From NCBI GenBank assembly GCA_965228855.1, contig CBDDIJ010000003.1:2784001-2848000 (forward strand): 64,000 nucleotides of DNA, in the 5' to 3' direction. Numbering within the stretch: position 1 is the stretch's first letter; each line of letters starts with the position of its first letter. This DNA is from Candidatus Obscuribacterales bacterium. Lineage in GTDB: Bacteria > Cyanobacteriota > Vampirovibrionia > Obscuribacterales > Obscuribacteraceae. A model generated the notes under the pieces. That model was given only the letters and a program-made list of their open reading frames with translations. It was not told the origin of the DNA and did no database searches. A program made the translations under genes and the position numbers. Shown here piece by piece: positions 1 through 64,000 of the stretch.

Positions 1-1
1 T

Positions 2-1777
2 TTGAAAGTCTCGCAATCGAGAACTTTCAAAATGCGCAACAAGATCGTTCGTACATCTATAAGCGATCCTGGTATCGCAGAACCGGTGGTTGTAGCTGAG
101 AACCAAATGGTTCTCCTCGGCAAAGCTCCCGGTAGCGCCACTATGGTTCTCTGGGACGATGCCGGCAATACGGCAGCAGTAGACATCGTTGTCTCGCGCG
201 ACTTCTCGGAATTGCAGACAGCACTTCGCGAAATCGATCCCCGTATCGTTGTGAAAGCCTTCTCCGTAGGTGGCTCGGATAGAGTACTTCTCCTCGGAGA
301 TGTAGACCACGCCGAATCGATCATCCGTGCGATGATGGCTTGCAACGTATTCATGGACGACCGCGGTTTCAACATTCAAGTTGCTAACAACCGTCTCATC
401 GGAGCAAGAATTGGTGAACAGGGTGCCTCTGGTAGCAGCGGTGCTGGACAAGGTGGATCCACCGGCCAGCTTGCGACTCTATCTTCGGTAGACCGCTATA
501 CCTTCTTCCCGAACCTGCCTAACAACGTAAGCAAAGCGCAAATCATCACCAGCGATGGTGGACGCGTTACCAGTTTGATCAAGGTTAGAAAAGTACCGTT
601 GATCGTTCTGCACGTGACGTTCATGGAAATGAACACCACGACGGCACGTAAGTTAGCTACAGCAGTTGGCGTAAACAACGCTTCGCGCGGATTCGCATTC
701 GGTATGGGTGGTACCAATGCCCTGTCAAACGGTGTTTTCCAGTCCGGCGGTGGTCTGACTCAGAACTTCCCGGCTAGCATTGTTCCAAACGCATATACCG
801 GCCTGATACCATCGACGGCGGGTTCGCAGCCAAACGGTTACAATACCCTTCCTGCAAACTTTGCGACTTACAACCAGCTGACCAACGCTGGTACACTGAT
901 CGGACCAATATCCCAAATTGGTATCGGCACTCCGTTGCAGGCTCCTCAAATCGCTCAGCAATCGGTACTCTTCGGAGCACCGGGCGGCGCCAGCTTCGCG
1001 CTAGATAACATTCTCAACTTGTTCACGGCAACCAGCAACTTCGGTTCCAATGACAAATCGAGATGGTCGATAACTCCGACGATCCAGGGCTTGATCAACC
1101 AACAGCGCGCAAGAATCCTTTCGGAGCCATCGCTTGTATGTATCTCCGGTGAGCGTGCAGCGTTCCTGGCAGGCGGCGAAATTCCGATCCTCCAGGCAGT
1201 TGCAGCAGCCGGTCAGGCACAACAATCGGTTGTGTTCGAACCTTTCGGTTTGAGAATCAACTTCATTCCGGTATTGATGGAAAACGGATCGTTGACTCTG
1301 GAAATCTCTCCTGAAGAGAGAATTCCATCAACCCAGAACCAAATTCAGGCACCTGGATCAAGCACACTCATCCCGTCATTCACCACGAGAAAAGCTCAAA
1401 CCACGGTTGAAATGAAACCTGGTCAAGAACTCTTCATCGGTGGTTTGATCACCTCCAACAATGGTCGTGAATTGAACAAACTTCCGATCTTCGGTGAAAT
1501 CCCAGTTCTCGGTGCGATGTACAGATCGAAAGCTTTCGCGAAGAACGAAAGTGAATTGGTCGTAGCGGTTCGTCCGGAAATCATCCTGCCAGGTACACCT
1601 GGTCAGCTCAAGCTTCCGGAAGAAATTGGTCGTGTTGAAGGTCCTCGTGACACCAACCTGTTCCAAGTTGAACCGACAGTACTCGACGAACGTTACTTCT
1701 CGACAGGTCGCGCAGAACGTCACCAAAAGACTTCGCCGACACTGCCCGAAGGCGCACCGATTCCGGACAGCAACTAA
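2..1777 (+). CDS. cpaC: Flp/Tad pilus secretin (CpaC/RcpA family), 5'-truncated by window edge
   Basis: N-terminal pilus-formation segment (ISDPGIAE...VLLGKAPGSATMVLWD) and C-terminal secretin domain (RILSEPSLVCISGERAAFLAGGEIP, FEPFGLRINFIP, LPIFGEIPVLGAMYRS, ESELVVAVRP). Confidence 0.85.
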   Translation: MKVSQSRTFKMRNKIVRTSISDPGIAEPVVVAENQMVLLGKAPGSATMVLWDDAGNTAAVDIVVSRDFSELQTALREIDPRIVVKAFSVGGSDRVLLLGDVDHAESIIRAMMACNVFMDDRGFNIQVANNRLIGARIGEQGASGSSGAGQGGSTGQLATLSSVDRYTFFPNLPNNVSKAQIITSDGGRVTSLIKVRKVPLIVLHVTFMEMNTTTARKLATAVGVNNASRGFAFGMGGTNALSNGVFQSGGGLTQNFPASIVPNAYTGLIPSTAGSQPNGYNTLPANFATYNQLTNAGTLIGPISQIGIGTPLQAPQIAQQSVLFGAPGGASFALDNILNLFTATSNFGSNDKSRWSITPTIQGLINQQRARILSEPSLVCISGERAAFLAGGEIPILQAVAAAGQAQQSVVFEPFGLRINFIPVLMENGSLTLEISPEERIPSTQNQIQAPGSSTLIPSFTTRKAQTTVEMKPGQELFIGGLITSNNGRELNKLPIFGEIPVLGAMYRSKAFAKNESELVVAVRPEIILPGTPGQLKLPEEIGRVEGPRDTNLFQVEPTVLDERYFSTGRAERHQKTSPTLPEGAPIPDSN

Positions 1778-1803
1778 TACTTGCCAACGGACTGAGAGAA
1801 TTG

Positions 1804-1832
1804 AAAGAGGCAGCTCACGGGCTGCCTCTTTT
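1804..1832 (+). terminator. Rho-independent terminator, possibly bidirectional
   Basis: AAAGAGGCAGC/GCTGCCTCTTT stem with a T run after it and an A run before it, between convergent genes. Confidence 0.8.
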
Positions 1833-2020
1833 GCGTTCACACTCAATCATTACACTCTCACGTACAAGTTCAAATTCTGGAACGAGCGGCAAGCCGCTTG
1901 ACACTACATCCGATACCAAGTGATTAGACCGCCTTAGTCTGATTGCAAGTAGCAAAAAGCGCCGTTGTATTCAAACGACGCTTTCAAGATTTAGTTTCAA
2001 TAGCGATTCGAAGTCAGTCT

Positions 2021-2422
2021 TTAGCGGCGTTTGCTCGACTTCTTGGCGGCTTTCTTCTCGTACTTTTCGATGAAGTGTCTGGATTCCATCGGGAATTCAT
2101 CCAGAAATACTTCGAGAACATGCTCTACTGATCTGGCGATAAATTCTTCGCGATTGTTCTCCGGGCTGTAGCAATTTGCAAGACCAGCCTTGTCAACGAT
2201 CTTAAGCAAGCCCTTCTCTGAGAGCCGCACCATCGTAGTCATTACAGTCGTGTAAGCGATTTCGCGTCGTTTGCGCAGCGTATCGTAGATTTCGCGTACA
2301 GTGACAGTCGGATTTGCGAGTTTCCACGCGAGTTCCATAATGTCACACTCTAGATCGCCGAGAAACTTCTTCAACCCCTTCTGATTGAATCTGAAAGAGG
2401 CGTTCTCGTCGTGCATTCTCAT
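2021..2422 (-). CDS. BlaI/MecI/CopY family transcriptional repressor
   Basis: LGDLECDIMELAW...TVREIYDTL...IAYTTVMTTMVRLSEKGLL winged-helix signature; start taken at ATG 2422 (MRMHDEN) rather than the track start 2551. Confidence 0.85.
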   Translation of the reverse strand: MRMHDENASFRFNQKGLKKFLGDLECDIMELAWKLANPTVTVREIYDTLRKRREIAYTTVMTTMVRLSEKGLLKIVDKAGLANCYSPENNREEFIARSVEHVLEVFLDEFPMESRHFIEKYEKKAAKKSSKRR

Positions 2423-2650
2423 GAAATAACCATCCCATACCCGTTTCCGATGATCGTAACACAGCCTGACGACTTGTGGTAGTTGGTTTATCGAAATGCG
2501 AATTACGTGAAAACACGGACGAAGTGCTCTTTTCGTTGAACATGAAAGCATTCATAACTCGCAGGGCATAGATCTGAAGAAGATAAGATGACAATTTGCG
2601 CCTGGAGGTGTTTCAATGGCTCAATGATAGCCCCGCGTCCGGTATCAATT

Positions 2651-3235
2651 ATGTCTAATGGTTTAAAGCCTGTTGTCTTCCTAGATCGCGACGGAACCCT
2701 GAACGTGGAATCAGGATACATCCGCAACCTTTCGGATTTAAACTTGATCGAAGGCGCCGGAGAGGCAATCCGGAAGCTCAATTCCGCTGGAGTAGCGGCA
2801 GTGTTGGTAACCAATCAAACAGGAGCAGCACGCGGATATTATTCGGAGGAACACATCCTCGATTTGAATGCGCGACTGGTGAAACTGCTAAAAGAAGAGA
2901 ACGCCTACCTCGACGACCTCTACTATTGTCCACACCTGGCCGAGGGGACAGTTGCTCCCTATGCCAGAGAATGCGACTGTCGAAAACCGGCTCCTGGTCT
3001 GGTTGAACAAGCGTATAAAGAACATCCTGAATTGGATCGGGCTCGTTCCTTTGTGGTCGGCGACAAGGCTACCGACGTGGAACTCGCCACTAATTGCGGA
3101 GCAAAAAGCATTCTGGTTGAAACAGGATATGGCAAACAAGTTGTGGCGGGCGAATATCAGTGGAAGGTCACACCTGACTTCCAGACAGACAGCATCGTGC
3201 AAGCCGTTGAATGGATACTCGCTTCATTGAAGTGA
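2651..3235 (+). CDS. gmhB: HAD-IIIA hydrolase, heptose-1,7-bisphosphate phosphatase/histidinol phosphatase family
   Basis: FLDRDGTLN, VTNQTG, YYCPH, CDCRKPAPG and VGDKATD motifs; start ambiguous (2588-2651). Confidence 0.8.
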   Translation: MSNGLKPVVFLDRDGTLNVESGYIRNLSDLNLIEGAGEAIRKLNSAGVAAVLVTNQTGAARGYYSEEHILDLNARLVKLLKEENAYLDDLYYCPHLAEGTVAPYARECDCRKPAPGLVEQAYKEHPELDRARSFVVGDKATDVELATNCGAKSILVETGYGKQVVAGEYQWKVTPDFQTDSIVQAVEWILASLK

Positions 3236-3300
3236 TCGGTGAACTAATAAGTGAACTAAGCTGAGAACTAATCGACTTCGGTAACTGACTTCGATAACGG

Positions 3301-4662
3301 TTACGCAAATCTCGATTTTAGTAGCTGGCTCATTTCGTTAAGCAAACTCGGAATGTCGAACGGTTTTGGAAGATAGAGGTCTGCTCCCGCTTCCAGTGCT
3401 TTCGACTGGTCCGGATGCGATGTCGCCATAACAACCCAGATCTTGCAGAGCGCCTCGTCAGATTTAAGTACACGGCAAAGTTTCCAACCGTCCATTTTGC
3501 GATCGGATAGATTCGATTCAAGAAGAATCAGATCGGGAGGCTCATGGCGAGCCATGGTCAGAGCGTCATCAGCAGAACTCGTCACTTCAACCGTGTAGCC
3601 CTCGAGCGAGAGCGTCTCTTGTAACAAACAGGCCATGGCGCCATCCGGCTCCACGACAAGGATGCGGCCGGTAACAATGTCTTCTTCGGTTTTGCGCACT
3701 TCCACTTTGGTCGTCGGAAAAGTGCTTCCTTTTCGGATTTCTTCGCGAGGATGATCGTCAAGGACAAAGCAAGACTCGAGCTTCTGCTTCGCCAGATCTC
3801 GAGCGTCGCGCGCAGAAGTCAGAACGTCGACATAGCTCTGAAAGCGCCGCTTCGTGCTATCGACGATTCCAACTGCAACCGAAATCAAAGGCACCCTTCT
3901 TCTGATGCCACCACGGCCGGTGGAAATCAAATATCCTCGCTCGATGTCACCTTTGGGGTAAAAACGGGAACTCATCTTATCGAATTGCTGGCAGATTCTC
4001 TCTGCTTTACGCAAGGCCTCTTCTGGTCGACAGGTCATCAAAAAGTCGTCAGCTTCGATGTGCCCGACGAAGTCGGTATCATCGGCGATATCAGTCAAAA
4101 TCGCACCGAGAGCCTTAATCAACTGGTCGCCCGCCAGGTCGCCGTAAGTTTCGTTGTAAACCCGAATCTTATTCAAGTCAATCGACATCGCCGCCCAGTT
4201 ACGATCGGATACTAGCAGCTGCTCCAGCATGCGACGAATCATGTTCGGTCCGGGCATAAGCGTGAGTGGATTCGAAAATTCTTCCTGGCGTCTGCGCAAA
4301 TGCGCGAGAACACGAATCGCCAGTTCGTTTTTATCGATCGGATCCTGCAGCACGTCGTCTGCACCATATCTGAAGGCATTGATGCGCTCGTTTACATCAG
4401 TGGACGGGTGGAGGAGAACGAGCACCGGTCTTGGATGCACGAGGGTGGCACGCACCTGCTGGCAGTAAAGTCTGCCGTCGCCCTCAGGCATATTTGCGGA
4501 CAGAATGATCAAATCAGGATGAATGAACGACAGGAGTTCATTCGCTTCCTCAAATGAGGTTACGGCATTTACGCGCGCACCGGTCTTCTCGAGAATCGAC
4601 GCGTATTCAGCAGCCTGTCTAGCCTGATGAATGATGAGAAGTTGCGGCGTTGGAAGCATCAT
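3301..4662 (-). CDS. REC-GGDEF(degenerate)-REC signalling protein
   Basis: N- and C-terminal receiver-like folds (HPDLIILS, GADDVLQDP; PPDLILLE, GADLYLPKPF); central GGDEF-like domain (NPLTLMPG, YNETYGDLAGD, GHIEADDF). Confidence 0.8.
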   Translation of the reverse strand: MMLPTPQLLIIHQARQAAEYASILEKTGARVNAVTSFEEANELLSFIHPDLIILSANMPEGDGRLYCQQVRATLVHPRPVLVLLHPSTDVNERINAFRYGADDVLQDPIDKNELAIRVLAHLRRRQEEFSNPLTLMPGPNMIRRMLEQLLVSDRNWAAMSIDLNKIRVYNETYGDLAGDQLIKALGAILTDIADDTDFVGHIEADDFLMTCRPEEALRKAERICQQFDKMSSRFYPKGDIERGYLISTGRGGIRRRVPLISVAVGIVDSTKRRFQSYVDVLTSARDARDLAKQKLESCFVLDDHPREEIRKGSTFPTTKVEVRKTEEDIVTGRILVVEPDGAMACLLQETLSLEGYTVEVTSSADDALTMARHEPPDLILLESNLSDRKMDGWKLCRVLKSDEALCKIWVVMATSHPDQSKALEAGADLYLPKPFDIPSLLNEMSQLLKSRFA

Positions 4663-5924
4663 GCGAGGTCACGCCCCCGTTGTGCTTGCTTTTCATACGT
4701 GGCTGCGGGCAATCTCACGGTGAATGTGCTGCCGCCGGCGCCACTAGCGACGGTGATATCTCCGTCCAGAGCCAGAGCGAGAGAACGCGTGATGTAGAGC
4801 CCGAGACCGGTTCCTTCCGTTTGACGAACCAGCGGATTATCGAGACGGCTGAATTTATGGAAAATTTTCGGAAGATGTTCTTCCGGTATCCCCACGCCCT
4901 GATCGGAAACGAGAAATTCGACCATCTCGGTTGGATTGGCGCCGTCGCCCGGATCGTACATGATGGAACGCGCAAGGAAAGTAACGGTAGTGCCGGCTTG
5001 CGAGTACTTGATGGCGTTGTCGATCAAGTTGGTTAGAATCTGTTCCAAACGATCCGCATCAGCCCAGACCGGCGGCAAGCCTGCCGGAATGTCGATTACT
5101 ATTTTATGTTTCTCGGCTTTCTCAGCGAGGTTGAGTTGAACTCTTTCTACCGCGTCCTGAAGATCAATTGCTCTGTTGGTGAATTGCAGCCGTTTTGATT
5201 CAAGGCGTGAAACAGCAAGTAAGTCTTCAACCAGCCGCGTGAGACGGTCAGCCTGGTCTTTGATAATACCGACATATCTTCTCTGCTGGCTGACATCAAG
5301 ACGATCTCCGGCGCGCAAAATCGTGTCGGCAAAACCTTTTATGCTGGTCAGCGGGGTTCGCAACTCGTGACTGACCGTGCTGACGAAATCGGTCTGAGCT
5401 TGCTGAAGGGAGTTTGCCTGCAGGATGTAAACAATGGTCAGATGACTGGCACCATTCTTGTCAGCGGAAGCGGTCTTGGCTGCTGCAGTTTTGGCGCCGG
5501 TAGATTTTGCGCTTGCCGCTTTGGGCGAAACCGTGTTCTCGGCCGCGGCGGTTTTAGCAGCCGATGCTGTTTCCGCACCTTCGTTGATTGGAACGTGGCT
5601 CACGGGCATCACCAGCTGCGCGCCAGTTTTTCCTATTATCGAGGCCAGCTGCTGCGCCTTCGCCGACGTTTTACCGTCCGCCACCACATTCGGTGCGCTG
5701 TTGTTGAGCAACGGATGTTTCGGAGCATCTTGCTGCGTGTCTGGAACTTCAAAGTTGATAATCGATTTGAGCGGCTGACCCTGTAAGGATGCGGCGTCTT
5801 TGCCCACGAGCTTAGCCAACGCAGCGTTTACGCTCACTATCAAGCCCTGGGAATCGCTTACTACGAACCCGTCAGCACACTCGTCCAGTAGACAACGGTA
5901 AATGTCTTCGCTCTTCAATTGCAA
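4659..5924 (-). CDS. PAS-domain sensor histidine kinase
   Basis: PAS-like N-terminus (DGFVVSDSQGLIVSVN), H-box VSHELRTPL, N-box NLIDNAIKY, DQGVGI, GTGLGL; overlaps the downstream gene by 4 nt. Confidence 0.9.
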   Translation of the reverse strand: MQLKSEDIYRCLLDECADGFVVSDSQGLIVSVNAALAKLVGKDAASLQGQPLKSIINFEVPDTQQDAPKHPLLNNSAPNVVADGKTSAKAQQLASIIGKTGAQLVMPVSHVPINEGAETASAAKTAAAENTVSPKAASAKSTGAKTAAAKTASADKNGASHLTIVYILQANSLQQAQTDFVSTVSHELRTPLTSIKGFADTILRAGDRLDVSQQRRYVGIIKDQADRLTRLVEDLLAVSRLESKRLQFTNRAIDLQDAVERVQLNLAEKAEKHKIVIDIPAGLPPVWADADRLEQILTNLIDNAIKYSQAGTTVTFLARSIMYDPGDGANPTEMVEFLVSDQGVGIPEEHLPKIFHKFSRLDNPLVRQTEGTGLGLYITRSLALALDGDITVASGAGGSTFTVRLPAATYEKQAQRGRDLA

Positions 5925-6038
5925 TGTTCAATGCCACGTAAGTAGGGTGTGTGCGCGAACCCAATACACGTCGAGCGGGAGGGCCCAAAACCTACGTTAT
6001 CACCACATTAAGTATCTACTGGGCATTACAACCTATTG

Positions 6039-6431
6039 TTAAGGTTTAGACCCGAGGCTCAGGTCAAGAAGCTGGCTCAATCGCCCCTTGTCAGTCAGGT
6101 AAAGATAGCCAACCAGCGCCTCCATAGCGGTTGCGTAGCGATATGAAGCCTGGTCGGCACGCCTGTTGCCCGTTAGTTTAAGATTTCTTGCTCGACGGAC
6201 AATGTCCTGCTCCGGCTCCAGGAGGTGCTCCATCAATCCTTCCAGGATTCGAGCCTGACTTTCGGCATTGACCCGGCGCACCACCTTCTGATGAAGCGAC
6301 TCCGCGGTATGGGTGGTCATCACCTCGCGCTCCCGCTCGTAGAGCTCGAAAACAGCGTCCCCCAGATGCGCGAGCATCCGTAACGGCAAGTTTTTTGCCT
6401 CTGTTGTGGACAGCGTCTTTTCAAATAACAT
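6039..6431 (-). CDS. mrnC: Mini-ribonuclease III
   Basis: LAHLGDAVFELY...VNAESQA...IVRRARN...YRYATAMEALVGYLYL. Confidence 0.85.
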   Translation of the reverse strand: MLFEKTLSTTEAKNLPLRMLAHLGDAVFELYEREREVMTTHTAESLHQKVVRRVNAESQARILEGLMEHLLEPEQDIVRRARNLKLTGNRRADQASYRYATAMEALVGYLYLTDKGRLSQLLDLSLGSKP

Positions 6432-6467
6432 CTGTGACGAAACCGCTCCTGTTCAGGGTTTCAATAA

Positions 6468-7328
6468 TCAATCCTTGAAGTGCTCTTTGGAGCCGCGCTT
6501 GTTATGGCGCGTGTGATGACCAGGCCCGGATTTTTTGCGAGCATCCCCCCGCGACGAGCTTTCGTCACTGCCGCCCCCACCCAGCATTCTGGCGGAAATC
6601 ACTTGCATCGCAAATGAAGGTAACGCCGACAAGATGCGCTGAGCGCGCCACGGTTCAGATACAAGACGGTAAAACCATTCGAGATGCAGCTTGCGGAAAA
6701 ATGCCGGAGCTCGCTTGGTGAAGCCGGACCAGACATCAAAGCTTCCGCCTACGCCAATTACGACTGCATGGCCAAACTTTGCCTGCCAGCGTTCAATGAA
6801 AAATTCCTGGCGCGGAACACCCATTGCGACAAGCACCAGTTTGGGATTCGCAGCGGCAATCTCATCGACCATCGCTTCTTCCTGAGCGCCATCAAAAAAT
6901 CCGTCATGGCTGGCGACAATATTGATTCCTGGATGACGGCTCGGCAGAGTTGCGAGCAGTTTTTCCAGAACTTCGCCACGACCGCCAATCAGTGCGACCG
7001 GGATACTGTGCCGCGCTGCGCTACCTAGAGCTTTATCAGCGAGTTCGATTCCCGGCACGCGATAACACTCATGTCCATCAAGACGAATCGCCCAGACAGC
7101 GCCGGCTCCGTCGGGCACGATCAGATGCGCGTGACGAATAATGCGGTCCAGATCAGCATTCTTTTGAGCCTGTATGACCATCTCAGCGTTTATCGTCACC
7201 ACGTGCATGCCGCGATCGTTAGCCCATGCTCGCTCAATTCTTTCAAGCGCCTGGGTTTCGTCGACGACGTCGACCGGATAACCCAGAACTTTCTGGCGGG
7301 CTTCTGATGTTGACGGCGTCATTGGCAT
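6468..7328 (-). CDS. WecB/TagA/CpsF family glycosyltransferase
   Basis: VVTINAE, PDGAG, RVPGIEL, VAMGVPRQE, GVGGSFDVWSG, KRAP, LEWFYRL motifs. Confidence 0.9.
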   Translation of the reverse strand: MPMTPSTSEARQKVLGYPVDVVDETQALERIERAWANDRGMHVVTINAEMVIQAQKNADLDRIIRHAHLIVPDGAGAVWAIRLDGHECYRVPGIELADKALGSAARHSIPVALIGGRGEVLEKLLATLPSRHPGINIVASHDGFFDGAQEEAMVDEIAAANPKLVLVAMGVPRQEFFIERWQAKFGHAVVIGVGGSFDVWSGFTKRAPAFFRKLHLEWFYRLVSEPWRAQRILSALPSFAMQVISARMLGGGGSDESSSRGDARKKSGPGHHTRHNKRGSKEHFKD

Positions 7329-7395
7329 TGTCTGCGGTGCCTCGCGAATTCAGGTTTCCTAAATACAGCTGCGAAATTGGCTACAGAGCCAGCAT

Positions 7396-8544
7396 TCAGC
7401 TTTCTAGAATTCTAGCTATAACATCGAAGTTCTGGCAAGCCAACTCATTTTGAGACGCTGTCACCCGCTCGGCTCGTTCTCGAAACTCTAAATTGTCGGA
7501 AGAGGCTGTTTTGACAAGGTTTGCGAGTTCAGCAGCAAGGGCGGCATCGTCGTTATCGCTCGAACTCTTGGCAAGAATTAAGCATGGCTGCTCGAAGTTT
7601 TTCATCAGGTAAGAAACTTTCGGATCGTATGCAAGCCCCACGGCAGGCACTCCCGATTTAAGCGCCATCAGCAAAGCGTGGAAGCGCATTCCCACCACAA
7701 GATCCAGCTCGGATAATAGCGATAGCCACTGGCTAGGGCGGTCGATCTTCGAAAAATCCAGGTCCAGGGTGGCATGCCCATTTGATTTCCAAATCGTCGA
7801 AAACACTCTGAGCAACTCGGCATCCTGATTATGCTGCAAAATCAGTGGAACGAGTACTGTCCCTTCACGCACGTCGGCGCTGAGGCTGCGCGCCATCGCT
7901 TCGACTGTCGAACGACTGATGTGGTGACTTTCGCGAATGGATAAACCCATTAGACTACTGCCAGGCGGACGATTTTTGAGCGAGACTTCTGTTTCAGCAG
8001 GCAAGGCAGAGGGCTGTAAACACCAGACGGGATCGGCTGTCAGACGTGCTTTGTCGATGCCCCAACTCCTGAGAAGGTCAACGGAATTGCTGTCCCTTAC
8101 CGCTATTTCTCGGGCAAAACCCATAGCAGCTTTTGTTAACGCAACGGAGAGCGGACTCTTGAGCGGACCGACCCCCTGCGCATAAATGACAGTTGGTGCG
8201 CCGCTCAACTTCGCGAGCAACGCCAGACCGGCATAGTAAACGACGGATTTGACCGAACTGGCGTCTTGATACAGCCCGCCGCCACCACTTATGAAAAGTC
8301 TCGCCTTCGAAAAATACGGTCCGATTTCAGCCAGCTTCCATCGATTGATGCTGGTGACGCCGAACACTCTGTGAGTCTTTTCCGGATTTTGAGAAAGAAC
8401 GACGATTTTTGATTTGTCAGAAATTATGCGCGAGACCTCAGCGATAATCTCCTCGAGAATCGCCTCATCGCCTAAATTGTCGAAGCCGTAGTAACCGGAA
8501 ATAACAACATATTCACGTTCAGACATGATGGGAGTGTACACCAA
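7396..8544 (-). CDS. csaB: Polysaccharide pyruvyl transferase CsaB
   Basis: SGYYGFDNLGDEAIL, ISGGGGLYQD, YAQGVGPL, VRDSNS, GMRFHALLMA, YDPKV. Confidence 0.9.
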   Translation of the reverse strand: MVYTPIMSEREYVVISGYYGFDNLGDEAILEEIIAEVSRIISDKSKIVVLSQNPEKTHRVFGVTSINRWKLAEIGPYFSKARLFISGGGGLYQDASSVKSVVYYAGLALLAKLSGAPTVIYAQGVGPLKSPLSVALTKAAMGFAREIAVRDSNSVDLLRSWGIDKARLTADPVWCLQPSALPAETEVSLKNRPPGSSLMGLSIRESHHISRSTVEAMARSLSADVREGTVLVPLILQHNQDAELLRVFSTIWKSNGHATLDLDFSKIDRPSQWLSLLSELDLVVGMRFHALLMALKSGVPAVGLAYDPKVSYLMKNFEQPCLILAKSSSDNDDAALAAELANLVKTASSDNLEFRERAERVTASQNELACQNFDVIARILES

Positions 8545-8601
8545 GTCGCGTGGTGCGTGTAAACTTCGATTTAGTAAGTTGAATAGGATTTCGATATATC
8601 A

Positions 8602-9954
8602 ATGGGCGAATGCGCCGCGCTAGCTGAAATCGGGAACTTGGCAAATACAATCGGCACGACCGTTTTCGACGGCGGGCGCGTGCAATGCAATGAACTCGAA
8701 ATAGAAGATTCGAAGCAGCTCTGCAATGTACTCCGGCACGCCAACAATGAAAGAGTTTTTGTCTTTCGAGGTACGGTTGACGAGCATCCTGCCAAGCTCG
8801 CGAAACTGTTCCCTGCTTCTGAGAAGCATGTGCAAGCGGTGTTTCTAAACCTGAGCAAGATGAATAGAATCATCGAACACGTCAAGGGCGATCAGGTTGT
8901 CTCGGTTGAAACAGGTATCCAAATTAGTGAGTTAAACGAATATCTGAGTAAACATGGGCAATGGCTGCCGGTTGAGTATAGCTCCGCCGCCGTCTCATTG
9001 GCAGATATGTTAGATACCGCCGATGGTGGGTATCTCGAACCATTCAGCGGAGGAGTAAAACATCTTGTCCTCGGCATGGAGCTCGGGATCGCGCATGGCG
9101 AGTTGATTAAGACCGGTGGCAAGATCGTCAAAAATGTCACAGGCTACGATTTAAGCAAGGTTTTTACGGGCAGCCGCTCCTGGCTAGCAGTACCACATAT
9201 GGTGCATCTCAGATTGCATTCAAAACCGGAAACAGAGGTTGCATTCGTGGTCTCAAGCGAAAAACCACACGAGCTGGTAGGTCTGGCAAACCGACTGCAG
9301 GCAACCGGTCTACCCGCCTTCTCGCTGGAATTAATTGATATACGATTGCTGCAACGAATCGCAAACCTTGCAGACGGCTCGGCGTCAGCTAAAGAGGATA
9401 TCGCAGCTTTCTGTTCAACCACAGGCGCTCTAGAAGGTAAATTGATCGTGAGCACCCGCGGGCATCACGATGTCTGCAGAGAGGTAGCTAGAGCCCTGCA
9501 GGAAGCCGTTTTACAAAGCAACCTGGAGTTGGAAGCCGTCGAGGCCGAATCTGCATTGCTCAATCGAATTCAAAGAATCTGCTCCGACGTCTTCAAAGAT
9601 CATGACGATTATGTCGAGTTATCGATGCCGGCGTCAACAATGTCTTACTACCTCGAAACGCAGTGGCGAGGCAGCAAACGGTTGTGGTCTGCTAGACCTT
9701 CGAGTGGTAGACTTCGGTTAGCGGTTGATGATGCGGAATCATTTATCAGCGATTTATCCAATTTTGCGAATTTGATTAATAGGGATGATGCGCAACCGCT
9801 GACGGTGGCATACTCTAATAACCAGCAAGACTTCGTCACTCGACGAATTCCAGCTGACCATGAGAGTGACAGCGGTCTGCGCAACGTCATTGACAGACTG
9901 AAATCCAAGTACGATCCAAATGGCATCCTCAATCCGCTCGTGAGTTTTTGCTAG
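8602..9954 (+). CDS. glcE: FAD-binding oxidoreductase, glycolate oxidase GlcE-like subunit
   Basis: GGKIVKNVTGYDLSKVFTGS motif, C-terminal LKSKYDPNGILNP; adjacent to glcF. Confidence 0.75.
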   Translation: MGECAALAEIGNLANTIGTTVFDGGRVQCNELEIEDSKQLCNVLRHANNERVFVFRGTVDEHPAKLAKLFPASEKHVQAVFLNLSKMNRIIEHVKGDQVVSVETGIQISELNEYLSKHGQWLPVEYSSAAVSLADMLDTADGGYLEPFSGGVKHLVLGMELGIAHGELIKTGGKIVKNVTGYDLSKVFTGSRSWLAVPHMVHLRLHSKPETEVAFVVSSEKPHELVGLANRLQATGLPAFSLELIDIRLLQRIANLADGSASAKEDIAAFCSTTGALEGKLIVSTRGHHDVCREVARALQEAVLQSNLELEAVEAESALLNRIQRICSDVFKDHDDYVELSMPASTMSYYLETQWRGSKRLWSARPSSGRLRLAVDDAESFISDLSNFANLINRDDAQPLTVAYSNNQQDFVTRRIPADHESDSGLRNVIDRLKSKYDPNGILNPLVSFC

Positions 9955-9956
9955 GG

Positions 9957-11300
9957 ATGGAAACGAAATCACACGAGGGAAAATTGATTTCAACCTCGGG
10001 CACTCCCGCGGTGAATCCCGCTCTGCTGGCCAGCTGCATCCACTGCGGTCTGTGCCTGCCGGCCTGTCCGACCTACCTGGCCACTGGAAGGGAGATGGAA
10101 TCGCCCCGCGGACGCATCCACCTCATTAATCAGTGGTCGTCCGGACATGCAGAAATGACGGACCGCATGACCGGACATCTCGAGTCCTGCCTTGGCTGCC
10201 TCGGATGCCAGACGGCATGCCCGTCGGGTGTTCAGTACGAGGAAATTTTAAACCAGACGCGCCCGCACCTGGCGGTCAGGCGCAGCAGTTTTGCAAGAAC
10301 AGTGATGCGATTTGCATTTCAGCAAATTTTGCCAAGGTATAAACTGCTGCGTTTGCTTGGAAATTTGTTACGAGCCTGGCAGCTCATGTTTGGAACAGCC
10401 GTACTTGAAACCCTGTTCGGGAAGGAACGATTGCAATCAGATTCAGCGGTTGGCAAGGCTTTAAACAGATTGATCGACTGGGAAGCGTTTACTCCCATTG
10501 TTCCGCCACAAGTCAGCCTGCCACCAAGTCTGGTACCGAAGGGCAATAACGAAAAAGGGACTCACACGCAACTCTTCGCAGGTTGCGTCATGGACGTTTT
10601 CTACAATCACGTCAATCACGCGTCCATCCGCTTAATGCTGAAACAAGGACACAGTGTCGATGTACCGAAGCAGACTTGCTGCGGCGCACTGGCGTACCAT
10701 GCAGGAGAAGAAGATATTGCCATAGCCCTCGCCAAGAAAAATATCGACGATTTCGGTCACAGCAGCACACCGATAGTGGTGACATCGGCCGGTTGTGGAG
10801 CCATGCTCAAACACTACGGTCATCTATTGGAGGGCGATCGTGAGTACGCGCACAAGGCGGAGCTGTTCTCAAAGCGAGTCGAGGACATAACCCAATTTCT
10901 CGCTCACCATCAATTTCCGGATAAGCCGGAACCCTTGCCGAACAAAACGACCTACCATGCGGCTTGCCACCTTGCCCATGCCCAGAGTGTCAGAAAGGAA
11001 CCGGCGGATTTACTTAACGAGTTAAACTGCGACAGTGAGAATAAGCTCGTTCCTCTGGTTGAGTCAGAGCACTGTTGTGGCAGCGCCGGTATATACAACT
11101 TGCTGAATACGAGGCTGAGCCTAAAGGTTCTGGACCGCAAACTGGACTATATAGAAGACACAGGTGCGAAAACCGTTGTAACAACGAATCCCGGCTGCAT
11201 GATTCAACTTCAAGCGGGAATCCGCGAAAGAAAACTACCTGTCGAGGTCAAGCATCTTATTGAAGTGCTTGACGAGTCATACTTCTCAGAGCCGAAATAA
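9957..11300 (+). CDS. glcF: Glycolate oxidase iron-sulfur subunit
   Basis: CIHCGLCLPACPTY, ESPRGRI, CLGCLGCQTACPSGV and two CCG domains (QTCCGAL, HCCGSAGIYN). Confidence 0.88.
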   Translation: METKSHEGKLISTSGTPAVNPALLASCIHCGLCLPACPTYLATGREMESPRGRIHLINQWSSGHAEMTDRMTGHLESCLGCLGCQTACPSGVQYEEILNQTRPHLAVRRSSFARTVMRFAFQQILPRYKLLRLLGNLLRAWQLMFGTAVLETLFGKERLQSDSAVGKALNRLIDWEAFTPIVPPQVSLPPSLVPKGNNEKGTHTQLFAGCVMDVFYNHVNHASIRLMLKQGHSVDVPKQTCCGALAYHAGEEDIAIALAKKNIDDFGHSSTPIVVTSAGCGAMLKHYGHLLEGDREYAHKAELFSKRVEDITQFLAHHQFPDKPEPLPNKTTYHAACHLAHAQSVRKEPADLLNELNCDSENKLVPLVESEHCCGSAGIYNLLNTRLSLKVLDRKLDYIEDTGAKTVVTTNPGCMIQLQAGIRERKLPVEVKHLIEVLDESYFSEPK

Positions 11301-11604
11301 GGTTCCAGGATTCACTCGCGAAGCAAAACGGCATCCGACTGAACCGCTCAACAAATCCACGGCAAATGGCATCGGACGGCACTGCTCCACGAAACCAGTT
11401 TGCATTAGATCCGGATTCACCGTTAGCCATAACAGACTGGCTCATTACATTTTTGTTAGCAGTCTAAATTGCGCCACTCGGTGAAGATCCGCTTCATATC
11501 ACTAATCTGGAAGATTTGGTCTTTCTGGAACGATCTATAATTGTGCTTCGCCGGGTCAGGTCACCCGACGTTATCAAGACTTTCGCCAGAAAGAGGGTTC
11601 GACA

Positions 11605-12258
11605 TTGTCTACCGTGTTAGTGAAACAGCAGAAGCCCGATGTGTTCGATTTCGATTTACCGGAGGAACGGCTGAATCACTACCTCAAGAAGTCGGTCATC
11701 GCCGTAGACACCGAGACACGCGGGTTGAACCTGCGACGTGATCGCCTCTGTCTGGTGCAAATATGCGACGACGAAGGCGTTGTGAGCTTTGTTCGTTTCC
11801 GTGATCGCACTCAGCTGCCCTTCTCCGGCAACACGAATTTGAAGAAACTATTCGAAGCACAGCAAGTGATGAAGCTTTTCCATTACGCCCGCTTTGACGT
11901 CGGCGTGATGAAGTACTACCTTGATATCGACATCAACCCAATCTGGTGCACAAAGATCGCGTCGAAATTAGTCCGCACCTATACCGACAAGCACAGCCTG
12001 AAGTATCTGGTCGCGGAACTTCTCGAGATCGAGCTCGACAAGAGCGACCAGATGAGCGATTGGGCGAAGGACGATCTGACAGATTCGCAGCTTGAGTACG
12101 CCGCGAACGACGTCCGCGTGCTCATACCAATTCAGAAGAAGCTGGAAATAATTTTGGAACGAGAAGGTCGCCTGGACCTGGCAAAACGTTTGTTCGCCAC
12201 GCTGCCTCTGGTTTGCGAGATGGACAGACTCGGTTTCCAAAACATCTTCGAGCACTAA
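11605..12258 (+). CDS. rnd: Ribonuclease D-like 3'-5' exonuclease (short, no HRDC domain)
   Basis: AVDTETRGL, RDRLCLVQI, FHYARFD, CTKIASKLVRTYTDKHSLK, SDW, YAANDV (DEDDy). Confidence 0.85.
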   Translation: MSTVLVKQQKPDVFDFDLPEERLNHYLKKSVIAVDTETRGLNLRRDRLCLVQICDDEGVVSFVRFRDRTQLPFSGNTNLKKLFEAQQVMKLFHYARFDVGVMKYYLDIDINPIWCTKIASKLVRTYTDKHSLKYLVAELLEIELDKSDQMSDWAKDDLTDSQLEYAANDVRVLIPIQKKLEIILEREGRLDLAKRLFATLPLVCEMDRLGFQNIFEH

Positions 12259-12324
12259 ATTTTTTCGCATCACGAAAACAGTTTCCACCTAAACATTCGA
12301 ACCGGACCGGAGGACACAATAAAA

Positions 12325-13776
12325 ATGGAAAAGCTGATCTACGAGAAATCCAGCCCTGGACGCCGTGGAGTGAAGGTTCCAACATCCAATGTTCCGGAGA
12401 AAAAACTCTCGGACATGATTCCGAGTCAGTACGTGCGTAAAGAAGCGGCAGCGTTGCCGGAAGTCACAGAGCTGGACACCATGCGCCACTTCGTGAGACT
12501 GTCACATTTGAACCATTCAATCGATACAGGGTTCTATCCGCTCGGTTCTTGCACGATGAAATACAACCCCAAAGTCAATGACGCGATGGCGGCACTTGAG
12601 GGATTTAGAGAACTCCATCCGCACCAACCGGTCGATCAAATTCAAGGTGCCCTGGAACTGCTGTATAACCTGGAACAGATGATCGCGGAGATTGTCGGTT
12701 TGCCACACGTCACCTTCCAGCCAGCCGCTGGGGCTCACGGTGAGCTTACCGGTTTGTTGTTGATCCGCGCTTACTTCGAAGCAAAAGGTCAAACGAATAG
12801 AAACATCGTCATCGTGCCCGACACCGCCCACGGTACCAACCCTGCGACCGCAGCGCTCGCCGGCTTCGAAGTTGTCGAGATCGGATCGAACGAAAAAGGT
12901 TTGGTCGACATTGAAGCTCTGAAAGGCGCTTTGAACGAAAACGTAGCGGCCATCATGTTGACGAACCCGAACACCCTCGGTTTGTTCGAAGAAGAAATCA
13001 TGACGGTTCAAAAGCTCATGCACGAAGCCGGCGGTATGTTGTACTACGACGGCGCGAACTTGAACGCGATCATGGGTCTGGTCAGACCGGGCGACATGGG
13101 CTTCGACGTCTGCCACCTCAATCTGCACAAGTCGTTCTCCACTCCTCACGGTGGTGGCGGTCCTGGTGGTTGCGCCGTCGCTGCCCGCAAAGAACTTCTG
13201 CCATTCTTCCCGAAACCGGTTGTTGTCAAAACTAATGACGGGTATGAATTTGATTGGAATCGCGAGCAATCAATCGGAAAAATCAAAGGGTTCTTCGGCA
13301 ACTTCGGAATTCTGGTCAGAGCCTATACCTATATTCTTGCAAACGGAAGAGAAGGTTTAGAGCAGATATCACGAGATGCGATTCTCAACGCCAACTACCT
13401 GAAAGAACAGCTCAAGCACATCTACGATTTACCGCACACGCAATCGTGCATGCACGAGTTCGTCATATCCGGTTCGAGACAAAAGGCTCGTGGAGTTTCA
13501 ACTTCGCACATCGCCAAACGCCTTCTGGATTACGGTGTTCACGCTCCGACAGTTTACTTCCCGCTGGTAGTGCCGGAAGCAATGATGATTGAGCCGACAG
13601 AAACAGAATCGAAGGACACCCTCGACTCGTTCGTCGAAATAATGACGAGCATCGACAAAGAAACCATAGAGACACCGGATGTGGTGCTTAATGCGCCGCA
13701 CACGACGCCGGTGGCGAAATTGGACGAAGCACTTGCTGCTCGCAAACCCAATCTAAGATGGACGCCGGGCACTTAA
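12325..13776 (+). CDS. gcvPB: Glycine dehydrogenase (decarboxylating) subunit 2
   Basis: [34 protein letters not shown]-lysine motif [25 protein letters not shown]. Confidence 0.95.
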
Positions 13777-13787
13777 GTGCACTTAGG

Positions 13788-13865
13788 AACCACATTTCGA
13801 AGCAGCATTCGATAACCGCAAGATTCCGAAGAGCATTGGAAACCACATTCCGAAGCACCATTCGG
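13788..13865. repeat. Three degenerate ~26-27 bp tandem repeats after the gcvPB stop
   Basis: aaccacatttcgaagcagcattcga / aaccgcaagattccgaagagcattgga / aaccacattccgaagcaccattcgg. Confidence 0.7.
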
Positions 13866-13998
13866 GAGTGCTCATTGCCATAGAATCCTCACCGCCGATA
13901 CATAAAATCGGCTGCCATGAGCTGGCTGGCGAACCCAATAGCGCTGCAAACAGCGTAAAATAGATTAATTACCCGGGACGTTGATCGCAGGCCCGTCG

Positions 13999-16086
13999 AT
14001 GTCGTTTCTCTTAGGCTTCCAGAATAAATCCGCTGATGCGGAGCCATACTCCCTCACCGCAGATGCCCTGCGGCAACATTTGCTCATCACCGGCGGACCA
14101 AGCACCGGTAAAACAAACACATGCTGGCAACTTCTCACGGAGCTGAGCAAAGAGCAAGTTCCTTTTCTCATGCTGGAAACGTCCGGCAAAAACTATCGGA
14201 AACTGACGACCGAGCAGGCTTCAATTCGCACGTTTTCGATATGCGACGACGCGAAAGACTCGCTCCGCTTCAATCCGCTGCGATGCGAATCGCATGTGCG
14301 CATTCTCAATCATATACAAACCATTGTGTCCCTCACGACAGCATCTTTCAATCTTTCGATAACGTCCTCAAAGGTGCTTGAGAAGGCGCTATATGCCGTC
14401 TACAACAATCATGGCTGGAATCTGTTCAGAAACAGAAACAACCGCGTCAAACCGAACGAGAGCGGTGAATCCAGCGGCTATCCGCCGGAAGCCTATCCCA
14501 CCCTTCTGGAACTCCTGGAGTTTATTGAAAGCGTTCCGTTCGCGAATGTGTTGGCAAGCAACCCGCCCCAGGAATTAGTGCGCGCGATTGATTCACTCGT
14601 ATCGGCCAGTAGTGGTGCCGTATTCAATACCAAGTTAGGACTGCCTCACGATTTCTACGAACACAGTCAGCTGCTGGTCGAGTGTGATGGTATCTCGGAT
14701 ATTCGCAACAAGTGTTTCCTCGTCGGCATGCTGTTGTTGCAAGTCAACGAACATTATATGAAACAAGTCGATGATCGAGAAAAGCGTTGCATCGTGATCG
14801 ACGATGCGATTCAACTGACCTATTTGATGGGTCTGCCCGGTCGACGCGTCGGCGACGATCAGAAGGAGGACAGCTGGATTCCACTGTCGACTCTTTTGGG
14901 AAATCTGCGCCGTCTTTCCGTGCCACTTATTCTTTCAATGCAGGCATCAAGCAAGCTCAGTCAAGATTTGATCGCACTGTTCGGTACAAAGATTTTTCAT
15001 CGGATCGACGTTCAGCAAGCCAAACAAATTTCAAACGGTTTACCAGAAGACCTTGATGAAAAGGAGCTCTACAAGTGTCCTGTCGGTGCCGCCTGGGTCG
15101 TAGGACAAGATCAACCTGCAAGTGTTTTTTTGAAAGTTCCAAAACATGACATTCCCGAGCGAGATACTTCGGTCGCGAACATCGGTTCGATGAAAAACAC
15201 TTTGAACTGCCGATACGCAGGCTGCTCCTCATTTCCCGGTGCCTGCGAGGATGACACCTTCGTCAAAGCGCGCGAGATTGCAGATAGTCAGGCGTTTCGC
15301 ACTATATATGTAAACTACTTCCTGAGCTGCCAGAAAGATCTCACTCAGCTGGTTCATTTCCGCGGAAGGCTGGTTGGCGAGTTGCAATCGCAGATAGGCA
15401 AAAAATTTCCCGACATCGTCGAGTTGAGCTGGTGCACAATTTGTCAGGCGACCGAATGGTATTTCGATAAGCTCGCTCGCGAACATGGTTGGTCCTATGC
15501 GGATTTGCATGAACAGAAGGAACGTTGGTTCAGTATGTTGCGCCCGGCGTTTCTACCGGATTGGCCGACGAGACGAATTAACATCGACGATCTTCGCCAG
15601 TGGCGTGATGAGTTTTGGAAATTGAAAGAACGCGACCAGGGTCCGCTTCCGCTCTGCGGAGAGTGTGACGCGAAGTGCAGATATGGATCGGATGTCGAAC
15701 ACATACTTCTAGATTCTCGCAACGAAAACGATTTTTTCAAAGCATTGTCCGGAGAGACGGAACCGCTCTCTAAGGCAGCTGCGTGGTTCTGCTGGCTGTT
15801 TTCCGAACGAGTGATGGGTGAACCTGACTTCGACCTCGCTTATTGCTTTGCAGCGCACTTCCTGGGGCGCGCGAACCTGAGTGTCGATGCGCAACTCGTA
15901 TTCGCGCACAAGACACGTCAGCAACTCGAAGATGCTAAACAAAAGTTCGAAGCCGGCGAACCAATTTTCCCGACGCCTGAAACCAAAACAGAAGAAACTG
16001 AAAAAGAAGCGAGAAGACGTCGCGCCAGAGAAAGAAGAAAAAATCGTCAGGATGGTGACGAGCCTCCTCTCAAGCCAGTTCCCTGA
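13999..16086 (+). CDS. HerA/FtsK-superfamily (DUF87-like) P-loop ATPase with degenerate motifs and a Cys-rich C-terminal domain
   Basis: HLLITGGPSTGKT Walker A, FNPL, YPTLLEL, Walker B read as IVIDDA, LILSMQ...TKIFHRI; C-terminal CSSFPGAC and CGECDAKC; start TTG 13981 or ATG 13999. Confidence 0.7.
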   Translation: MSFLLGFQNKSADAEPYSLTADALRQHLLITGGPSTGKTNTCWQLLTELSKEQVPFLMLETSGKNYRKLTTEQASIRTFSICDDAKDSLRFNPLRCESHVRILNHIQTIVSLTTASFNLSITSSKVLEKALYAVYNNHGWNLFRNRNNRVKPNESGESSGYPPEAYPTLLELLEFIESVPFANVLASNPPQELVRAIDSLVSASSGAVFNTKLGLPHDFYEHSQLLVECDGISDIRNKCFLVGMLLLQVNEHYMKQVDDREKRCIVIDDAIQLTYLMGLPGRRVGDDQKEDSWIPLSTLLGNLRRLSVPLILSMQASSKLSQDLIALFGTKIFHRIDVQQAKQISNGLPEDLDEKELYKCPVGAAWVVGQDQPASVFLKVPKHDIPERDTSVANIGSMKNTLNCRYAGCSSFPGACEDDTFVKAREIADSQAFRTIYVNYFLSCQKDLTQLVHFRGRLVGELQSQIGKKFPDIVELSWCTICQATEWYFDKLAREHGWSYADLHEQKERWFSMLRPAFLPDWPTRRINIDDLRQWRDEFWKLKERDQGPLPLCGECDAKCRYGSDVEHILLDSRNENDFFKALSGETEPLSKAAAWFCWLFSERVMGEPDFDLAYCFAAHFLGRANLSVDAQLVFAHKTRQQLEDAKQKFEAGEPIFPTPETKTEETEKEARRRRARERRKNRQDGDEPPLKPVP

Positions 16087-16253
16087 TTCTTATCTTTTCC
16101 CGATACGATACATATCTCGATCGAGAGCACCACATATATCGCTTGTGTGAATGCGTTTAAGTTCACTCTCGTTTATTGACTTTCGTAACGAACTGGAGTT
16201 AGATCTGTCGTGTGAGGAATGCGCGAACTGGGGTAGTGCAGAAGTCACAAGTT

Positions 16254-16463
16254 TTGAAGGAACGGGGAGAACCCATCTGCTCTGGACCGCTTACGCGGTG
16301 TAGGTTGATGTTTCGTCAACCAGTTTGGTGTGGTGTCATTTCCAGCGACAAAAATTGCTGCTGGGGTTCTGAAAGAAATTCTCGAAGAACCGTTATTAAG
16401 GGACTGAGCGTTAATCCGGCGCATTGATTCCTAGCGGGGCATGGGTCTCCTCCGTTTCTTCAA
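16254..16463 (+). ncRNA. Putative retron msr-msd non-coding RNA
   Basis: Arms 16254-16284 and 16435-16463 form a ~28-bp imperfect inverted repeat; internal hairpins at 16286-16299, 16303-16321, 16342-16364 and 16365-16391; ends 44 nt upstream of a retron-type RT. Confidence 0.7.
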
Positions 16464-16507
16464 TTACTGACTGAACAGTTTTCGCAGAAAACAAAGAGTT
16501 TGGTGGC

Positions 16508-17395
16508 ATGTACGATATCAATACCCTCGATCAACTCGCCGGCGAATTAGCCGTGTCCGAATTCGAGCTATTGCGGTTCGTATATCGCAGCGGTGAATTT
16601 TACAGAAGATTCAAACGCAGAAAGAGCAACGGTGACACCCGCGTCATCCACGCTCCCGATGAGCCTTTGAAGAGTCTTCACCGGGCAATTATCAAACGCT
16701 TTCTCGCTCCAATTCCATTGCCTGATGCCTGCACAGGTTTTCGTCCAGGCAAGTCGATACTAAACAACACGATTCCACATTGTGGAAGACGTTTTGTCTT
16801 CAATGTCGACATAGAAGATTTCTTTGCATCGATATCTTCTGAACGAGTTCTGGGCTTGTATCTCAGGCTTGGGTTCGCTTTTCCGGTCGCCTGCGTGTTG
16901 ACGGAACTAACTACTTTTATGGGCTCGCTGCCACAAGGCGCGCCATCCTCTCCTTATCTCGCCAATCTGATTGCGCACAGTCTCGACATGGAGATGACCG
17001 AGTACTGCAAAAACAGAGGCTGGACGTACACTCGTTATTGCGATGATATCACCATATCTGGTGACACCACTTTCACGCTCGGCGATATGAAAATGGTTAC
17101 CGAGATTCTGGACTCGGAAGGCTTCCAGTTGAACATGAAGAAAACCCGCTTCCTGCGCCGAAACTCAGCGCAAATGGTATCAGGTCTGGTAGTGAATAAA
17201 CGACCGAACTTGCCTCGCGAAAAGCGACGCAATATTCGTGCGATGTTTCACCAAGCCAGCATAAGTCCGGAGAAATACAAAGAGCGCACGCAAGAGCTGG
17301 AAAACCACCTTTCGATGCTTTCAATGTTGAATCCACAAGATGCCGAGGTTATCAAATATCGCGCGATTTTAAACAAAGTCTGCGCCCAAGCATAA
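16508..17395 (+). CDS. Retron-type reverse transcriptase
   Basis: KSNGDTRVIHAP, GFRPGKSILNNTIPH (region X, NAxxH-like), DIEDFFASI, LPQGAPSSPYLAN, YTRYCDDITIS, QMVSGLVVN (VTG-like region Y); 295 aa with no maturase or endonuclease domain. Confidence 0.88.
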   Translation: MYDINTLDQLAGELAVSEFELLRFVYRSGEFYRRFKRRKSNGDTRVIHAPDEPLKSLHRAIIKRFLAPIPLPDACTGFRPGKSILNNTIPHCGRRFVFNVDIEDFFASISSERVLGLYLRLGFAFPVACVLTELTTFMGSLPQGAPSSPYLANLIAHSLDMEMTEYCKNRGWTYTRYCDDITISGDTTFTLGDMKMVTEILDSEGFQLNMKKTRFLRRNSAQMVSGLVVNKRPNLPREKRRNIRAMFHQASISPEKYKERTQELENHLSMLSMLNPQDAEVIKYRAILNKVCAQA

Positions 17396-17441
17396 AGTTT
17401 AGCGACCGTCTGAGCCTAACTCAGCGAACCGAACACAACCG

Positions 17442-17486
17442 CAGAGAGCCGCGTGATTTCGTCGATCACGCGGCTCTCTGTTTCTT
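17442..17486 (+). terminator. Strong hairpin terminator downstream of the RT
   Basis: Perfect 16-bp stem CAGAGAGCCGCGTGAT/ATCACGCGGCTCTCTG followed by TTTCTT. Confidence 0.8.
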
Positions 17487-17508
17487 GGCAAACCAGATAG
17501 ACGAAGTG

Positions 17509-17655
17509 CTCAAGCGAAGCCAAGCGACTGAAGCCAAGCCATTAGCTCGAGCGAAGTGAGCAATCATCTCAAGCGAAACCAAGCGAGCGAAGCCAAGCCA
17601 TCAGCTTGATCTACCCCGAACCAGATCTACCTAGAACCAGATCTACGCAGAACCA
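17509..17655. repeat. Degenerate intergenic repeats: two 42-bp copies plus three 16-bp copies
   Basis: ctcaagcgaa(g/a)ccaagcga..gaagccaagccat(t/c)agct(c/t)ga at 17509-17550 and 17568-17609; gatctacNNNgaacca x3 at 17608-17655. Confidence 0.75.
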
Positions 17656-17656
17656 C

Positions 17657-18892
17657 TTAACGCATCAAATTGCTGTATTCCATTTGAAACTGAACGTATT
17701 GCTTCTTCTCGAGCAATCTAGCTATTTCGCGTCTAGTGCCTTTGATGGGAGCCAGACAAGACAGTGCCACGAAATTGATGAATGTCAGCGGTGTTAGAGC
17801 CATGATAAACTTCGTCACTTCATCGCCATGCATACCGTAGTAGCAAGCCATCGCAAGGTAAAAGCCAATCAGATTGCAGACCAGAAAGATGACGCAGTGC
17901 ATAACGAGGAAAAAGCGTTCGCGAATCAATGACGCATTGAGCGACTCCATCTCACTGAGCAATGCCGGTGGAACTGATCCTGCGGCGCCACCACTGATTT
18001 GAGCGAACGTAGGAGCGCCGCCGGTCGGAGGGAGTGGAACAGTGTTGCCTGCCGGATTCATGGACGGCGTTGGTGCCCAATCCATCTTGGTTCCGGAAAT
18101 CTGCGAAAGACGAAACGCTTCCAATTTTGCCAGGTCATCATACGAAACAGTATTCGGTATTGCGACCTGCTGAGGCAGAGGCTGCGAGAATGACTGTTGC
18201 GCGTATTGAGGATTTACGTGATTGTTCTGTTGAACAAAGCCAGAAGGGACCCCGTTCTGGCTTGGATAAACTTGTGGAAAATTGTTCGTAACTTGTTGTG
18301 CCTGGAAGTTACCGGTGTTTTGCGGCCCCTGGAAATTTCCTGCTGGTGCCTGATAGTTACCCGTCTGAACCTGAGAATTTCCTGACTGAGCCTGATAGTT
18401 CCCTGTCTGAGCCTGATAGTTACCCGTCTGCGCCTGATAGTTACCGGTTTGCGCCTGAAAATTCCCTGTTGATGCCTGGAAGTTACCTGTCTGCGCTTGA
18501 AATGCTCCCGCCTGAGCTTGAGGTTGACCTGCGTGCGTTTGGTAGTGATTGTTTTGCGACTGATGCATGCCTGGCTGAGGCTGAACGGCGTGGAATGAAT
18601 TGGTTACCGCCTGCTGCGCTTGCTGGTAGTTACCTGTCACCGTCTGTGGTGGCTGCACATAACCCTGACCGAATTGATGCGCGGACGCTCCTGGCACACC
18701 CGAACTCGGATGCGATGGGTATATGCCCATACGGCTAGCAGCTTGTGCGAAGGCTGACTCTAGAGGAATGGAATTAGTAATAGTTGGTTCGACTGTAGTT
18801 CCGCATTCACCGCAGAACTTGGCGCAGGGCTCCAATAAGTTGGAGCAATTCACGCAAGGCGTCTTTTGTTGGCGTGTCAACGAGCTGGTCAT
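17657..18892 (-). CDS. Zinc-ribbon protein with Gln-rich heptad repeats and two C-terminal TM helices
   Basis: N-terminal CVNC..FCGECG; QAQTGN(Y/F) repeats; two hydrophobic helices (FFLVMHCVIFLVCNLIGFYLA, FIMALTPLTFINFVALSCL). Confidence 0.75.
   Translation of the reverse strand: MTSSLTRQQKTPCVNCSNLLEPCAKFCGECGTTVEPTITNSIPLESAFAQAASRMGIYPSHPSSGVPGASAHQFGQGYVQPPQTVTGNYQQAQQAVTNSFHAVQPQPGMHQSQNNHYQTHAGQPQAQAGAFQAQTGNFQASTGNFQAQTGNYQAQTGNYQAQTGNYQAQSGNSQVQTGNYQAPAGNFQGPQNTGNFQAQQVTNNFPQVYPSQNGVPSGFVQQNNHVNPQYAQQSFSQPLPQQVAIPNTVSYDDLAKLEAFRLSQISGTKMDWAPTPSMNPAGNTVPLPPTGGAPTFAQISGGAAGSVPPALLSEMESLNASLIRERFFLVMHCVIFLVCNLIGFYLAMACYYGMHGDEVTKFIMALTPLTFINFVALSCLAPIKGTRREIARLLEKKQYVQFQMEYSNLMR
18301..18520 (-). 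repeat. 21-bp coding tandem repeat (QAQTGNY/F heptad)
   Basis: cctgatagttacccgtctgcg-type unit, about 9-10 degenerate copies. Confidence 0.85.
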
Positions 18893-19224
18893 CCGCGTCT
18901 TACCTTAGTGTCGTCTTAGATATTACTGTTAAAAATCGAAGTGCGGTGGATTGCAGGGGGGATTACCGCATCAAACTCTGGATGATCTCCTTGTTCGAAG
19001 AAATTCGTGGCACCGAGCCGCATTCCATGCGACCGTGACACCTTATTAGGTATGAACTTACAGTACATCCATGTCGAGACCCTGGCAACATAGTTTCGCT
19101 TCAGCTTGGACTGAATCGGATCGATATAAAAAACCGGAAACGCCCAACTGGTAAAAATTTCAAGGCGCAAAAATTTGCCATGAAACAATGCGTAATAAAT
19201 GAAAAGCCTGTAATTTAGCACCAG

Positions 19225-19266
19225 CTCATCGCTGACTCATCGCTAACTCATCGCTGAACTATCGCC
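19225..19266. repeat. 11-bp tandem repeat downstream of the ABC1 kinase gene
   Basis: ctcatcgct(g/a)a x3 plus a degenerate fourth copy. Confidence 0.7.
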
Positions 19267-19314
19267 CGCCCGGCAGCCGGGATGCTTTGCCGAATGCATT
19301 AGCATGTGTCAACT

Positions 19315-20874
19315 TTAGCTCAACAGGCTGCCCGTAATGCTCGCAGCGGTTTTGAACAATTTGACCGCAGCTGAGCGATTGAATCTGCCGTCCGAGAAGA
19401 CTTCCTTCATTAGCGCCTGGCGGATTATCTTATTGTTTTTCATGAGCAGCTTGTGTGCGATCGGCATAGCTGCTTCGATGAAGTTGAACTTCGGATTGAT
19501 GGTTAATGCAACGCCTTCCAGCGTGAGCAAAGCACGCATCACGTATGTGAATTCCTGCGGCAAGCGGAATGGATAGCGATAACAGACATCCGAGAAATCA
19601 AACAACATCTGGCGGAATTTGACTTTGGTCATACCTTCAGCAAATCGAGCATCGATGATAGGCGCGAGATCCGCATATAGAGCGTCTCTGTCCACGTCCT
19701 GATTCAAGAAGCCCATGCCCACGAAATCGTCGATGAGCGCGCGATAGTCCTGCTGTGTCGTATGCAACAGCGCGTTAACGAGATGCTCTTTCAACTCCGG
19801 CTCAAGCCGTCCTACCATGCCGAAATCGTAGATACCGATACGTCCATCTGGCATCACGCGCATGTTGCCCGGATGCGGGTCGGCGTGAAAGAAGCCATCT
19901 TCCAGCAACTGACGCAAATAGAAAGTTGCACCGGTGCGTGTAATTTCTTCACGACTGAGTCCCATTGCATCGATAGTGTCCACATCGGTAATGCGGAATC
20001 CGTTCACATACTCGATCGTTAAAACGTGACGACCTGTCAGTCTCCAGACAATCCGCGGTATATAAATACGCTCGAAATTTCTGAAATTACGCCGGAAAAC
20101 ATCGGCATTTCGCCCTTCGCGAATGTAGTCGATTTCTTCAAATGTAGTCTTGGCGAACTCGTCGACCACGCCCGGCCAGTCAGTATGTCGGCAAAGACTG
20201 GGATAGAGCATCACCTCATCAGCAACCGCGCCAAGCACTTGCACGTCTCGAGCAAGCACCTTAGCCAGATTTGGACGTTGAACTTTGACTACGACTTCGC
20301 GGCCGTCCTTCAACACAGCTTTGTAAGCCTGAGCAAGCGAAGCAGCTGCGATCGGAACAGGATTGAATTCCTGATAGAGCTCTTCCGGGTACCCGCCGAG
20401 TTCGCGGTTGATAATTTCTTTGGCAGTTTGCAGATCGAACTCCGCTACGCCTTCCTGCAATTTCGCCAACTCGAGCATAGCGGGAAGCGGGACCAGGTCC
20501 GCGCGGGTAGACAGAGTTTGACCAATTTTGATAAATGTCGGTCCTAAATCGTGAAGCTGCGCACAGAGCCAGGCGCCTAGAGCACGATACTCTTCGTATT
20601 CCTCTGATGTGAGAGCGCGCTCTTCTGTATCGTCAGGGGCGCCACCGCGGCGCATGCGTTCGAACTCTTGAGCGTGAAACTTTGAAAAGCCTCTGACCGC
20701 ACGGATGATAATCCAGACGACAGGAAAAACTCTGAGAGCTTCCTTCCAGCCTTGCAACCGGCGAATCCGATTGAAAACACGCCATGTCGACGCAGCCAAT
20801 CGCGCTGGTGTGACATCGCGGAAGGTTTCGCTTATCGGATTCGGCTTTACAGTATTGCTCAAGTGGACGACCAT
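19315..20874 (-). CDS. AarF/ABC1/UbiB family atypical kinase
   Basis: LGPTFIKIGQTLSTRADL, PIAAASLAQAY, VVVKVQRP, GFFHADPHPGN, YDFGMVG. Confidence 0.92.
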   Translation of the reverse strand: MVVHLSNTVKPNPISETFRDVTPARLAASTWRVFNRIRRLQGWKEALRVFPVVWIIIRAVRGFSKFHAQEFERMRRGGAPDDTEERALTSEEYEEYRALGAWLCAQLHDLGPTFIKIGQTLSTRADLVPLPAMLELAKLQEGVAEFDLQTAKEIINRELGGYPEELYQEFNPVPIAAASLAQAYKAVLKDGREVVVKVQRPNLAKVLARDVQVLGAVADEVMLYPSLCRHTDWPGVVDEFAKTTFEEIDYIREGRNADVFRRNFRNFERIYIPRIVWRLTGRHVLTIEYVNGFRITDVDTIDAMGLSREEITRTGATFYLRQLLEDGFFHADPHPGNMRVMPDGRIGIYDFGMVGRLEPELKEHLVNALLHTTQQDYRALIDDFVGMGFLNQDVDRDALYADLAPIIDARFAEGMTKVKFRQMLFDFSDVCYRYPFRLPQEFTYVMRALLTLEGVALTINPKFNFIEAAMPIAHKLLMKNNKIIRQALMKEVFSDGRFNRSAAVKLFKTAASITGSLLS

Positions 20875-20978
20875 TGAATTGCTCTCTTGACCACTAGTTT
20901 AATGGCTTCTTGGTCGTTGTCAGCAGGCTTTGAAGATAAATTTATACTTGTCTTCGTAGCCTCCGCAGCAGTGCGGGT

Positions 20979-21704
20979 TTAGTACTGATGCACCACTTCA
21001 TACTGCTTTGAGATTATTTCCTGCACACCTTTGCTGGCAACGTTCATAAGATCCTGGAGCTTTTCTCCCGAGTAGGGCGCCGACTCCGATGAAATCTGGA
21101 GTTCGAGGATTTTTCCGGACTCGGTCAGGACAACGTTGCTGTCCATCTCGGCCTGCGAATCCTCGCTGTAATTGGGGTCCAGCAAAAGTTGACCTTTTAC
21201 CTGCGCCACACTTACAGCAGCCATGTGCTCGGTCAGAGGAAGCTCATCCCAGATTCCCTCTTTCTGTAGTTTCAATAATGAATCATATAGCGCAAGAAAG
21301 GCCCCACAGATGCTGGCAACTCTGGTGCCGCCATCTGCCTGAATTACGTCGCAATCAAGGGTGATCGTTCGCTCACCCAGCTGGCGGCGGTCAATCACGG
21401 CACGCAAGCTACGGCCGATCAATCTTTGAATTTCTTGAGTTCGGCCGGAAGCCTGACCCCTAGTAACTTCCCGTTGCGAGCGAGTGTGAGTCGAACCTGG
21501 AAGCAACGAATACTCAGCCGTTATCCAGCCTTCGCCTTTGCCGATCAGGAACGCCGGGACGCGCTCTTCAATTTTTGCAGTGCAGAAAACTTTGGTATCG
21601 CCTAGCTCAATAAAAACAGAGCCATCAGCATTCTTGGTAAAGTTTCGCGTGAACTTTATGGGTCTCAGTTGATCCCATTGTCTGTTGTCACGTCGCCGGA
21701 ACAT
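20979..21704 (-). CDS. rph: Ribonuclease PH
   Basis: GWITAEYSLLPGST, GRTQEIQRLIGRSLRA, DCDVIQADGGTRVASICG. Confidence 0.95.
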   Translation of the reverse strand: MFRRRDNRQWDQLRPIKFTRNFTKNADGSVFIELGDTKVFCTAKIEERVPAFLIGKGEGWITAEYSLLPGSTHTRSQREVTRGQASGRTQEIQRLIGRSLRAVIDRRQLGERTITLDCDVIQADGGTRVASICGAFLALYDSLLKLQKEGIWDELPLTEHMAAVSVAQVKGQLLLDPNYSEDSQAEMDSNVVLTESGKILELQISSESAPYSGEKLQDLMNVASKGVQEIISKQYEVVHQY

Positions 21705-21795
21705 CGAGTCTCGCTTTCTAGGGTTTTTCGGCCGGACTTAAGTATATCCGCAAATGTTTGCGGTATCTGCGAATGTTCAGGCAATGTTCACAACC

Positions 21796-22965
21796 TTATT
21801 GGCGGCCGAATCTCAGGCGATTTACCTGCGCCGTTCCCTTGACCAAAAACCCTTTGCCTGGCTTAACTTTCAACTCAGTGAATTTGAATTTCATATCGTC
21901 GGACAATGCACCGAAGTGCGAAAGTCCATTGATTTTGTTTACAAGCATCTTCGAGATGGCCGGCGAGATCTCCTGACCGGAGGTCAAAAGCTTGCTGTCA
22001 GTGACCTGAACCCAACCGTCGACCAGGGCCAGTTGACTCTGCACTTCGACAGGAATCGGTACAGCCATCTCACCAACTCCGACCCTGGTATCGACTTTCA
22101 CATTCACATTGTTGTTTTTTCCCAAAACGATCGATCCATTTGAAACAGTCACACCGATGTTTCCAACACTGCCGAGCAAATTCGCAAACTGACCCGCTCG
22201 TTTGGCGACATTCGCCCCCAACCGATCGAGAGTGCCGGGCGAGTTGAGAAATCGATTGAGACTCTCCTGACTGATTTCGGCAGTTACGTCTGCTTGAGTC
22301 GGCTCAACAAATTGCAAGATCTTTTGATTGAACAAAACACCAGTGTCGAACCGCATGGCGCCTTGCGTCGTCATCGTAAACTTATCGACGATAAAGTCGC
22401 CGATATGTGCGCCCTCCGCAGTGACATCGAGCGATTTCAAAACACCTTCGCGCACATCCATGTCACGCGCGATTAAATGCATATGATCGACTGCGCCGTC
22501 GAGAAACTGCGCGGCTTCTAAGTCGATTTCCAGCTTTCCAAATTTGCCGGAATTGACATCAACAAATGATATCGGTGGCACCACAACTGGTGCCTGACCG
22601 CCAGGCATTTGTTGTCCGTTCAACATCCGACGAACTGGATCCGGCAGGTTCACTCCACCTTGTGCCGGTTGACCTTGCTCCTGCACCTGGCTGATCAGAA
22701 CCGGCGATATCCGGTCTTTAGCTAACAGCTCCGGAAGATTTGCGACTCTCGGTGTTGACGGAACGCAGTCTGCCTCTGTCGCTTCAGACGCAAAAGAACC
22801 GGCTGCTTTAGACCCTGATGACGCATGCTCCGCAGCTTTCGACGCAGCCGGCATGGCACTCACCGACAACGAAGTCGTGAAGCCGATTGCAATAGTAAGC
22901 GCTGTAAATGCGGACAAGAATCTGGATCGCTTGCGAGGTAGCGACCGCGTTCTACTTGTATTCAT
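21796..22965 (-). CDS. Exported DUF2993/LmeA-like protein
   Basis: Signal peptide (RKRSRFLSAFTALTIAIGFTTSLSVSA) and beta-rich C-terminus with ISQESLNRFLNSP; start taken at ATG 22965. Confidence 0.6.
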   Translation of the reverse strand: MNTSRTRSLPRKRSRFLSAFTALTIAIGFTTSLSVSAMPAASKAAEHASSGSKAAGSFASEATEADCVPSTPRVANLPELLAKDRISPVLISQVQEQGQPAQGGVNLPDPVRRMLNGQQMPGGQAPVVVPPISFVDVNSGKFGKLEIDLEAAQFLDGAVDHMHLIARDMDVREGVLKSLDVTAEGAHIGDFIVDKFTMTTQGAMRFDTGVLFNQKILQFVEPTQADVTAEISQESLNRFLNSPGTLDRLGANVAKRAGQFANLLGSVGNIGVTVSNGSIVLGKNNNVNVKVDTRVGVGEMAVPIPVEVQSQLALVDGWVQVTDSKLLTSGQEISPAISKMLVNKINGLSHFGALSDDMKFKFTELKVKPGKGFLVKGTAQVNRLRFGRQ

Positions 22966-23188
22966 TATTGATAGTCCTTGTTGATGTTTGTCCGAATCAA
23001 AAGCGATCCGAAGTTTCCATTTTGTTTGAGACAGATTTCTCACCGACATTGTTCCGAATTGGTTACACGCCAACGCACGAAAACAGTTTCCCCAGATACA
23101 GGAAGTCGCTCCTCGGACGAACCGAAAAGCGACTTACATTTTATACTCTTTGGTCGAATGAACTATTGTTCAAACAACTTCAGTGCGA

Positions 23189-23497
23189 TTACTCGCCACC
23201 TTCTGCAGGATCAGCACCTTCAGCTGGCTTATCGCCTTCTGCCGGCTTATCGCCTTCAGCGGCTTTGTCGCCTTCGGCAGCCTTGTCACCCTCGGTGGTG
23301 GTTGTCGTTGTTGTTGTCGTTTCGGTTGTAGCCGCTGCATCTCCACCGGTCGCTGCTGCATCAGTTGCAGGAGTGGTTGTGGTGGTTGAAGTGGTGCTTG
23401 TGGAGTCGGTGCCGCCACCGCCGCCGCATGCAGCCAAGCTGGCAACGAGGCCGAAGCTCGCAAGCGCTAAAGCTAGAGTTTTGTTTCGAATAGTCAT
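23189..23497 (-). CDS. Small low-complexity lipoprotein (Thr-rich, AEGDK repeats)
   Basis: Signal peptide with lipobox LAAC, RBS GAAGGAG upstream, poly-Thr runs and EGDK(A/P)A hexapeptide repeats. Confidence 0.75.
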   Translation of the reverse strand: MTIRNKTLALALASFGLVASLAACGGGGGTDSTSTTSTTTTTPATDAAATGGDAAATTETTTTTTTTTEGDKAAEGDKAAEGDKPAEGDKPAEGADPAEGGE

Positions 23498-23841
23498 TGG
23501 TTGACCGTCTCCTTCTGGGACCTGAAAAATCTTAGACAGCTCTCTTTGTTTTTCTGCGACAGAACAGTAAATTAGTATTCCAATCGCAAACAGCGCGATT
23601 ATACAGTCATGGTTGCGCGTAATGCAAACCGCTGGTAGTGAATTATCTTCCGTATCGCTGATAAAACGGGCTATCCGGAAGCTTTACATAACAACAATGC
23701 CAAGAGAAACTGGTCGCCAACCAGCCATCCTCTACGCTCGATTTATGCGCGGGGATTATTCAGAGGATATATGCTTGAAACTCAAGAACTCTTGACGAGT
23801 CCAGTAATTTCACGCAAAAAATTTCCGACAGGTTTCAGGCA

Positions 23842-25383
23842 CTATCTGATTAGTGAAGATCCACTCATCTCAGGTGGCTTTTCCAGACCCATTATCTGCA
23901 AAACAGTAGGGGCAACATCTGCCAGACCGCCCTCGATAAGCGTAGCGCCGTTTTGCAATCCGGCAAGATCATTCTTCTGGAAACTTGCCACTATAAACGG
24001 TACCGGATGGCTGGTGTGCGCCGTATGCGGTTCTCCCGTGACATAGTCGATCATCTGCTCCACATTGCCATGATCCGAGGTGATGAGCAATGTGCCACCA
24101 CATTCCTTGGTCGCTTCGAGAAGCGCACCAAACGCGTCGTCCACCGAAGCTACCGCATCGACGGCAGCTTCCATAATTCCAGTGTGTCCGACCATGTCGG
24201 GATTCGCAAAATTAAGCACAGTGAATGGGAAGTTACCGGACTTGATCGCCTTGATCCCCTCTTCGCAGACTTCGGAAGTCTGCATCCTGGGCGCGAGATC
24301 ATAAGTCGCCACTTTCAACGACGGTATCATCCGCCGCTCCTCACCTTCGACCGGTTGTTCGCGACCGCCGTTCAAAAAGTATGTGACATGCGCGTACTTC
24401 TCTGTTTCCGCAGCGTGGAACTGACCGATATGGTGGCACGACAACAACTCAGGCAAAGTCATAGAGATGTCCTGAGATGGAAGAGCTTCATTATTGAACG
24501 CAACCGGCAAGTTCAAACTGGCGTCATATTCCGTTAAACATACATAATGTATATTGGGCACCATCGGGCGCGCGAAGAATGAGAAATCCGCTTGCGTCAA
24601 CGCACGGCTTATCTGCCTTACGCGGTCCGGACGGAAGTTGAAACAGATTACACTGTCACCATCCTTGATGCGCCGATCGTTCACTATATAAGGACGGACA
24701 AACTCGTCATTTTCATTGCGCGCATATGCATCGTCGACGGCTGCAACTGCGCTTTCAATCGGTCGTCCGTCGCCGAGCACGAGAGCTCGCCAGTATTCCT
24801 CTATGCGTTCCCAACGATTGTCGCGATCCATCGCATAGTAGCGGCCGCAGACTACACCTATCTCTCCACGGTTTTTGAGCTTTTCTTCCAGCTCTCGCAT
24901 AAAACGCCTGGCGGAACGTGGCGGCGTATCCCGACCATCGAGAATCGGATGAACAACGAACTTGCTGATAGATGCACGAGAAGCAAGCTCGATCAGACCG
25001 TCAAGGTGATCCGGGCTAGAGTGAACACAACCGTCGCTCACCAGCCCGAAGACGTGCAGAGTGCCACCCGTCTCGCGTACATGGTCGATAGCCCGCACTA
25101 TGACTGGGTTTTTGAAAAAGGAATTGTCGCGGATTGTGTTTGAAATCAAAGTGAGTTTTTGCACGACCGTGCGACCTGCGCCGATCGTCAAATGCCCGAC
25201 TTCTGAATTGCCCATCAGACCTGGCGGTAAACCGACTGCAAGCCCGGATGAGTCAAGCAGAGTGTTCGGGAAGTTCTCAAGGAGGTAATTATAGTTGGGC
25301 GTTTTCGTGGCTAGAATCGAATTGCCCTTCTTCTCCCGAGTTACTCCCCATCCATCTAATATAAGTAGAGTTACAGGTCCCAT
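23842..25383 (-). CDS. gpmI: 2,3-bisphosphoglycerate-independent phosphoglycerate mutase
   Basis: LLILDGWG, GNSEVGH, DGRDTPP, GRYYAMDRDNRW, AETEKYAHVT, NPDMVGHTG, SDHGN. Confidence 0.95.
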   Translation of the reverse strand: MGPVTLLILDGWGVTREKKGNSILATKTPNYNYLLENFPNTLLDSSGLAVGLPPGLMGNSEVGHLTIGAGRTVVQKLTLISNTIRDNSFFKNPVIVRAIDHVRETGGTLHVFGLVSDGCVHSSPDHLDGLIELASRASISKFVVHPILDGRDTPPRSARRFMRELEEKLKNRGEIGVVCGRYYAMDRDNRWERIEEYWRALVLGDGRPIESAVAAVDDAYARNENDEFVRPYIVNDRRIKDGDSVICFNFRPDRVRQISRALTQADFSFFARPMVPNIHYVCLTEYDASLNLPVAFNNEALPSQDISMTLPELLSCHHIGQFHAAETEKYAHVTYFLNGGREQPVEGEERRMIPSLKVATYDLAPRMQTSEVCEEGIKAIKSGNFPFTVLNFANPDMVGHTGIMEAAVDAVASVDDAFGALLEATKECGGTLLITSDHGNVEQMIDYVTGEPHTAHTSHPVPFIVASFQKNDLAGLQNGATLIEGGLADVAPTVLQIMGLEKPPEMSGSSLIR

Positions 25384-25600
25384 TACCGCCTCATGAAAAG
25401 CTCAGCACAAAACGCTGCATGAAATCGTAGCGTGATTAGAATCGATTAGGTGTTTTTCAACCGAGATCCTTAACTAAAGTGTCGAGCAATCTTCCGTCGG
25501 CGTTTCGTCAGCTGATTCGCGTTGCAGGTTAGCGTTCGATCAGCGTGCGATTCTTTAGTGTTTCGTTTGCCTTGAAGGTAGTACAATCCGGCTCGTAAAC

Positions 25601-26353
25601 TTGGATATATGGCTCGTGAATCAGGAAGCAAAAACGAGTGCCGCACAGGAAGCATCCTCGCCATCAGCGGATTCACCGCGTGAAGCAGGGCGTGATTCAG
25701 ACTGGATTGCGGAAGTTTCGCACGAGCTGCGCCTGCCTATCGCCAATATAAAACTTCTGGTGGAGACGCTTCTCGACGGAGCGCACGAGGACCCGGCGAC
25801 AGCAGTTCGTATGCTGGAGCGTACAAGACAGGAAGTTGAGCGGCTCGAGGCTCTGGTTGCCGATTTGATATCTATTGAGGAAGTAGCCGACAATCGCGAC
25901 AACGTCAAGAAGCGCATGACACCGCTGTCGGATGCGGCACGATACGCCATGGAGAGCGTTTCGAAAACAGCAGCGAAGAAGAACATTTCAGTGAAATCAG
26001 AGATCGCACCAGGGTTTCACGTCAACGCAAATCCCGACCAGCTCAACCAGGTGATGTTAAACCTGGTTGAAAACGCCGTTAAATACACGCCCGCAGGCGG
26101 CGAAGTTGTGATACGGTCCGGCGCGCGCGGCAGTTTTTCCGTCTCGGATACAGGTCTGGGAATTGCTGCCGGTGAGATTCCCAAAATCTTCAAACGTTTT
26201 TATCGAGTCGATCGAACCCGGGCACCAGGCTCTACCGGGCTAGGGCTCTCAATTGTGAAACACATCGCGGACATGCACGGTGCTAAAATTAGCGTGCAGT
26301 CCGAAGAGTCAAAGGGCTCGACATTCATCCTCCTGTTCCCGGAGGACACTTAG
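25601..26353 (+). CDS. PhoR/SphS-like histidine kinase lacking a sensor domain
   Basis: VSHELRLP H-box, NLVENAVKY, DTGLGI, RFYRVDR, GSTGLGLSIVKH; upstream of an OmpR regulator and phoU. Confidence 0.85.
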   Translation: MDIWLVNQEAKTSAAQEASSPSADSPREAGRDSDWIAEVSHELRLPIANIKLLVETLLDGAHEDPATAVRMLERTRQEVERLEALVADLISIEEVADNRDNVKKRMTPLSDAARYAMESVSKTAAKKNISVKSEIAPGFHVNANPDQLNQVMLNLVENAVKYTPAGGEVVIRSGARGSFSVSDTGLGIAAGEIPKIFKRFYRVDRTRAPGSTGLGLSIVKHIADMHGAKISVQSEESKGSTFILLFPEDT

Positions 26354-26359
26354 GCAATT

Positions 26360-27181
26360 ATGACCAACAATCCAATATCGAAGCCCAAACGAATCATGGT
26401 TGTAGACGATGATGCCACCATCGTTGAGACACTGGCGTATAACTTGAAGCGTCACGGCTTCGAGGCAGTCTCTTTCTCTCGAGGAATGGAGGCTCTGTCA
26501 GGTCTCGATGATGCAGGCGCATGCCTCATTGTTTTGGACTGGATGTTGCCTGACGTCACCGGTCCGGAAGTTGTAAAACTTATTCGTGAGCGCGGTTGCG
26601 AATTGCCCGTACTCATGCTGACCGGTCGCTCCAGCCCCAACGATATCGCGCATGGATTGTCGGCCGGCGCCGATGACTATCTGGCAAAACCATTCAGCAC
26701 GATCGAGTTTATGGCGCGCATCCAGGCGTTGCTTCGACGCGCGAAAAAGGATCAGGGTGCAGCGGAAAACAAAATTACCATTGGAGACTTGATGCTCGAT
26801 GAAAGCGCTCGGCGAGTCACTTTCAAAGGACAGCCCGTCGACTTATCGCCCAAGGAATTTTCCCTGCTCAAAGCTTTGATGAAAAACGCAGACAAGACGA
26901 TGAGCACTGATGTTTTGTTAAACAAAGTCTGGGGCTCGGATTATCAGGGAGACGTCAAAACAGTCGCAGTGCACATGCGCTGGTTGAGACAGAAGCTCGA
27001 GAACGACCCGAAAAACCCAACGTTACTTGAGACCGTGCATCGCTCAGGATATCGGCTGAACTCGCCAACCTCAGCAGCCCAAACAGCAGCGAAACACGAA
27101 GCAAAAGCGGCTGACTCCGAGCACGGAAGCGGTCATGAAACGGGATCGAGTCATGGAATCGGTCACGGTCAAAGCCATTAG
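26360..27181 (+). CDS. OmpR/PhoB family response regulator, likely PhoB/SphR
   Basis: Receiver domain (VDDD, LDWMLP, GADDYLAKPF) plus winged helix (KTVAVHMRWLRQKLE). Confidence 0.88.
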   Translation: MTNNPISKPKRIMVVDDDATIVETLAYNLKRHGFEAVSFSRGMEALSGLDDAGACLIVLDWMLPDVTGPEVVKLIRERGCELPVLMLTGRSSPNDIAHGLSAGADDYLAKPFSTIEFMARIQALLRRAKKDQGAAENKITIGDLMLDESARRVTFKGQPVDLSPKEFSLLKALMKNADKTMSTDVLLNKVWGSDYQGDVKTVAVHMRWLRQKLENDPKNPTLLETVHRSGYRLNSPTSAAQTAAKHEAKAADSEHGSGHETGSSHGIGHGQSH

Positions 27182-27198
27182 AGGAGAAGGAGATAGAC

Positions 27199-27867
27199 GT
27201 GAAAACTGAAGCACTTACCTTATTGAAAGAGGAAGTTCTCTCGATGGGACGAGGGGTCGAATCGACTGTTCAGGAACTCACGCGCATGCTCAAAAAGGAT
27301 CCGGCAGCCAGCCTGTCCCGCATGGAAGATGGCGAGGAGACGATCAACAGGCAATGCATGGAAATCGAAGAGCACTGCCTTGAGTTGCTCGTCGAAAGAG
27401 ACAAAGACGAGATGAATGAACGCGTCATCCGCAGCCTGGTGAGCACGATCTTGATTGCTACAAAACTTGAGCGCATGGCAGACCATGCCATTCGTATAGC
27501 AAAAGTAGCAGACTGGGCGCGTGAAGAAGAAATCGACGTACCGGAAGAATTGATTGAAATGTCGCAGACTGTAGGACACATGGTGCAGGAAACCTTGCTG
27601 GTGTTTCTAAGCGACGCACCAGACAAGGCGATCGAAGTGATGCGCCGCGACAACGCAGTCAATTATCTGCACGATGTTTTGTCAAAACGTCTGCTTTCAA
27701 ACTTGGGCGAACAGGACACGCAACAGGCGCAAATGCGCATGCAGTTTCTCTTCTGCACACGCTTTCTGGAGCGCATGGGTGATGCGTGCGGGTCCATCGC
27801 AAAACGCGTCTACTTCATAGCTACAGGCAAGCGCCTTAAAGCCGCAGCTACAAAAGTGGAGACATAG
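27199..27867 (+). CDS. phoU: Phosphate signalling protein PhoU
   Basis: Two PhoU repeats: LERMADHA and LERMGDAC..IAKRVYF. Confidence 0.88.
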   Translation: MKTEALTLLKEEVLSMGRGVESTVQELTRMLKKDPAASLSRMEDGEETINRQCMEIEEHCLELLVERDKDEMNERVIRSLVSTILIATKLERMADHAIRIAKVADWAREEEIDVPEELIEMSQTVGHMVQETLLVFLSDAPDKAIEVMRRDNAVNYLHDVLSKRLLSNLGEQDTQQAQMRMQFLFCTRFLERMGDACGSIAKRVYFIATGKRLKAAATKVET

Positions 27868-27868
27868 T

Positions 27869-28918
27869 ATGTCACCAGTGATGGTACTAGCCGGAGACGA
27901 GGATTTTGAACTCTACCGACGGCTAGCAAAATTGAAAGATTCACTTCTGGATCCGGCTTTTGCGTCGTTCAACTTCGCTCGTTTTGAAACGCCATCAATC
28001 ACCGACGTTCTCGATAACGCGCTGACCGTCCCGTTCGGTCCTGGCAATAAAGTCATAATCTTCGATAAGTGCGACTTTTTTACGCGCAAATCTGCAGGAA
28101 AAGGAAAAGACAAATCCGATTCCGGAAGCGCCACTCAAAAGCAACTCGACAGCCTTGATGATTCACTCGGCTCTGTGCATCCAAATACGCACCTGATTTT
28201 TGCGTGCCCCTTCAATTTCGACTCAAATTTGAAAATGTCGAAGATCGTGTTGAAACATGCAAAACCCGAGGAATTTCCGAAGGCTAAATACTACATAGGT
28301 TCCCCTAATCCAAAGTTGGAAACCTGGGTTCGCAAAGAAGCCAAAGCGAAGGGCGCCACTATCGACGATACCGCCATCGCATACTTGCTTGATGGAACAG
28401 AAGCAAACTTGCGCCAGATTTATTCGGAAATTGATAAAGCAGCGACGTACATAATGCCGAAAACCCACATCACTTATGATGTGGTGGTCGAGATGAGTCC
28501 GCATCACTCGCACGTTTTCACGCTTCTCGATCACTGGTTGGAAGGCCGCGCCTCGAGCGCGCTCGACAGCGCGATCGAACTGCTGTCGCGCCAGCCTGCT
28601 CTAAAAGTTATCGCCACGTTGCAGACATTTCTCGGTCGCTGGATCGAAATGAAGGTAATATGCGAGCAAGCAAATGCCAAACTGCCTTTCGCTCCCGGCG
28701 TACAAAGACGCGAACTTCCGTTTCCTGAACAACTGAAACGAGTGGCGTCGGAGATGAAGACACAACCGTTCCTGATCGAAAAAGATTTGAAACGCCTGCG
28801 CACTCACAGCTCCGCTTACCTGATAAAGAAACGCCGCCAACTAACGAATTTCGAATTCCTCGTCAAGAGCGGCCGCCTCAACGAAAAAAACGCCCTGGAA
28901 TTATTCATCGCCAGCTAA
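27869..28918 (+). CDS. holA: DNA polymerase III subunit delta
   Basis: LAGDEDF...FASFNF...ALTVPFGPG; IDDTAIAYLL...NLRQIYSEIDK. Confidence 0.75.
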   Translation: MSPVMVLAGDEDFELYRRLAKLKDSLLDPAFASFNFARFETPSITDVLDNALTVPFGPGNKVIIFDKCDFFTRKSAGKGKDKSDSGSATQKQLDSLDDSLGSVHPNTHLIFACPFNFDSNLKMSKIVLKHAKPEEFPKAKYYIGSPNPKLETWVRKEAKAKGATIDDTAIAYLLDGTEANLRQIYSEIDKAATYIMPKTHITYDVVVEMSPHHSHVFTLLDHWLEGRASSALDSAIELLSRQPALKVIATLQTFLGRWIEMKVICEQANAKLPFAPGVQRRELPFPEQLKRVASEMKTQPFLIEKDLKRLRTHSSAYLIKKRRQLTNFEFLVKSGRLNEKNALELFIAS

Positions 28919-29193
28919 TCTCCAAGCTCTCCAAGCATATTCGAAAGTACCGAGCGAGGAAACCATGCCAGCTTTTTCCAAGCATATTCGAAAGTCCCGC
29001 CAATTCCGCCCAGCGATTCAAACTCGGCAGAGGAAGCGGCTTTCCGGCATTTTTCTTAGTTTTTTGGCTACGACACTACGACGCTTTTTCGAAAATGCGT
29101 CGTAGTCAGATAGACATCGTGCCGAGGTGCACAACTCTTTAGGTCAGGATATACTGTGTTCAAGGCAACTCAAAGACACTGAGAGAGGAAACC

Positions 29194-29919
29194 ATGCCAG
29201 ACACAAGATATGTTCTCGATGACATGACGGTCAAAGACACCTGGCGAATTTTTCGTATGATGGCTGAGATGGTCGAGGGCTTCGAGGAACTATCAAAGAT
29301 AGGTCCGGCGGTTTCTATTTTCGGAAGTGCCCGCTGCAAGCCGTCCGACCCTGAGTATCTGCTGGCGGAAACCATCGCCAGGAAATTAGCGGAGCGCGGT
29401 TTTGCTGTCATCACCGGCGGTGGTCCGGGTGTGATGGAGGGCGGCAACAAAGGTGCCATCGCTGCTGGTGGCACGTCCGTTGGACTTAACATCCAACTTC
29501 CCCGCGAGCAGGCGCCCAACCCCTATCAGACTGTCTCTGTAGACTTCCGCTATTTTTTCGTGCGAAAGCTCATGTTCGTAAAATACGCGGTTGCATTCAT
29601 CATCATGCCAGGAGGCTACGGAAGTCTCGACGAACTGTTCGAGGCTCTCACCCTGATTCAAACTAACAGGATAAAACGCTTTCCGCTTTTCCTCGTCGAC
29701 TCGACCTTTTGGAAACCAATGCTGGACTGGATTCGCGAAGGTCCCGTCAAACGCGGTTTTATCGCGGAATCAGAGCTGGACTTAATCACTCTAGTCGACG
29801 ATCCGGATGAACTCGTCGCCCAGATTGTCTGGTGCGAAGAAGAGAAGTGCTATCTAAATCCGGATGGTTTGATGGCTCATCCCAGCCGTAAGCTGCCGAA
29901 GCCCGACACCGAAATATGA
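29194..29919 (+). CDS. LOG family (TIGR00730-like) Rossmann-fold protein
   Basis: VSIFGSAR, ITGGGPGVMEGGNKGA, FRYFFVRKLMFVK, PGGYGSLDELFE. Confidence 0.9.
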   Translation: MPDTRYVLDDMTVKDTWRIFRMMAEMVEGFEELSKIGPAVSIFGSARCKPSDPEYLLAETIARKLAERGFAVITGGGPGVMEGGNKGAIAAGGTSVGLNIQLPREQAPNPYQTVSVDFRYFFVRKLMFVKYAVAFIIMPGGYGSLDELFEALTLIQTNRIKRFPLFLVDSTFWKPMLDWIREGPVKRGFIAESELDLITLVDDPDELVAQIVWCEEEKCYLNPDGLMAHPSRKLPKPDTEI

Positions 29920-30932
29920 TCGAAATAGACGGAAGCCTCGGTGAGGGTGGCGGACAAATAGTCCGCTCGTCTCTCGCGCTGTCCATCATAACCGGAAAAC
30001 CTTTCCGCATAAGACAAGTACGCGCCAATAGGTCAAAACCAGGTCTGTTGAATCAGCACCTGACGGCGGTCAATGCGGCTGTGAAGATATCCGGCGCCGA
30101 CACCAGCGGAGTTAAGCTCGGGTCAACGAATTTCACTTTCTCACCTGGTCCTTGCGTACCTGGCGATTACACTTTCTCCAACGGCACTGCCGGCAGTACC
30201 ACACTCGTATTTCAAACTGTTTTGCCGCCCTTGATGATAGCGAACTCGGCGAGTTCAATCACCCTCGATGGTGGCACTCACAACCCGATGGCGCCGCCAT
30301 TCGAATTTCTGCGCGACACATTCCTTCCAGCACTTAAAGAGATGGGCGTAAGTGTCAAAGCGAATTTAAAGCGCTACGGTTTCTACCCCAAAGGCGGCGG
30401 CACTCTGCATTTCGAAATTCAGCCAGCGGAGACAATGACGCCCATTCATCTGGCCGAAAAAGAAGGTATCAAATCTGTCAACGCCCAGGCTCTTGTAGTC
30501 AAGCTTCCGGAAGACATCGGTCACCGTGAATTGAAAACGCTGAAGGCGAAGCTTTCACGACTGGACCACGCGAAAGTAACAGCGGTGGATGAAGGCGTTT
30601 CACAAGGCAACGTCGTGATAGTGCAAGTGAAAACCGGTGCACTCACGGAAACCATAACCGCGATAGGCGAGCGCGGTTTGAAGGCTGAACTGGTCGCTGA
30701 CGCAGCTGCGCTTGAAACCAATCAATATTTATCAAATAGCGCCGCAGTCGGAGAGCACCTCGCCGATCAACTTTTGATTCCAATGGCCCTTGCCGGTGAA
30801 GGTTCTTTCATAACTTCCGTTCTCTCGAGCCACACCACAACTAACATTGATGTGATCCAAAAATTTCTCGATATCAATATCAAAACAAAACAGCTCGGCG
30901 ATTCACAATGGAAGATCGAAGTATTCAAGTAG
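29916..30932 (+). CDS. rtcA: RNA 3'-terminal phosphate cyclase
   Basis: IDGSLGEGGGQIVRS, RANRSKPGL..QH, GGTHNPMAP, GFYPKGGG, HLADQLL. Confidence 0.93.
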   Translation: MIEIDGSLGEGGGQIVRSSLALSIITGKPFRIRQVRANRSKPGLLNQHLTAVNAAVKISGADTSGVKLGSTNFTFSPGPCVPGDYTFSNGTAGSTTLVFQTVLPPLMIANSASSITLDGGTHNPMAPPFEFLRDTFLPALKEMGVSVKANLKRYGFYPKGGGTLHFEIQPAETMTPIHLAEKEGIKSVNAQALVVKLPEDIGHRELKTLKAKLSRLDHAKVTAVDEGVSQGNVVIVQVKTGALTETITAIGERGLKAELVADAAALETNQYLSNSAAVGEHLADQLLIPMALAGEGSFITSVLSSHTTTNIDVIQKFLDINIKTKQLGDSQWKIEVFK

Positions 30933-31083
30933 TGAGATCACATTAAAAACCGCTCAGCATCTATGATTTCGTACATCTTCGTTACATCGCTATTAAGGAT
31001 TTTGGTAAAAATTTCGGTTTCTTCTTAACTCATACATACAATGTTCTTTCGATCAGGTGTCAGACCGCCGGAGGAAACAGGCT

Positions 31084-31866
31084 TTGAAGATCGCAGTATG
31101 TGTGAAATCAGTCCCCGATACGGAAACAAAAATCAGCATCGCAGCGGACAAAAAGAACATCGAATTGAACGGTGTACGTTTTATCACCAGCCCCTTTGAT
31201 GAATTCGCAATCGAAGAAGCTATCAAGCTCAAAGAGAAAAACGGTGGAGAAACCGTTGCCATCTCTGTCGGCGGCAAAGAAGTAACTGACGTTCTAAGAG
31301 ACAGCCTGGCGCGCGGCATCGACTCAGCAGTGCATGTTGACGACCCGGACCTAACCTGGCTCGACCCCCTCAGCACAGCAAAGGTTCTTGCTGCTGCCAT
31401 CAAAGATGGTGGCTACGACGTTGTGCTCTGCGGACAGCAAGGTGTCGGCGGAGACAACTCGCAGGTCCCCTCGATTCTCGCTGAGCTTCTCAACATTCCG
31501 CAAGTAACCCTGGTTGTAAAACTTGAAATCGACGGCACGAAATTCAGAGCGGAGCGTGAAATCGAAGGCGCTCACGAATTCGTAGAAGGCTCACTACCGG
31601 CTGTATTCAGCGCTCAGAAAGGCTTGAACGAGCCCCGCTACCCCTCCATCAAAGGCGTCATGGCAGCACGCAGAAAAGAGATCGCAGTAAAAAATGCTGA
31701 AGCTCTCGGCATCAAAGGCACTGTAGGTGGTGACAATCGCAAAGTCGTCATCAAAGAAATGACGTTGCCGCCGGACCGAGGTCAAGGACGCCGTCTCGAA
31801 GGCGATGTTGACGCTCAAGTCAAAACGCTCGTAGACCTGCTTCGCAAAGAAGCACACGTTATCTAA
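31084..31866 (+). CDS. etfB: Electron transfer flavoprotein beta subunit
   Basis: KIAVCVKSVPDT, PFDEFAIEEA, LNEPRYPS; TTG start at 31084 with GGAGG RBS at 31070. Confidence 0.92.
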   Translation: MKIAVCVKSVPDTETKISIAADKKNIELNGVRFITSPFDEFAIEEAIKLKEKNGGETVAISVGGKEVTDVLRDSLARGIDSAVHVDDPDLTWLDPLSTAKVLAAAIKDGGYDVVLCGQQGVGGDNSQVPSILAELLNIPQVTLVVKLEIDGTKFRAEREIEGAHEFVEGSLPAVFSAQKGLNEPRYPSIKGVMAARRKEIAVKNAEALGIKGTVGGDNRKVVIKEMTLPPDRGQGRRLEGDVDAQVKTLVDLLRKEAHVI

Positions 31867-31898
31867 TTGCCGTCGCCAAGAAATTCAGGAGATAAAAA

Positions 31899-32879
31899 AT
31901 GAGTCAAGGTATTCTGGTTTTCATCGAACAACGCAACGGTCAAATCCGCAAAGCAAGTCTCGAAGCCCTTTGTGAAGCACAAAAGCACGCCGGACTTTCA
32001 GGTGGCAGCGTCACCGCTCTCATCATCGGCGAAAACGTCAAAGGTTTGACAGCCGAAGTAGGCAAGTACAATCCAACAAAAATTCTGGTTGCGGACGGCG
32101 CCGAATTCGGCTCCTACTCAGCAGAAGCTTACACCGAAGCATTGGCCGAGGCTGTTAAGAAAACCGACCCGCGTTTCGTCTTCGCGGCGCAAACCGCAAT
32201 GGCAAGAGATTTCCTCCCGCGCGCAGCAGCACGTTGCGACGCACCGGTGATCTCTGACGTCATGAGCTTTATCGTTGATGGCGACAAACTCGGACCGGTC
32301 CGTCCAATGTACTCGGGCAAGTGCTTCGGGCAATACGAAATCAATAGCCCGCTCGCTTTCATCACAGTTCGCCCTAACGTATTCCCAGTCTCCGCGCCTG
32401 ACGCCTCAGCCGCACCAGCCGTCGAAGACCTGGCAATCAAGCCGGAAAACATCAGAGCGAAAGTTGTCGAAACCCACAAATCCGAAGGTTCCAAAATCGA
32501 ACTCAGCGAAGCTTCGATTGTCGTCGCAGGCGGTCGTGGCATCAAAGGTCCGGAAAACTGGGGCGTGCTCGAAGAGCTCTGCGACGCTCTCGGCGCAGCG
32601 CTAGCAGCATCGCGTGCGGTAGTTGACGCAGGATGGATCGACCACCAACATCAGGTCGGACAAACAGGTAAGGTCGTAAGCCCGCAACTCTACATCGCTT
32701 GCGGAATCTCCGGCGCGATTCAACACCTCGCCGGTATGTCTTCATCCAAAGTAATTGTCGCAATCAACAAAGATGCTGAAGCTCCGATCTTCAAACACGC
32801 CACCTACGGTGTGGTTGGTGATATCTTCGAGGTTGTGCCGAAACTCACAGCCGAGATCAAGAACCTCCAGAACAACTAA
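31899..32879 (+). CDS. etfA: Electron transfer flavoprotein alpha subunit
   Basis: VVAGGRG, ASRAVVDAGW, QVGQTGK, YIACGISGAIQHLAGM, AINKDAEAPIF. Confidence 0.95.
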   Translation: MSQGILVFIEQRNGQIRKASLEALCEAQKHAGLSGGSVTALIIGENVKGLTAEVGKYNPTKILVADGAEFGSYSAEAYTEALAEAVKKTDPRFVFAAQTAMARDFLPRAAARCDAPVISDVMSFIVDGDKLGPVRPMYSGKCFGQYEINSPLAFITVRPNVFPVSAPDASAAPAVEDLAIKPENIRAKVVETHKSEGSKIELSEASIVVAGGRGIKGPENWGVLEELCDALGAALAASRAVVDAGWIDHQHQVGQTGKVVSPQLYIACGISGAIQHLAGMSSSKVIVAINKDAEAPIFKHATYGVVGDIFEVVPKLTAEIKNLQNN

Positions 32880-32952
32880 CTCGCAACTGTTTAAAACGTG
32901 AGGCTGTCTCGACAGCAACGTTGGAACAAAAACGCGAAAGTCAAAATGCAAG

Positions 32953-32979
32953 AAGGGTCGAGAATGTCTCGACCCTTTT
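32953..32979 (+). terminator. Rho-independent terminator after etfA
   Basis: AAGGGTCGAGA/TCTCGACCCTT 11-bp stem followed by a T run. Confidence 0.8.
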
Positions 32980-33058
32980 CGCTCACTCACGAAAAATTAT
33001 TAGTGGAAACCGTTTCGAAGACTGGAAATAGCTATCTGAAAACAGTTTCGCCGAATAC

Positions 33059-33739
33059 CTAGAACGCGCTGCGGCGAGGCATTTGACGCTCCTGCCGATG
33101 GTCAGTGCGATCTCTCGGCATGCGTTGAATATCATCAACACGGCTTCCACCAGCCTGCCCGGTTCTGCTCACGGAATCGGTTTTGTCTTTCGTGTCGCCG
33201 CTTACTTTCGGTTCGATCTTGGCTTTCTCGTCAGCTTTCTTCTCTGCCGCTTTGTCCTTAGCCTTCTCGTTCTCTAAATCTTTGTCTTTGCTTTTGTCCT
33301 TGTCTTTGTCTTTGACACTCTCGTTCTTATCCTTGCCTTCGTTCTTATCCTTCTCTTCGTTTTTATCCTTACCTTCGCTCTTATCCTTCTCTTCGTTCTT
33401 ATCCTTACCTTCGCACTTATCCTTACTCAGTTCTTTCTCAACGATGCTGTTCTTGTCCTTGCCGTCAGCCTTTTCTGCGGACTTCAGGTCGATGAACTTA
33501 CCGTCGGCGCTCTTACCGTCCTTGTTACTAACATCACGACTGTCCAAACTGACCTTCAAATCCGTCTTGAAGATGTTGTCAAATTCTAGGCTATCAGTGT
33601 TGCGCCCGTTGTCGCGTGAATCACGATTGGAGGATGCAGAACTATTTTTCGCCATTTCCTCGAACACTTCATTGTGAAGACCGGAGTTGGAGCTCGATGA
33701 CACAGCTTCTTTTTTGTTCTCGAGTTGTTCGATGTTCAT
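33059..33739 (-). CDS. Hypothetical highly charged low-complexity protein (E-G/E-K-D-K-N/S repeats)
   Basis: ORF with GAGGA RBS before ATG 33739; 18-bp coding repeats at ~33290-33430. Confidence 0.6.
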   Translation of the reverse strand: MNIEQLENKKEAVSSSSNSGLHNEVFEEMAKNSSASSNRDSRDNGRNTDSLEFDNIFKTDLKVSLDSRDVSNKDGKSADGKFIDLKSAEKADGKDKNSIVEKELSKDKCEGKDKNEEKDKSEGKDKNEEKDKNEGKDKNESVKDKDKDKSKDKDLENEKAKDKAAEKKADEKAKIEPKVSGDTKDKTDSVSRTGQAGGSRVDDIQRMPRDRTDHRQERQMPRRSAF

Positions 33740-33962
33740 TTGGGAAATCCTCATAGAAACGCAATAGGAAAGTGAGCACACCACCTGCGATACCAGTCAC
33801 TTGCTCGGTACTTTGCGGCGCTCGGTGGCGGTTGGTGACTCTATTAACCGCGATCCAATGTGAAAACAATGTGAGCACTCAAATCAGCGCACCTGTTTGC
33901 GTTTCGAGAGAGCGCTACCGGACATTGTTCAAAACGGGATTAGTAAAACCTTGCATTCATCA

Positions 33963-34640
33963 TTACGATTTCGATTGCACCACGTAACCGAAACCGCGAT
34001 TAGTTTTCACAAAATCATCCATGCCAATCTTGGCCAGTTTGAACCGAAGCGTCTTCATACAGGTACGAACCGAATCCTCGGACCCTTCACTCTCGGAAGA
34101 CCAAATGGCAGTCAGCAACTGCTTCGCAGAGTAGTGAGTATCCGGATGCTTCATCATATATTCCAACAGTGAACATTCTGTAGGCATCAATTGAATCTGT
34201 TTTGCACCGGAGTAAACGGTTCGCGTACTAACCTCCAGTTGAACACCATTTACCTGGAGTTTCTCCGACAAAACCGCAGCCGGACGGCGCAGCAAGCTGC
34301 GAACGCGAGCCGCTAGTTCGCGAATCTCGAATGGTTTTATCAGAAAATCATCCGCACCGGAGTCTAAACCAGACTCCTTATAATTGATATCACTCTGAGC
34401 GGTAAGAAACAAAATAGGAGTCTGTCCGCCATTTTTTCTAAACTGCCGACAGACGTCCAGCCCACTCATACCCGGCAAATTCCAGTCGAGCACAATCAGG
34501 TCATAGCTAAAACTGGACAATAGCTGCATGCCGTCTTCGCCTGAGCTTGCCGCTTCGCAAACATAACCTTGCTCGCGAAACCAGGACGTTAATTGATCGG
34601 CAATTGCCGCATCATCCTCAACTATCAATAGTTTTGCCAT
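33963..34640 (-). CDS. OmpR family response regulator (orphan)
   Basis: LIVEDD, LDWNLPGMSG, GADDFLIKPF, C-terminal winged helix TNRGFGY. Confidence 0.9.
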   Translation of the reverse strand: MAKLLIVEDDAAIADQLTSWFREQGYVCEAASSGEDGMQLLSSFSYDLIVLDWNLPGMSGLDVCRQFRKNGGQTPILFLTAQSDINYKESGLDSGADDFLIKPFEIRELAARVRSLLRRPAAVLSEKLQVNGVQLEVSTRTVYSGAKQIQLMPTECSLLEYMMKHPDTHYSAKQLLTAIWSSESEGSEDSVRTCMKTLRFKLAKIGMDDFVKTNRGFGYVVQSKS

Positions 34641-34717
34641 TCGCCAGGGTCCGTGCTAGTTCCGAATAGGCGCTAATTCGACGAGCGCTAGTTTCGAACG
34701 CGTGCCAATTTCGAGTG

Positions 34718-35656
34718 CTATTTACGCTCGCGAACTCGTTTGAGAAACACACCATACTCGCGAATGTAATCGTTTGCATCATAGTATTCAGACGCAAAAA
34801 CTAGCAGCACCGCATCTTCCGAATACTTGTATTGAATTCCCCAGGTCATCGCCGGCAGGAATAATCCGAGGTTTGGTTTATCCAAAAGAAACTGCTCGCG
34901 ACGCTCGCCATCATCAGCAACTACTTGAACCGAGCCCTTCACTGCGATCAAAAACTGGTGGCACGTGATGTGCGCATGTTCGCCGCGCGTTTTCTCAGTC
35001 GGAACATCGTAAACCAAAAAATATCTCTTAGGCGAAAACGGAATGTCGCGCTCGAACTCGCCCACGGACAGGGCGCCGCGCATATCGTTTACCGCTTTGA
35101 AATAATGCAGTTGCACACCCGCGACAGCCGACTTACGAATTCCAAAGTCCGGCGTCGTTGATGTTTCCTTCTCGTCCATCGTGGACGTGTCGGTATCTGC
35201 GTAACCAATAATCTTTGCAGGATTGCCGACGACAATAGCATTCGGCGGGACGGAACGCGTTACAACCGCGCCGGCGCCAATCATGGCGTTGCGCCCGATT
35301 CGAATTCCGGGAAGAATCGTCGCGTTCGCACCGATCGAGGCGCCCTCCTCGACCACGATTCGCAAGAATTCATCAGGATAAACCTTACTGCGCGGTCGCT
35401 TGTCATTGGTGAAAGTGGCGTTCGGTCCAACAAAAACATTGTCCTCGAGCGTTATGCCGTCCCAAATCTGGACGCCACACTTGATAGTGACATTGTTGCC
35501 AAGCTTGACGTCGTTCTCGATAAAAACACCGTCGCAGATGTTGCAGTTGGAGCCGATAACCGCGCCGGGTAAAACGTGAGCAAACGCCCAGACCTTGGTG
35601 TCAGCACCAACGTTTGCGGACTCACAGATCCCCTTTTCATGTACGAAGAAATTCAT
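34718..35656 (-). CDS. wxcM: WxcM-like bifunctional sugar N-acyltransferase / 3,4-ketoisomerase (FdtC-FdtA type)
   Basis: Hexapeptide acetyltransferase N-terminus ([23 protein letters not shown]) plus cupin C-terminus ([22 protein letters not shown]). Confidence 0.85.
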
Positions 35657-35763
35657 TTGGTTTCACTGCCGATAGGTACCTCCAATAATATACGTCCTTG
35701 AAGACCATTTGTGCGTGCGGTTCAATAAGCGTAAATGATTGAAAAAACGATTCAGTCCTGATT

Positions 35764-35817
35764 AATTCTCCCAAAATGGGAGAAAACCATTGCGAAAATT
35801 CTCCCAAAATGGGAGAA
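35764..35817. promoter_or_regulatory. Two identical palindromic operators upstream of higBA
   Basis: AATTCTCCCAAAATGGGAGAA at 35764-35784 and 35797-35817; core inverted repeat TTCTCCCA-AAA-TGGGAGAA. Confidence 0.75.
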
Positions 35818-35844
35818 TAGATGTTAGTTGGGGCCACAATCCGT

Positions 35845-36153
35845 ATGAAGATCAACCACTGGGGCAGGGCGCGCCAATTCATCAAAGACCACCCTGAAGC
35901 AGCTAACCCTTTGCGAAACTGGAAGAAGTCCGTCGTCGAAGCCACTTGGACCAGCTTTCCAGAAATCAAAGAGACGTTCAACAGTGTCGATTGGTACGGG
36001 GGAGCGATCATCTTTAACATTGCTGGCAACAACCTCCGACTGATTGCTATCTGCCGCTTTGAATTAGGCCGACTGTACATCGACAAAGTATTGACGCATG
36101 AAGAATACGATAAAGGCGCCTGGAGAAAGCGTTACGATAAGAAAAAGAAATAG
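35845..36153 (+). CDS. higB: Type II TA toxin, HigB family
   Basis: W..F.EIK.TF.SVD...IIFNIAGNNLRLI...VLTHEEYDK; toxin-first gene order; start 35845 (alternative 35821). Confidence 0.88.
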   Translation: MKINHWGRARQFIKDHPEAANPLRNWKKSVVEATWTSFPEIKETFNSVDWYGGAIIFNIAGNNLRLIAICRFELGRLYIDKVLTHEEYDKGAWRKRYDKKKK

Positions 36154-36165
36154 CGGAGGTGACTA

Positions 36166-36588
36166 ATGAAACTAGTCTACAAGCCCGACAAGAAATACCT
36201 AGACTGCATCAAGCGATTTCCTCTGAAGCCACTGCGTTCAGATGAAGAAAACGAGATGGCCGCCAAAATTTGCGATGAACTCTTGGACAACTTCGATTCT
36301 CTATCGGAGCAAGAGCATGATTATTTTGAGGTTCTATCAAAGCTGGTCGAAGAATACGAATCACAATGGCAAGAAGAGAAGAATGTCGAACCCCGTGAGC
36401 TGATTGTTTTTCTCATGGAGCAAAATAAGCTCACTCAAACCGATTTAATACCGGAGTTTGGTAGTTCTTCTCGCGCTTCCGAATACTTGGCTGGTATGCG
36501 CGATTTATCGCTAAAGCAAATACTCAAACTTGCCAAACGGTTTCAATTATCTCCAACAGCATTCATCAGCAGAGAGCAAATGAAGTGA
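36166..36588 (+). CDS. higA: Type II TA antitoxin, HigA family (HTH)
   Basis: LVEEYE...FLMEQNKLTQTDL..FGSSSRASEYLAG.R.LS..QI..LA.RF. Confidence 0.88.
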   Translation: MKLVYKPDKKYLDCIKRFPLKPLRSDEENEMAAKICDELLDNFDSLSEQEHDYFEVLSKLVEEYESQWQEEKNVEPRELIVFLMEQNKLTQTDLIPEFGSSSRASEYLAGMRDLSLKQILKLAKRFQLSPTAFISREQMK

Positions 36589-36647
36589 ACTCAGAATCGC
36601 GCAAAGCCACTCGTTTTAACACAGGTAATTAAAGAAAGATATCGAGC

Positions 36648-37445
36648 TTAGACATTTGGCTGTACCAGCTTGAACAACTGGTCCTCCGGAAGTTCACTGG
36701 CGTAAACCACATCGATGCCCTGCCTGGAAAACATAACGAGATTGACATTTCCAACGCGTGAAATTGATGGCTGTTTGTCACCGAATCTATGGTTTGGTTC
36801 AAATTTTATAACCCCAGACGGCGCTTCGTAGCAGTCGATACAAATGTCACTGCCATCTTTTTTGAAACACATGCGGACAATTTCTTTGCCGTTCGCTTGA
36901 AGGATTTCAGCACCACCCAGGTTGTATGCAACCAGTTTCGCATCGATCAATGGAAAACCAACCTCGGCTTTTTGAGCCAGTTCTATAGAACGTGAAGAGA
37001 AACTGTCATCGTAGTTCTGCGAGTCCATGCCATGCGAAGTCTTGCTAATTAACTCATCAAGTGTCAAATCTTTGGATGCCTGAAGAGAAACAGTCTCGCC
37101 AGCGACAGTGTTGCGCCCTTGTAATTTCGGATTGGTCAAGAACGCGACGACAAGCACCAGAGGCAGAATGCATGCAACTGCAAGAAGCCACATATTTTTC
37201 CCGACAACGCTCTTTTCTTTTTCGACAAGATCAAGATTGAGTTTAATTTTCGATTCCAGATCCGTAGTTGGAGGAAACGTTTTGACAATATCTTTCACCC
37301 CTGAGCGAACAAGCAAGGCGCTATTCCAAATGCTTGAACAGCTTGTGCACTCACCGATGTGGCTGTTAAATAGAGCCGTTTGTTCAACAGTAAGTTCGTT
37401 GTCGAGCGCAGGCGAACAAAGCGCACGAGCCTCATCACAATTCAT
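36648..37445 (-). CDS. zf-HC2 (ZAS) transmembrane anti-sigma factor
   Basis: MNCDEA...LDNEL...HIGECTSC (HxxxCxxC), one TM helix; overlaps the sigma gene end. Confidence 0.88.
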   Translation of the reverse strand: MNCDEARALCSPALDNELTVEQTALFNSHIGECTSCSSIWNSALLVRSGVKDIVKTFPPTTDLESKIKLNLDLVEKEKSVVGKNMWLLAVACILPLVLVVAFLTNPKLQGRNTVAGETVSLQASKDLTLDELISKTSHGMDSQNYDDSFSSRSIELAQKAEVGFPLIDAKLVAYNLGGAEILQANGKEIVRMCFKKDGSDICIDCYEAPSGVIKFEPNHRFGDKQPSISRVGNVNLVMFSRQGIDVVYASELPEDQLFKLVQPNV

Positions 37446-38031
37446 TCGTTTGCTCCCCTCTGGGTAGGTTTTTACTCCGCGCGGACTCGGGAATTTCCTG
37501 TGCCGTCAAAAACTCGGCTAACGCTCTTCGGGCTCGATACAGCCGAGACATTACTGTTCCGATTGGTACACCTAATAGATCGGCGATATCTTGATATTTC
37601 ATATCACTGACTTCACGCATCACAAATGGTGTCGCAAACTGATCGGGTAATGATGCGATGGCGGCAGCAAGCAGATCGAGAGTGAAGTTCTGCGAAACCA
37701 ACTCGTCAGGACCTATTTGCTCATCGATCAAGCTTTCGACGAGACCGTCGTCTCCATCGAGAGTTAACAACGTTGGTCTTCCCTGCATGCTACTGACCCG
37801 ATCCTTGATTGTATTCAGAAGTATTGTGTAGAGCCACGAGCGCTCATTGGTTTCTTCCTTATACGAATCGATCGATCTGAATGCCTTCATGAACGTCTGT
37901 TGAACAACGTCTTCCGAGTCTTCATGACTGTTTAAACGAACTCGTGCGTATTTGTAAAACTCGCTCGAATATTTGCTGACCCAGAGACCAACCTTATCCT
38001 TTTTCGACTTCGTTCTTCGCCAGATATTCAT
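37435..38031 (-). CDS. ECF RNA polymerase sigma factor
   Basis: EDVVQQTFMKAF, RSWLYTIL, YQDIADLLGVPIGTVMSRLYRARRAL. Confidence 0.92.
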   Translation of the reverse strand: MNIWRRTKSKKDKVGLWVSKYSSEFYKYARVRLNSHEDSEDVVQQTFMKAFRSIDSYKEETNERSWLYTILLNTIKDRVSSMQGRPTLLTLDGDDGLVESLIDEQIGPDELVSQNFTLDLLAAAIASLPDQFATPFVMREVSDMKYQDIADLLGVPIGTVMSRLYRARRALAEFLTAQEIPESARSKNLPRGEQTNEL

Positions 38032-38046
38032 AGGATGACGCCGGTA

Positions 38047-39138
38047 CTATTTGAACGTCACGTGACAGCCTGTATTCCCGTGCTTGGCGAAATAGTCCTG
38101 GTGATATTCTTCCGCGGTATAAAACTTGTTGAATGGTTCCAGTGATGTGACGATTTTTCCGTTCACCTTTCCGGAGACTTGGTACTCAGCAATCTCTTTT
38201 TCTGCTTCTGCTTTTTCCTCTGGAGTTGAGTAGAAAATTGCCGACCTGTATTGATCGCCAATGTCGGGTCCCTGACGATTGACCGTTGTAGGGTCGTGCA
38301 GTTTCAAGAAATCAGTAACCAGCTGGTTGTAGGTGATCAATTTCGGGTCGAACACTACACGCACTGTTTCTGCGTGTCCTGTCCCGTGTTCGCATACTTG
38401 TGGATATGTTGGATTCTCTGTCTTTCCACCGGTGTAACCAACAGTGGTGCTCGCCACTCCGGCGGTTCCTTTCAAGATGTCCTCGACTCCCCAGAAGCAT
38501 CCTGCCGCGAAGTATGCTACGTCCTTGCCATTTTTTCTAACCTTATCATCGTCTGCGACTGTGTAAAACGGTTTATCAGCTTCTGCTGCGGTGTTAGGCT
38601 TCGCGGATGAACTCGCGACTGTTCCTTGCTTCTGATCAAAAGATAGAGAAGCTGAATTGATGCAAAAGCGCTTCCCAGTTGTTTTGGGTCCGTCGTCGAA
38701 AACATGTCCAAGGTGCGCTTCACACTTCGAGCAAACCACCTCATCGCGTTGCATGCCGTAACTGTTATCGGAGGCGACTTTGACGCTGCCTTTGTCTACT
38801 GGTCGGTCAAAACTTGGCCATCCCGTTCCAGAATCGAATTTATTGTCTGAAACAAACAACGGCTGACCGCAGTTAACACATTTGTACTCTCCAGCAGCGT
38901 GGTTGTCCCAATACTCTCCCGTGAAGGCGCGCTCGGTGCCTTTCTCTCGAGTGACGTGATACTGCAATGGTGTCAGCTTCTTTCTCAATTCCTCAGCAGG
39001 TATCTCGCTTATCTTTTTCGTCATGTTGTCCTTCTTCTCTGAAACAGGTTGGGGCTGCTGCGCGTTGGTGCTGGAGCATGAACTCAAAAAGATCAAGCAA
39101 ATGAGACTTGCAGCAAATGTATATTGACTTTTAGGCAT
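38047..39138 (-). CDS. msrAB: Exported bifunctional methionine sulfoxide reductase (MsrB-MsrA order), lipoprotein
   Basis: Lipobox LSSC; MsrB motifs ([30 protein letters not shown]) then MsrA motifs ([31 protein letters not shown]); start taken at ATG 39138. Confidence 0.92.
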
Positions 39139-39172
39139 CGGAGAATTCTTCCCTCGGCAGTGTTCGAGAGCT

Positions 39173-39200
39173 AATACCGGTGGGGTTCTGGTTTTATTCC
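39173..39200 (-). promoter_or_regulatory. Candidate ECF-sigma promoter for the msrAB-sigma-anti-sigma operon
   Basis: Minus strand reads GGAAT-N18-GTATT, ending ~35 nt before the msrAB ATG; resembles SigR/SigH-type GGAAT-N18-GTT. Confidence 0.5.
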
Positions 39201-39334
39201 CGGTCAAATATTAATTCTTAAAACCGCAGACAAGTCAGTTCGCCAAAACGCTTTCCCGACCCGACCTGTATTTTAAACCGGAAGTCACCACCCATGGAGC
39301 TACAGTTCACTCAATTCGACACCGTTTTACTTTT

Positions 39335-39949
39335 TCACCATGAGTAAATTTCCACATCCTCTCGTACTTGCAAATCGGGGCCTTCGTCAAACTCGATGTC
39401 CGCGTAAATCTCATTCATCGTTATCGTGACCGTGTCATCTTGTAAGTCCAGCTCAAGAGATTCGCCGCTACCAATCACTTGAACGGTCCATTCATCATCG
39501 ACCTTTCGAAATATTTCCAGTAGTTTTCTCGTTTGGTGAACGATCACGTAATGCGTTACCGAAACCACATGCCTATATGCGACGAGCTTTTCACGTCGTT
39601 CTGTTGATGCTGTGGAACGAGAAAGTACTTCGAATATTACCGTTGGTGTTTTCGTATAAACGCTCTTCTTATCAAATGCGCCACAGTCGATCATCAAATC
39701 CGGATAGTAGAAACAGTTCAAATCTTCGATGCGAACCTTCATATCTGAAATGTAGACGGTGCATCCCTTTCCCTGAAGTTTAGCGCGGAGAGACGTGGCA
39801 ATATTTAAAGCGATTACGTTGTGGGCTGCAGAGCCTCCGGTCATCGCGAAAACTTGCCCATCGACATATTCGTGTCTCTGCTTTTCCGCCGCTTCAAAGA
39901 TCAGGTATTGCTCAGGCGTGAGGTTCGATAGCTTTTGCTGCTTTCCCAC
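39335..39949 (-). CDS. Uma2 family PD-(D/E)xK endonuclease-like protein
   Basis: RHEYVDGQVFAMTGGS..HN.I, YYPDLMI, IFEVLSRST...ERREKL..Y. Confidence 0.9.
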   Translation of the reverse strand: MGKQQKLSNLTPEQYLIFEAAEKQRHEYVDGQVFAMTGGSAAHNVIALNIATSLRAKLQGKGCTVYISDMKVRIEDLNCFYYPDLMIDCGAFDKKSVYTKTPTVIFEVLSRSTASTERREKLVAYRHVVSVTHYVIVHQTRKLLEIFRKVDDEWTVQVIGSGESLELDLQDDTVTITMNEIYADIEFDEGPDLQVREDVEIYSW

Positions 39950-40025
39950 GGCACATTCCTCTTCGATCACCGATGAGTAAATTATACGGTGAACCGATCC
40001 AAATTTTGAGCTTAGCTATTTCGAT

Positions 40026-41054
40026 TTGAGTAATTGTTCTAGCCCAATTTTGAGGAACAAGGAGTTTATCGAAACAGAGATTCACCAGCCTGAACCTGGG
40101 CAGCGATTCTATCGTCATGAAGATATTGCGGGATTTGCAATCAGAGCGACGCGCAAGTCGAAAGCCTATATCCTTGAAAAACGTGTAGGCGGCTCGACCA
40201 GAAGAATGACAATTGGAAAGTGCAGCGAAATGTCGCTAGAGTCGGCACGAAAGCAGGCTTGCATAATGCTGGGAGAGATCGAAAATGGCAACGATCCACG
40301 AACCGGCAAACGCATCAACACGCTGAGCGATATCACGCTGAGAGAAGTGCTCCAAAAGTTTTTGGAGATCAAACCAATTCGACAGGCTACAAAACAGAAC
40401 TATGTTTCGGCGATCAATTGTCATTTCCAAGACTGGCTCGACAAGCCAATAACATCGCTCACCAAAGACATGGTGGAACAACGTCATCAGGATCTCACCA
40501 TCGCACCTAACCGATTGGGACAATTGAATTGGAGTTTTGTAGATTTCGAGAATAAAATCCTGAACGTTCCTCGTGAACTTACAAAGTGTGATCGCGAGCA
40601 TCGACTGCCGCTCAGCGATTTTCTGCTCGGGCTGCTGAAGAGGCGTTATATGTTTGCGAACAATTCCCAATGGGTCTTTCCATCGGTACGAAACAGCTAC
40701 AACTGCATCAGCTCTGGCTCCGGGCTTGTGCGCAGAGTGCGAGCAAAGAGCGGCATTAAATTCTCGATGCACGATCTACGCCGAACGTTTCTGACGATGG
40801 GCGAGAAGTTAGAAGTGCCACCATATGTTTTGAAGAAACTGGTCAACCACAGCGTAAATGACATAACGGGGCGATACCTTGTTCTGGACATTGAACGTCT
40901 GCGACAACACATGTCATTGATCACCGACGGATTTCTCAAACTTCTTAATGTCCAGGACGGTGAAGTGATCGATTGCCACCTTCAAGGCGAATGCGACTTT
41001 GCGGAGGTTACCCAGCTTCGCATCACGTTCGAGGATGATCTTCTCCCAGTGTAG
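40026..41054 (+). pseudogene. Tyrosine integrase (arm-binding N-terminus) with an apparent in-frame internal deletion
   Basis: Arm-binding N-terminus (GFAIRAT..SKAYIL..RRMTIG..SLESARKQA) and C-terminal HDLRRTF, NHS and Tyr are present, but the box I TGxR catalytic Arg region is absent (APNRLG joins directly to QLNWSFVD). Confidence 0.7.
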
Positions 41055-41419
41055 GCAGAAAATGCGCATACAAAACTTCTACAGCCTCAACCTCGATGTG
41101 CACGCTCAGCTTCCGGCTTCACCAAATATGGTGGCAGTCGGATCTACAAATCGACTACACAGCGGTGCCGAATACGGTGGCGCCGTTATTGTCTTAGTTC
41201 TAATACTATTATCAACACTAAATCCGGACAGAAATGATTTTGTCCAGCATGTGCGGCCGGTCACGACAGCGCAACTTCGCTAGTTTTAAGCACTCGTTCA
41301 GATAAATTGCCATGGCCCACCGCTGCTTTGGAGTCACGTTGCAGTCACTTGGGGTCTATATTAAGAGCGTTCAGACAATATCTCACGGGAAGCAAAATTA
41401 CCGAACGCTTATCCACTTT

Positions 41420-41752
41420 TCAATGAAAGTGGCTCATGCTGACATAAGTCACCTTCTCATTACAAAGATAAACTCTTGCATCCTGGTAGAACCAAATCTG
41501 ATCAGTCTTGGGTGCACCTATGAGGCTACTGTCGATTGGAAGTGTTTCTTGCGGAGGCCCAAGAAGTGCCCTGACCTGTTGGGCAGGACTGCCGGTTGGA
41601 ACCAATATGTGAATCGCATGGCAAGCACTACAGCCGTAGTCGAAGTTGCAGGAAGGCACCAAACTTAGTACCACGCCAAGCCAAAATAGTCGATGAGCCC
41701 AGGCTATGCCGACCACAAAAGCGGACATCAATAGAATTAAATGAATCCGCAT
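41420..41752 (-). CDS. Hypothetical small membrane-anchored protein (SmpA/OmlA-like motif)
   Basis: Hydrophobic N-terminus; QVRALLGPP...WFY pattern. Confidence 0.45.
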   Translation of the reverse strand: MRIHLILLMSAFVVGIAWAHRLFWLGVVLSLVPSCNFDYGCSACHAIHILVPTGSPAQQVRALLGPPQETLPIDSSLIGAPKTDQIWFYQDARVYLCNEKVTYVSMSHFH

Positions 41753-42179
41753 CCCTATCTCGCTTCGGCGCCGTCACGCATTACTTAGAATCTTATATCT
41801 TCGTAGACTTGGATACAATCGTAAAATCACCGGTGATTACGAGAGAACTGATGCGACGCCCTGGTCGCATATCTTGCCGCTGCGCGATAGTCCGCGAAAA
41901 GGCGTCCAAAGTGCACCGAATATGGTGTAAGCATTCCGACACCAGAGTGGTAATGCTGACGGGCACTTAAAGTCGAAAACGAAAAAGGCTCTTAATGATC
42001 TAACAGCAAAGTGGAATAATCAAATTGTCTCACAGACACAAAGAGGAGCATAAGGGTTGGAACACTGAGCCGCCAGTCGCCACGAAAGAGATCGGTTCTC
42101 TGACGTTGTTCGATCCAACCTCGCGAAATCTCAATGCTGCTCACCAATTCTATGTTCTGAACTTGTGCCAGCTGGAGTG

Positions 42180-42731
42180 TCACGATACCAATAATGGTCG
42201 TACAGGAATTACGGCGGAATTTTCTACTTTCAGTGGACCGGCCAGAAGATTGTACCGGTAACCTTGCTCGAGGTGTTCGAGGTTGAGACCGAAGAGTCCT
42301 GGCAGGGAAAGGCTCTCGAACTTACTTGCCAATTCGGTAAAACGCCCGTCCTCTCGATATAACGAACAATCGCTTCCAACGAGTAAAGCACCTCGCTCGT
42401 AGAGCCAATCTATGACGGCAGGGTCGAGCGAAAATGCTCCCGCCGCTGTTCTTGTTCTGACGAGAAAGCGAGGTGGCATCTCGACATCAGCTTGATAGCG
42501 AGTGCGCAGAATCGTCATCTCCGCCTCGAGCTCGCCAACGCAAGATTTGACTGCACTCAATTCGATTGAATCGGATTCGGATGCAGGAGTAAGTACGGCG
42601 CACAGACCGAAGTATGAAGTCAAATCAGAAGAGGGAACGAATGCAACGGTATCGGTGGCTCTCTCGAGAGTTTCCTCCCCTGAGCCCGGTTTAGACGTTG
42701 CCAGGTCCCATACGAAATCGAATCTGAACAC
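42180..42731 (-). CDS. Cyclase/kynurenine formamidase-fold protein, degenerate
   Basis: YFGLCAVL, LDPAVIDWLYERGALLVGSD, NLEHL..GYRYNLLAGPLKV..SAVIPVR; no HxGTHxD metal-binding motif. Confidence 0.65.
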   Translation of the reverse strand: MFRFDFVWDLATSKPGSGEETLERATDTVAFVPSSDLTSYFGLCAVLTPASESDSIELSAVKSCVGELEAEMTILRTRYQADVEMPPRFLVRTRTAAGAFSLDPAVIDWLYERGALLVGSDCSLYREDGRFTELASKFESLSLPGLFGLNLEHLEQGYRYNLLAGPLKVENSAVIPVRPLLVS

Positions 42732-42737
42732 TCGTTT

Positions 42738-43367
42738 CTACTCCTCCACCAGTGCGAGCGTAGCTCGGCAAGGCAAAACTCCCTCGACATCTTTGAGCAC
42801 AGGGAGGGCCGTCAAGAAATATGGTCTATTCGGCACGACTCCCTGTAGGTCCAGATTGACCAACCATGCCACCTGATTCTCATCCAACAAAGCTTCCATG
42901 AGGCGGTTATCCGATGCAGCAACTTGCGAAGACTCCAACCCGATTAGCTCGAGCCCGAAGGTGCTCAGATAGAGAATTGCATCGGCGCTCAGCGAGACTT
43001 GGCGCCCTTTTTCTCCACTACTTCGCAGCAGCAGCGCCGGCGGCATCATCAATTGTGCCCCAGCTGCCTGAATCTCCTCAGCCCAGGTGCTGACTAGTTT
43101 TTGCAGCATAGGACCGGTTAGCTCATCGGCATCAGGTACCTCGAGCAAGACGGTCAATCCGAAGTATTCTCGCAAGTAGAGCGAAGCACAGTCAGGACTC
43201 TTCTCCGCGTCGACCACTTCATCGGGTTCCAAACCATGACCTTCTTTTCGAGAAAGTCGCTTGTAAGTGGTGACCGTACAGGGATACGGCGCAACTAGCT
43301 CAGATGGTTTCAACTGAAGCGAAACAGGAAGCGTCAGGTCGATAATCTGCGAAAAGTCAATCCGCAT
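42738..43367 (-). CDS. Cyclase/kynurenine formamidase-fold protein, degenerate (paralog of downstream gene)
   Basis: IIDLTLPV, YFGLTVLLEV, LSADAILYL..LIGLES, NLDLQGV..YFLTALPV..LPCRA; no HxGTHxD motif; start 43367 (alternative 43412). Confidence 0.65.
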   Translation of the reverse strand: MRIDFSQIIDLTLPVSLQLKPSELVAPYPCTVTTYKRLSRKEGHGLEPDEVVDAEKSPDCASLYLREYFGLTVLLEVPDADELTGPMLQKLVSTWAEEIQAAGAQLMMPPALLLRSSGEKGRQVSLSADAILYLSTFGLELIGLESSQVAASDNRLMEALLDENQVAWLVNLDLQGVVPNRPYFLTALPVLKDVEGVLPCRATLALVEE

Positions 43368-43651
43368 CGGATGTCGTTGCACTCCGCATAACACAGACTC
43401 CAAGCCTATCACAGTCTGGGCTGGTTTCTAGAACTCGAAAAAGCTATCAGACGAGGTCCCGGAGATCGGAGAGCCGATATCCTGTCTGACAGGATTTAAT
43501 GTGTCCGGAACTTTTTATCTTTGCTTGTGATACTGAGAATACGACAAAGTATTAAACGCGCGAAACCTGACCCCTCGCGACTTTGAATTTTGAAGCTCAT
43601 CTCCAAAAGCTCTCAATGTGCTCTGCAGACCATATTTAAACTGAAGTGTAT

Positions 43652-46600
43652 ATGTTTACTATGGGAACAACGAACTCGGCTACGTTGTGTTGGTTGTCTA
43701 AAACTTTGTCAGAGAATCGCAAACAACCCATAGACCAGACCTCGGATAACGATAACGAGGATGACTCCAGCGTCGACGAGGCGCTGTCAGCTTCTGCAGA
43801 AAGAGATCATGAGCCTGCCAGCTCGACGACTAGCGACAAGAGCGACAGAGCAACCGACGCTTCCGAAGATACGCAAGAGTCCCAACAAGAGACCCAAGAA
43901 GACGCCCTCGACAGCACCAATGAGTCTAGCGAAGGTGGAGATGTTATCAGTGATGGACTGCGCGAGGAACAGAAAGCCAACCTGGCAGAAGCGAAGCAAC
44001 TTCTAGAGACCCATGGTCTTAAGTTGAGAAAGGAAGACGTCCCGGATATCGCGATAGAGAACGGTCATGGTTTTACTCGAAAGTCTCACCAACACGAACA
44101 GCTTGGCAAAGTTTCCAGAACGACTCTCGATGACGGAACACTCGAAACAGCCTTTGAGAGACATCCGGATTTTCGCGCCCTTTCGTTCAAACCTGGTGAG
44201 GCGCCGACAGCCAAGTTAAGACAAGATCTGGCAGATTTCCCTGAAACAAGAGCGGCTCTGGAAGTCGGAGAGCCGACAACCTTCAAACCCGGCGCCCCCA
44301 GCAACAGCAAAGAACTCGAGGGGTTCTTTCAGAAGCATCCCGAGTACAAATCACTGACACTGACAAGAGGGCACAACGCTAGCGCCGACCTTCCGCCCAC
44401 GGCAGAGTTGGATAGAGGATTCACAGGTCCTGCCATCATGGGCGGTACTGACGCCAACGGTCAGAAGTGGCTGCTACTAGCCAATGGGGCTGCGGAAAAG
44501 TTCATACAGGGCTCGGAAAAGGGCGAGCAAAGTATCGTGCTCTTTCATCCCGAAGATCCAGAAGGGCGCATGGCACAGGTCCGGTACCAGGATCATGCCG
44601 AGACCTTCTATTCGAACGGTCGAAAAGTAAAGTCCTCCGATTACAAATCGACCGGCGAAGAGGCGGCTCCAGTGGTATCGGACACCCGGGCTCCAGCAGG
44701 TCAGGTAGCTCCAGGAGGAGGAGGCGAGGGAGTAGTGGCAACTCCGCTAGCCACGCCTGTTGTCACCGAAAGCGATACCACACAGAAAGAAACAATTCCA
44801 CCGGCAGACGGACAGACACAGCTACCTGAGCTTGAGAAAGTCTCCGCTGAGATCCCAGAAGAAGTTGCTGTCGAAGTTCAACCCGAGATCGGAAAACCAG
44901 TCATTAGCGACGGCGCCGATACACAGAGACCTGATTCCGACAGCAACGAGAACTATAGCTCCGGAGCCGAAGGTAGCGACAGCAACGGTACCTTCATCAC
45001 GGAACGGTTCCAGGGTCCCGAAGACACGGGTTCAGCATTCGACAACTCCGTCGCCGAGCGTAACAAATTCCAGCAAGAACAGCAGCGACTCATCGAGCAG
45101 GAGAAAGAAAAATTTCTGGATCTTCACGCGTCGGGCGAGGAGAGACAAGAAGCCATCGCCGCACTGGAAACGCTTCTGACGAGCCAGTCGGACGAGAGCC
45201 GCACTGCCATGCAGAAAACGATAGACTTCTACAAAACAGCCGATGCTGTTCTGAGTCTCGGAAAAGCTACTGCGGGACACAGGTTCGAAACAGTAAGAAC
45301 TCAACTGCTGAGTCCATCCACATCCGACAGCGCCATCGTCGCGATTTCCAATATAGCCAACGGCAGCAACGGAGATCAGCAAGAGACCGCCAGAGCAAGA
45401 GAAATGCTCATGGACTTCGCCAAAAGAAATCCGGCGACCGCCGACAAAGTCATCGATGCACTTCTGGCATCGAGAACGGAAGGCGACAAATTCGGATCGC
45501 TTACTTTGGCTACGGAGATTGCAGCCGAGACCGGGAGGTCGACTACAACTCTCAAAACTGCGCTCTACGATGGCTTGAAGAGCGAGTCCGCTTCCGAGAA
45601 AAATAGCGCCTTCTTAAACATGGTCAGACTTTCCGGTAGCTGGTCGAAAGAAGATGCTCAAGCAGTCGCCTCCTCACTGACCCCGGGAGAGGCTAGAGAA
45701 ATTCTTGCTGTAGCACCGGATACGATTAGTGCCCATCGTGATGCCATGGCGCCGATCCTTGCCGAGAAGTTGGGCCGTGAATGGTCCGAATCAGACGCGG
45801 GACGCGTTGCTGCTCTGCTTTCGGAAGACGTAATTCAGGCCATAGATAGAGCTTCGCCCTCGGCAATCGACCGCGTCGCTGACCATATCCACAACAACCT
45901 GGTAGCCAACCGCACTCCGGCAGATCTGGAAGCGGGAGCTAAGCAGGCGCTGGAGAGACTGAGTGCGCTCAAGACACAGGACTCGCCGGATGAGCGTGAA
46001 GTGGAAGTTCTTGCAGCCGCGGTTCAAAGATATACGGACGCAGTGGCTGACCAGGCGAGGGGAAGGGTCAACGACCCCACGAAAGCGAAAGCGGCTAACG
46101 AAGCGCTGGAGCGCCTTGGACTGCAAAGCGATACCGGCCGCGAATTCGTCATAGACAGTATCGTCGCACACCAACCGCCTCGCAGCAAACAATTCGACAC
46201 GTTAGGAACGTTAGGCAAACTCATTGCCGCTTCCGACAATGTACCATCAAAATCCAGAGAACTCTATGCTAGCGTCCTGGCTGATGGGAACCCGATACAA
46301 CAGAGAGCTGCTATCGACAGCATGAAGTTGTTTGCAGACAAGTGGACATCCGAAGATGCAGAGATTCTGAGAGACAACCTTTCTTTCGAAGCGATCCACA
46401 GGCTCGTCTTGACGAAGCCGAACGTCATGGACAAGCAGATTGGCGATACGACTTTGAGAAAGTTCCTTGTAGAGGGACTCAAAGAGAAAGTGTCCAGCCC
46501 CGATGCGAAAACCAGAGAGACAGCGGTAACAGCGCTCGGAGTAGTGGGTGGAAAACACGCACTGAAAGATGCAGGTCTGGAAGTCTCTTCCTATAGCACT

Positions 46601-49600
46601 GACGGTGACAGCAATAGATACAGACTCTACGATCCCAAAGGAACCTACTATAGGTTCCAAGAATTCAAGGACCGCGATGGTGTTCTGCTCGAACAAATCT
46701 ACAGAGGAAATGAAGCGGAGCTGTTCGTGGATTGGAAACGAGGTCCAGGTGGTTCGGTAGAACTCAGCGCCGTTCGAGACACCGTAAGAAAACCTCCATT
46801 CGGAGCACAGTTCGGATACGACGGCAATTACGACTTCAGTTACGAGGGCGGATACAAGAACGGAATCCGCTCGCTGAACGAGAAGGAAGCCGAGGCATTC
46901 AAAGCTCAGTACGACGAGCTGAGGCACAATGGCGACTTCTACACCCTCGGTCAGAACGATGGTTTTCACGAGCTTCCCGCTCCGGTCGAAGACTTTTCTC
47001 CTCCTGCGGCAGACACCGCAGGCGATATCACAGCGCCGGAACGCGGAATCGATACGAAGGCGGAAGAAGCAGTCGAAATACTAGATAAGCTGAAGCAAAT
47101 GGCTATCGGGCCACCGCCGAATACCCAAGCGCAAGACCAGCTTATCAGCATTGGAGGGGTTACCGGTCCACAAAACCGCGACAGATTACTGGCTCGAAAC
47201 ATAGAGGCTGTCGATGGACTCATCGCGCAGCTCAAACGCCAGGATTCGCCTTCCAGATTCGCGGCGATGCGACGTTTGGAGAGTGCGCTGAAACCATCTG
47301 AGGGTCAAGAGTCCGTTGCAGAGCAGCTCCAAGATGCTCGTATCGAACAACTGATGAACGGAGTCGGTCCAGAATCATCGGCCGAAGAGTTGGTTAGACT
47401 ACAAACCCGACTAGTGGAGCAACTAGAACTCGCCCGCGAAAGTAACGATCAGAAAACCGCAGTCAAGCTGCACGACAAAATGTTATGGGTAGGAACAGCC
47501 CACGCTATCGCGCAGCTTAACGAGCTAGATCCAGCATCAACAGATACGCCGGCTCGATCACGAGAGCTTGTAAACAAGCTATTCGTGGAAGCCCAAAAGG
47601 GCAATAAACATGCTCAGACAGCGATGGCTCTCTTAGCACGCGATGGACAATCCGATACGCAAGAGAAGATTCAGGCGCTTGCTTCAGGAGACGGGCAAGT
47701 AGGACTTGCCACTCCTGACCTCAAGAATCTATCGCCGGATCAGCGTCTGGCGATATCCAAGATTGCGACGAATCTTATTCAGCGAAAAGTAAGAGCCACC
47801 GGTGGTGATATCACAGAGGCGGAGGTCCTTGCTGTCACCAGCGCATACAATGAAGCCAACGTCAGAGGAGATAGTGATACCGCCAGGTCCATGCTGGATA
47901 CCCTGGATCTAGCATTATCGCGAGATGTAAAAGAGTCGGGAGAAGGTAGGACCGATAGGCAAATTACAGTCGAAGCTATAAGCGAGTTACTGAAGACGAG
48001 CATCGGCAACGATCAACAGCTCCGCGATCGATACCTGACTTTCGCAGACAGCGCCCAACTCAACAATGACCTTCCCGCACTACGAGAACGATCCGCCACC
48101 GGAGATGAAGCAGCGATGTATCTCATGGCGGGCATCGCGTCGAGCGACAAGGGTGATGCTTCGAGCACCGCCAGCGGTGAGTTGCTCGACTTGGCCCAAA
48201 ATGAGAGCCTTCGTGAACTGGCAATGAAAGCTGCAATCGATGCGAAAAACGCTGAGACGGGAGACAGGGGCGACGCCACCGATCTATTCAGAGCCATGGC
48301 GGAACAAGGAACTGTTCCTGAGTCGGTAAAAACATTGCTTCACTGGAAGCTAGGCTCATCGGACCCGTCGGACAGAACACAGGGCGCGAGAGCACTGGTG
48401 TCTATCGCAGATCGATGGACCGAGCAGGACGTCGCCCAGATAAAAGACAATATGAGTCAGGAGCTGGCGCAAGCTGCTGCGGAACTACCTGACGGCGTAG
48501 ACGAAAAGCATGTCGCTTCTATTCGAGAAGGACTGGCAACAACGCTGAAGAACGAATCCAGTGAGGCATCGGCGAAGGAAGTAGCAGTCCAGGCACTCGC
48601 TAACCTCGAAGGTGAAGCACTTCTGCTCGACGCAACGAAACAAGAAGCACTGGGTCTCAAAGCGGAGAAAGATGGCGACAAAACGACTCTGATCGACTCG
48701 AACGGCACCAGATACAAATTCTCAAGGACCGGAGATGGTTCAGTTCGTCTTGATAGATTGGAGCGCTCGGACAAGAGCTACCGTGAAAACAAATACAACG
48801 AAAACGGTGATTTCATCGGAGCGGAAGAGGTCACGGAAAGTGGCGGCAAGCTGAAAATCGACGGTGACAATAGAGGTGTCGAAGTTCGCAAGCCGAACGG
48901 AGAGTTCATCAAGATACAATCCGGAACTGACGGGAAGCCATCAGGCGTAGTCGATAGCAACGGCAACGGATGGTTCTCGAAAGATGGTGGCACCTCGTGG
49001 ACTAGAAGAGGCACGGGAGAAAAAGCATTCGGAGAACCGCTTCTCTCTCCCGATGGATCACTCCGTTTCCACAGCGGAGAGCATCAACTCGATGTATTGC
49101 AAAAAACAGATGGCACCATAGAGAGTGTCGACCATAAACGTCATGAGACGACTGCAATCGGTCCAGATGGTTTCTCCATCACACGCAACGATGCAGGAAA
49201 AGTCGTCCGGACGAGAGACGCTGATGGAAATGAAAACCTCTACAGCTGGTCCCGAGATAACAAGACCCTGCTGGGCGTCATGGACAAGACCGGAATGTGG
49301 AAGAGCGATGATGGAATTCGCTGGAACCATCTCGGAGCTCCGGGTGAGACCACGACCGGAACTCGATCTGTGGATGAAAGCGGTCGATATCACGTCTTCG
49401 AAAACGGTCCTCAAGGCAGGAAAGAGACTATTACGGGGTTGGACGGTTCGAAGACCGTCAACCGTCCAGATGGTAGTAGCGAAATTTACAATCGGAGAGG
49501 AGAGAAGTTCACTGTCCGCCACGAAGGGTCTCCATCTCATCTCGCTGAAGTCGATGATCCAAGCGGGCTGAAGTGGAAATCTGCTGATGGCAAAACGTTC

Positions 49601-52600
49601 ACATTGATGGATGGCGATGAGCCGTCGGACGTCACAGCGACTATCGAGCTACAGCCCGACGGCACCTTGAAGAGAACCATTTCGAAAGAGAGTAGAGAAT
49701 CTGCTGCGGAAAGAGGACTGGCAGTCGACGTAGTCTCGAAACCCGATGGAATCAGTATCTCTAGAGACTCGCAGGGACGAATCACGGAGATGACCGGAGT
49801 CGGTGGCGAGAAATCGACGATCACCTACGATGAAAGCGACCCTCAAAAGATCAAGCGCCTCAAGACCGTGCACCCGGACGGTCGGGTCGAAGAGATACAG
49901 CAGACATCGGACGGCAAGTGGAGACAGCTGTTCAAAGATTCGGTCACTTCAGCCCCGCACGATGCGACCAGGGAGCACATTCAAGCCGACAGGATAACAT
50001 TCGATCAGAGCACCGGCGAGCTCACATTCCTCTCCAATGGTGCATCGAAAGTCGAAGTCTCGAGAGACGTCACAGGTCACCGGTACAACTTGCCCTGGAC
50101 TTCTCAGACGACGGAAGCTCAGAAGCACAACTACGACAAGCTGGTCAGAACCCTGGATAGAGGTATACGGGGTTATAGAGATGTGGGTGAAAGTCTTCGA
50201 CTAGAAGACACGTGGTCAGGCGACGGGAGTAGAGAATCGGTCCAGTGGAGTACGACTGGTGACGTATCGAGCGAGCGTACCGTCCACAACCTCGACGGAT
50301 CTGTGGCCAAGATAGACGCTCTAGGCAGAGTTACCGGTGTCTCCGGTCTTGCCAACGACGCATCGATCGATATCAAATACGGTGACAACGGTGAAGTAAC
50401 TCTAAGGGACTCATCAGGACAGCTCTGGGAATCGAAGGATGGTCGTGTATTCCACAATCCCGAGACCAACGTTACTCTCAGATGCGAGCTGTTCGTAGGG
50501 AAAGACGGCAAGTTCGGATTCGATCTCAACGGCGGAGCCAGGATGACACGAGATGTCTCTAGCCGAGAGACTATTTTCTCACCGCCCGAGATGTTCCGAC
50601 AGCCGAGACTGAGTCCACCGGAAGCTCAGGTTGCCGGCGTCGTTCTGAAAGACTCGGGAGAGCGCCTCGAACTGGACGGAAATGGTCTGGTTATAGCCAC
50701 CCAGACGAACAACGGCCGACGGATCATTGCCACTAGAGACGGTGCCGGTAATCTGACATCGGCAAAGGTTATGGTCGGAGATCAGGTAGCTAGAACCTAT
50801 ACGAACACGAATGGACAGTGGAGTCTCGACGGTACTCCGATGAGAAAAGGCGCGCAAGCCAGCCTTGATCGTAACGGTGACTTCTTCGTCTTCGAAGACG
50901 ACATCGATAGAAAACCAGATTTCGTGCAACGGCTGGATGGAACCCGAATCGAGAAGTCGGAATCGTTCGACATTCCGAACGGCTCGAAATACGTCGTAGA
51001 AAGTCCGAGTGGAGAGATATCAGAGTTCCACTTCAGAAGAGGAGGAGCCGAACCTGTCCTCATCATGGAAGGTGGAAGAGTTCAGCAAGATGGAACGATT
51101 CAGTTCCCCACAAAGATAATAAAGCTGCCCAATTCCAACAATACCTACTCCGTAATCAAGAGTGACCGCGATGGTGCTCAACCAGCAGGCAAGACCTGGA
51201 CAGGCGAGATTCGTTTCGACGCCTATACTGGATCGACCTATTCATCAGGTAAATATCCTGATTCCTCCGCGAAGACGGAGGTGCGAACTTCAGACGGATG
51301 GACGTTCGATCCTGCGTCCAGTGACAAGACCCAGAGAAAATTAGAGCCGAACGGCGCACTCTTGTTCCGCAAACCGACCGGAGAGCTCTATGAAGCCAGT
51401 CGACCAGACGGAGTCCATCTGTCGGCAGAGCGGAATTCGATCGGTATGGTCGACACAGTCACATTCAGGAATGACTTGGCTAAGACGAGCGAGCAATACA
51501 AAACATCCGACGGTAAACACTGGACAAGAACAGTAACCGATGGAACAGGCAAAGCTGTTACGGACGAGTTCGAAGGGAGCGTCTCGGTCTCCCGAGATGG
51601 TGACGTAACAATTCGGAAGGCAGATGGAAGCCTGGAGCGCAGATTAGCATCAGGCGCTGACATAAAATTCGACGCCACCACAGGCGAAGCCACCGTTGAC
51701 AGACCAAGTGAAGTCAAAGTCGGGGATCAATCTTACGGTAAGACTCTGCACATCGGCGGCTTCGGGGCGAACGGACAACCTAACAAGATCTTCAATGGAG
51801 ACGGAACGTACTCGGCTACGTCAGATGGCGTTAGCTGGAGAAAGTACGATGGTCAGGGAAGTCCGATAGGCGAACCATTCAAGCAGACCGTCGAGTTCAA
51901 CCTGGAGACGGGAAATCTCAAAGTCACGAAGATGGATGGCTCGAACCCTCCCAGACCGGTGAGAGTAGAGAGCATCAACGGAGACGGCACCCATAGGATT
52001 TTGGAAAACGTAGGTCTGGGTGATCAACTAGACTTGCGCGTGACGAGCGAGTCCAATGAATACGGAGAAGTAATCACTCACAAGTACGAGGGTGGTGCGA
52101 AAAAGGGCACGCATGTTGAGAACAAAGATGGAACGTACAAGGACTTTATTGTCTACAAATCTCAGGGACGGGAGCAGATGCTGCTGTCTGGCTTCAAGGA
52201 CTCCTACGGACGGCAGACCGAGATAAATTGGATAACTCAGAATGGTAGACCGACAGTCGCATCATATACAGATGAATATGGCGACAAATGGCAGCTTTAC
52301 AATGACAACAAATACCGAAGACAGACGGACAAAGGTCCCCCGGGTCCAAAAGTTCACGGTGGAAAAGTCTTCGTAAACCGCGAAGGTCAGCTCGAGATGA
52401 TGATGAAAACCAGCTCGAACCTGACGGCACTCGATGGCGATAACACAACGGTCAATGTCCGTATCGCACGTGGTATCGAAGGCCATATCATCACGCAATT
52501 CCAAGAGCATGGCGGTATCACTGTCAAGGGTCGCGAGAATGTTGTCGAACGAACCATCAGGGCTGACGGAGCTGTCCACCAGTTCAGCTACAGCAGAGAG

Positions 52601-55600
52601 AAAGGTCTTATCAAGCTGGACCGCTATGGTCAGCCGAACATCAATCAGATAACCGAAGGCGATTCAAACTCGAGCGAGAAATGGGATCTGATCTACCTCA
52701 AGTATGGTCATAACCAGGAAAAGCAAGAGTGGAAGCCAATGCGCTGGAAGAGCAGCGCCAATGGGAAGGAGATGGATGCATTCTGGCGCTTGGATCAGCT
52801 CACAGGCGACATGAGTTGGTTCAATTCCAATATGAGCCACCAGCACTATTCATTGGCTGGCGGCTGGGACAAACTTCATGGAGGAGAGCACCTTCGAAAA
52901 GAAGCAGATGAAATCGCCAATGTTTTCGAGAAGTGGTGGATTTCAAACTACGCTTTCTCTTCTGCAAGTCGATATTCCGATTTAAAATCGCACCTGGAGC
53001 CGCTCACCGGCGACCAGATGCAGATGATGCAGTACTACCTGCATAATCACGAAGGAAAACCGGACCTACGGCAGAAAGTCGATGAGCTGTGGAGCGGTTG
53101 GGAACACGACACCTTAGAAGGTCATCTCGATAGGACTGCTCACACCAGAGATACGGATGAGGCTGAAAGAGCCGACGTCAGAATAAGATCGGCACTGGCT
53201 GAGATGAGCACATACTCTCAGAGGATTCAGACCAGCCAGACCAGAGCCCTCGAAAAAGAGGTTCGAGACTCTCTGGGCGCGTTGAACCAGACGCAGTTGG
53301 AGCTGCTGCAAATCGCCCACAACGGCGGAAACAAAGACGCCCCGACACTCTTGCAAGAGATCCAGGAGCACCCCAGATGGAAGAATGCTCCGGAGATTCA
53401 CCAGAAAGCTCTGAAACTCTATCTGGAGAAAGGCAAAGACGAGCGGACGCCCAAAGAAGAAGCCGAACTCATGGCACTGGCGCTGCAGTACACGGCACCA
53501 GGCGTCGGTCGCAACAGACATATGCAGTATGCTCCTGCCTCCCTCACACAGCGATTAGAGTATTTCAGAGAGTTTTCTGCGGCTGACAGATCCAGTGATG
53601 AAGCCAGAACCTACTTCAGAGAAGAGATGGGTGGAGCGGCACTACTGGAGCAAGCCTTCGTACGCGAATATCAGCGTACAGGAAATCCGGAAGACCCCAA
53701 CTCATACAATTACCAGAACGGATTCTTCAAGGTAGCAGACTGGGATCCAAATCGACTGATGACGATCGGGCGAGACTACATGCTCGACGGCAAGATGCGA
53801 GCAACCACCATTATAGAAGAAGGAAACTACCTCTTCGGAGCCTCGAGAGCGAGCATCGAAGACACCTTCGCGCAGATGACTCCGGACGATCGAGCACGTT
53901 TGAGACGCGGTCTCGAAATGCACATGATTATAAATGACAAGATCGAAGTTCCAGCGGCAGAAAAAGCCGCAGTACAAGCGCTTCTCGATCCATCGAACAC
54001 TTCGGCTGAGGCGAAGAAAGCCCGAGACGACTACGAATACTTCACAGACCTCAACACCAAAGCCCATGATTGGTCAACATTCGGACGAGATCGACGTCAG
54101 ACGGAATACGTCAGCCTGGCATCGGGAGCAGGATTCAGTCATGACATGGGCGAGGCCACAGTATCGACCATGTGGTGGAATGCTGACAAAGAAACCCACA
54201 TGAGTCAAGTCGAGAACATGGACAGAGAGAGTTTCGATCTGTTTATGTCAGATAGAGCGTTGAGAGCGCTCAACACTGACTTCATGAAAGAAAATTTCTC
54301 TGGATACACGCGTGGTGATGCAGCCCTGAAGCTATTCAATGACAAGCTAGCATACGCTGACAGCCTGGAGAAGATGTCGGTTGACGACCTGGCGAGACTC
54401 TTACCGGGAACACTGGAGCTATCGAAGCCAGAGCTCGATATTTTTATGCGAACGCGAGCACTCGATAGAACAATCGCAGAAGGTGCGACAATTCAGCGCT
54501 CCATCAATAAGGGAAGAGAGCTGGAAAGAGGCATCACAGATGGTGCTGAGATCGCACGCAAGATAGAAGCAGGCTCGCTATCGGAAGCAGGTCTTGGAGA
54601 CGCAGACAAAATCGCGCTCGATCTGTTCAAGGCACATAGAGATGGCAAACTGACCGATGCACAAAAGCAAGCACTAGAAGCACTCCATGTAGACAACGGA
54701 AGAACTCTGTCGCAGCGACTGGCCAAAGGTAAGGAAGTAGCTGACAGAGTGGAAACCGATCCATCTGGAGAAAGCGGACTTTCAGACGCAGATAGAACGT
54801 TGCTGCAACTATTTCGAAGCTCTGAAAAAGGAGAACTCGATGCTCAGAACAAATCCGATCTGGAACTCTTCCAGGCGAAGAAGAGCGATGCGAAAGAATC
54901 GGCACTAAAAGAATTCCGAGATCATCAACAAACACTCAAGCTCGTGGATGAACTTCACGAAGGAAGAGATCTCGCTCGCGACATCAATGAAGGACGACTG
55001 CTTGCCGAAGCAATCCAGAGTGGCAAGGCGGTTAGCGGTCGACTCGGTGGTCTATCCGGTCAGACCAGGACCGATGCAATTGCCGCCCTATCTGCAGCAG
55101 ATCGCGTCAGCCTCAGGACATTCGAGCGTTTCGAAGCAGGCAAGATGACCGAGAGCGAGCGAATGCAGATCGAGTTGCACAAGGCTCAGCAAAACGGCAG
55201 TCTGGGAGCACATAGACAGGGACTTCTCACGCAATTCGAGAGATGGCAGAGAACGACTGGAGAAAAGCTCGCTGCCGAATTCGATCAAGGCAAAGCAGTC
55301 AATGAGAGACTGCTCAAGCGAAACCCAGCCGATAGACACAAAGCGAGGACAGAGCTCTCTCCTGAAGATCGCCATGCCCTCGATACTTTCAACAGCTTGG
55401 AATCAGCCAGGAAACTTCAAGCCGATATCAACAGCGGTAGAGAGCTCTCGCTGAGTCTCGAAAGCGGTGCTTCCAGTGCTCAATTGACAGACCAGCAAAA
55501 GTATCAACTGGCGCTATTCGACCAATACAAAGCCGGCAATCTCTCTCAATCTCAGACCGAAGCACTCGGCAAAATTCAGAGTATAGATGCATTCCGAGAC

Positions 55601-58600
55601 GGATCGGAATTAGAGAAACTCGATGAAGGCAAGATGCAGCGCCTGCATAAACTCGAGTCGCTGACGATATACAGGGAAGACATAACCGGATTGAAATCTT
55701 TCCTCGATGGAAGGGAAGCGGCACTGGAGTTGCGAGCAGCAGGTACGGCCGACAGACGAGAAGCATTGTTGAAACAATGGGAAAGTACCGCCGATGGTGC
55801 CGACAAACTTCAGGCGTTGGAACAATACAGAAGCGCCGTCTACGATCTAACGCAAAACAATGTCAGAAGAAGCATATTCGACGTTCTCGAAGACAACACC
55901 GGAAATCGTGATGCTGTCTTTAACGCGATCGAAAATATGTCAGCTTCAGAGCGACATGCCTATGCCACCAATGCTGAGGTAAAGATAACGGTCAACGGAG
56001 AGATCAAGACCGTCAAATTCAAAGACTATCTCGATTCTAAAATCCACGAGGAGTTCACCAGAACGACTGGACGCAATCAATCCAAGAGTACGAACCAGGA
56101 TGCGGTCAAGGCTGCAAAACATCTGCTCGATCAGATTGAACACAATCCTGACCACAAGCCAGAGAAAGATATCGTATTCGAGCTATTCGAGCTGGAAGCC
56201 CGACCTGGAACCACAAGAAAGGACACGATCGAAGCACTGCACAAAGCTTTCAACGGTCCTCATGCCGCAGAACTTCGAGCCCGCCTGGATAACTCGCCAG
56301 GCAACAGCAGCTACGATCCGAAATTTGCGGCGGCCTTCGAAGCAGCCGTCAAGTCATCCTTCCCAATGCCACATACAACTACCGGCGGTCGAGGCAAGGA
56401 TAGCAAACCTAAGTGGAATGCTGAATCTTGGAATGCTCATGTTCAAGAGAAGTACATAGATCCGGTCATCAAGAATGGTCACGTCTCCCTTGAGACGCTA
56501 AGAGAGCTTCACTCCTCTAACGGAGCTGCAGAGGCAATTCTGCAGCTCAACAAAGAATCGCTCGCTCATTTGAAAGCCACTGAAGGAGACAAACTAGAGC
56601 AGTTCTTGAGTGGAGTCTTCAGCGACGACCAACTCACTCTAGTACAAAAAGTACTCGAGCAAGGCGAGGTCCGGGTCGAAGACAAGCTATTCGCGCTGCA
56701 GGCAGGTGTCCTACCCAGAGAGCAACTGAGAGATGTTCTTTCCGAGATCAAATCGCAGACCCAGAGAATGGAAGTCGCCGACGGCTACGCGGAAAAATAT
56801 GGTGGCACAGCCATGCAGGCCATGCTCGACTTCGCACCTCCGAAAGACCAGGGAGCAGTTAGAGCGGCACTCCACTACAGAACGTGGACGAACTTAGATC
56901 ATCAGACCAATATAAGAGACCACATCAACACGGTAAACAACTGGGACAACTGGACCTATGACGGTTCAGACGAGCTCCTCGTCAATTCTGGTATCCAGGC
57001 AGGGGAGAGAATCCAGCAGGCTAACACGGCATATGAAACGTTATCGGAGGCAGAGTTTGCCAGATTAGAAAGCAATGTGTGGAAGGCGGGCGACGCGCAC
57101 ATTCGTTCGCAAGAAGAATTCGCAGAGATGGCTACGGATGGTGCCATCATGGCAGCGGCAGCAGCATTGACTGTATTTTCGGGAGGAACTCTCGGACCTG
57201 TAATGATCGCTTCGTTCACGCTCATGGCTGCAGCGGCCAAGATGGGCGGCAAGGCCATGCTGATGGGAGACAATTACGACGCCACCATGCAGCAGATCCG
57301 TCGAGATCTTGCGATGGGCGCAATCAATGGTTTCACCGCAGTCGTAGGGCCGGGAGAGCTTCTAGCCATGACCCGAATTGGGGGCGCGGCGGCTCAAACG
57401 GCAGCCACCAAAGTTATGACTCATGCGATGTTCGAAGGCATGGAAGCGACGACCAAAGCAGCTATCCAGAAAGAGTTGGCACTGGCTGTGCGAAAAGGTG
57501 TTCAACAGGGAATTCTCTCCGGGGTAGCAGGTCAAGCAGACAACAAGATCATCGAACAGGCATTGAAGAACCTGGTCACCAAAAAGCTTCTCACACCAGA
57601 AATGGCTCTCAAAGCAAGAGGTCTGATACAGACGGAACTAACCAATGCCATCATCAGCAATGGCAAGAGCTTCCTCATGAGAGAAGCCCTGGCTGGAGGA
57701 GCAGCACTGGTCAGTGGAGAAGTCGGCACTGTAGCGATGACCACAACGGACCTGTACTTCCAGGGAAAGCTGACTTTCGAAGGCTTCATGGACGGCTCCA
57801 ACTTCACCGAAGAGAACATGAAGATGTTCCGAGATGCGAGCATTCGCGGCATCGGTGGCGCCCTGACCGGTCACATGGCCGGTCGTGCAAGTGCGCTGGG
57901 AATGGGCGCCGGCAGAATTCAGAAACTGATGGGAGACCAAGCAGCAGGGCTCTACTCTCTCACCAAGGCTGGTGGCATCATGATGACCACCATGACAGCA
58001 ACCAACATATTGACCGAAAATGCCATTGCATCGCTCGACGGAAAAGTCTATGACGGTCAGGGCATGATGACCCAGACACTGATGGCAGGATGGGCCCCAT
58101 TCTTCCAGCAGATGCACGGGATGAAAGAGATGTTCTTGCCGGGACGAGGTCCGTCCTTCGCGCTCGGGTTTGCCCCCCGACAGGCATTCGGTGCTGGCGA
58201 ATCCGTCACCGGAAAACCCACGCACAACCACGCTGCAATCGAATACACGCAACCGAGGCTGCAGGATGCTGACTTCACGGGTCGCGCCGCGGTCATCGAG
58301 GATGGCAACGGGACAATAAAAGGTGGTGGTCTGGTAGAGCTGAAAGGCAAGAACACCAACATTGAAATCAATGCACCAAAAGACGGTGACCCGCTGGTCG
58401 TTGTAGTTGCCGATCCCGAAGCCGCGCGCAATCTCAAGATCCATCCGGACAGTGGTCCGGTGAAGATTGTGGTCCCCGAGGGGTTTGCACTTCCTCCCCA
58501 ATTCGCAGCGGAAGTTTCCAGACGCATGGGAGACAACAGCGCTGAGTACTTCAAACTAGGCGGCGACGGCTCTTTGAACCGTGTAGAAGATCTCGCCCAA

Positions 58601-61600
58601 CCTCTTATAGAAGCGATGGCAGCAAGGAATCCGGAGCTACCGCAGCAATGGAGCGCCAATCGAGATCTGAGTGCAAGTGAAGCACGACAGCTGCGAGAAC
58701 AATATGCTGAGTCTCTAGGTCCGCTCCTGGAACCGAAAATTGCAGAGCAATTCGTGGACACGATGGCGAAGGCTTTGGAAAGCAACGACCCTGCCCTTCG
58801 AAAAGTCGTAGCAGACTTCCAGAAAGCCGACATGGATTATCTGTCGGCGCGAGACGGTTTACTCATCAAAGTAGTCGGAAATGAAGTCAGCACCGATACA
58901 GACTTCTCCGAAGCGGGGTTGATGCGCTTAGCAGCAGGCGATCCTGAGAAGGTTGCTGCAGTTCAGGAATTTGTCAAAGCGAGAGAAGCGAGGGCTGAGG
59001 CTTCTCGTCCGCTAAAAGAGACGATGGATGCGCGCATGGAAGTTGTTCAACAAGCCATCAACGACTTCGCTGCCGAGCACGGAATTCCACCTATCAAGCT
59101 GCAGCGTTATGGAGAGGTTCAGGTAGGCAGCGCAGCTTACAGAGACGGGGAAATAAAGATAAGGAACGAGCATTTACTCGATCCCGCCAAGCTCGTGGAG
59201 GCGACCTTCCACGAACTCACTCACGCGAAGCAAGACAGCGATATACTGCGCTTGATTGCCGATGATCTGGGACTAACCGGCAAGCAGCTCGATGCCGCAG
59301 CCATAGACACGGTGATGGGCGAGTATGCCAAGCGCACCGGGCACGATGGTCCGAGCCCACGACCACCAGCGGCTGACGGTTCGACCAGTCCATCGGATCC
59401 GAGGCAGGTATGGCGGAGCTTCGTCGAGAATGCACTCTCTGAACACAGATCTCCGCTCGATGCCACCACGCGCACAAGAGCGCAAAAAATGGTGGAAGGC
59501 TTCGCAGCCGTAGCCAGAGATCAATCTCGCACGGACGCTCAGATCAACGGTGACTTCAGTGTAGTCAACTCGAAGATGAATCAACTTGATCTTCCTAACG
59601 GAGGTCAAAGACTGCTTGCCGCCCTGAAGAATGCTGACCAGACGTTACTACGACACCTGTTTAACGACGGACAATTGCCTGCCGAAGTTCGGCAGCTTGC
59701 CCAACAGCTCCCTGATGCTACGCGCCTCAACGATCCCTCGCTCGAGCAGAAAGCACAGGAGCTATTGCGCCCGCTGCTGAAGAAGAGAGCTATCGAGCTG
59801 AACGCGGAGAAAGAGCGCAGCTACAACAATTACGTCAGTGCCGCCCACGAGACGGAAGCTCTTCTTGCCGACCAGCTGACAAGATCGCTATCCAGGGCTC
59901 GCTTTAAAGACCAGGGACCAATGCGACTGGGCATGGGTATCGATGCACCGGATGTGGTTGCACGAGATGGCGCTCCTGCGGGCAGGGACTTGGCGCAGGC
60001 AACTGACACTGTCGATTCAGCTCGTAAGAGCTCCGACACAAGGAAAACCGAGATTCTCGGAATACTCAAGGTCGACGACCAGAAACAAGCGATTGAACGC
60101 CTGTTCAAGACACTAGACGATAGGTTAGCGTCAGGAGAAGTGGATCCTTCTACCGCCATCGAGCTACATGACTTGATGTCCAGGGGAGCCAAAGCCGGAC
60201 GGATTATGACGCCCGAAACTCTGGATATGCTCTCGAGGCTCACCAAAGATCAGGCTGGAGAAATTCTCAATTATAGACCTGCCGATCTGATAGAAGTCCT
60301 GAACACTGGTGAGGTGAAACCCGACACCCTAGCTGCACAACTTGCTGATGTCGACACATTCACAAGTACGATGGCGGACGTGAAACGAAACCTGGACATG
60401 GTAACAGCGTCGAAAGCAGAGCGGAACTATAGCCAGGCCGAGCGCGTTAACCGAATCGCTGACGAGCGGCAGAGACAAACACTCTCAGAGCTGTTCCGTT
60501 CTACCGAAATTTCCGAAGCCTGTTTCGAGAAAGTCCTCGACAGACTCTCAGGCAAATCATCTGGTGACCCCAAGTTCGATGCTGCCCTATCACCGGAAAC
60601 AGTGGCACGACTCGCAAGTAGCAATAGCCAAACCGATCACCTCATGCTCAGACATGCGGCATCTCTCACAGATGCCATCTCTAGAGGAGAGCTGCATCGT
60701 CCCCTGGAGACAGTTTCGAGCTTCCTGGAGACGAGCCCCCAGGCGGCAACCTACACCGCGCTACTGGTCAATTCGCCGAATCTCTCCGATGCTCAGGTGA
60801 CTGGACTTTTAAGAGATTTGGCTCATGCAGGTTCGAAAGAGGCGGCGAATACTCTTGTCGTCAGCCACTATGAGCTGAACAACAAGAATCCGAAACTGCA
60901 CCAGAAACTCCTTCAGATAACGGATGCAGATCTGCGGAACAAGCTTACCAATGCAACTGCGTTCGGTCACTTGAGCGAAACCCTTCTGGCAAGAATTACA
61001 GAAGCCCAAGCCAAGAACCCAGAAGTGGGGGGTCTCATAGTAGATCTACTTGCTGATCAGTCGAGAGATACCAACCGAGTCGGCGTGATCGAAAAGATGC
61101 TGGATAGAGGCATCGACGCCACCACCATTCGAAAAGTGAGAGCCGGACTCGCAGAGGGCACGGTCAACCTGAAGAGTGTCGAGGCTATCATATCTGCCGA
61201 CGGAGCTGGCCAAGAACTAGCTATGAGCCTGCTGAGCTCAGGCAAGATAACCGATGGGGCGCTTATCTCAAGAATAGCGAGCGACCGAGACGCTGTTTCG
61301 ATAGCGAGGATTATCGAAGCCGGAAACATTACCGAAGAGCAGTTCAAGAGCCTTCTCAATCTCAAGGGCGATCATGATTTGAGCTTAAGAGCGCTGCTTC
61401 GGGCCGAGGCCGCGTCCCCCGGCACGATGAAGGCTGGCGAGCTGGATACGCTGCTTTCTGATCCTCAGAAAGCTTTCGAACGCTCTCTTCAAGTAGCTCC
61501 GCAGCATCAGAAGAAACCTGCAACCGTTGTCGAACTACAACGCAAGTATCAAGCTCTGAGCAATGAGCTGGCAACGCATCTGGATGCAGATACAAGAGAC

Positions 61601-64000: not shown

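Follow-up and report, generated by a model that had tools for sequence, protein, structure and literature searches.

The 210 nt segment directly 5′ of a retron-type reverse transcriptase (RT) gene in a Candidatus Obscuribacterales bacterium is very likely a retron msr-msd RNA, which the RT would use as both primer and template. The RNA and RT form a vertically inherited orphan retron with an atypical msd, and represent a variant of the retrons rather than a new class; the term orphan is used because in most genera the fixed chromosomal site is occupied by just the RNA and the RT. The RNA was located at positions 16254–16463 on the + strand of the window, by which we mean the whole 64,000 nt stretch of DNA that was analysed, originating from a genome of 8.2 Mb. 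An earlier sequence-only reading had described the segment as msr-msd-like, and this is supported here by an RT gene in the same orientation that starts 44 nt downstream, by covariation of the a1/a2 arms, by an invariant G, by a hairpin with an 8 bp stem and UUU loop, and by RNA contigs from metatranscriptomes. To our knowledge, the retrons studied so far come nearly all from Proteobacteria, where they are mobile defence systems of three parts.

The RNA element, its RT and RNA contigs of the region

The minimum free energy (MFE) fold of 16254–16463 was −89.3 kcal/mol, compared to a mean of −62.7 kcal/mol (sd 4.65) for dinucleotide-preserving shuffles (z −5.72), with 0/200 shuffles being as stable. 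The fold reproduced the layout proposed in the sequence-only reading, of which every coordinate and pairing matched the sequence. The outer end of the closing helix is formed by TTGAAGGAACGG (16254–16265) paired with CCGTTTCTTCAA (16452–16463), and its inner end by GCTCTG (16279–16284) and CGGGGC (16435–16440). The long closing stem, previously put at ~28 bp, is a helix of ~29 bp between the a1 and a2 arms, which covaries in relatives. G16285 is unpaired in the MFE fold, and the earlier placement of a G just 3′ of the closing stem with short stem-loops behind it agreed both with hairpins 1 and 2 and with the conservation of this G in 26/26 alignable homologues. The segment had also been called unannotated, and an Rfam scan of positions 15000–18000 with E-values up to 10 indeed gave no meaningful family; the rows for STnc390 (E 7.9, over hairpins 1 and 2) and Hammerhead_II (E 0.22, inside the NTPase ORF) were at chance level and were discarded. 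The parts of the element and the neighbouring features are listed in Table 1.

Table 1. Features of the retron locus in the window, with examples of the sister lineage in relatives
Feature	Position	Strand	Basis and remarks
HerA/DUF87-like P-loop NTPase, 701 aa	13981–16086	+	Weak nSTAND3, TrwB and mad8 hits; DUF87/HerA clusters in Atlas feature search at 0.98
Promoter-like conserved upstream block	16176–16204	+	TTGACT, 17 nt, TTAGAT; precedes the RNA in every genus seen
5′ leader ahead of closing helix	16205–16253	+	Partial conservation within genus; RNA contigs start inside it at 16223, 16236 and 16238
Closing helix 5′ arm (retron a2)	16254–16284	+	Pairs with 16435–16463; fold and covariation
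Unpaired G, predicted 2′-OH priming (branching) residue	16285	+	Fold; G in 26/26 alignable rows
msr hairpin 1, ACCGC-ttac-GCGGT	16286–16299	+	Fold; 96.7% of cells paired (34 rows), 2/5 pairs change on both sides
msr hairpin 2, GGTTGATG-ttt-CGTCAACC, 8 bp stem with UUU loop	16303–16321	+	Likely RT recognition element
Linker, expected (putative) reverse-transcription stop	16322–16341	+	Sequence conserved in genera g1 and g15
msd hairpin 3, CCAGC...GCTGG	16342–16364	+	Fold; in 12/13 orthologous msd segments, none in G012
msd hairpin 4, GGTTCT...AGAACC	16365–16391	+	Fold; stem sequence varies between genera, pairing kept
msd hairpin 5, AGGGA...GAGCG-loop-GCGC...TTCCT	16399–16432	+	Sequence-conserved; consensus structure of msd alignment
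Unpaired AG, predicted first templating bases (putative role)	16433–16434	+	AG or TAG before the 3′ arm in orthologues and paralogues
Closing helix 3′ arm (retron a1)	16435–16463	+	Fold and covariation
Retron-type RT, 295 aa (NTIPH, YCDD and VSG motifs)	16508–17395	+	Pfam RVT_1, E 9e-21; PADLOC; NCBIfam
Convergent Zn-ribbon/Q-rich/TM gene	17657–18892	−	Followed by ubiB-like and rph genes
Sister retron examples	L017 (G010) 9264–13723; L020 (G004:C251) 3104–7720; G086:C1:842226–845594		In relatives only

A scan with the σ70 consensus gave no promoter-like sites in 16050–17700; the conserved block at 16176–16204 was missed because its second hexamer lacks an A at position 2. This block is promoter-like, and is a putative promoter of the element.

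The sequence-only reading had allowed for there being no transcript. Metatranscriptome contigs from four runs in three studies do cover the region (16223–16438, 16236–16513, 16238–16441 and 16266–16418), ranging from 153 to 278 nt with 0–2 differences each and no loose ends, and one run of a fourth study contained a relative's version of the RNA. Neither ends, strand nor level can be read from assembled contigs, and DNA may be present in RNA libraries. What can be said is that such libraries contain the RNA region together with its leader, which would lie outside any RT-DNA, and that its neighbours are mostly absent, an absence that for parts of the locus without RNA contigs is uninformative by itself. 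The RNA contigs covering 16223–16513 held nothing of the RT gene beyond 16513, and when 14 kb were taken as a control, two of the runs yielded the RNA once more together with one 152 nt near-identical piece in rph, the remaining pieces being partial matches of 32–47 nt from other organisms. Two runs, each from a different study, have contigs that stop at 16438 and 16441, respectively, which is 4–7 nt past the predicted first templated base; this hints weakly at processing of the 3′ end.

The 295 aa RT has no extra fused domain in Pfam. The PADLOC retron RT models scored it at 225–251 bits, with RT_II-A the highest and III-A, XI and XIII at most 11 bits behind, and RT_Ec107-like at 217 bits (compared to 251 for the best model). 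The NCBIfam model retron_St85_RT gave 216 bits, which is under its cut-off of 235, and Drt2 gave only 44.7 bits; non-coding RNAs are also located upstream of other defence-associated reverse transcriptases. The RT can be assigned to no single type, since it falls under the NCBIfam cut-offs and its PADLOC scores are nearly equal. The closest solved protein was the Ec86 RT (phmmer, E 5e-44, 154 bits, residues 13–252). The motifs NTIPH (NAxxH-like), YCDD and VSG (VTG-like) were read from the alignment and are conserved in relatives, with the paralogous RTs having NAxPH and VTG; NTIPH and VSG are conservative variants of NAxxH and VTG. The PADLOC scores, the Ec86 match and the motifs place the protein in the retron clade. 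The RT gene was intact in 20/20 orthologue genomes, with a dN of 0.10–0.28, a saturated dS, and a dN/dS of 0.03 and 0.07 for the two computable pairs, and is under purifying selection.

Homologous RNAs, covariation and the shape of the msd

Folding and covariation analysis 5′ of homologous RTs, as suggested in the sequence-only reading, found covarying structure both in 10 orthologues and in a 34-row set. The first alignment (A2) consisted of 10 distinct orthologue RNAs, and had standard pairs in 94.9% of pair cells, versus 46–50% with the 3′ partners slid. Changes on both sides were present in 15 pairs against a mean of 6.8 in shuffled alignments, the observed covariation score was reached by 0/500 shuffles, and within the closing helix 14/24 pairs had changed on both sides. 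A covariance model built from A2 (R1) was used to align 34 matches including paralogues, and in these rows both-side changes were found in 23/24 closing-helix pairs, in an alignment which is fitted to, and leans towards, the model. The G following the 5′ arm was counted in 26 of these rows, after setting aside three that are partial and the five that belong to genus g16. Hairpin 2 is invariant in the orthologues of A2, whereas in relatives among the 34 rows G-C has been replaced by A-U and U-A by C-G. R1 also matched hairpin 2 at 100–300 nt 5′ of distant RTs (≤44% identity) from other phyla, where it is a covarying stem with the UUU loop kept; the RNAs of these distant RTs have long msd hairpins.

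In genus g16 (L012, L025–L029) the RNA has a rearranged 5′ part that lacks TGGACCGC, the priming G is uncertain, and R1 scores reach only 20–27 bits. The closing helix is apparently ~11 pairs longer in this genus, and a covarying stem (GCGGCT/AGCCGC versus ACGGCC/GGCCGT) surrounds hairpin 2.

The RNA was 79–83% identical within a genus and 59–73% between genera, and the third codon positions of the RT gene were 46–47% and 36–40% identical, respectively. The region is overlapped by one ORF on each strand (71 aa, 16212–16427 on the + strand; 59 aa, 16245–16424 on the − strand), which would fit a small protein gene, with a decaying relic or a chance structure as further options. Such readings are extremely improbable, as none of the reading frames through the RNA stays open across species, the RNA contains compensatory changes and is conserved well above third-codon-position identity, the region is present in RNA libraries, and each of the 20 orthologue genomes has an intact RT gene.

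In a retron msr-msd RNA, the msr is expected to have one to three hairpins, and the msd typically a long stable stem-loop (single or double) with a stem of 10–50 bp, as described in the text of PMC7736814. The msr is represented here by the short hairpins 1 and 2. The sequence-only reading had noted several short hairpins in the msd rather than one long hairpin, and this holds for the fold, which contains hairpins 3, 4 and 5: the msd folded alone gave the same three RNA hairpins in 12/13 orthologous segments, with about 9, 6+3 and 5+5 pairs in the window and no helix of >14 pairs in the 13 orthologues. The complementary DNA of the msd folds at −11 kcal/mol in the window (z −0.96) and between −4 and −17 kcal/mol in relatives. 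Because of its G-U pairs, hairpin 5 is better as RNA than as complementary DNA. MAFFT combined with RNAalifold on the msd segment returned hairpin 5 only, and hairpins 3 and 4 were judged from single-sequence folds. The long msd hairpin of the text description is thus lacking, although the supplementary structures belonging to that text may include comparable shapes (PMC7736814).

The thumb of the Ec86 RT binds an msr element consisting of an eight-base-pair stem and a UUU loop of three bases (PMC6868368). Hairpin 2 has the same geometry, and is therefore the likely RT recognition element. In the mechanism that we propose, the RT thumb would bind hairpin 2, and the 2′-OH of G16285 would prime DNA synthesis opposite G16434, the predicted first templated base. 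Synthesis would then proceed leftwards through hairpins 5, 4 and 3 and may stop in the linker at 16322–16341, giving a branched RT-DNA of at most about 113 nt, with short hairpins instead of one long stem. The RT-DNA itself is a prediction, as are its length (~100 nt) and its ends.

Alternatively, the boundary between msr and msd may lie elsewhere, with reverse transcription limited to hairpin 5, or to this hairpin and hairpin 4, giving an RT-DNA of roughly 35–70 nt, and with the remaining msd hairpins belonging to the untranscribed msr part. Sequence conservation in the presumptive msd is indeed confined to hairpin 5 and the bases ahead of the 3′ arm, while hairpins 3 and 4 are variable and hairpin 3 is missing in G012; four msr hairpins would be unusual but close to the one to three allowed in the text of PMC7736814. 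We consider such a shorter product unlikely. The G-U pairs of hairpin 5 become mismatches in DNA, so that a product of hairpin 5 only would be nearly unstructured, there is no mark of a stop site inside the msd, and the long hairpins of related retrons in other phyla occupy the equivalent middle region.

Chromosomal site, inheritance and neighbouring genes

RT matches with E ≤ 1e-60 were present in 35/104 genomes of the family. Orthologues with 55–100% identity were found in 20 genomes from six genera of Candidatus Obscuribacterales, and a further 19 hits with 41–47% identity constitute a paralogous group. A search of the 104 family genomes with R1 gave 33 matches in 28 genomes, and 32 of these matches were immediately followed by an RT hit in the same orientation. 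Likewise, a scan for exact motifs retrieved 14 metagenome contigs, which without exception had the full R1 fold and a downstream RT, and the same scan of viral contigs for phage carriage gave no matches. In the window and in the four other genera examined for this, the RNA and RT are flanked by gcvPB on one side and by the Zn-ribbon/TM gene on the other, followed by ubiB and rph. The RNA and RT share this one chromosomal site in six genera, which is new in this analysis. The identity of the RT between genomes correlated with that of neighbouring gene products (Pearson 0.96 for gcvPB, 0.94 for UbiB and 0.86 for RNase PH, using 15 non-independent pairs each), and the divergence of the RT thus tracks that of flanking housekeeping genes, as expected for vertical inheritance of the retron RNA and RT. 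The literature on Melainabacteria, Obscuribacter and Vampirovibrionia did not mention a retron among the matches listed, and the text of the SPIRE survey did not contain 'Cyanobacteri', 'orphan' or 'HerA'.

In two genera lacking the RT, gcvPB and the Zn-ribbon gene are within about 60 nt of each other, and in three others the gap is filled by unrelated, ordinary genes. A defence island at this site was considered and is not supported, the inserts in RT-less genera being HEAT-repeat, histidine-kinase, aldo-keto-reductase and TPR genes. HEAT-repeat proteins are encoded in the gap of two RT-less genera (L040, 7173–8015; L046, 6692–7969); HEAT/ARM proteins are accessories of type XIII retrons (PMC7736814), and with no RT at these sites the resemblance is probably a coincidence.

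The paralogous RTs, 41–47% identical to that of the window, belong to a sister retron lineage, whose homologous RNA is closed by a helix of its own. In 15/19 paralogue hits, from five genera, the sister RT is directly 3′ of ligD on the same strand, and one further sister RT within 1.8 kb of ligD adds a sixth genus. The ligD-linked arrangement was also present in 6/7 metagenome contigs with a paralogue, and in the two loci for which long flanks were available, ku precedes ligD. The genome of the window contains ligD, and R1 gave no second RNA hit in it. The adjacency to ligD could be plain synteny or could reflect a functional link to end joining. On G005:C134 (L045, about 3194–3337) a shortened, 144 nt copy of the RNA follows ligD, with an R1 score of 30 bits and no downstream RT; it is the single R1 match in the family without an RT, and apparently a remnant of a sister retron.

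Directly upstream of the RNA in the window is the gene for the HerA/DUF87-like NTPase, which adjoins the RT in the 8 genomes of the window's genus. The RT loci of four other genera that were inspected lack it, as do all 77 distant RT loci. A paralogue of the NTPase that is ~35% identical (~1,066–1,070 aa, weak DUF87 hit) is encoded elsewhere in the family, either on another contig or >100 kb from the RT; in a search of 41 genomes of relatives, a DUF87/HerA-like protein of ~1,066 aa (e.g. L044 (G000:C3), 2175–5375) was present in 23/24 other family genomes. The NTPase did not match any PADLOC retron effector model, and type X of Mestre was rejected as its home, as this type pairs with an IHF/VHL protein according to the text of PMC7736814. 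It is possible that the NTPase is a genus-specific partner of the retron. In G001, G003 and G004, a 251 aa ORF of no known family lies between the NTPase and the RNA.

On the other side of the RT, the convergent Zn-ribbon/TM gene is present in 103/104 family genomes with or without RT, and is therefore neither specific to the retron nor its partner, which led to its rejection as effector. Its product has a long Q-rich repeat (QAQTGN[YF]Q units) and is 411 aa here, compared to 233–240 aa in other genera where the repeat is much shorter. A 635 aa ORF located 3′ of the RT in G001, G006 and G007 was likewise rejected as effector, lacking Pfam and PADLOC hits and being absent from the window and from the searched loci of other genera. 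In G007, which has an RT that is 99.7% identical, this gene is situated between the RT and the Zn-ribbon gene (L002, 2597–3883) and, judged by eye, seems to encode a multi-pass membrane protein; positions 17396–17656 of the window contain no trace of this polytopic-membrane-protein-like gene. A 16 bp G+C-rich hairpin at 17442–17480, between the convergent RT and Zn-ribbon genes, is terminator-like on the minus strand. The ORFs flanking the RT gave no Pfam or PADLOC hit for a nucleoside-deoxyribosyltransferase-like effector, and no type-specific accessory protein or RT-fused domain of types I–XIII was found at the examined loci. The conserved unit consists of the RNA and RT, since the NTPase is restricted to one genus and the Zn-ribbon gene is family-wide.

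The absence of a conserved effector, the atypical msd and the long residence at one housekeeping site would also be compatible with a retron-derived pair which does not make classical msDNA, the RNA serving the RT gene as a leader or a regulator, or being a template that is used otherwise. We regard this as quite improbable, because the closing helix, the invariant G and the recognition hairpin have all been kept, the RT has retained its catalytic and retron motifs under purifying selection, and the RT scores on retron models are far above those on Drt models. The preferred reading remains a retron in which the RT would reverse transcribe the msd of its own RNA.

Comparison with known retrons and possible roles

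Retron-Eco1 (Ec86, type II-A) is similar in having the closest solved RT, the top PADLOC model (RT_II-A) and a hairpin of 8 bp with a UUU loop, and also in the location of the RNA 5′ of the RT, the closing a1/a2 helix and the G after the 5′ arm. It differs in that RT identity is low, with types II-A, III-A, XI and XIII within 11 bits, that no nucleoside-deoxyribosyltransferase-like effector is adjacent in the window, that the msd consists of three short hairpins, and that the retron of the window is chromosomal and vertically inherited. The text of PMC7736814 describes orphan retrons, such as the branch of Retron-Eco5 (Ec107), as lacking a linked accessory gene, with effectors in trans or another function being discussed. 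The Ec107-type orphans likewise consist of RNA and RT without such a gene, but RT_Ec107-like is not the best model for the RT of the window, and the orphan state has been held here at one site in several genera.

The myxobacterial type XIII retrons (Mx162, Mx65 and Sa163) are vertically inherited and correlate with host phylogeny (PMC7736814; PMC6868368). Vertical inheritance is shared with the retron described here, whereas the type XIII accessories (a winged-helix/SWIM protein and HEAT/ARM proteins) are not beside the RT of the window, and RT_XIII, the top model for the ligD-linked paralogues, is not the highest-scoring one for the RT of the window. Finally, type I-A retrons (Ec78/Ec83), which have the PtuA ATPase, resemble the arrangement in the window's genus in having a P-loop NTPase gene directly upstream. 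The ATPase of type I retrons is of the ABC/SMC type (PMC7736814), whereas the NTPase found here is HerA/DUF87-like, has no PADLOC hit for PtuA and no HNH partner, and is present in one genus only.

The retron could function in defence with a partner encoded elsewhere, could have acquired the HerA-like NTPase as partner in the window's genus, or could have a domesticated function. A broader form of the last option would take both Obscuribacterales retrons, the pair at gcvPB and the pair at ku-ligD, as domesticated, with the RT-DNA serving a cellular function or signalling to distant partners, and not acting as antitoxin of a linked abortive-infection effector. The lack of a dedicated toxin throughout the divergence of several genera would then point to a cellular or trans-signalling role of the RT-DNA, for example in DNA repair or stress. 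We consider this broader form speculative and rather unlikely.

The compact RT of 295 aa and its new template architecture could be of interest for retron-based genome editing. The retron described here comes from an uncultured, non-photosynthetic cyanobacterial lineage, and its RNA is found in natural communities. Being maintained at one site in six genera without a fixed partner, and with an msd of short hairpins, it is a natural test case for two questions, namely what function orphan retrons have and how much weight the shape of the msd has in RT-DNA synthesis.

Follow-up and report, generated by a model that had tools for sequence, protein, structure and literature searches.

The 64,000-nucleotide stretch of DNA analyzed here (the window) ends inside a giant open reading frame (ORF) of an Obscuribacterales bacterium, from a nonphotosynthetic lineage related to cyanobacteria. 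This ORF is real, consists of one intact frame under purifying selection, and encodes a large member of an Obscuribacteraceae-wide paralogue class rather than a one-off protein. On balance, the giant protein probably works like a MARTX or polyvalent multi-effector toxin; its toxicity, export, and processing are inferred.

Extent and integrity of the giant ORF

A sequence-only reading of the window had proposed that frame +2 stays open for more than 20 kb (>6,780 amino acids [aa]) in a poorly studied lineage; the open frame was confirmed, and the lineage fits. On translation, the frame has no stop between GTG 43646 (ATG 43652) and the window edge, a span of 6,785 aa, and it closes 5.3 kb beyond that edge (G000:C3:2853271; window-equivalent 69271), giving 8,541 codons in total and the second place by length among the open frames of the genome. 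The entire frame is kept in a 97% identical orthologue (genome G007), with 308 synonymous and 215 nonsynonymous codon differences over 8,522 codons that are evenly distributed along the gene. Contigs of 94 kb from three public runs (two samples, two studies; one may be the source sample) also cover the final 10.3 kb of the gene; two of them are identical to it, and one has a 1-base insertion. Translation probably begins no earlier than TTG 43706, giving about 8,521 aa, because ATG 43652 is out of frame in G007, where an additional A lies right before TTG 43706. Residues are numbered here from GTG 43646. The protein has only five cysteines. No tile of the whole protein gave a significant Pfam match, and a PHROG search with 16 pieces gave two weak matches, both of unknown function. 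No convincing DNA repeats were seen at the module borders of the gene, and no tRNA was found near it. One alignment row containing X (L184) was removed ahead of folding.

Domain organization

The segment order of the sequence-only reading, from an acidic N terminus to a second metallopeptidase, holds. That reading had passed over the annexin-like repeats, and three further zincin-motif domains sit past the window edge. The features are as follows.

43646..64000 (+): giant ORF, first 6,785 of 8,541 codons, continuing past the window
43706..44992 (+), aa 21 to 450: variable N-terminal region with an acidic low-complexity start, without a signal peptide
44993..48712 (+), aa 450 to 1690: Trunk 1, helical repeats in three related units (self-BLAST), collinear in relatives
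48713..52732 (+), aa 1690 to 3030 (1,340 aa): Trunk 2, predicted antiparallel beta-hairpin meander, YD/Rhs-like locally (model and Foldseek)
52733..56392 (+), aa 3030 to 4250: Trunk 3, helical region with short internal repeats at 3590 to 3975
56456..56881 (+), aa about 4271 to 4412: annexin-like repeats (family profile)
57047..57925 (+): hydrophobic Ala/Gly hairpin with a long helix ahead of it and more apolar helices up to about aa 4750 (hydropathy and model)
58133..58525 (+), aa about 4830 to 4960: small beta module, apparently related to the module at 6490 to 6600
58643..59935 (+): Z1, peptidase with a zincin motif (HELTH 5189 to 5193, distal HExEA 5401 to 5405) and a long insert of helices, first module past the trunk
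59963..61795 (+), aa 5440 to 6050: helical cargo-side region without a family match
61943..62605 (+): papain-fold domain, putative Tox-PL1/Gln-deamidase type (predicted triad C6177-H6264-D6280)
62630..62644 (+), aa 6329: linker motif DLAMR, candidate processing site
62780..63445 (+): octapeptide beta-solenoid repeat (6379 to 6480, 8-residue register) and beta module to 6600
63563..64000 (+): Z2, domain with the zincin motif HExxxH (HELVGH 6729), continuing beyond the window until about aa 6860
63998..64000 (+): mark for the 1,756 residues past the window edge (L001:5001-10271), with the module at 6895 to 7110, Z3 to Z5, the C terminus, and the stop
Past the window edge: Z3 (HEWAH 7260, distal E7303), then a helical region
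Past the window edge: Z4 (EEMAH 7805), between DLAMR 7621 and DLAMR 7910
Past the window edge: Z5 (HELRH 8040)

Conserved trunk

In Trunk 1, self-BLAST matches at 556 to 722, 816 to 1024, and 1483 to 1711 (E values, 1e-9 to 2e-5) support the helical repeats of the sequence-only reading, whereas their description as HEAT-like had been made by eye only and found no Pfam match. The model of aa 1690 to 2109 in Trunk 2 (pLDDT, 94.6) has 40 strands and 1 helix. The best Foldseek matches of this 420-aa model were Rhs and teneurin proteins, with an E value of 2e-11 but TMq values of 0.23 or less and root mean square deviations (rmsd) above 20, and its best VIA match had a Z of 8.6 over 66 residues (rmsd, 4.7). 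Pfam RHS_repeat is matched by relatives of the giant protein. The modeled meander appears to be YD/Rhs-like locally, which does not imply an Rhs shell.

At the level of sequence profiles, the module of this family is demonstrably homologous to annexins: its profile matched annexin VI in the PDB (E value, 1.7e-10), with annexins occupying the top 48 of 58 rows, and Pfam Annexin was matched in 8 of 14 module members, the giant protein itself not being among them. In the VIA comparison, the annexin-like module (model residues 24 to 163) reached a Z of 10.0 with 135 residues aligned (rmsd, 7.0). The type II calcium loop GxGT..D/E, a feature of PF00191, is absent from the repeats of the giant protein, and GxGT is present in the family consensus.

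Hydropathy peaks at 4501, 4555, and 4681 mark the hydrophobic segment (4501 to 4700). In the model, the hairpin helices (about 4468 to 4512, 4518 to 4543, and 4548 to 4566) are arranged around a conserved T-x-G turn, of which G265 is invariant and T263 nearly so in 59 rows. The hairpin is predicted to be a membrane insertion or translocation segment. In fold searches with aa 4250 to 4760, nothing pointed clearly to a pore-forming or translocation domain; this does not imply a new fold.

Predicted enzyme domains and linkers of the cargo

The giant protein has a total of five zincin-motif domains, including one His-to-Glu variant, and a Tox-PL1-like domain; an FHA match is absent, unlike in many relatives. 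In Z1, the H, E, and H of the motif are invariant (21 of 21 rows), and a PDB profile search gave nothing significant, a weak SprT/Spartan match (E value, 0.017) being recorded. The Atlas leads of Z1 (0.89 to 0.90) are to LPD23-bearing clusters, and only 36 of 150 representatives have Z1 after the annexin-hairpin module. HELxGH of Z2 is retained in 9 of 12 rows, duplicates included. The H, E, and H and two E residues of Z3, a domain present in 78 of 104 family genomes, are invariant in 30 of 30 rows, and the match between the Z1 and Z3 profiles is weak (probability, 38%). Glu replaces the first His of Z4 in all six rows (duplicates included), and HExxH of Z5 is found in most rows. The beta modules at 4830 to 4960 and 6490 to 6600 both match identical stretches of P0134, P0137, and P0127, and the C-terminal 280 aa has homologues only in the near-identical orthologue.

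The C-H-D triad of the papain domain is invariant in 10 of 10 rows, with N preceding C in six. The Atlas lead scored 0.92 (180 of 256 features), and 22 of 30 Atlas matches are PF15644. Matches to Pfam Gln_amidase stayed below the cut-off and came from 3 of the 10 members (E value, 0.005 at best); searches of the PDB with profiles from the papain and Z3 alignments returned nothing relevant. By its NC...H...D triad and family match, the domain fits Tox-PL1/Gln_amidase (PF15644). The toxin concept of the sequence-only reading fits the Atlas placement with Tox-PL1 and the invariance of the triad and of the zincin motifs (Z1 and Z3).

The 55,465 cargo residues hold 21 copies of the linker motif [DEN][LF]AM[RW], against none in the 52,503 trunk residues of 13 ORFs (expected, 0.29); the count left out the duplicate G005 and the near-identical G007 and used a pattern set after the same sequences had been viewed. 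DLAMR is found at 6329, 7621, and 7910 of the giant protein in differing synonymous codons, which shows that the motif is kept as protein. The motif, missing from four long relatives (G091, G093, G086, and G026:C11), is a candidate processing site.

Relatives in Obscuribacteraceae

The relatives span 6,000 to 18,400 aa and have a common collinear trunk of about 5,000 aa in the order helical repeats, YD/Rhs-like meander, annexin-like repeats, hydrophobic hairpin, and HExxH peptidase. Residues about 450 to 5430 are collinear in G026, G006, G029, and G005 at 30 to 45% identity and likewise in G091, G092, and G093, and the collinearity reaches across several genera. In G026, G092, and G006, a different sequence of about 2,900 to 3,070 aa takes the place of the N-terminal region. 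The sequence-only reading had looked to related genomes for a shared N terminus and variable C termini; a conserved trunk and shuffled cargo are indeed found, whereas the N-terminal region is itself variable. Past the trunk, Z2 and the solenoid swap order in G026, G092, and G005, the cargo of G029 jumps from 6038 to 6911 with modules dropped, and cargo is multiplied up to eight HExxH motifs in 18,416 aa. A collinear trunk followed by shuffled cargo is the geometry of polymorphic toxins. The annexin-hairpin module was detected in 94 of 104 family genomes, mostly in several copies each. No description of the family was found in the main texts of the openly accessible literature, and the family is apparently undescribed so far.

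The cargo of the relatives bears names of conflict or effector domains and includes Tc-R-P ("polymorphic toxin DSP-PTPase"; E value, 1.6e-10), PRTase-CE, Phage_30_3, PP2C, a methyltransferase, and an EDR1-like peptidase, and FHA is the most frequent (9 of 23 representatives scanned). Since the genome encodes at least 150 Ser/Thr kinases, the FHA and phosphatase cargo would be equally sensible inside the producer. The protein could then be a polyvalent scaffold resident in the inner membrane and never exported, with the hairpin holding both arms in the producer cytoplasm and the FHA, phosphatase, and peptidase modules acting there in signaling or antiphage defense. The kinases, the FHA, PRTase-CE, and Phage_30_3 domains, and the lack of a signal peptide, linked export genes, and an immunity gene are consistent with such a role. 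We nevertheless consider it unlikely, as RHS repeats, one LysM found among the relatives, and annexin repeats suggest a surface or extracellular role, the cargo differs radically between relatives in the style of conflict systems, and the giant protein combines its zincin-motif and Tox-PL1-like domains with no FHA match.

Comparison with known systems

MARTX toxins are defined by a C-terminal array of GGxGxD RTX nonapeptides and by MARTX A/B repeats. The giant protein has one isolated GGxGxD at 4247 and no T.VG.G repeat, and the caspase-like C80 CPD has no Pfam match, the conserved cysteine belonging to the papain-order C-H-D domain. Like MARTX toxins of the Vibrio RtxA type, it is a giant single chain with a conserved delivery part, a shuffled effector array, and an internal cysteine peptidase-type domain. 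MARTX toxins undergo processing (PMC6731672), with cleavage in interdomain linkers, and such cleavage may also occur here. In contrast to MARTX, type I secretion genes are not linked to the ORF, and the cargo lies C-terminal of the annexin-hairpin module and not between terminal repeat regions.

In the portion available of Zhang 2012 (PMC3482391), annexins are proposed to aid membrane breaching, always followed by an enzymatic toxin, and an internal Tox-PL1 (NC, H, D) is proposed to be an autoprocessing peptidase; Kodavali 2014 (PMC3894181), as far as its accessible text goes, concurs on a delivery architecture of annexin, transmembrane segment, and toxin or metallopeptidase. The giant protein resembles these PVC/eCIS annexin toxins, at the family-profile level, in having annexin repeats and transmembrane segments followed by an enzymatic toxin or metallopeptidase. 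However, it has no N-terminal PVC metallopeptidase (PF13699), no eCIS sheath was found in the genome, and it is far larger, has multidomain cargo, and belongs to a class expanded over an entire bacterial family.

With Rhs/YD toxins (T6SS Rhs, Tc-C, and teneurin-like), the giant protein shares a beta-hairpin meander with local 3Di similarity, RHS_repeat in relatives, and hydrophobic helices that precede the cargo. It differs in that the Rhs core terminus PxxxxDPxG is absent, the global fold match is poor, the cargo is far too large for a cage and 2,000 aa away from the repeats, no T6SS marker was found, and there is no adjacent immunity gene. The absence of a Sec signal, RTX nonapeptides, and an Rhs core terminus had been noted correctly from the sequence. 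By the features tested, the giant protein is not MARTX, Rhs, or PVC. Of the MARTX-like or polyvalent toxin proposed earlier, the concept is retained (conserved trunk, shuffled cargo, and invariant catalytic motifs) and MARTX membership is not.

Polyvalent proteins, according to the accessible part of Iyer 2017 (PMC5512222), carry one to five MPTases at interspersed positions; these include HExxxH variants, and inserts can separate the two catalytic helices. The giant protein is similar in that several zincin MPTases are interspersed in it, HExxxH and long-insert forms among them, and in its mix-and-match enzymes. These likenesses, the LPD23 clusters among the Z1 leads, a degenerate integrase 2.6 kb upstream of the ORF, and a T4SS locus on C3 with a coupling protein and a Replic_Relax gene would suit a phage- or conjugative-type polyvalent protein moved with DNA into recipient bacteria by a relaxase-bearing T4SS. 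We regard this as quite improbable: the neighbors are ordinary chromosomal genes, no phage structural or conjugation genes were seen in the flanks scanned, none of the 16 pieces had a meaningful PHROG match, and the family is chromosomal and multicopy in its 94 genomes and has a membrane module and a repeat stalk of its own. ArdC-N, primase, RNAP, and helicase were not matched in the Pfam scans.

West-Roberts 2023 (10.1101/2023.11.21.568195) describes giant proteins of predatory bacteria that contain an antiparallel beta helix of the Rhs-like type. The Omnitrophota giant proteins are likewise very long, mostly unannotated, and built of antiparallel beta repeats and peptidases in uncultured hosts, but they belong to a different phylum, and "Melainabacteria," "Vampirovibri," and "annexin" have 0 occurrences in that text. 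By analogy with the proposal for Omnitrophota, the giant protein might be a surface adhesin with an array of digestive enzymes, in which a repeat stalk and an annexin-hairpin anchor would let peptidases digest prey or matrix outside, with no translocation involved. Repeats totaling about 4,000 aa and a cargo made nearly entirely of peptidase motifs accord with this. The FHA, PP2C, PTP, methyltransferase, and PRTase cargo of relatives, however, needs cytoplasmic substrates, and the Sec signal is absent though present in the other giant family of the genome. We rate the digestive role as less likely still than the resident scaffold.

Export and genomic neighborhood

Signal peptide-like N termini were seen in 2 of 144 members of the annexin-hairpin family versus 19 of 25 in the other giant family. 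A family N-terminal motif, LPx[VL]x[LI]xD, occurs in 36 of 137 members (24 of 99 held out) versus 1% internally; it was dropped as an export signal of the giant protein because the genome as a whole shows no enrichment of it (14 of 4,483 genes) and because it is unsupported in the giant protein (PWM score, 0.6).

In the flanks scanned, no genes for export, chaperoning, or immunity adjoin the ORF. The immunity or secretion factors that the sequence-only reading had sought downstream are not there, the next real gene being a convergent patatin, and no known delivery system linked to the giant gene was found, in agreement with its view of the delivery route as unrecognized. T6SS, T3SS, and eCIS markers were not found in the genome (95% complete), which has 0 matches to PF13699 and PF04984, and the only HlyD above the cut-off is 2.8 Mb from the giant gene.

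The genome has two chromosomal VirB4-like T4SS loci, which are core to the family and form a candidate export route. Of the 104 family genomes, 103 have a VirB4 match, and the identity of the orthologue is mostly 71 to 93%. VirB4 is also present in all 10 genomes that lack the annexin-hairpin module, so the co-occurrence is uninformative. An 8,500-aa substrate would be extraordinary for a T4SS, and no signal of a T4SS substrate was found.

A 175-aa partner gene is conserved with the annexin-hairpin family. Its presumed likeness to a PsbP/DcrB (Eag-like) chaperone found no support in Pfam, NCBIfam, family, or homologue searches (hhalign, 1.5%), and a PDB profile search with the partner alignment gave nothing significant.

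Proposed mode of action

In the favored multi-effector toxin, the helical and beta repeats would be stalk and adhesin, and the annexin-like repeats would dock the protein on the target membrane, into which the hairpin would then insert, and the exchangeable enzymes of the C-terminal string would be delivered. Export would proceed without a periplasmic Sec step, and if the protein is a toxin, the best single candidate is one of the two VirB4-type T4SS loci, at somewhat less than an even chance; lysis or vesicles are the alternative. Cargo may be freed at the [DEN][LF]AM[RW] linkers by Z1, the Tox-PL1 domain, or a target-cell protease, and the freed zincins and deamidase or peptidase would harm the target, for which a microbial eukaryote is only slightly favored over bacteria or kin.

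Significance

The family represents a new carrier architecture of annexin repeats and hairpin. It also offers a candidate cleavage motif, a partner gene that is conserved, and numerous enzyme domains that lack annotation. Annexins are rare in bacteria according to the accessible text of Kodavali 2014 (PMC3894181), in contrast to their expansion in Obscuribacteraceae. In the available part of PMC4451040, Vampirovibrio is the only predator named in the class. The genomic evidence for a lifestyle driven by conflict is strong: a toxin-like family is present in 94 of 104 genomes, with several copies in each and members as long as 18,400 aa. The family also supplies markers for the lifestyle of Obscuribacterales. 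Tentatively, and with more doubt than confidence, we suggest a hitherto undescribed, Obscuribacteraceae-wide delivery system consisting of hundreds of annexin-hairpin carriers of 1,000 to 18,000 aa with interchangeable cargo, the 175-aa gene as a dedicated partner, a processing code of the form [DE][LF]AM[RW], and a chromosomal T4SS that has been domesticated. If this is true, the lineage would, like Vampirovibrio, live by predation or parasitism and would be armed with multi-effector toxins among the longest known.

Giant ORF and its relatives

The product of the giant ORF is probably an exported, membrane-inserting multi-effector toxin that is processed at its linkers, and the ORF itself is real. 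The sequence-only reading had claimed an open frame +2; translation indeed gave no stop codon from GTG 43646 (the origin of residue numbers here) to the window edge, and extension of the contig put the end 5.3 kb beyond that edge, for a total of 8,541 codons. By sequence comparison, the frame is intact in an orthologue of 97% identity, with 308 synonymous and 215 nonsynonymous codon differences (dN/dS, roughly 0.23, assuming the usual 3:1 site ratio). A 1-base indel in this orthologue argues that the start is likely TTG 43706 or further in. Public 94-kb contigs cover the 3' 10.3 kb, and a tiled Pfam search of the protein gave no significant match in any tile.

A 1,450-aa core query had matches in 29 of 36 genomes of the same family and in 0 of 24 genomes of other families in the class. 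Long relatives with complete frames have 6,117, 7,025, 7,753, 13,487, and 18,416 aa; another is open-ended (17,441 aa), one (in genome G006) is broken by a single stop, and the other frames are interrupted at contig ends. A collinear trunk (equivalent to aa ~450 to 5430; 30 to 45% identity where measured) is conserved among the relatives, the cargo C-terminal to it is shuffled, and the first 450 aa are variable. Modules beyond the first zincin-motif domain (Z1) are rearranged, absent, or multiplied: Z2 precedes the solenoid in three relatives (G026, G092, and G005) and follows it in the giant, the helical block at 5440 to 6050 leads directly to the 6900 module in the G029 relative, and the G026 relative has eight HExxH motifs.

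Beta region and annexin-hairpin module

The first 420 aa of the beta region were modeled as an antiparallel hairpin meander (pLDDT, 94.6). The top Foldseek matches were Rhs and teneurin shells (E, 2e-11), with TM-scores of ≤0.23, and the VIA matches were all short or of high rmsd. Relatives match Pfam RHS_repeat. The modeled region is read as YD-like rather than as a demonstrated cage.

Residues 4250 to 4760 contain annexin-like repeats, then a long helix and a hairpin that is rich in Ala and Gly and turns at a conserved T-x-G. In a profile search against PDB, annexins formed the top 48 of 58 rows (best E, 1.7e-10); Pfam Annexin matched 8 of 14 members and not the giant itself, whose repeats lack the calcium loop GxGT..E. 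The module model (pLDDT, 80) aligned with annexin VI over residues 24 to 163 (Z, 10.0; rmsd, 7.0), a score inside the chance range for helical bundles, and therefore the annexin assignment rests more on the sequence profile. Annexins ranked high with Foldseek, without significance. Of 104 family genomes, 94 have the module, mostly in 2 to 11 copies (five in the source genome), and its homologues form 360 clusters at 50% identity (E up to 1e-30). Three of the ten representatives checked fall in named clusters; the name is "hypothetical protein" for two of these and "YD repeat-containing protein" for the third. Among 300 genomes sampled across the phylum, partial matches occurred in 18 only, all from one other family of the class; almost every such match covers the hydrophobic part (E, 5e-11 to 7e-6). 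Small-genome relatives from another family of the class (L074 to L082; 18 of 123 genomes) encode proteins, mostly of 700 to 2,200 aa, with a hydrophobic hairpin that is weakly related to that of the module. We regard a resident membrane scaffold as an unlikely reading of the giant and favor the toxin.

Cargo domains and linkers

Predicted catalytic motifs of the giant
Z1: HELTH at 5189 plus distal HExEA; H, E, and H invariant in 21/21 rows
Papain domain: C6177, H6264, and D6280; predicted triad invariant in 10/10 rows
Z2: HExxxH form
Z3: HExxH plus distal glutamates; invariant in 30/30 rows
Z4: EExxH
Z5: HExxH

Z1 was found in just 36 of 150 family representatives. The papain domain resembles Tox-PL1 in the Atlas (0.92), moderate evidence given a recognition score under the tool's mark, and PF15644 matched 3 of 10 members weakly. 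In relatives (scan of 23 of the 150 representatives), the cargo also includes FHA arrays, PP2C, dual-specificity phosphatases (one of them Tc-R-P, which Pfam lists as a polymorphic-toxin domain), PRTase-CE, Phage_30_3, methyltransferase, EDR1-like peptidase, TPR, and LysM domains. A surface enzyme array is a further reading of the giant, which we consider less likely again than the scaffold; the toxin remains the preferred one. Large proteins without the annexin-hairpin module were also observed in the source genome (C3:2535636, 5,953 aa; C3:2739472, 3,902 aa; C5:792933, 3,521 aa; C3:2729380, 2,082 aa), the last two having zincin modules in common with the giant.

DLAMR occurs three times in the giant, with differing codons, in low-complexity linkers behind cargo modules. 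The pattern [DEN][LF]AM[RW], set post hoc after the sequences were inspected, was searched in 13 frames and gave 21 matches in 55,465 cargo residues versus 0 in 52,503 residues of trunk, where the genome background predicts 0.29 matches. It is present in six frames, nine of the matches fall in the 18,416-aa protein, and four long relatives have none. The peptide has the look expected of a candidate processing site; alternatively, it may be a binding motif.

Gene neighborhood

The upstream genes are divergent, and downstream lie a repeated 177-base element and a convergent patatin gene; the downstream genes differ in the genome of the orthologue. The element (L001:10307-10483, apparently two copies) immediately follows the stop codon, and its frame has no Pfam match; we take this frame to resemble an IS256 transposase fragment. 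No immunity-like gene was found adjoining the giant ORF; 2.8 kb away there is a weak match to Imm11 (E, 0.036). Also observed in the window were the possible relic of an insertion (40026 to 41283), in which a degenerate tyrosine integrase precedes a short frame with a fibre-family-like C-terminal end, and a HigBA-like toxin-antitoxin pair (35821 to 36588; second gene, weak HTH_3 match; toxin identified by eye).

Of 32 family loci, 11 have a conserved, unannotated 175-aa gene (consensus GQI..LP..W, FYYRG, VEG.W, QEI.F.AP) within ~2 kb, in most cases coupled to the stop codon and whatever the type of cargo; none lies beside the giant ORF. The 175-aa gene is present in 97 of 104 genomes, with up to 18 matches (eight copies in the source genome). 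Long Ala/Gly-rich hydrophobic helices characterize a third recurring neighbor family, frequently directly behind the 175-aa gene, with five homologues in the source genome; it possibly helps membrane insertion.

175-aa family, examples: L212:3108-3647, L213:4104-4619, G000:C2:1682761-1683315 (G000, source genome)
Third neighbor family: L212:1987-3060, L213, L223, L229, G026:C1:119207-120676

Candidate export systems

Signal-peptide-like N termini were found in only 2 of 144 family proteins. An N-terminal LPx[VL]x[LI]xD motif (P0001 to P0150, residues 46 to 81) was seen in 36 of 137 representatives versus 1% of internal windows; in the shorter members it may be a signal for export or for a chaperone. 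The 95%-complete source genome had no match to eCIS sheath, PF13699, FlhA/SctV, VipB, or PF03135; the searches did identify three secretins, five matches to T2SSE-family ATPases, a single HlyD above the cutoff, and three VirB4/TraG-like ATPases, two of the latter within chromosomal T4SS-like loci.

T4SS-like locus: G000:C2:1990062-2007728
T4SS-like locus: G000:C3:3042918-3065575

Both loci contain VirB4, very large multi-TM proteins, DUF2225, and, by eye, pilin-like genes, mostly without Pfam annotation. A coupling protein and a Replic_Relax gene are present at one locus; neither a coupling protein nor a relaxase gene was found among 14 ORFs scanned in the other. VirB4 matches occur in 103 of 104 family genomes, so that the T4SS is core and not specifically tied to the giant, of which it is a plausible exporter. 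A T4SS of T type has been proposed to serve predation in Vampirovibrio (Soo 2015, PMC4451040). Two tandem secretin genes (window 2 to 1777 and G000:C3:2782663; the scanned one has an N-terminal T2SS-T3SS_pil_N domain) and a second giant family, apparently the fibre family, of ~25 ORFs with signal peptides and a common C terminus (e.g., C3:2209806-2238410; 9,534 aa) were also observed.

Proposed mechanism and targets

The giant would be exported from the producer cell and insert into a membrane, and its multi-effector chain would be processed at linkers. Such roles are proposed for bacterial annexins and internal Tox-PL1 in Zhang 2012 (PMC3482391), and annexin-TM-toxin fusions are listed in Kodavali 2014 (PMC3894181). 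In Iyer 2017 (PMC5512222), the peptidases of polyvalent proteins with multiple MPTases are chain processors or effectors; that the giant is itself a mobile-element polyvalent protein is improbable, the least likely reading beside the toxin. All parts of the protein have precedents, and a full-text search of the main texts of open-access papers found no description of the annexin-hairpin family. We lean to a eukaryotic target because of the lack of immunity genes and the phosphosignaling cargo; however, the source genome encodes 150 or more Ser/Thr protein kinase domains (of 190 candidates, 150 scored), so that bacteria, kin, or the producer itself stay in play as targets. The giant differs from MARTX, Rhs, and PVC toxins in tested features that define each of them and would represent a polymorphic/polyvalent-type toxin of new form, with a T4SS as its candidate delivery route.
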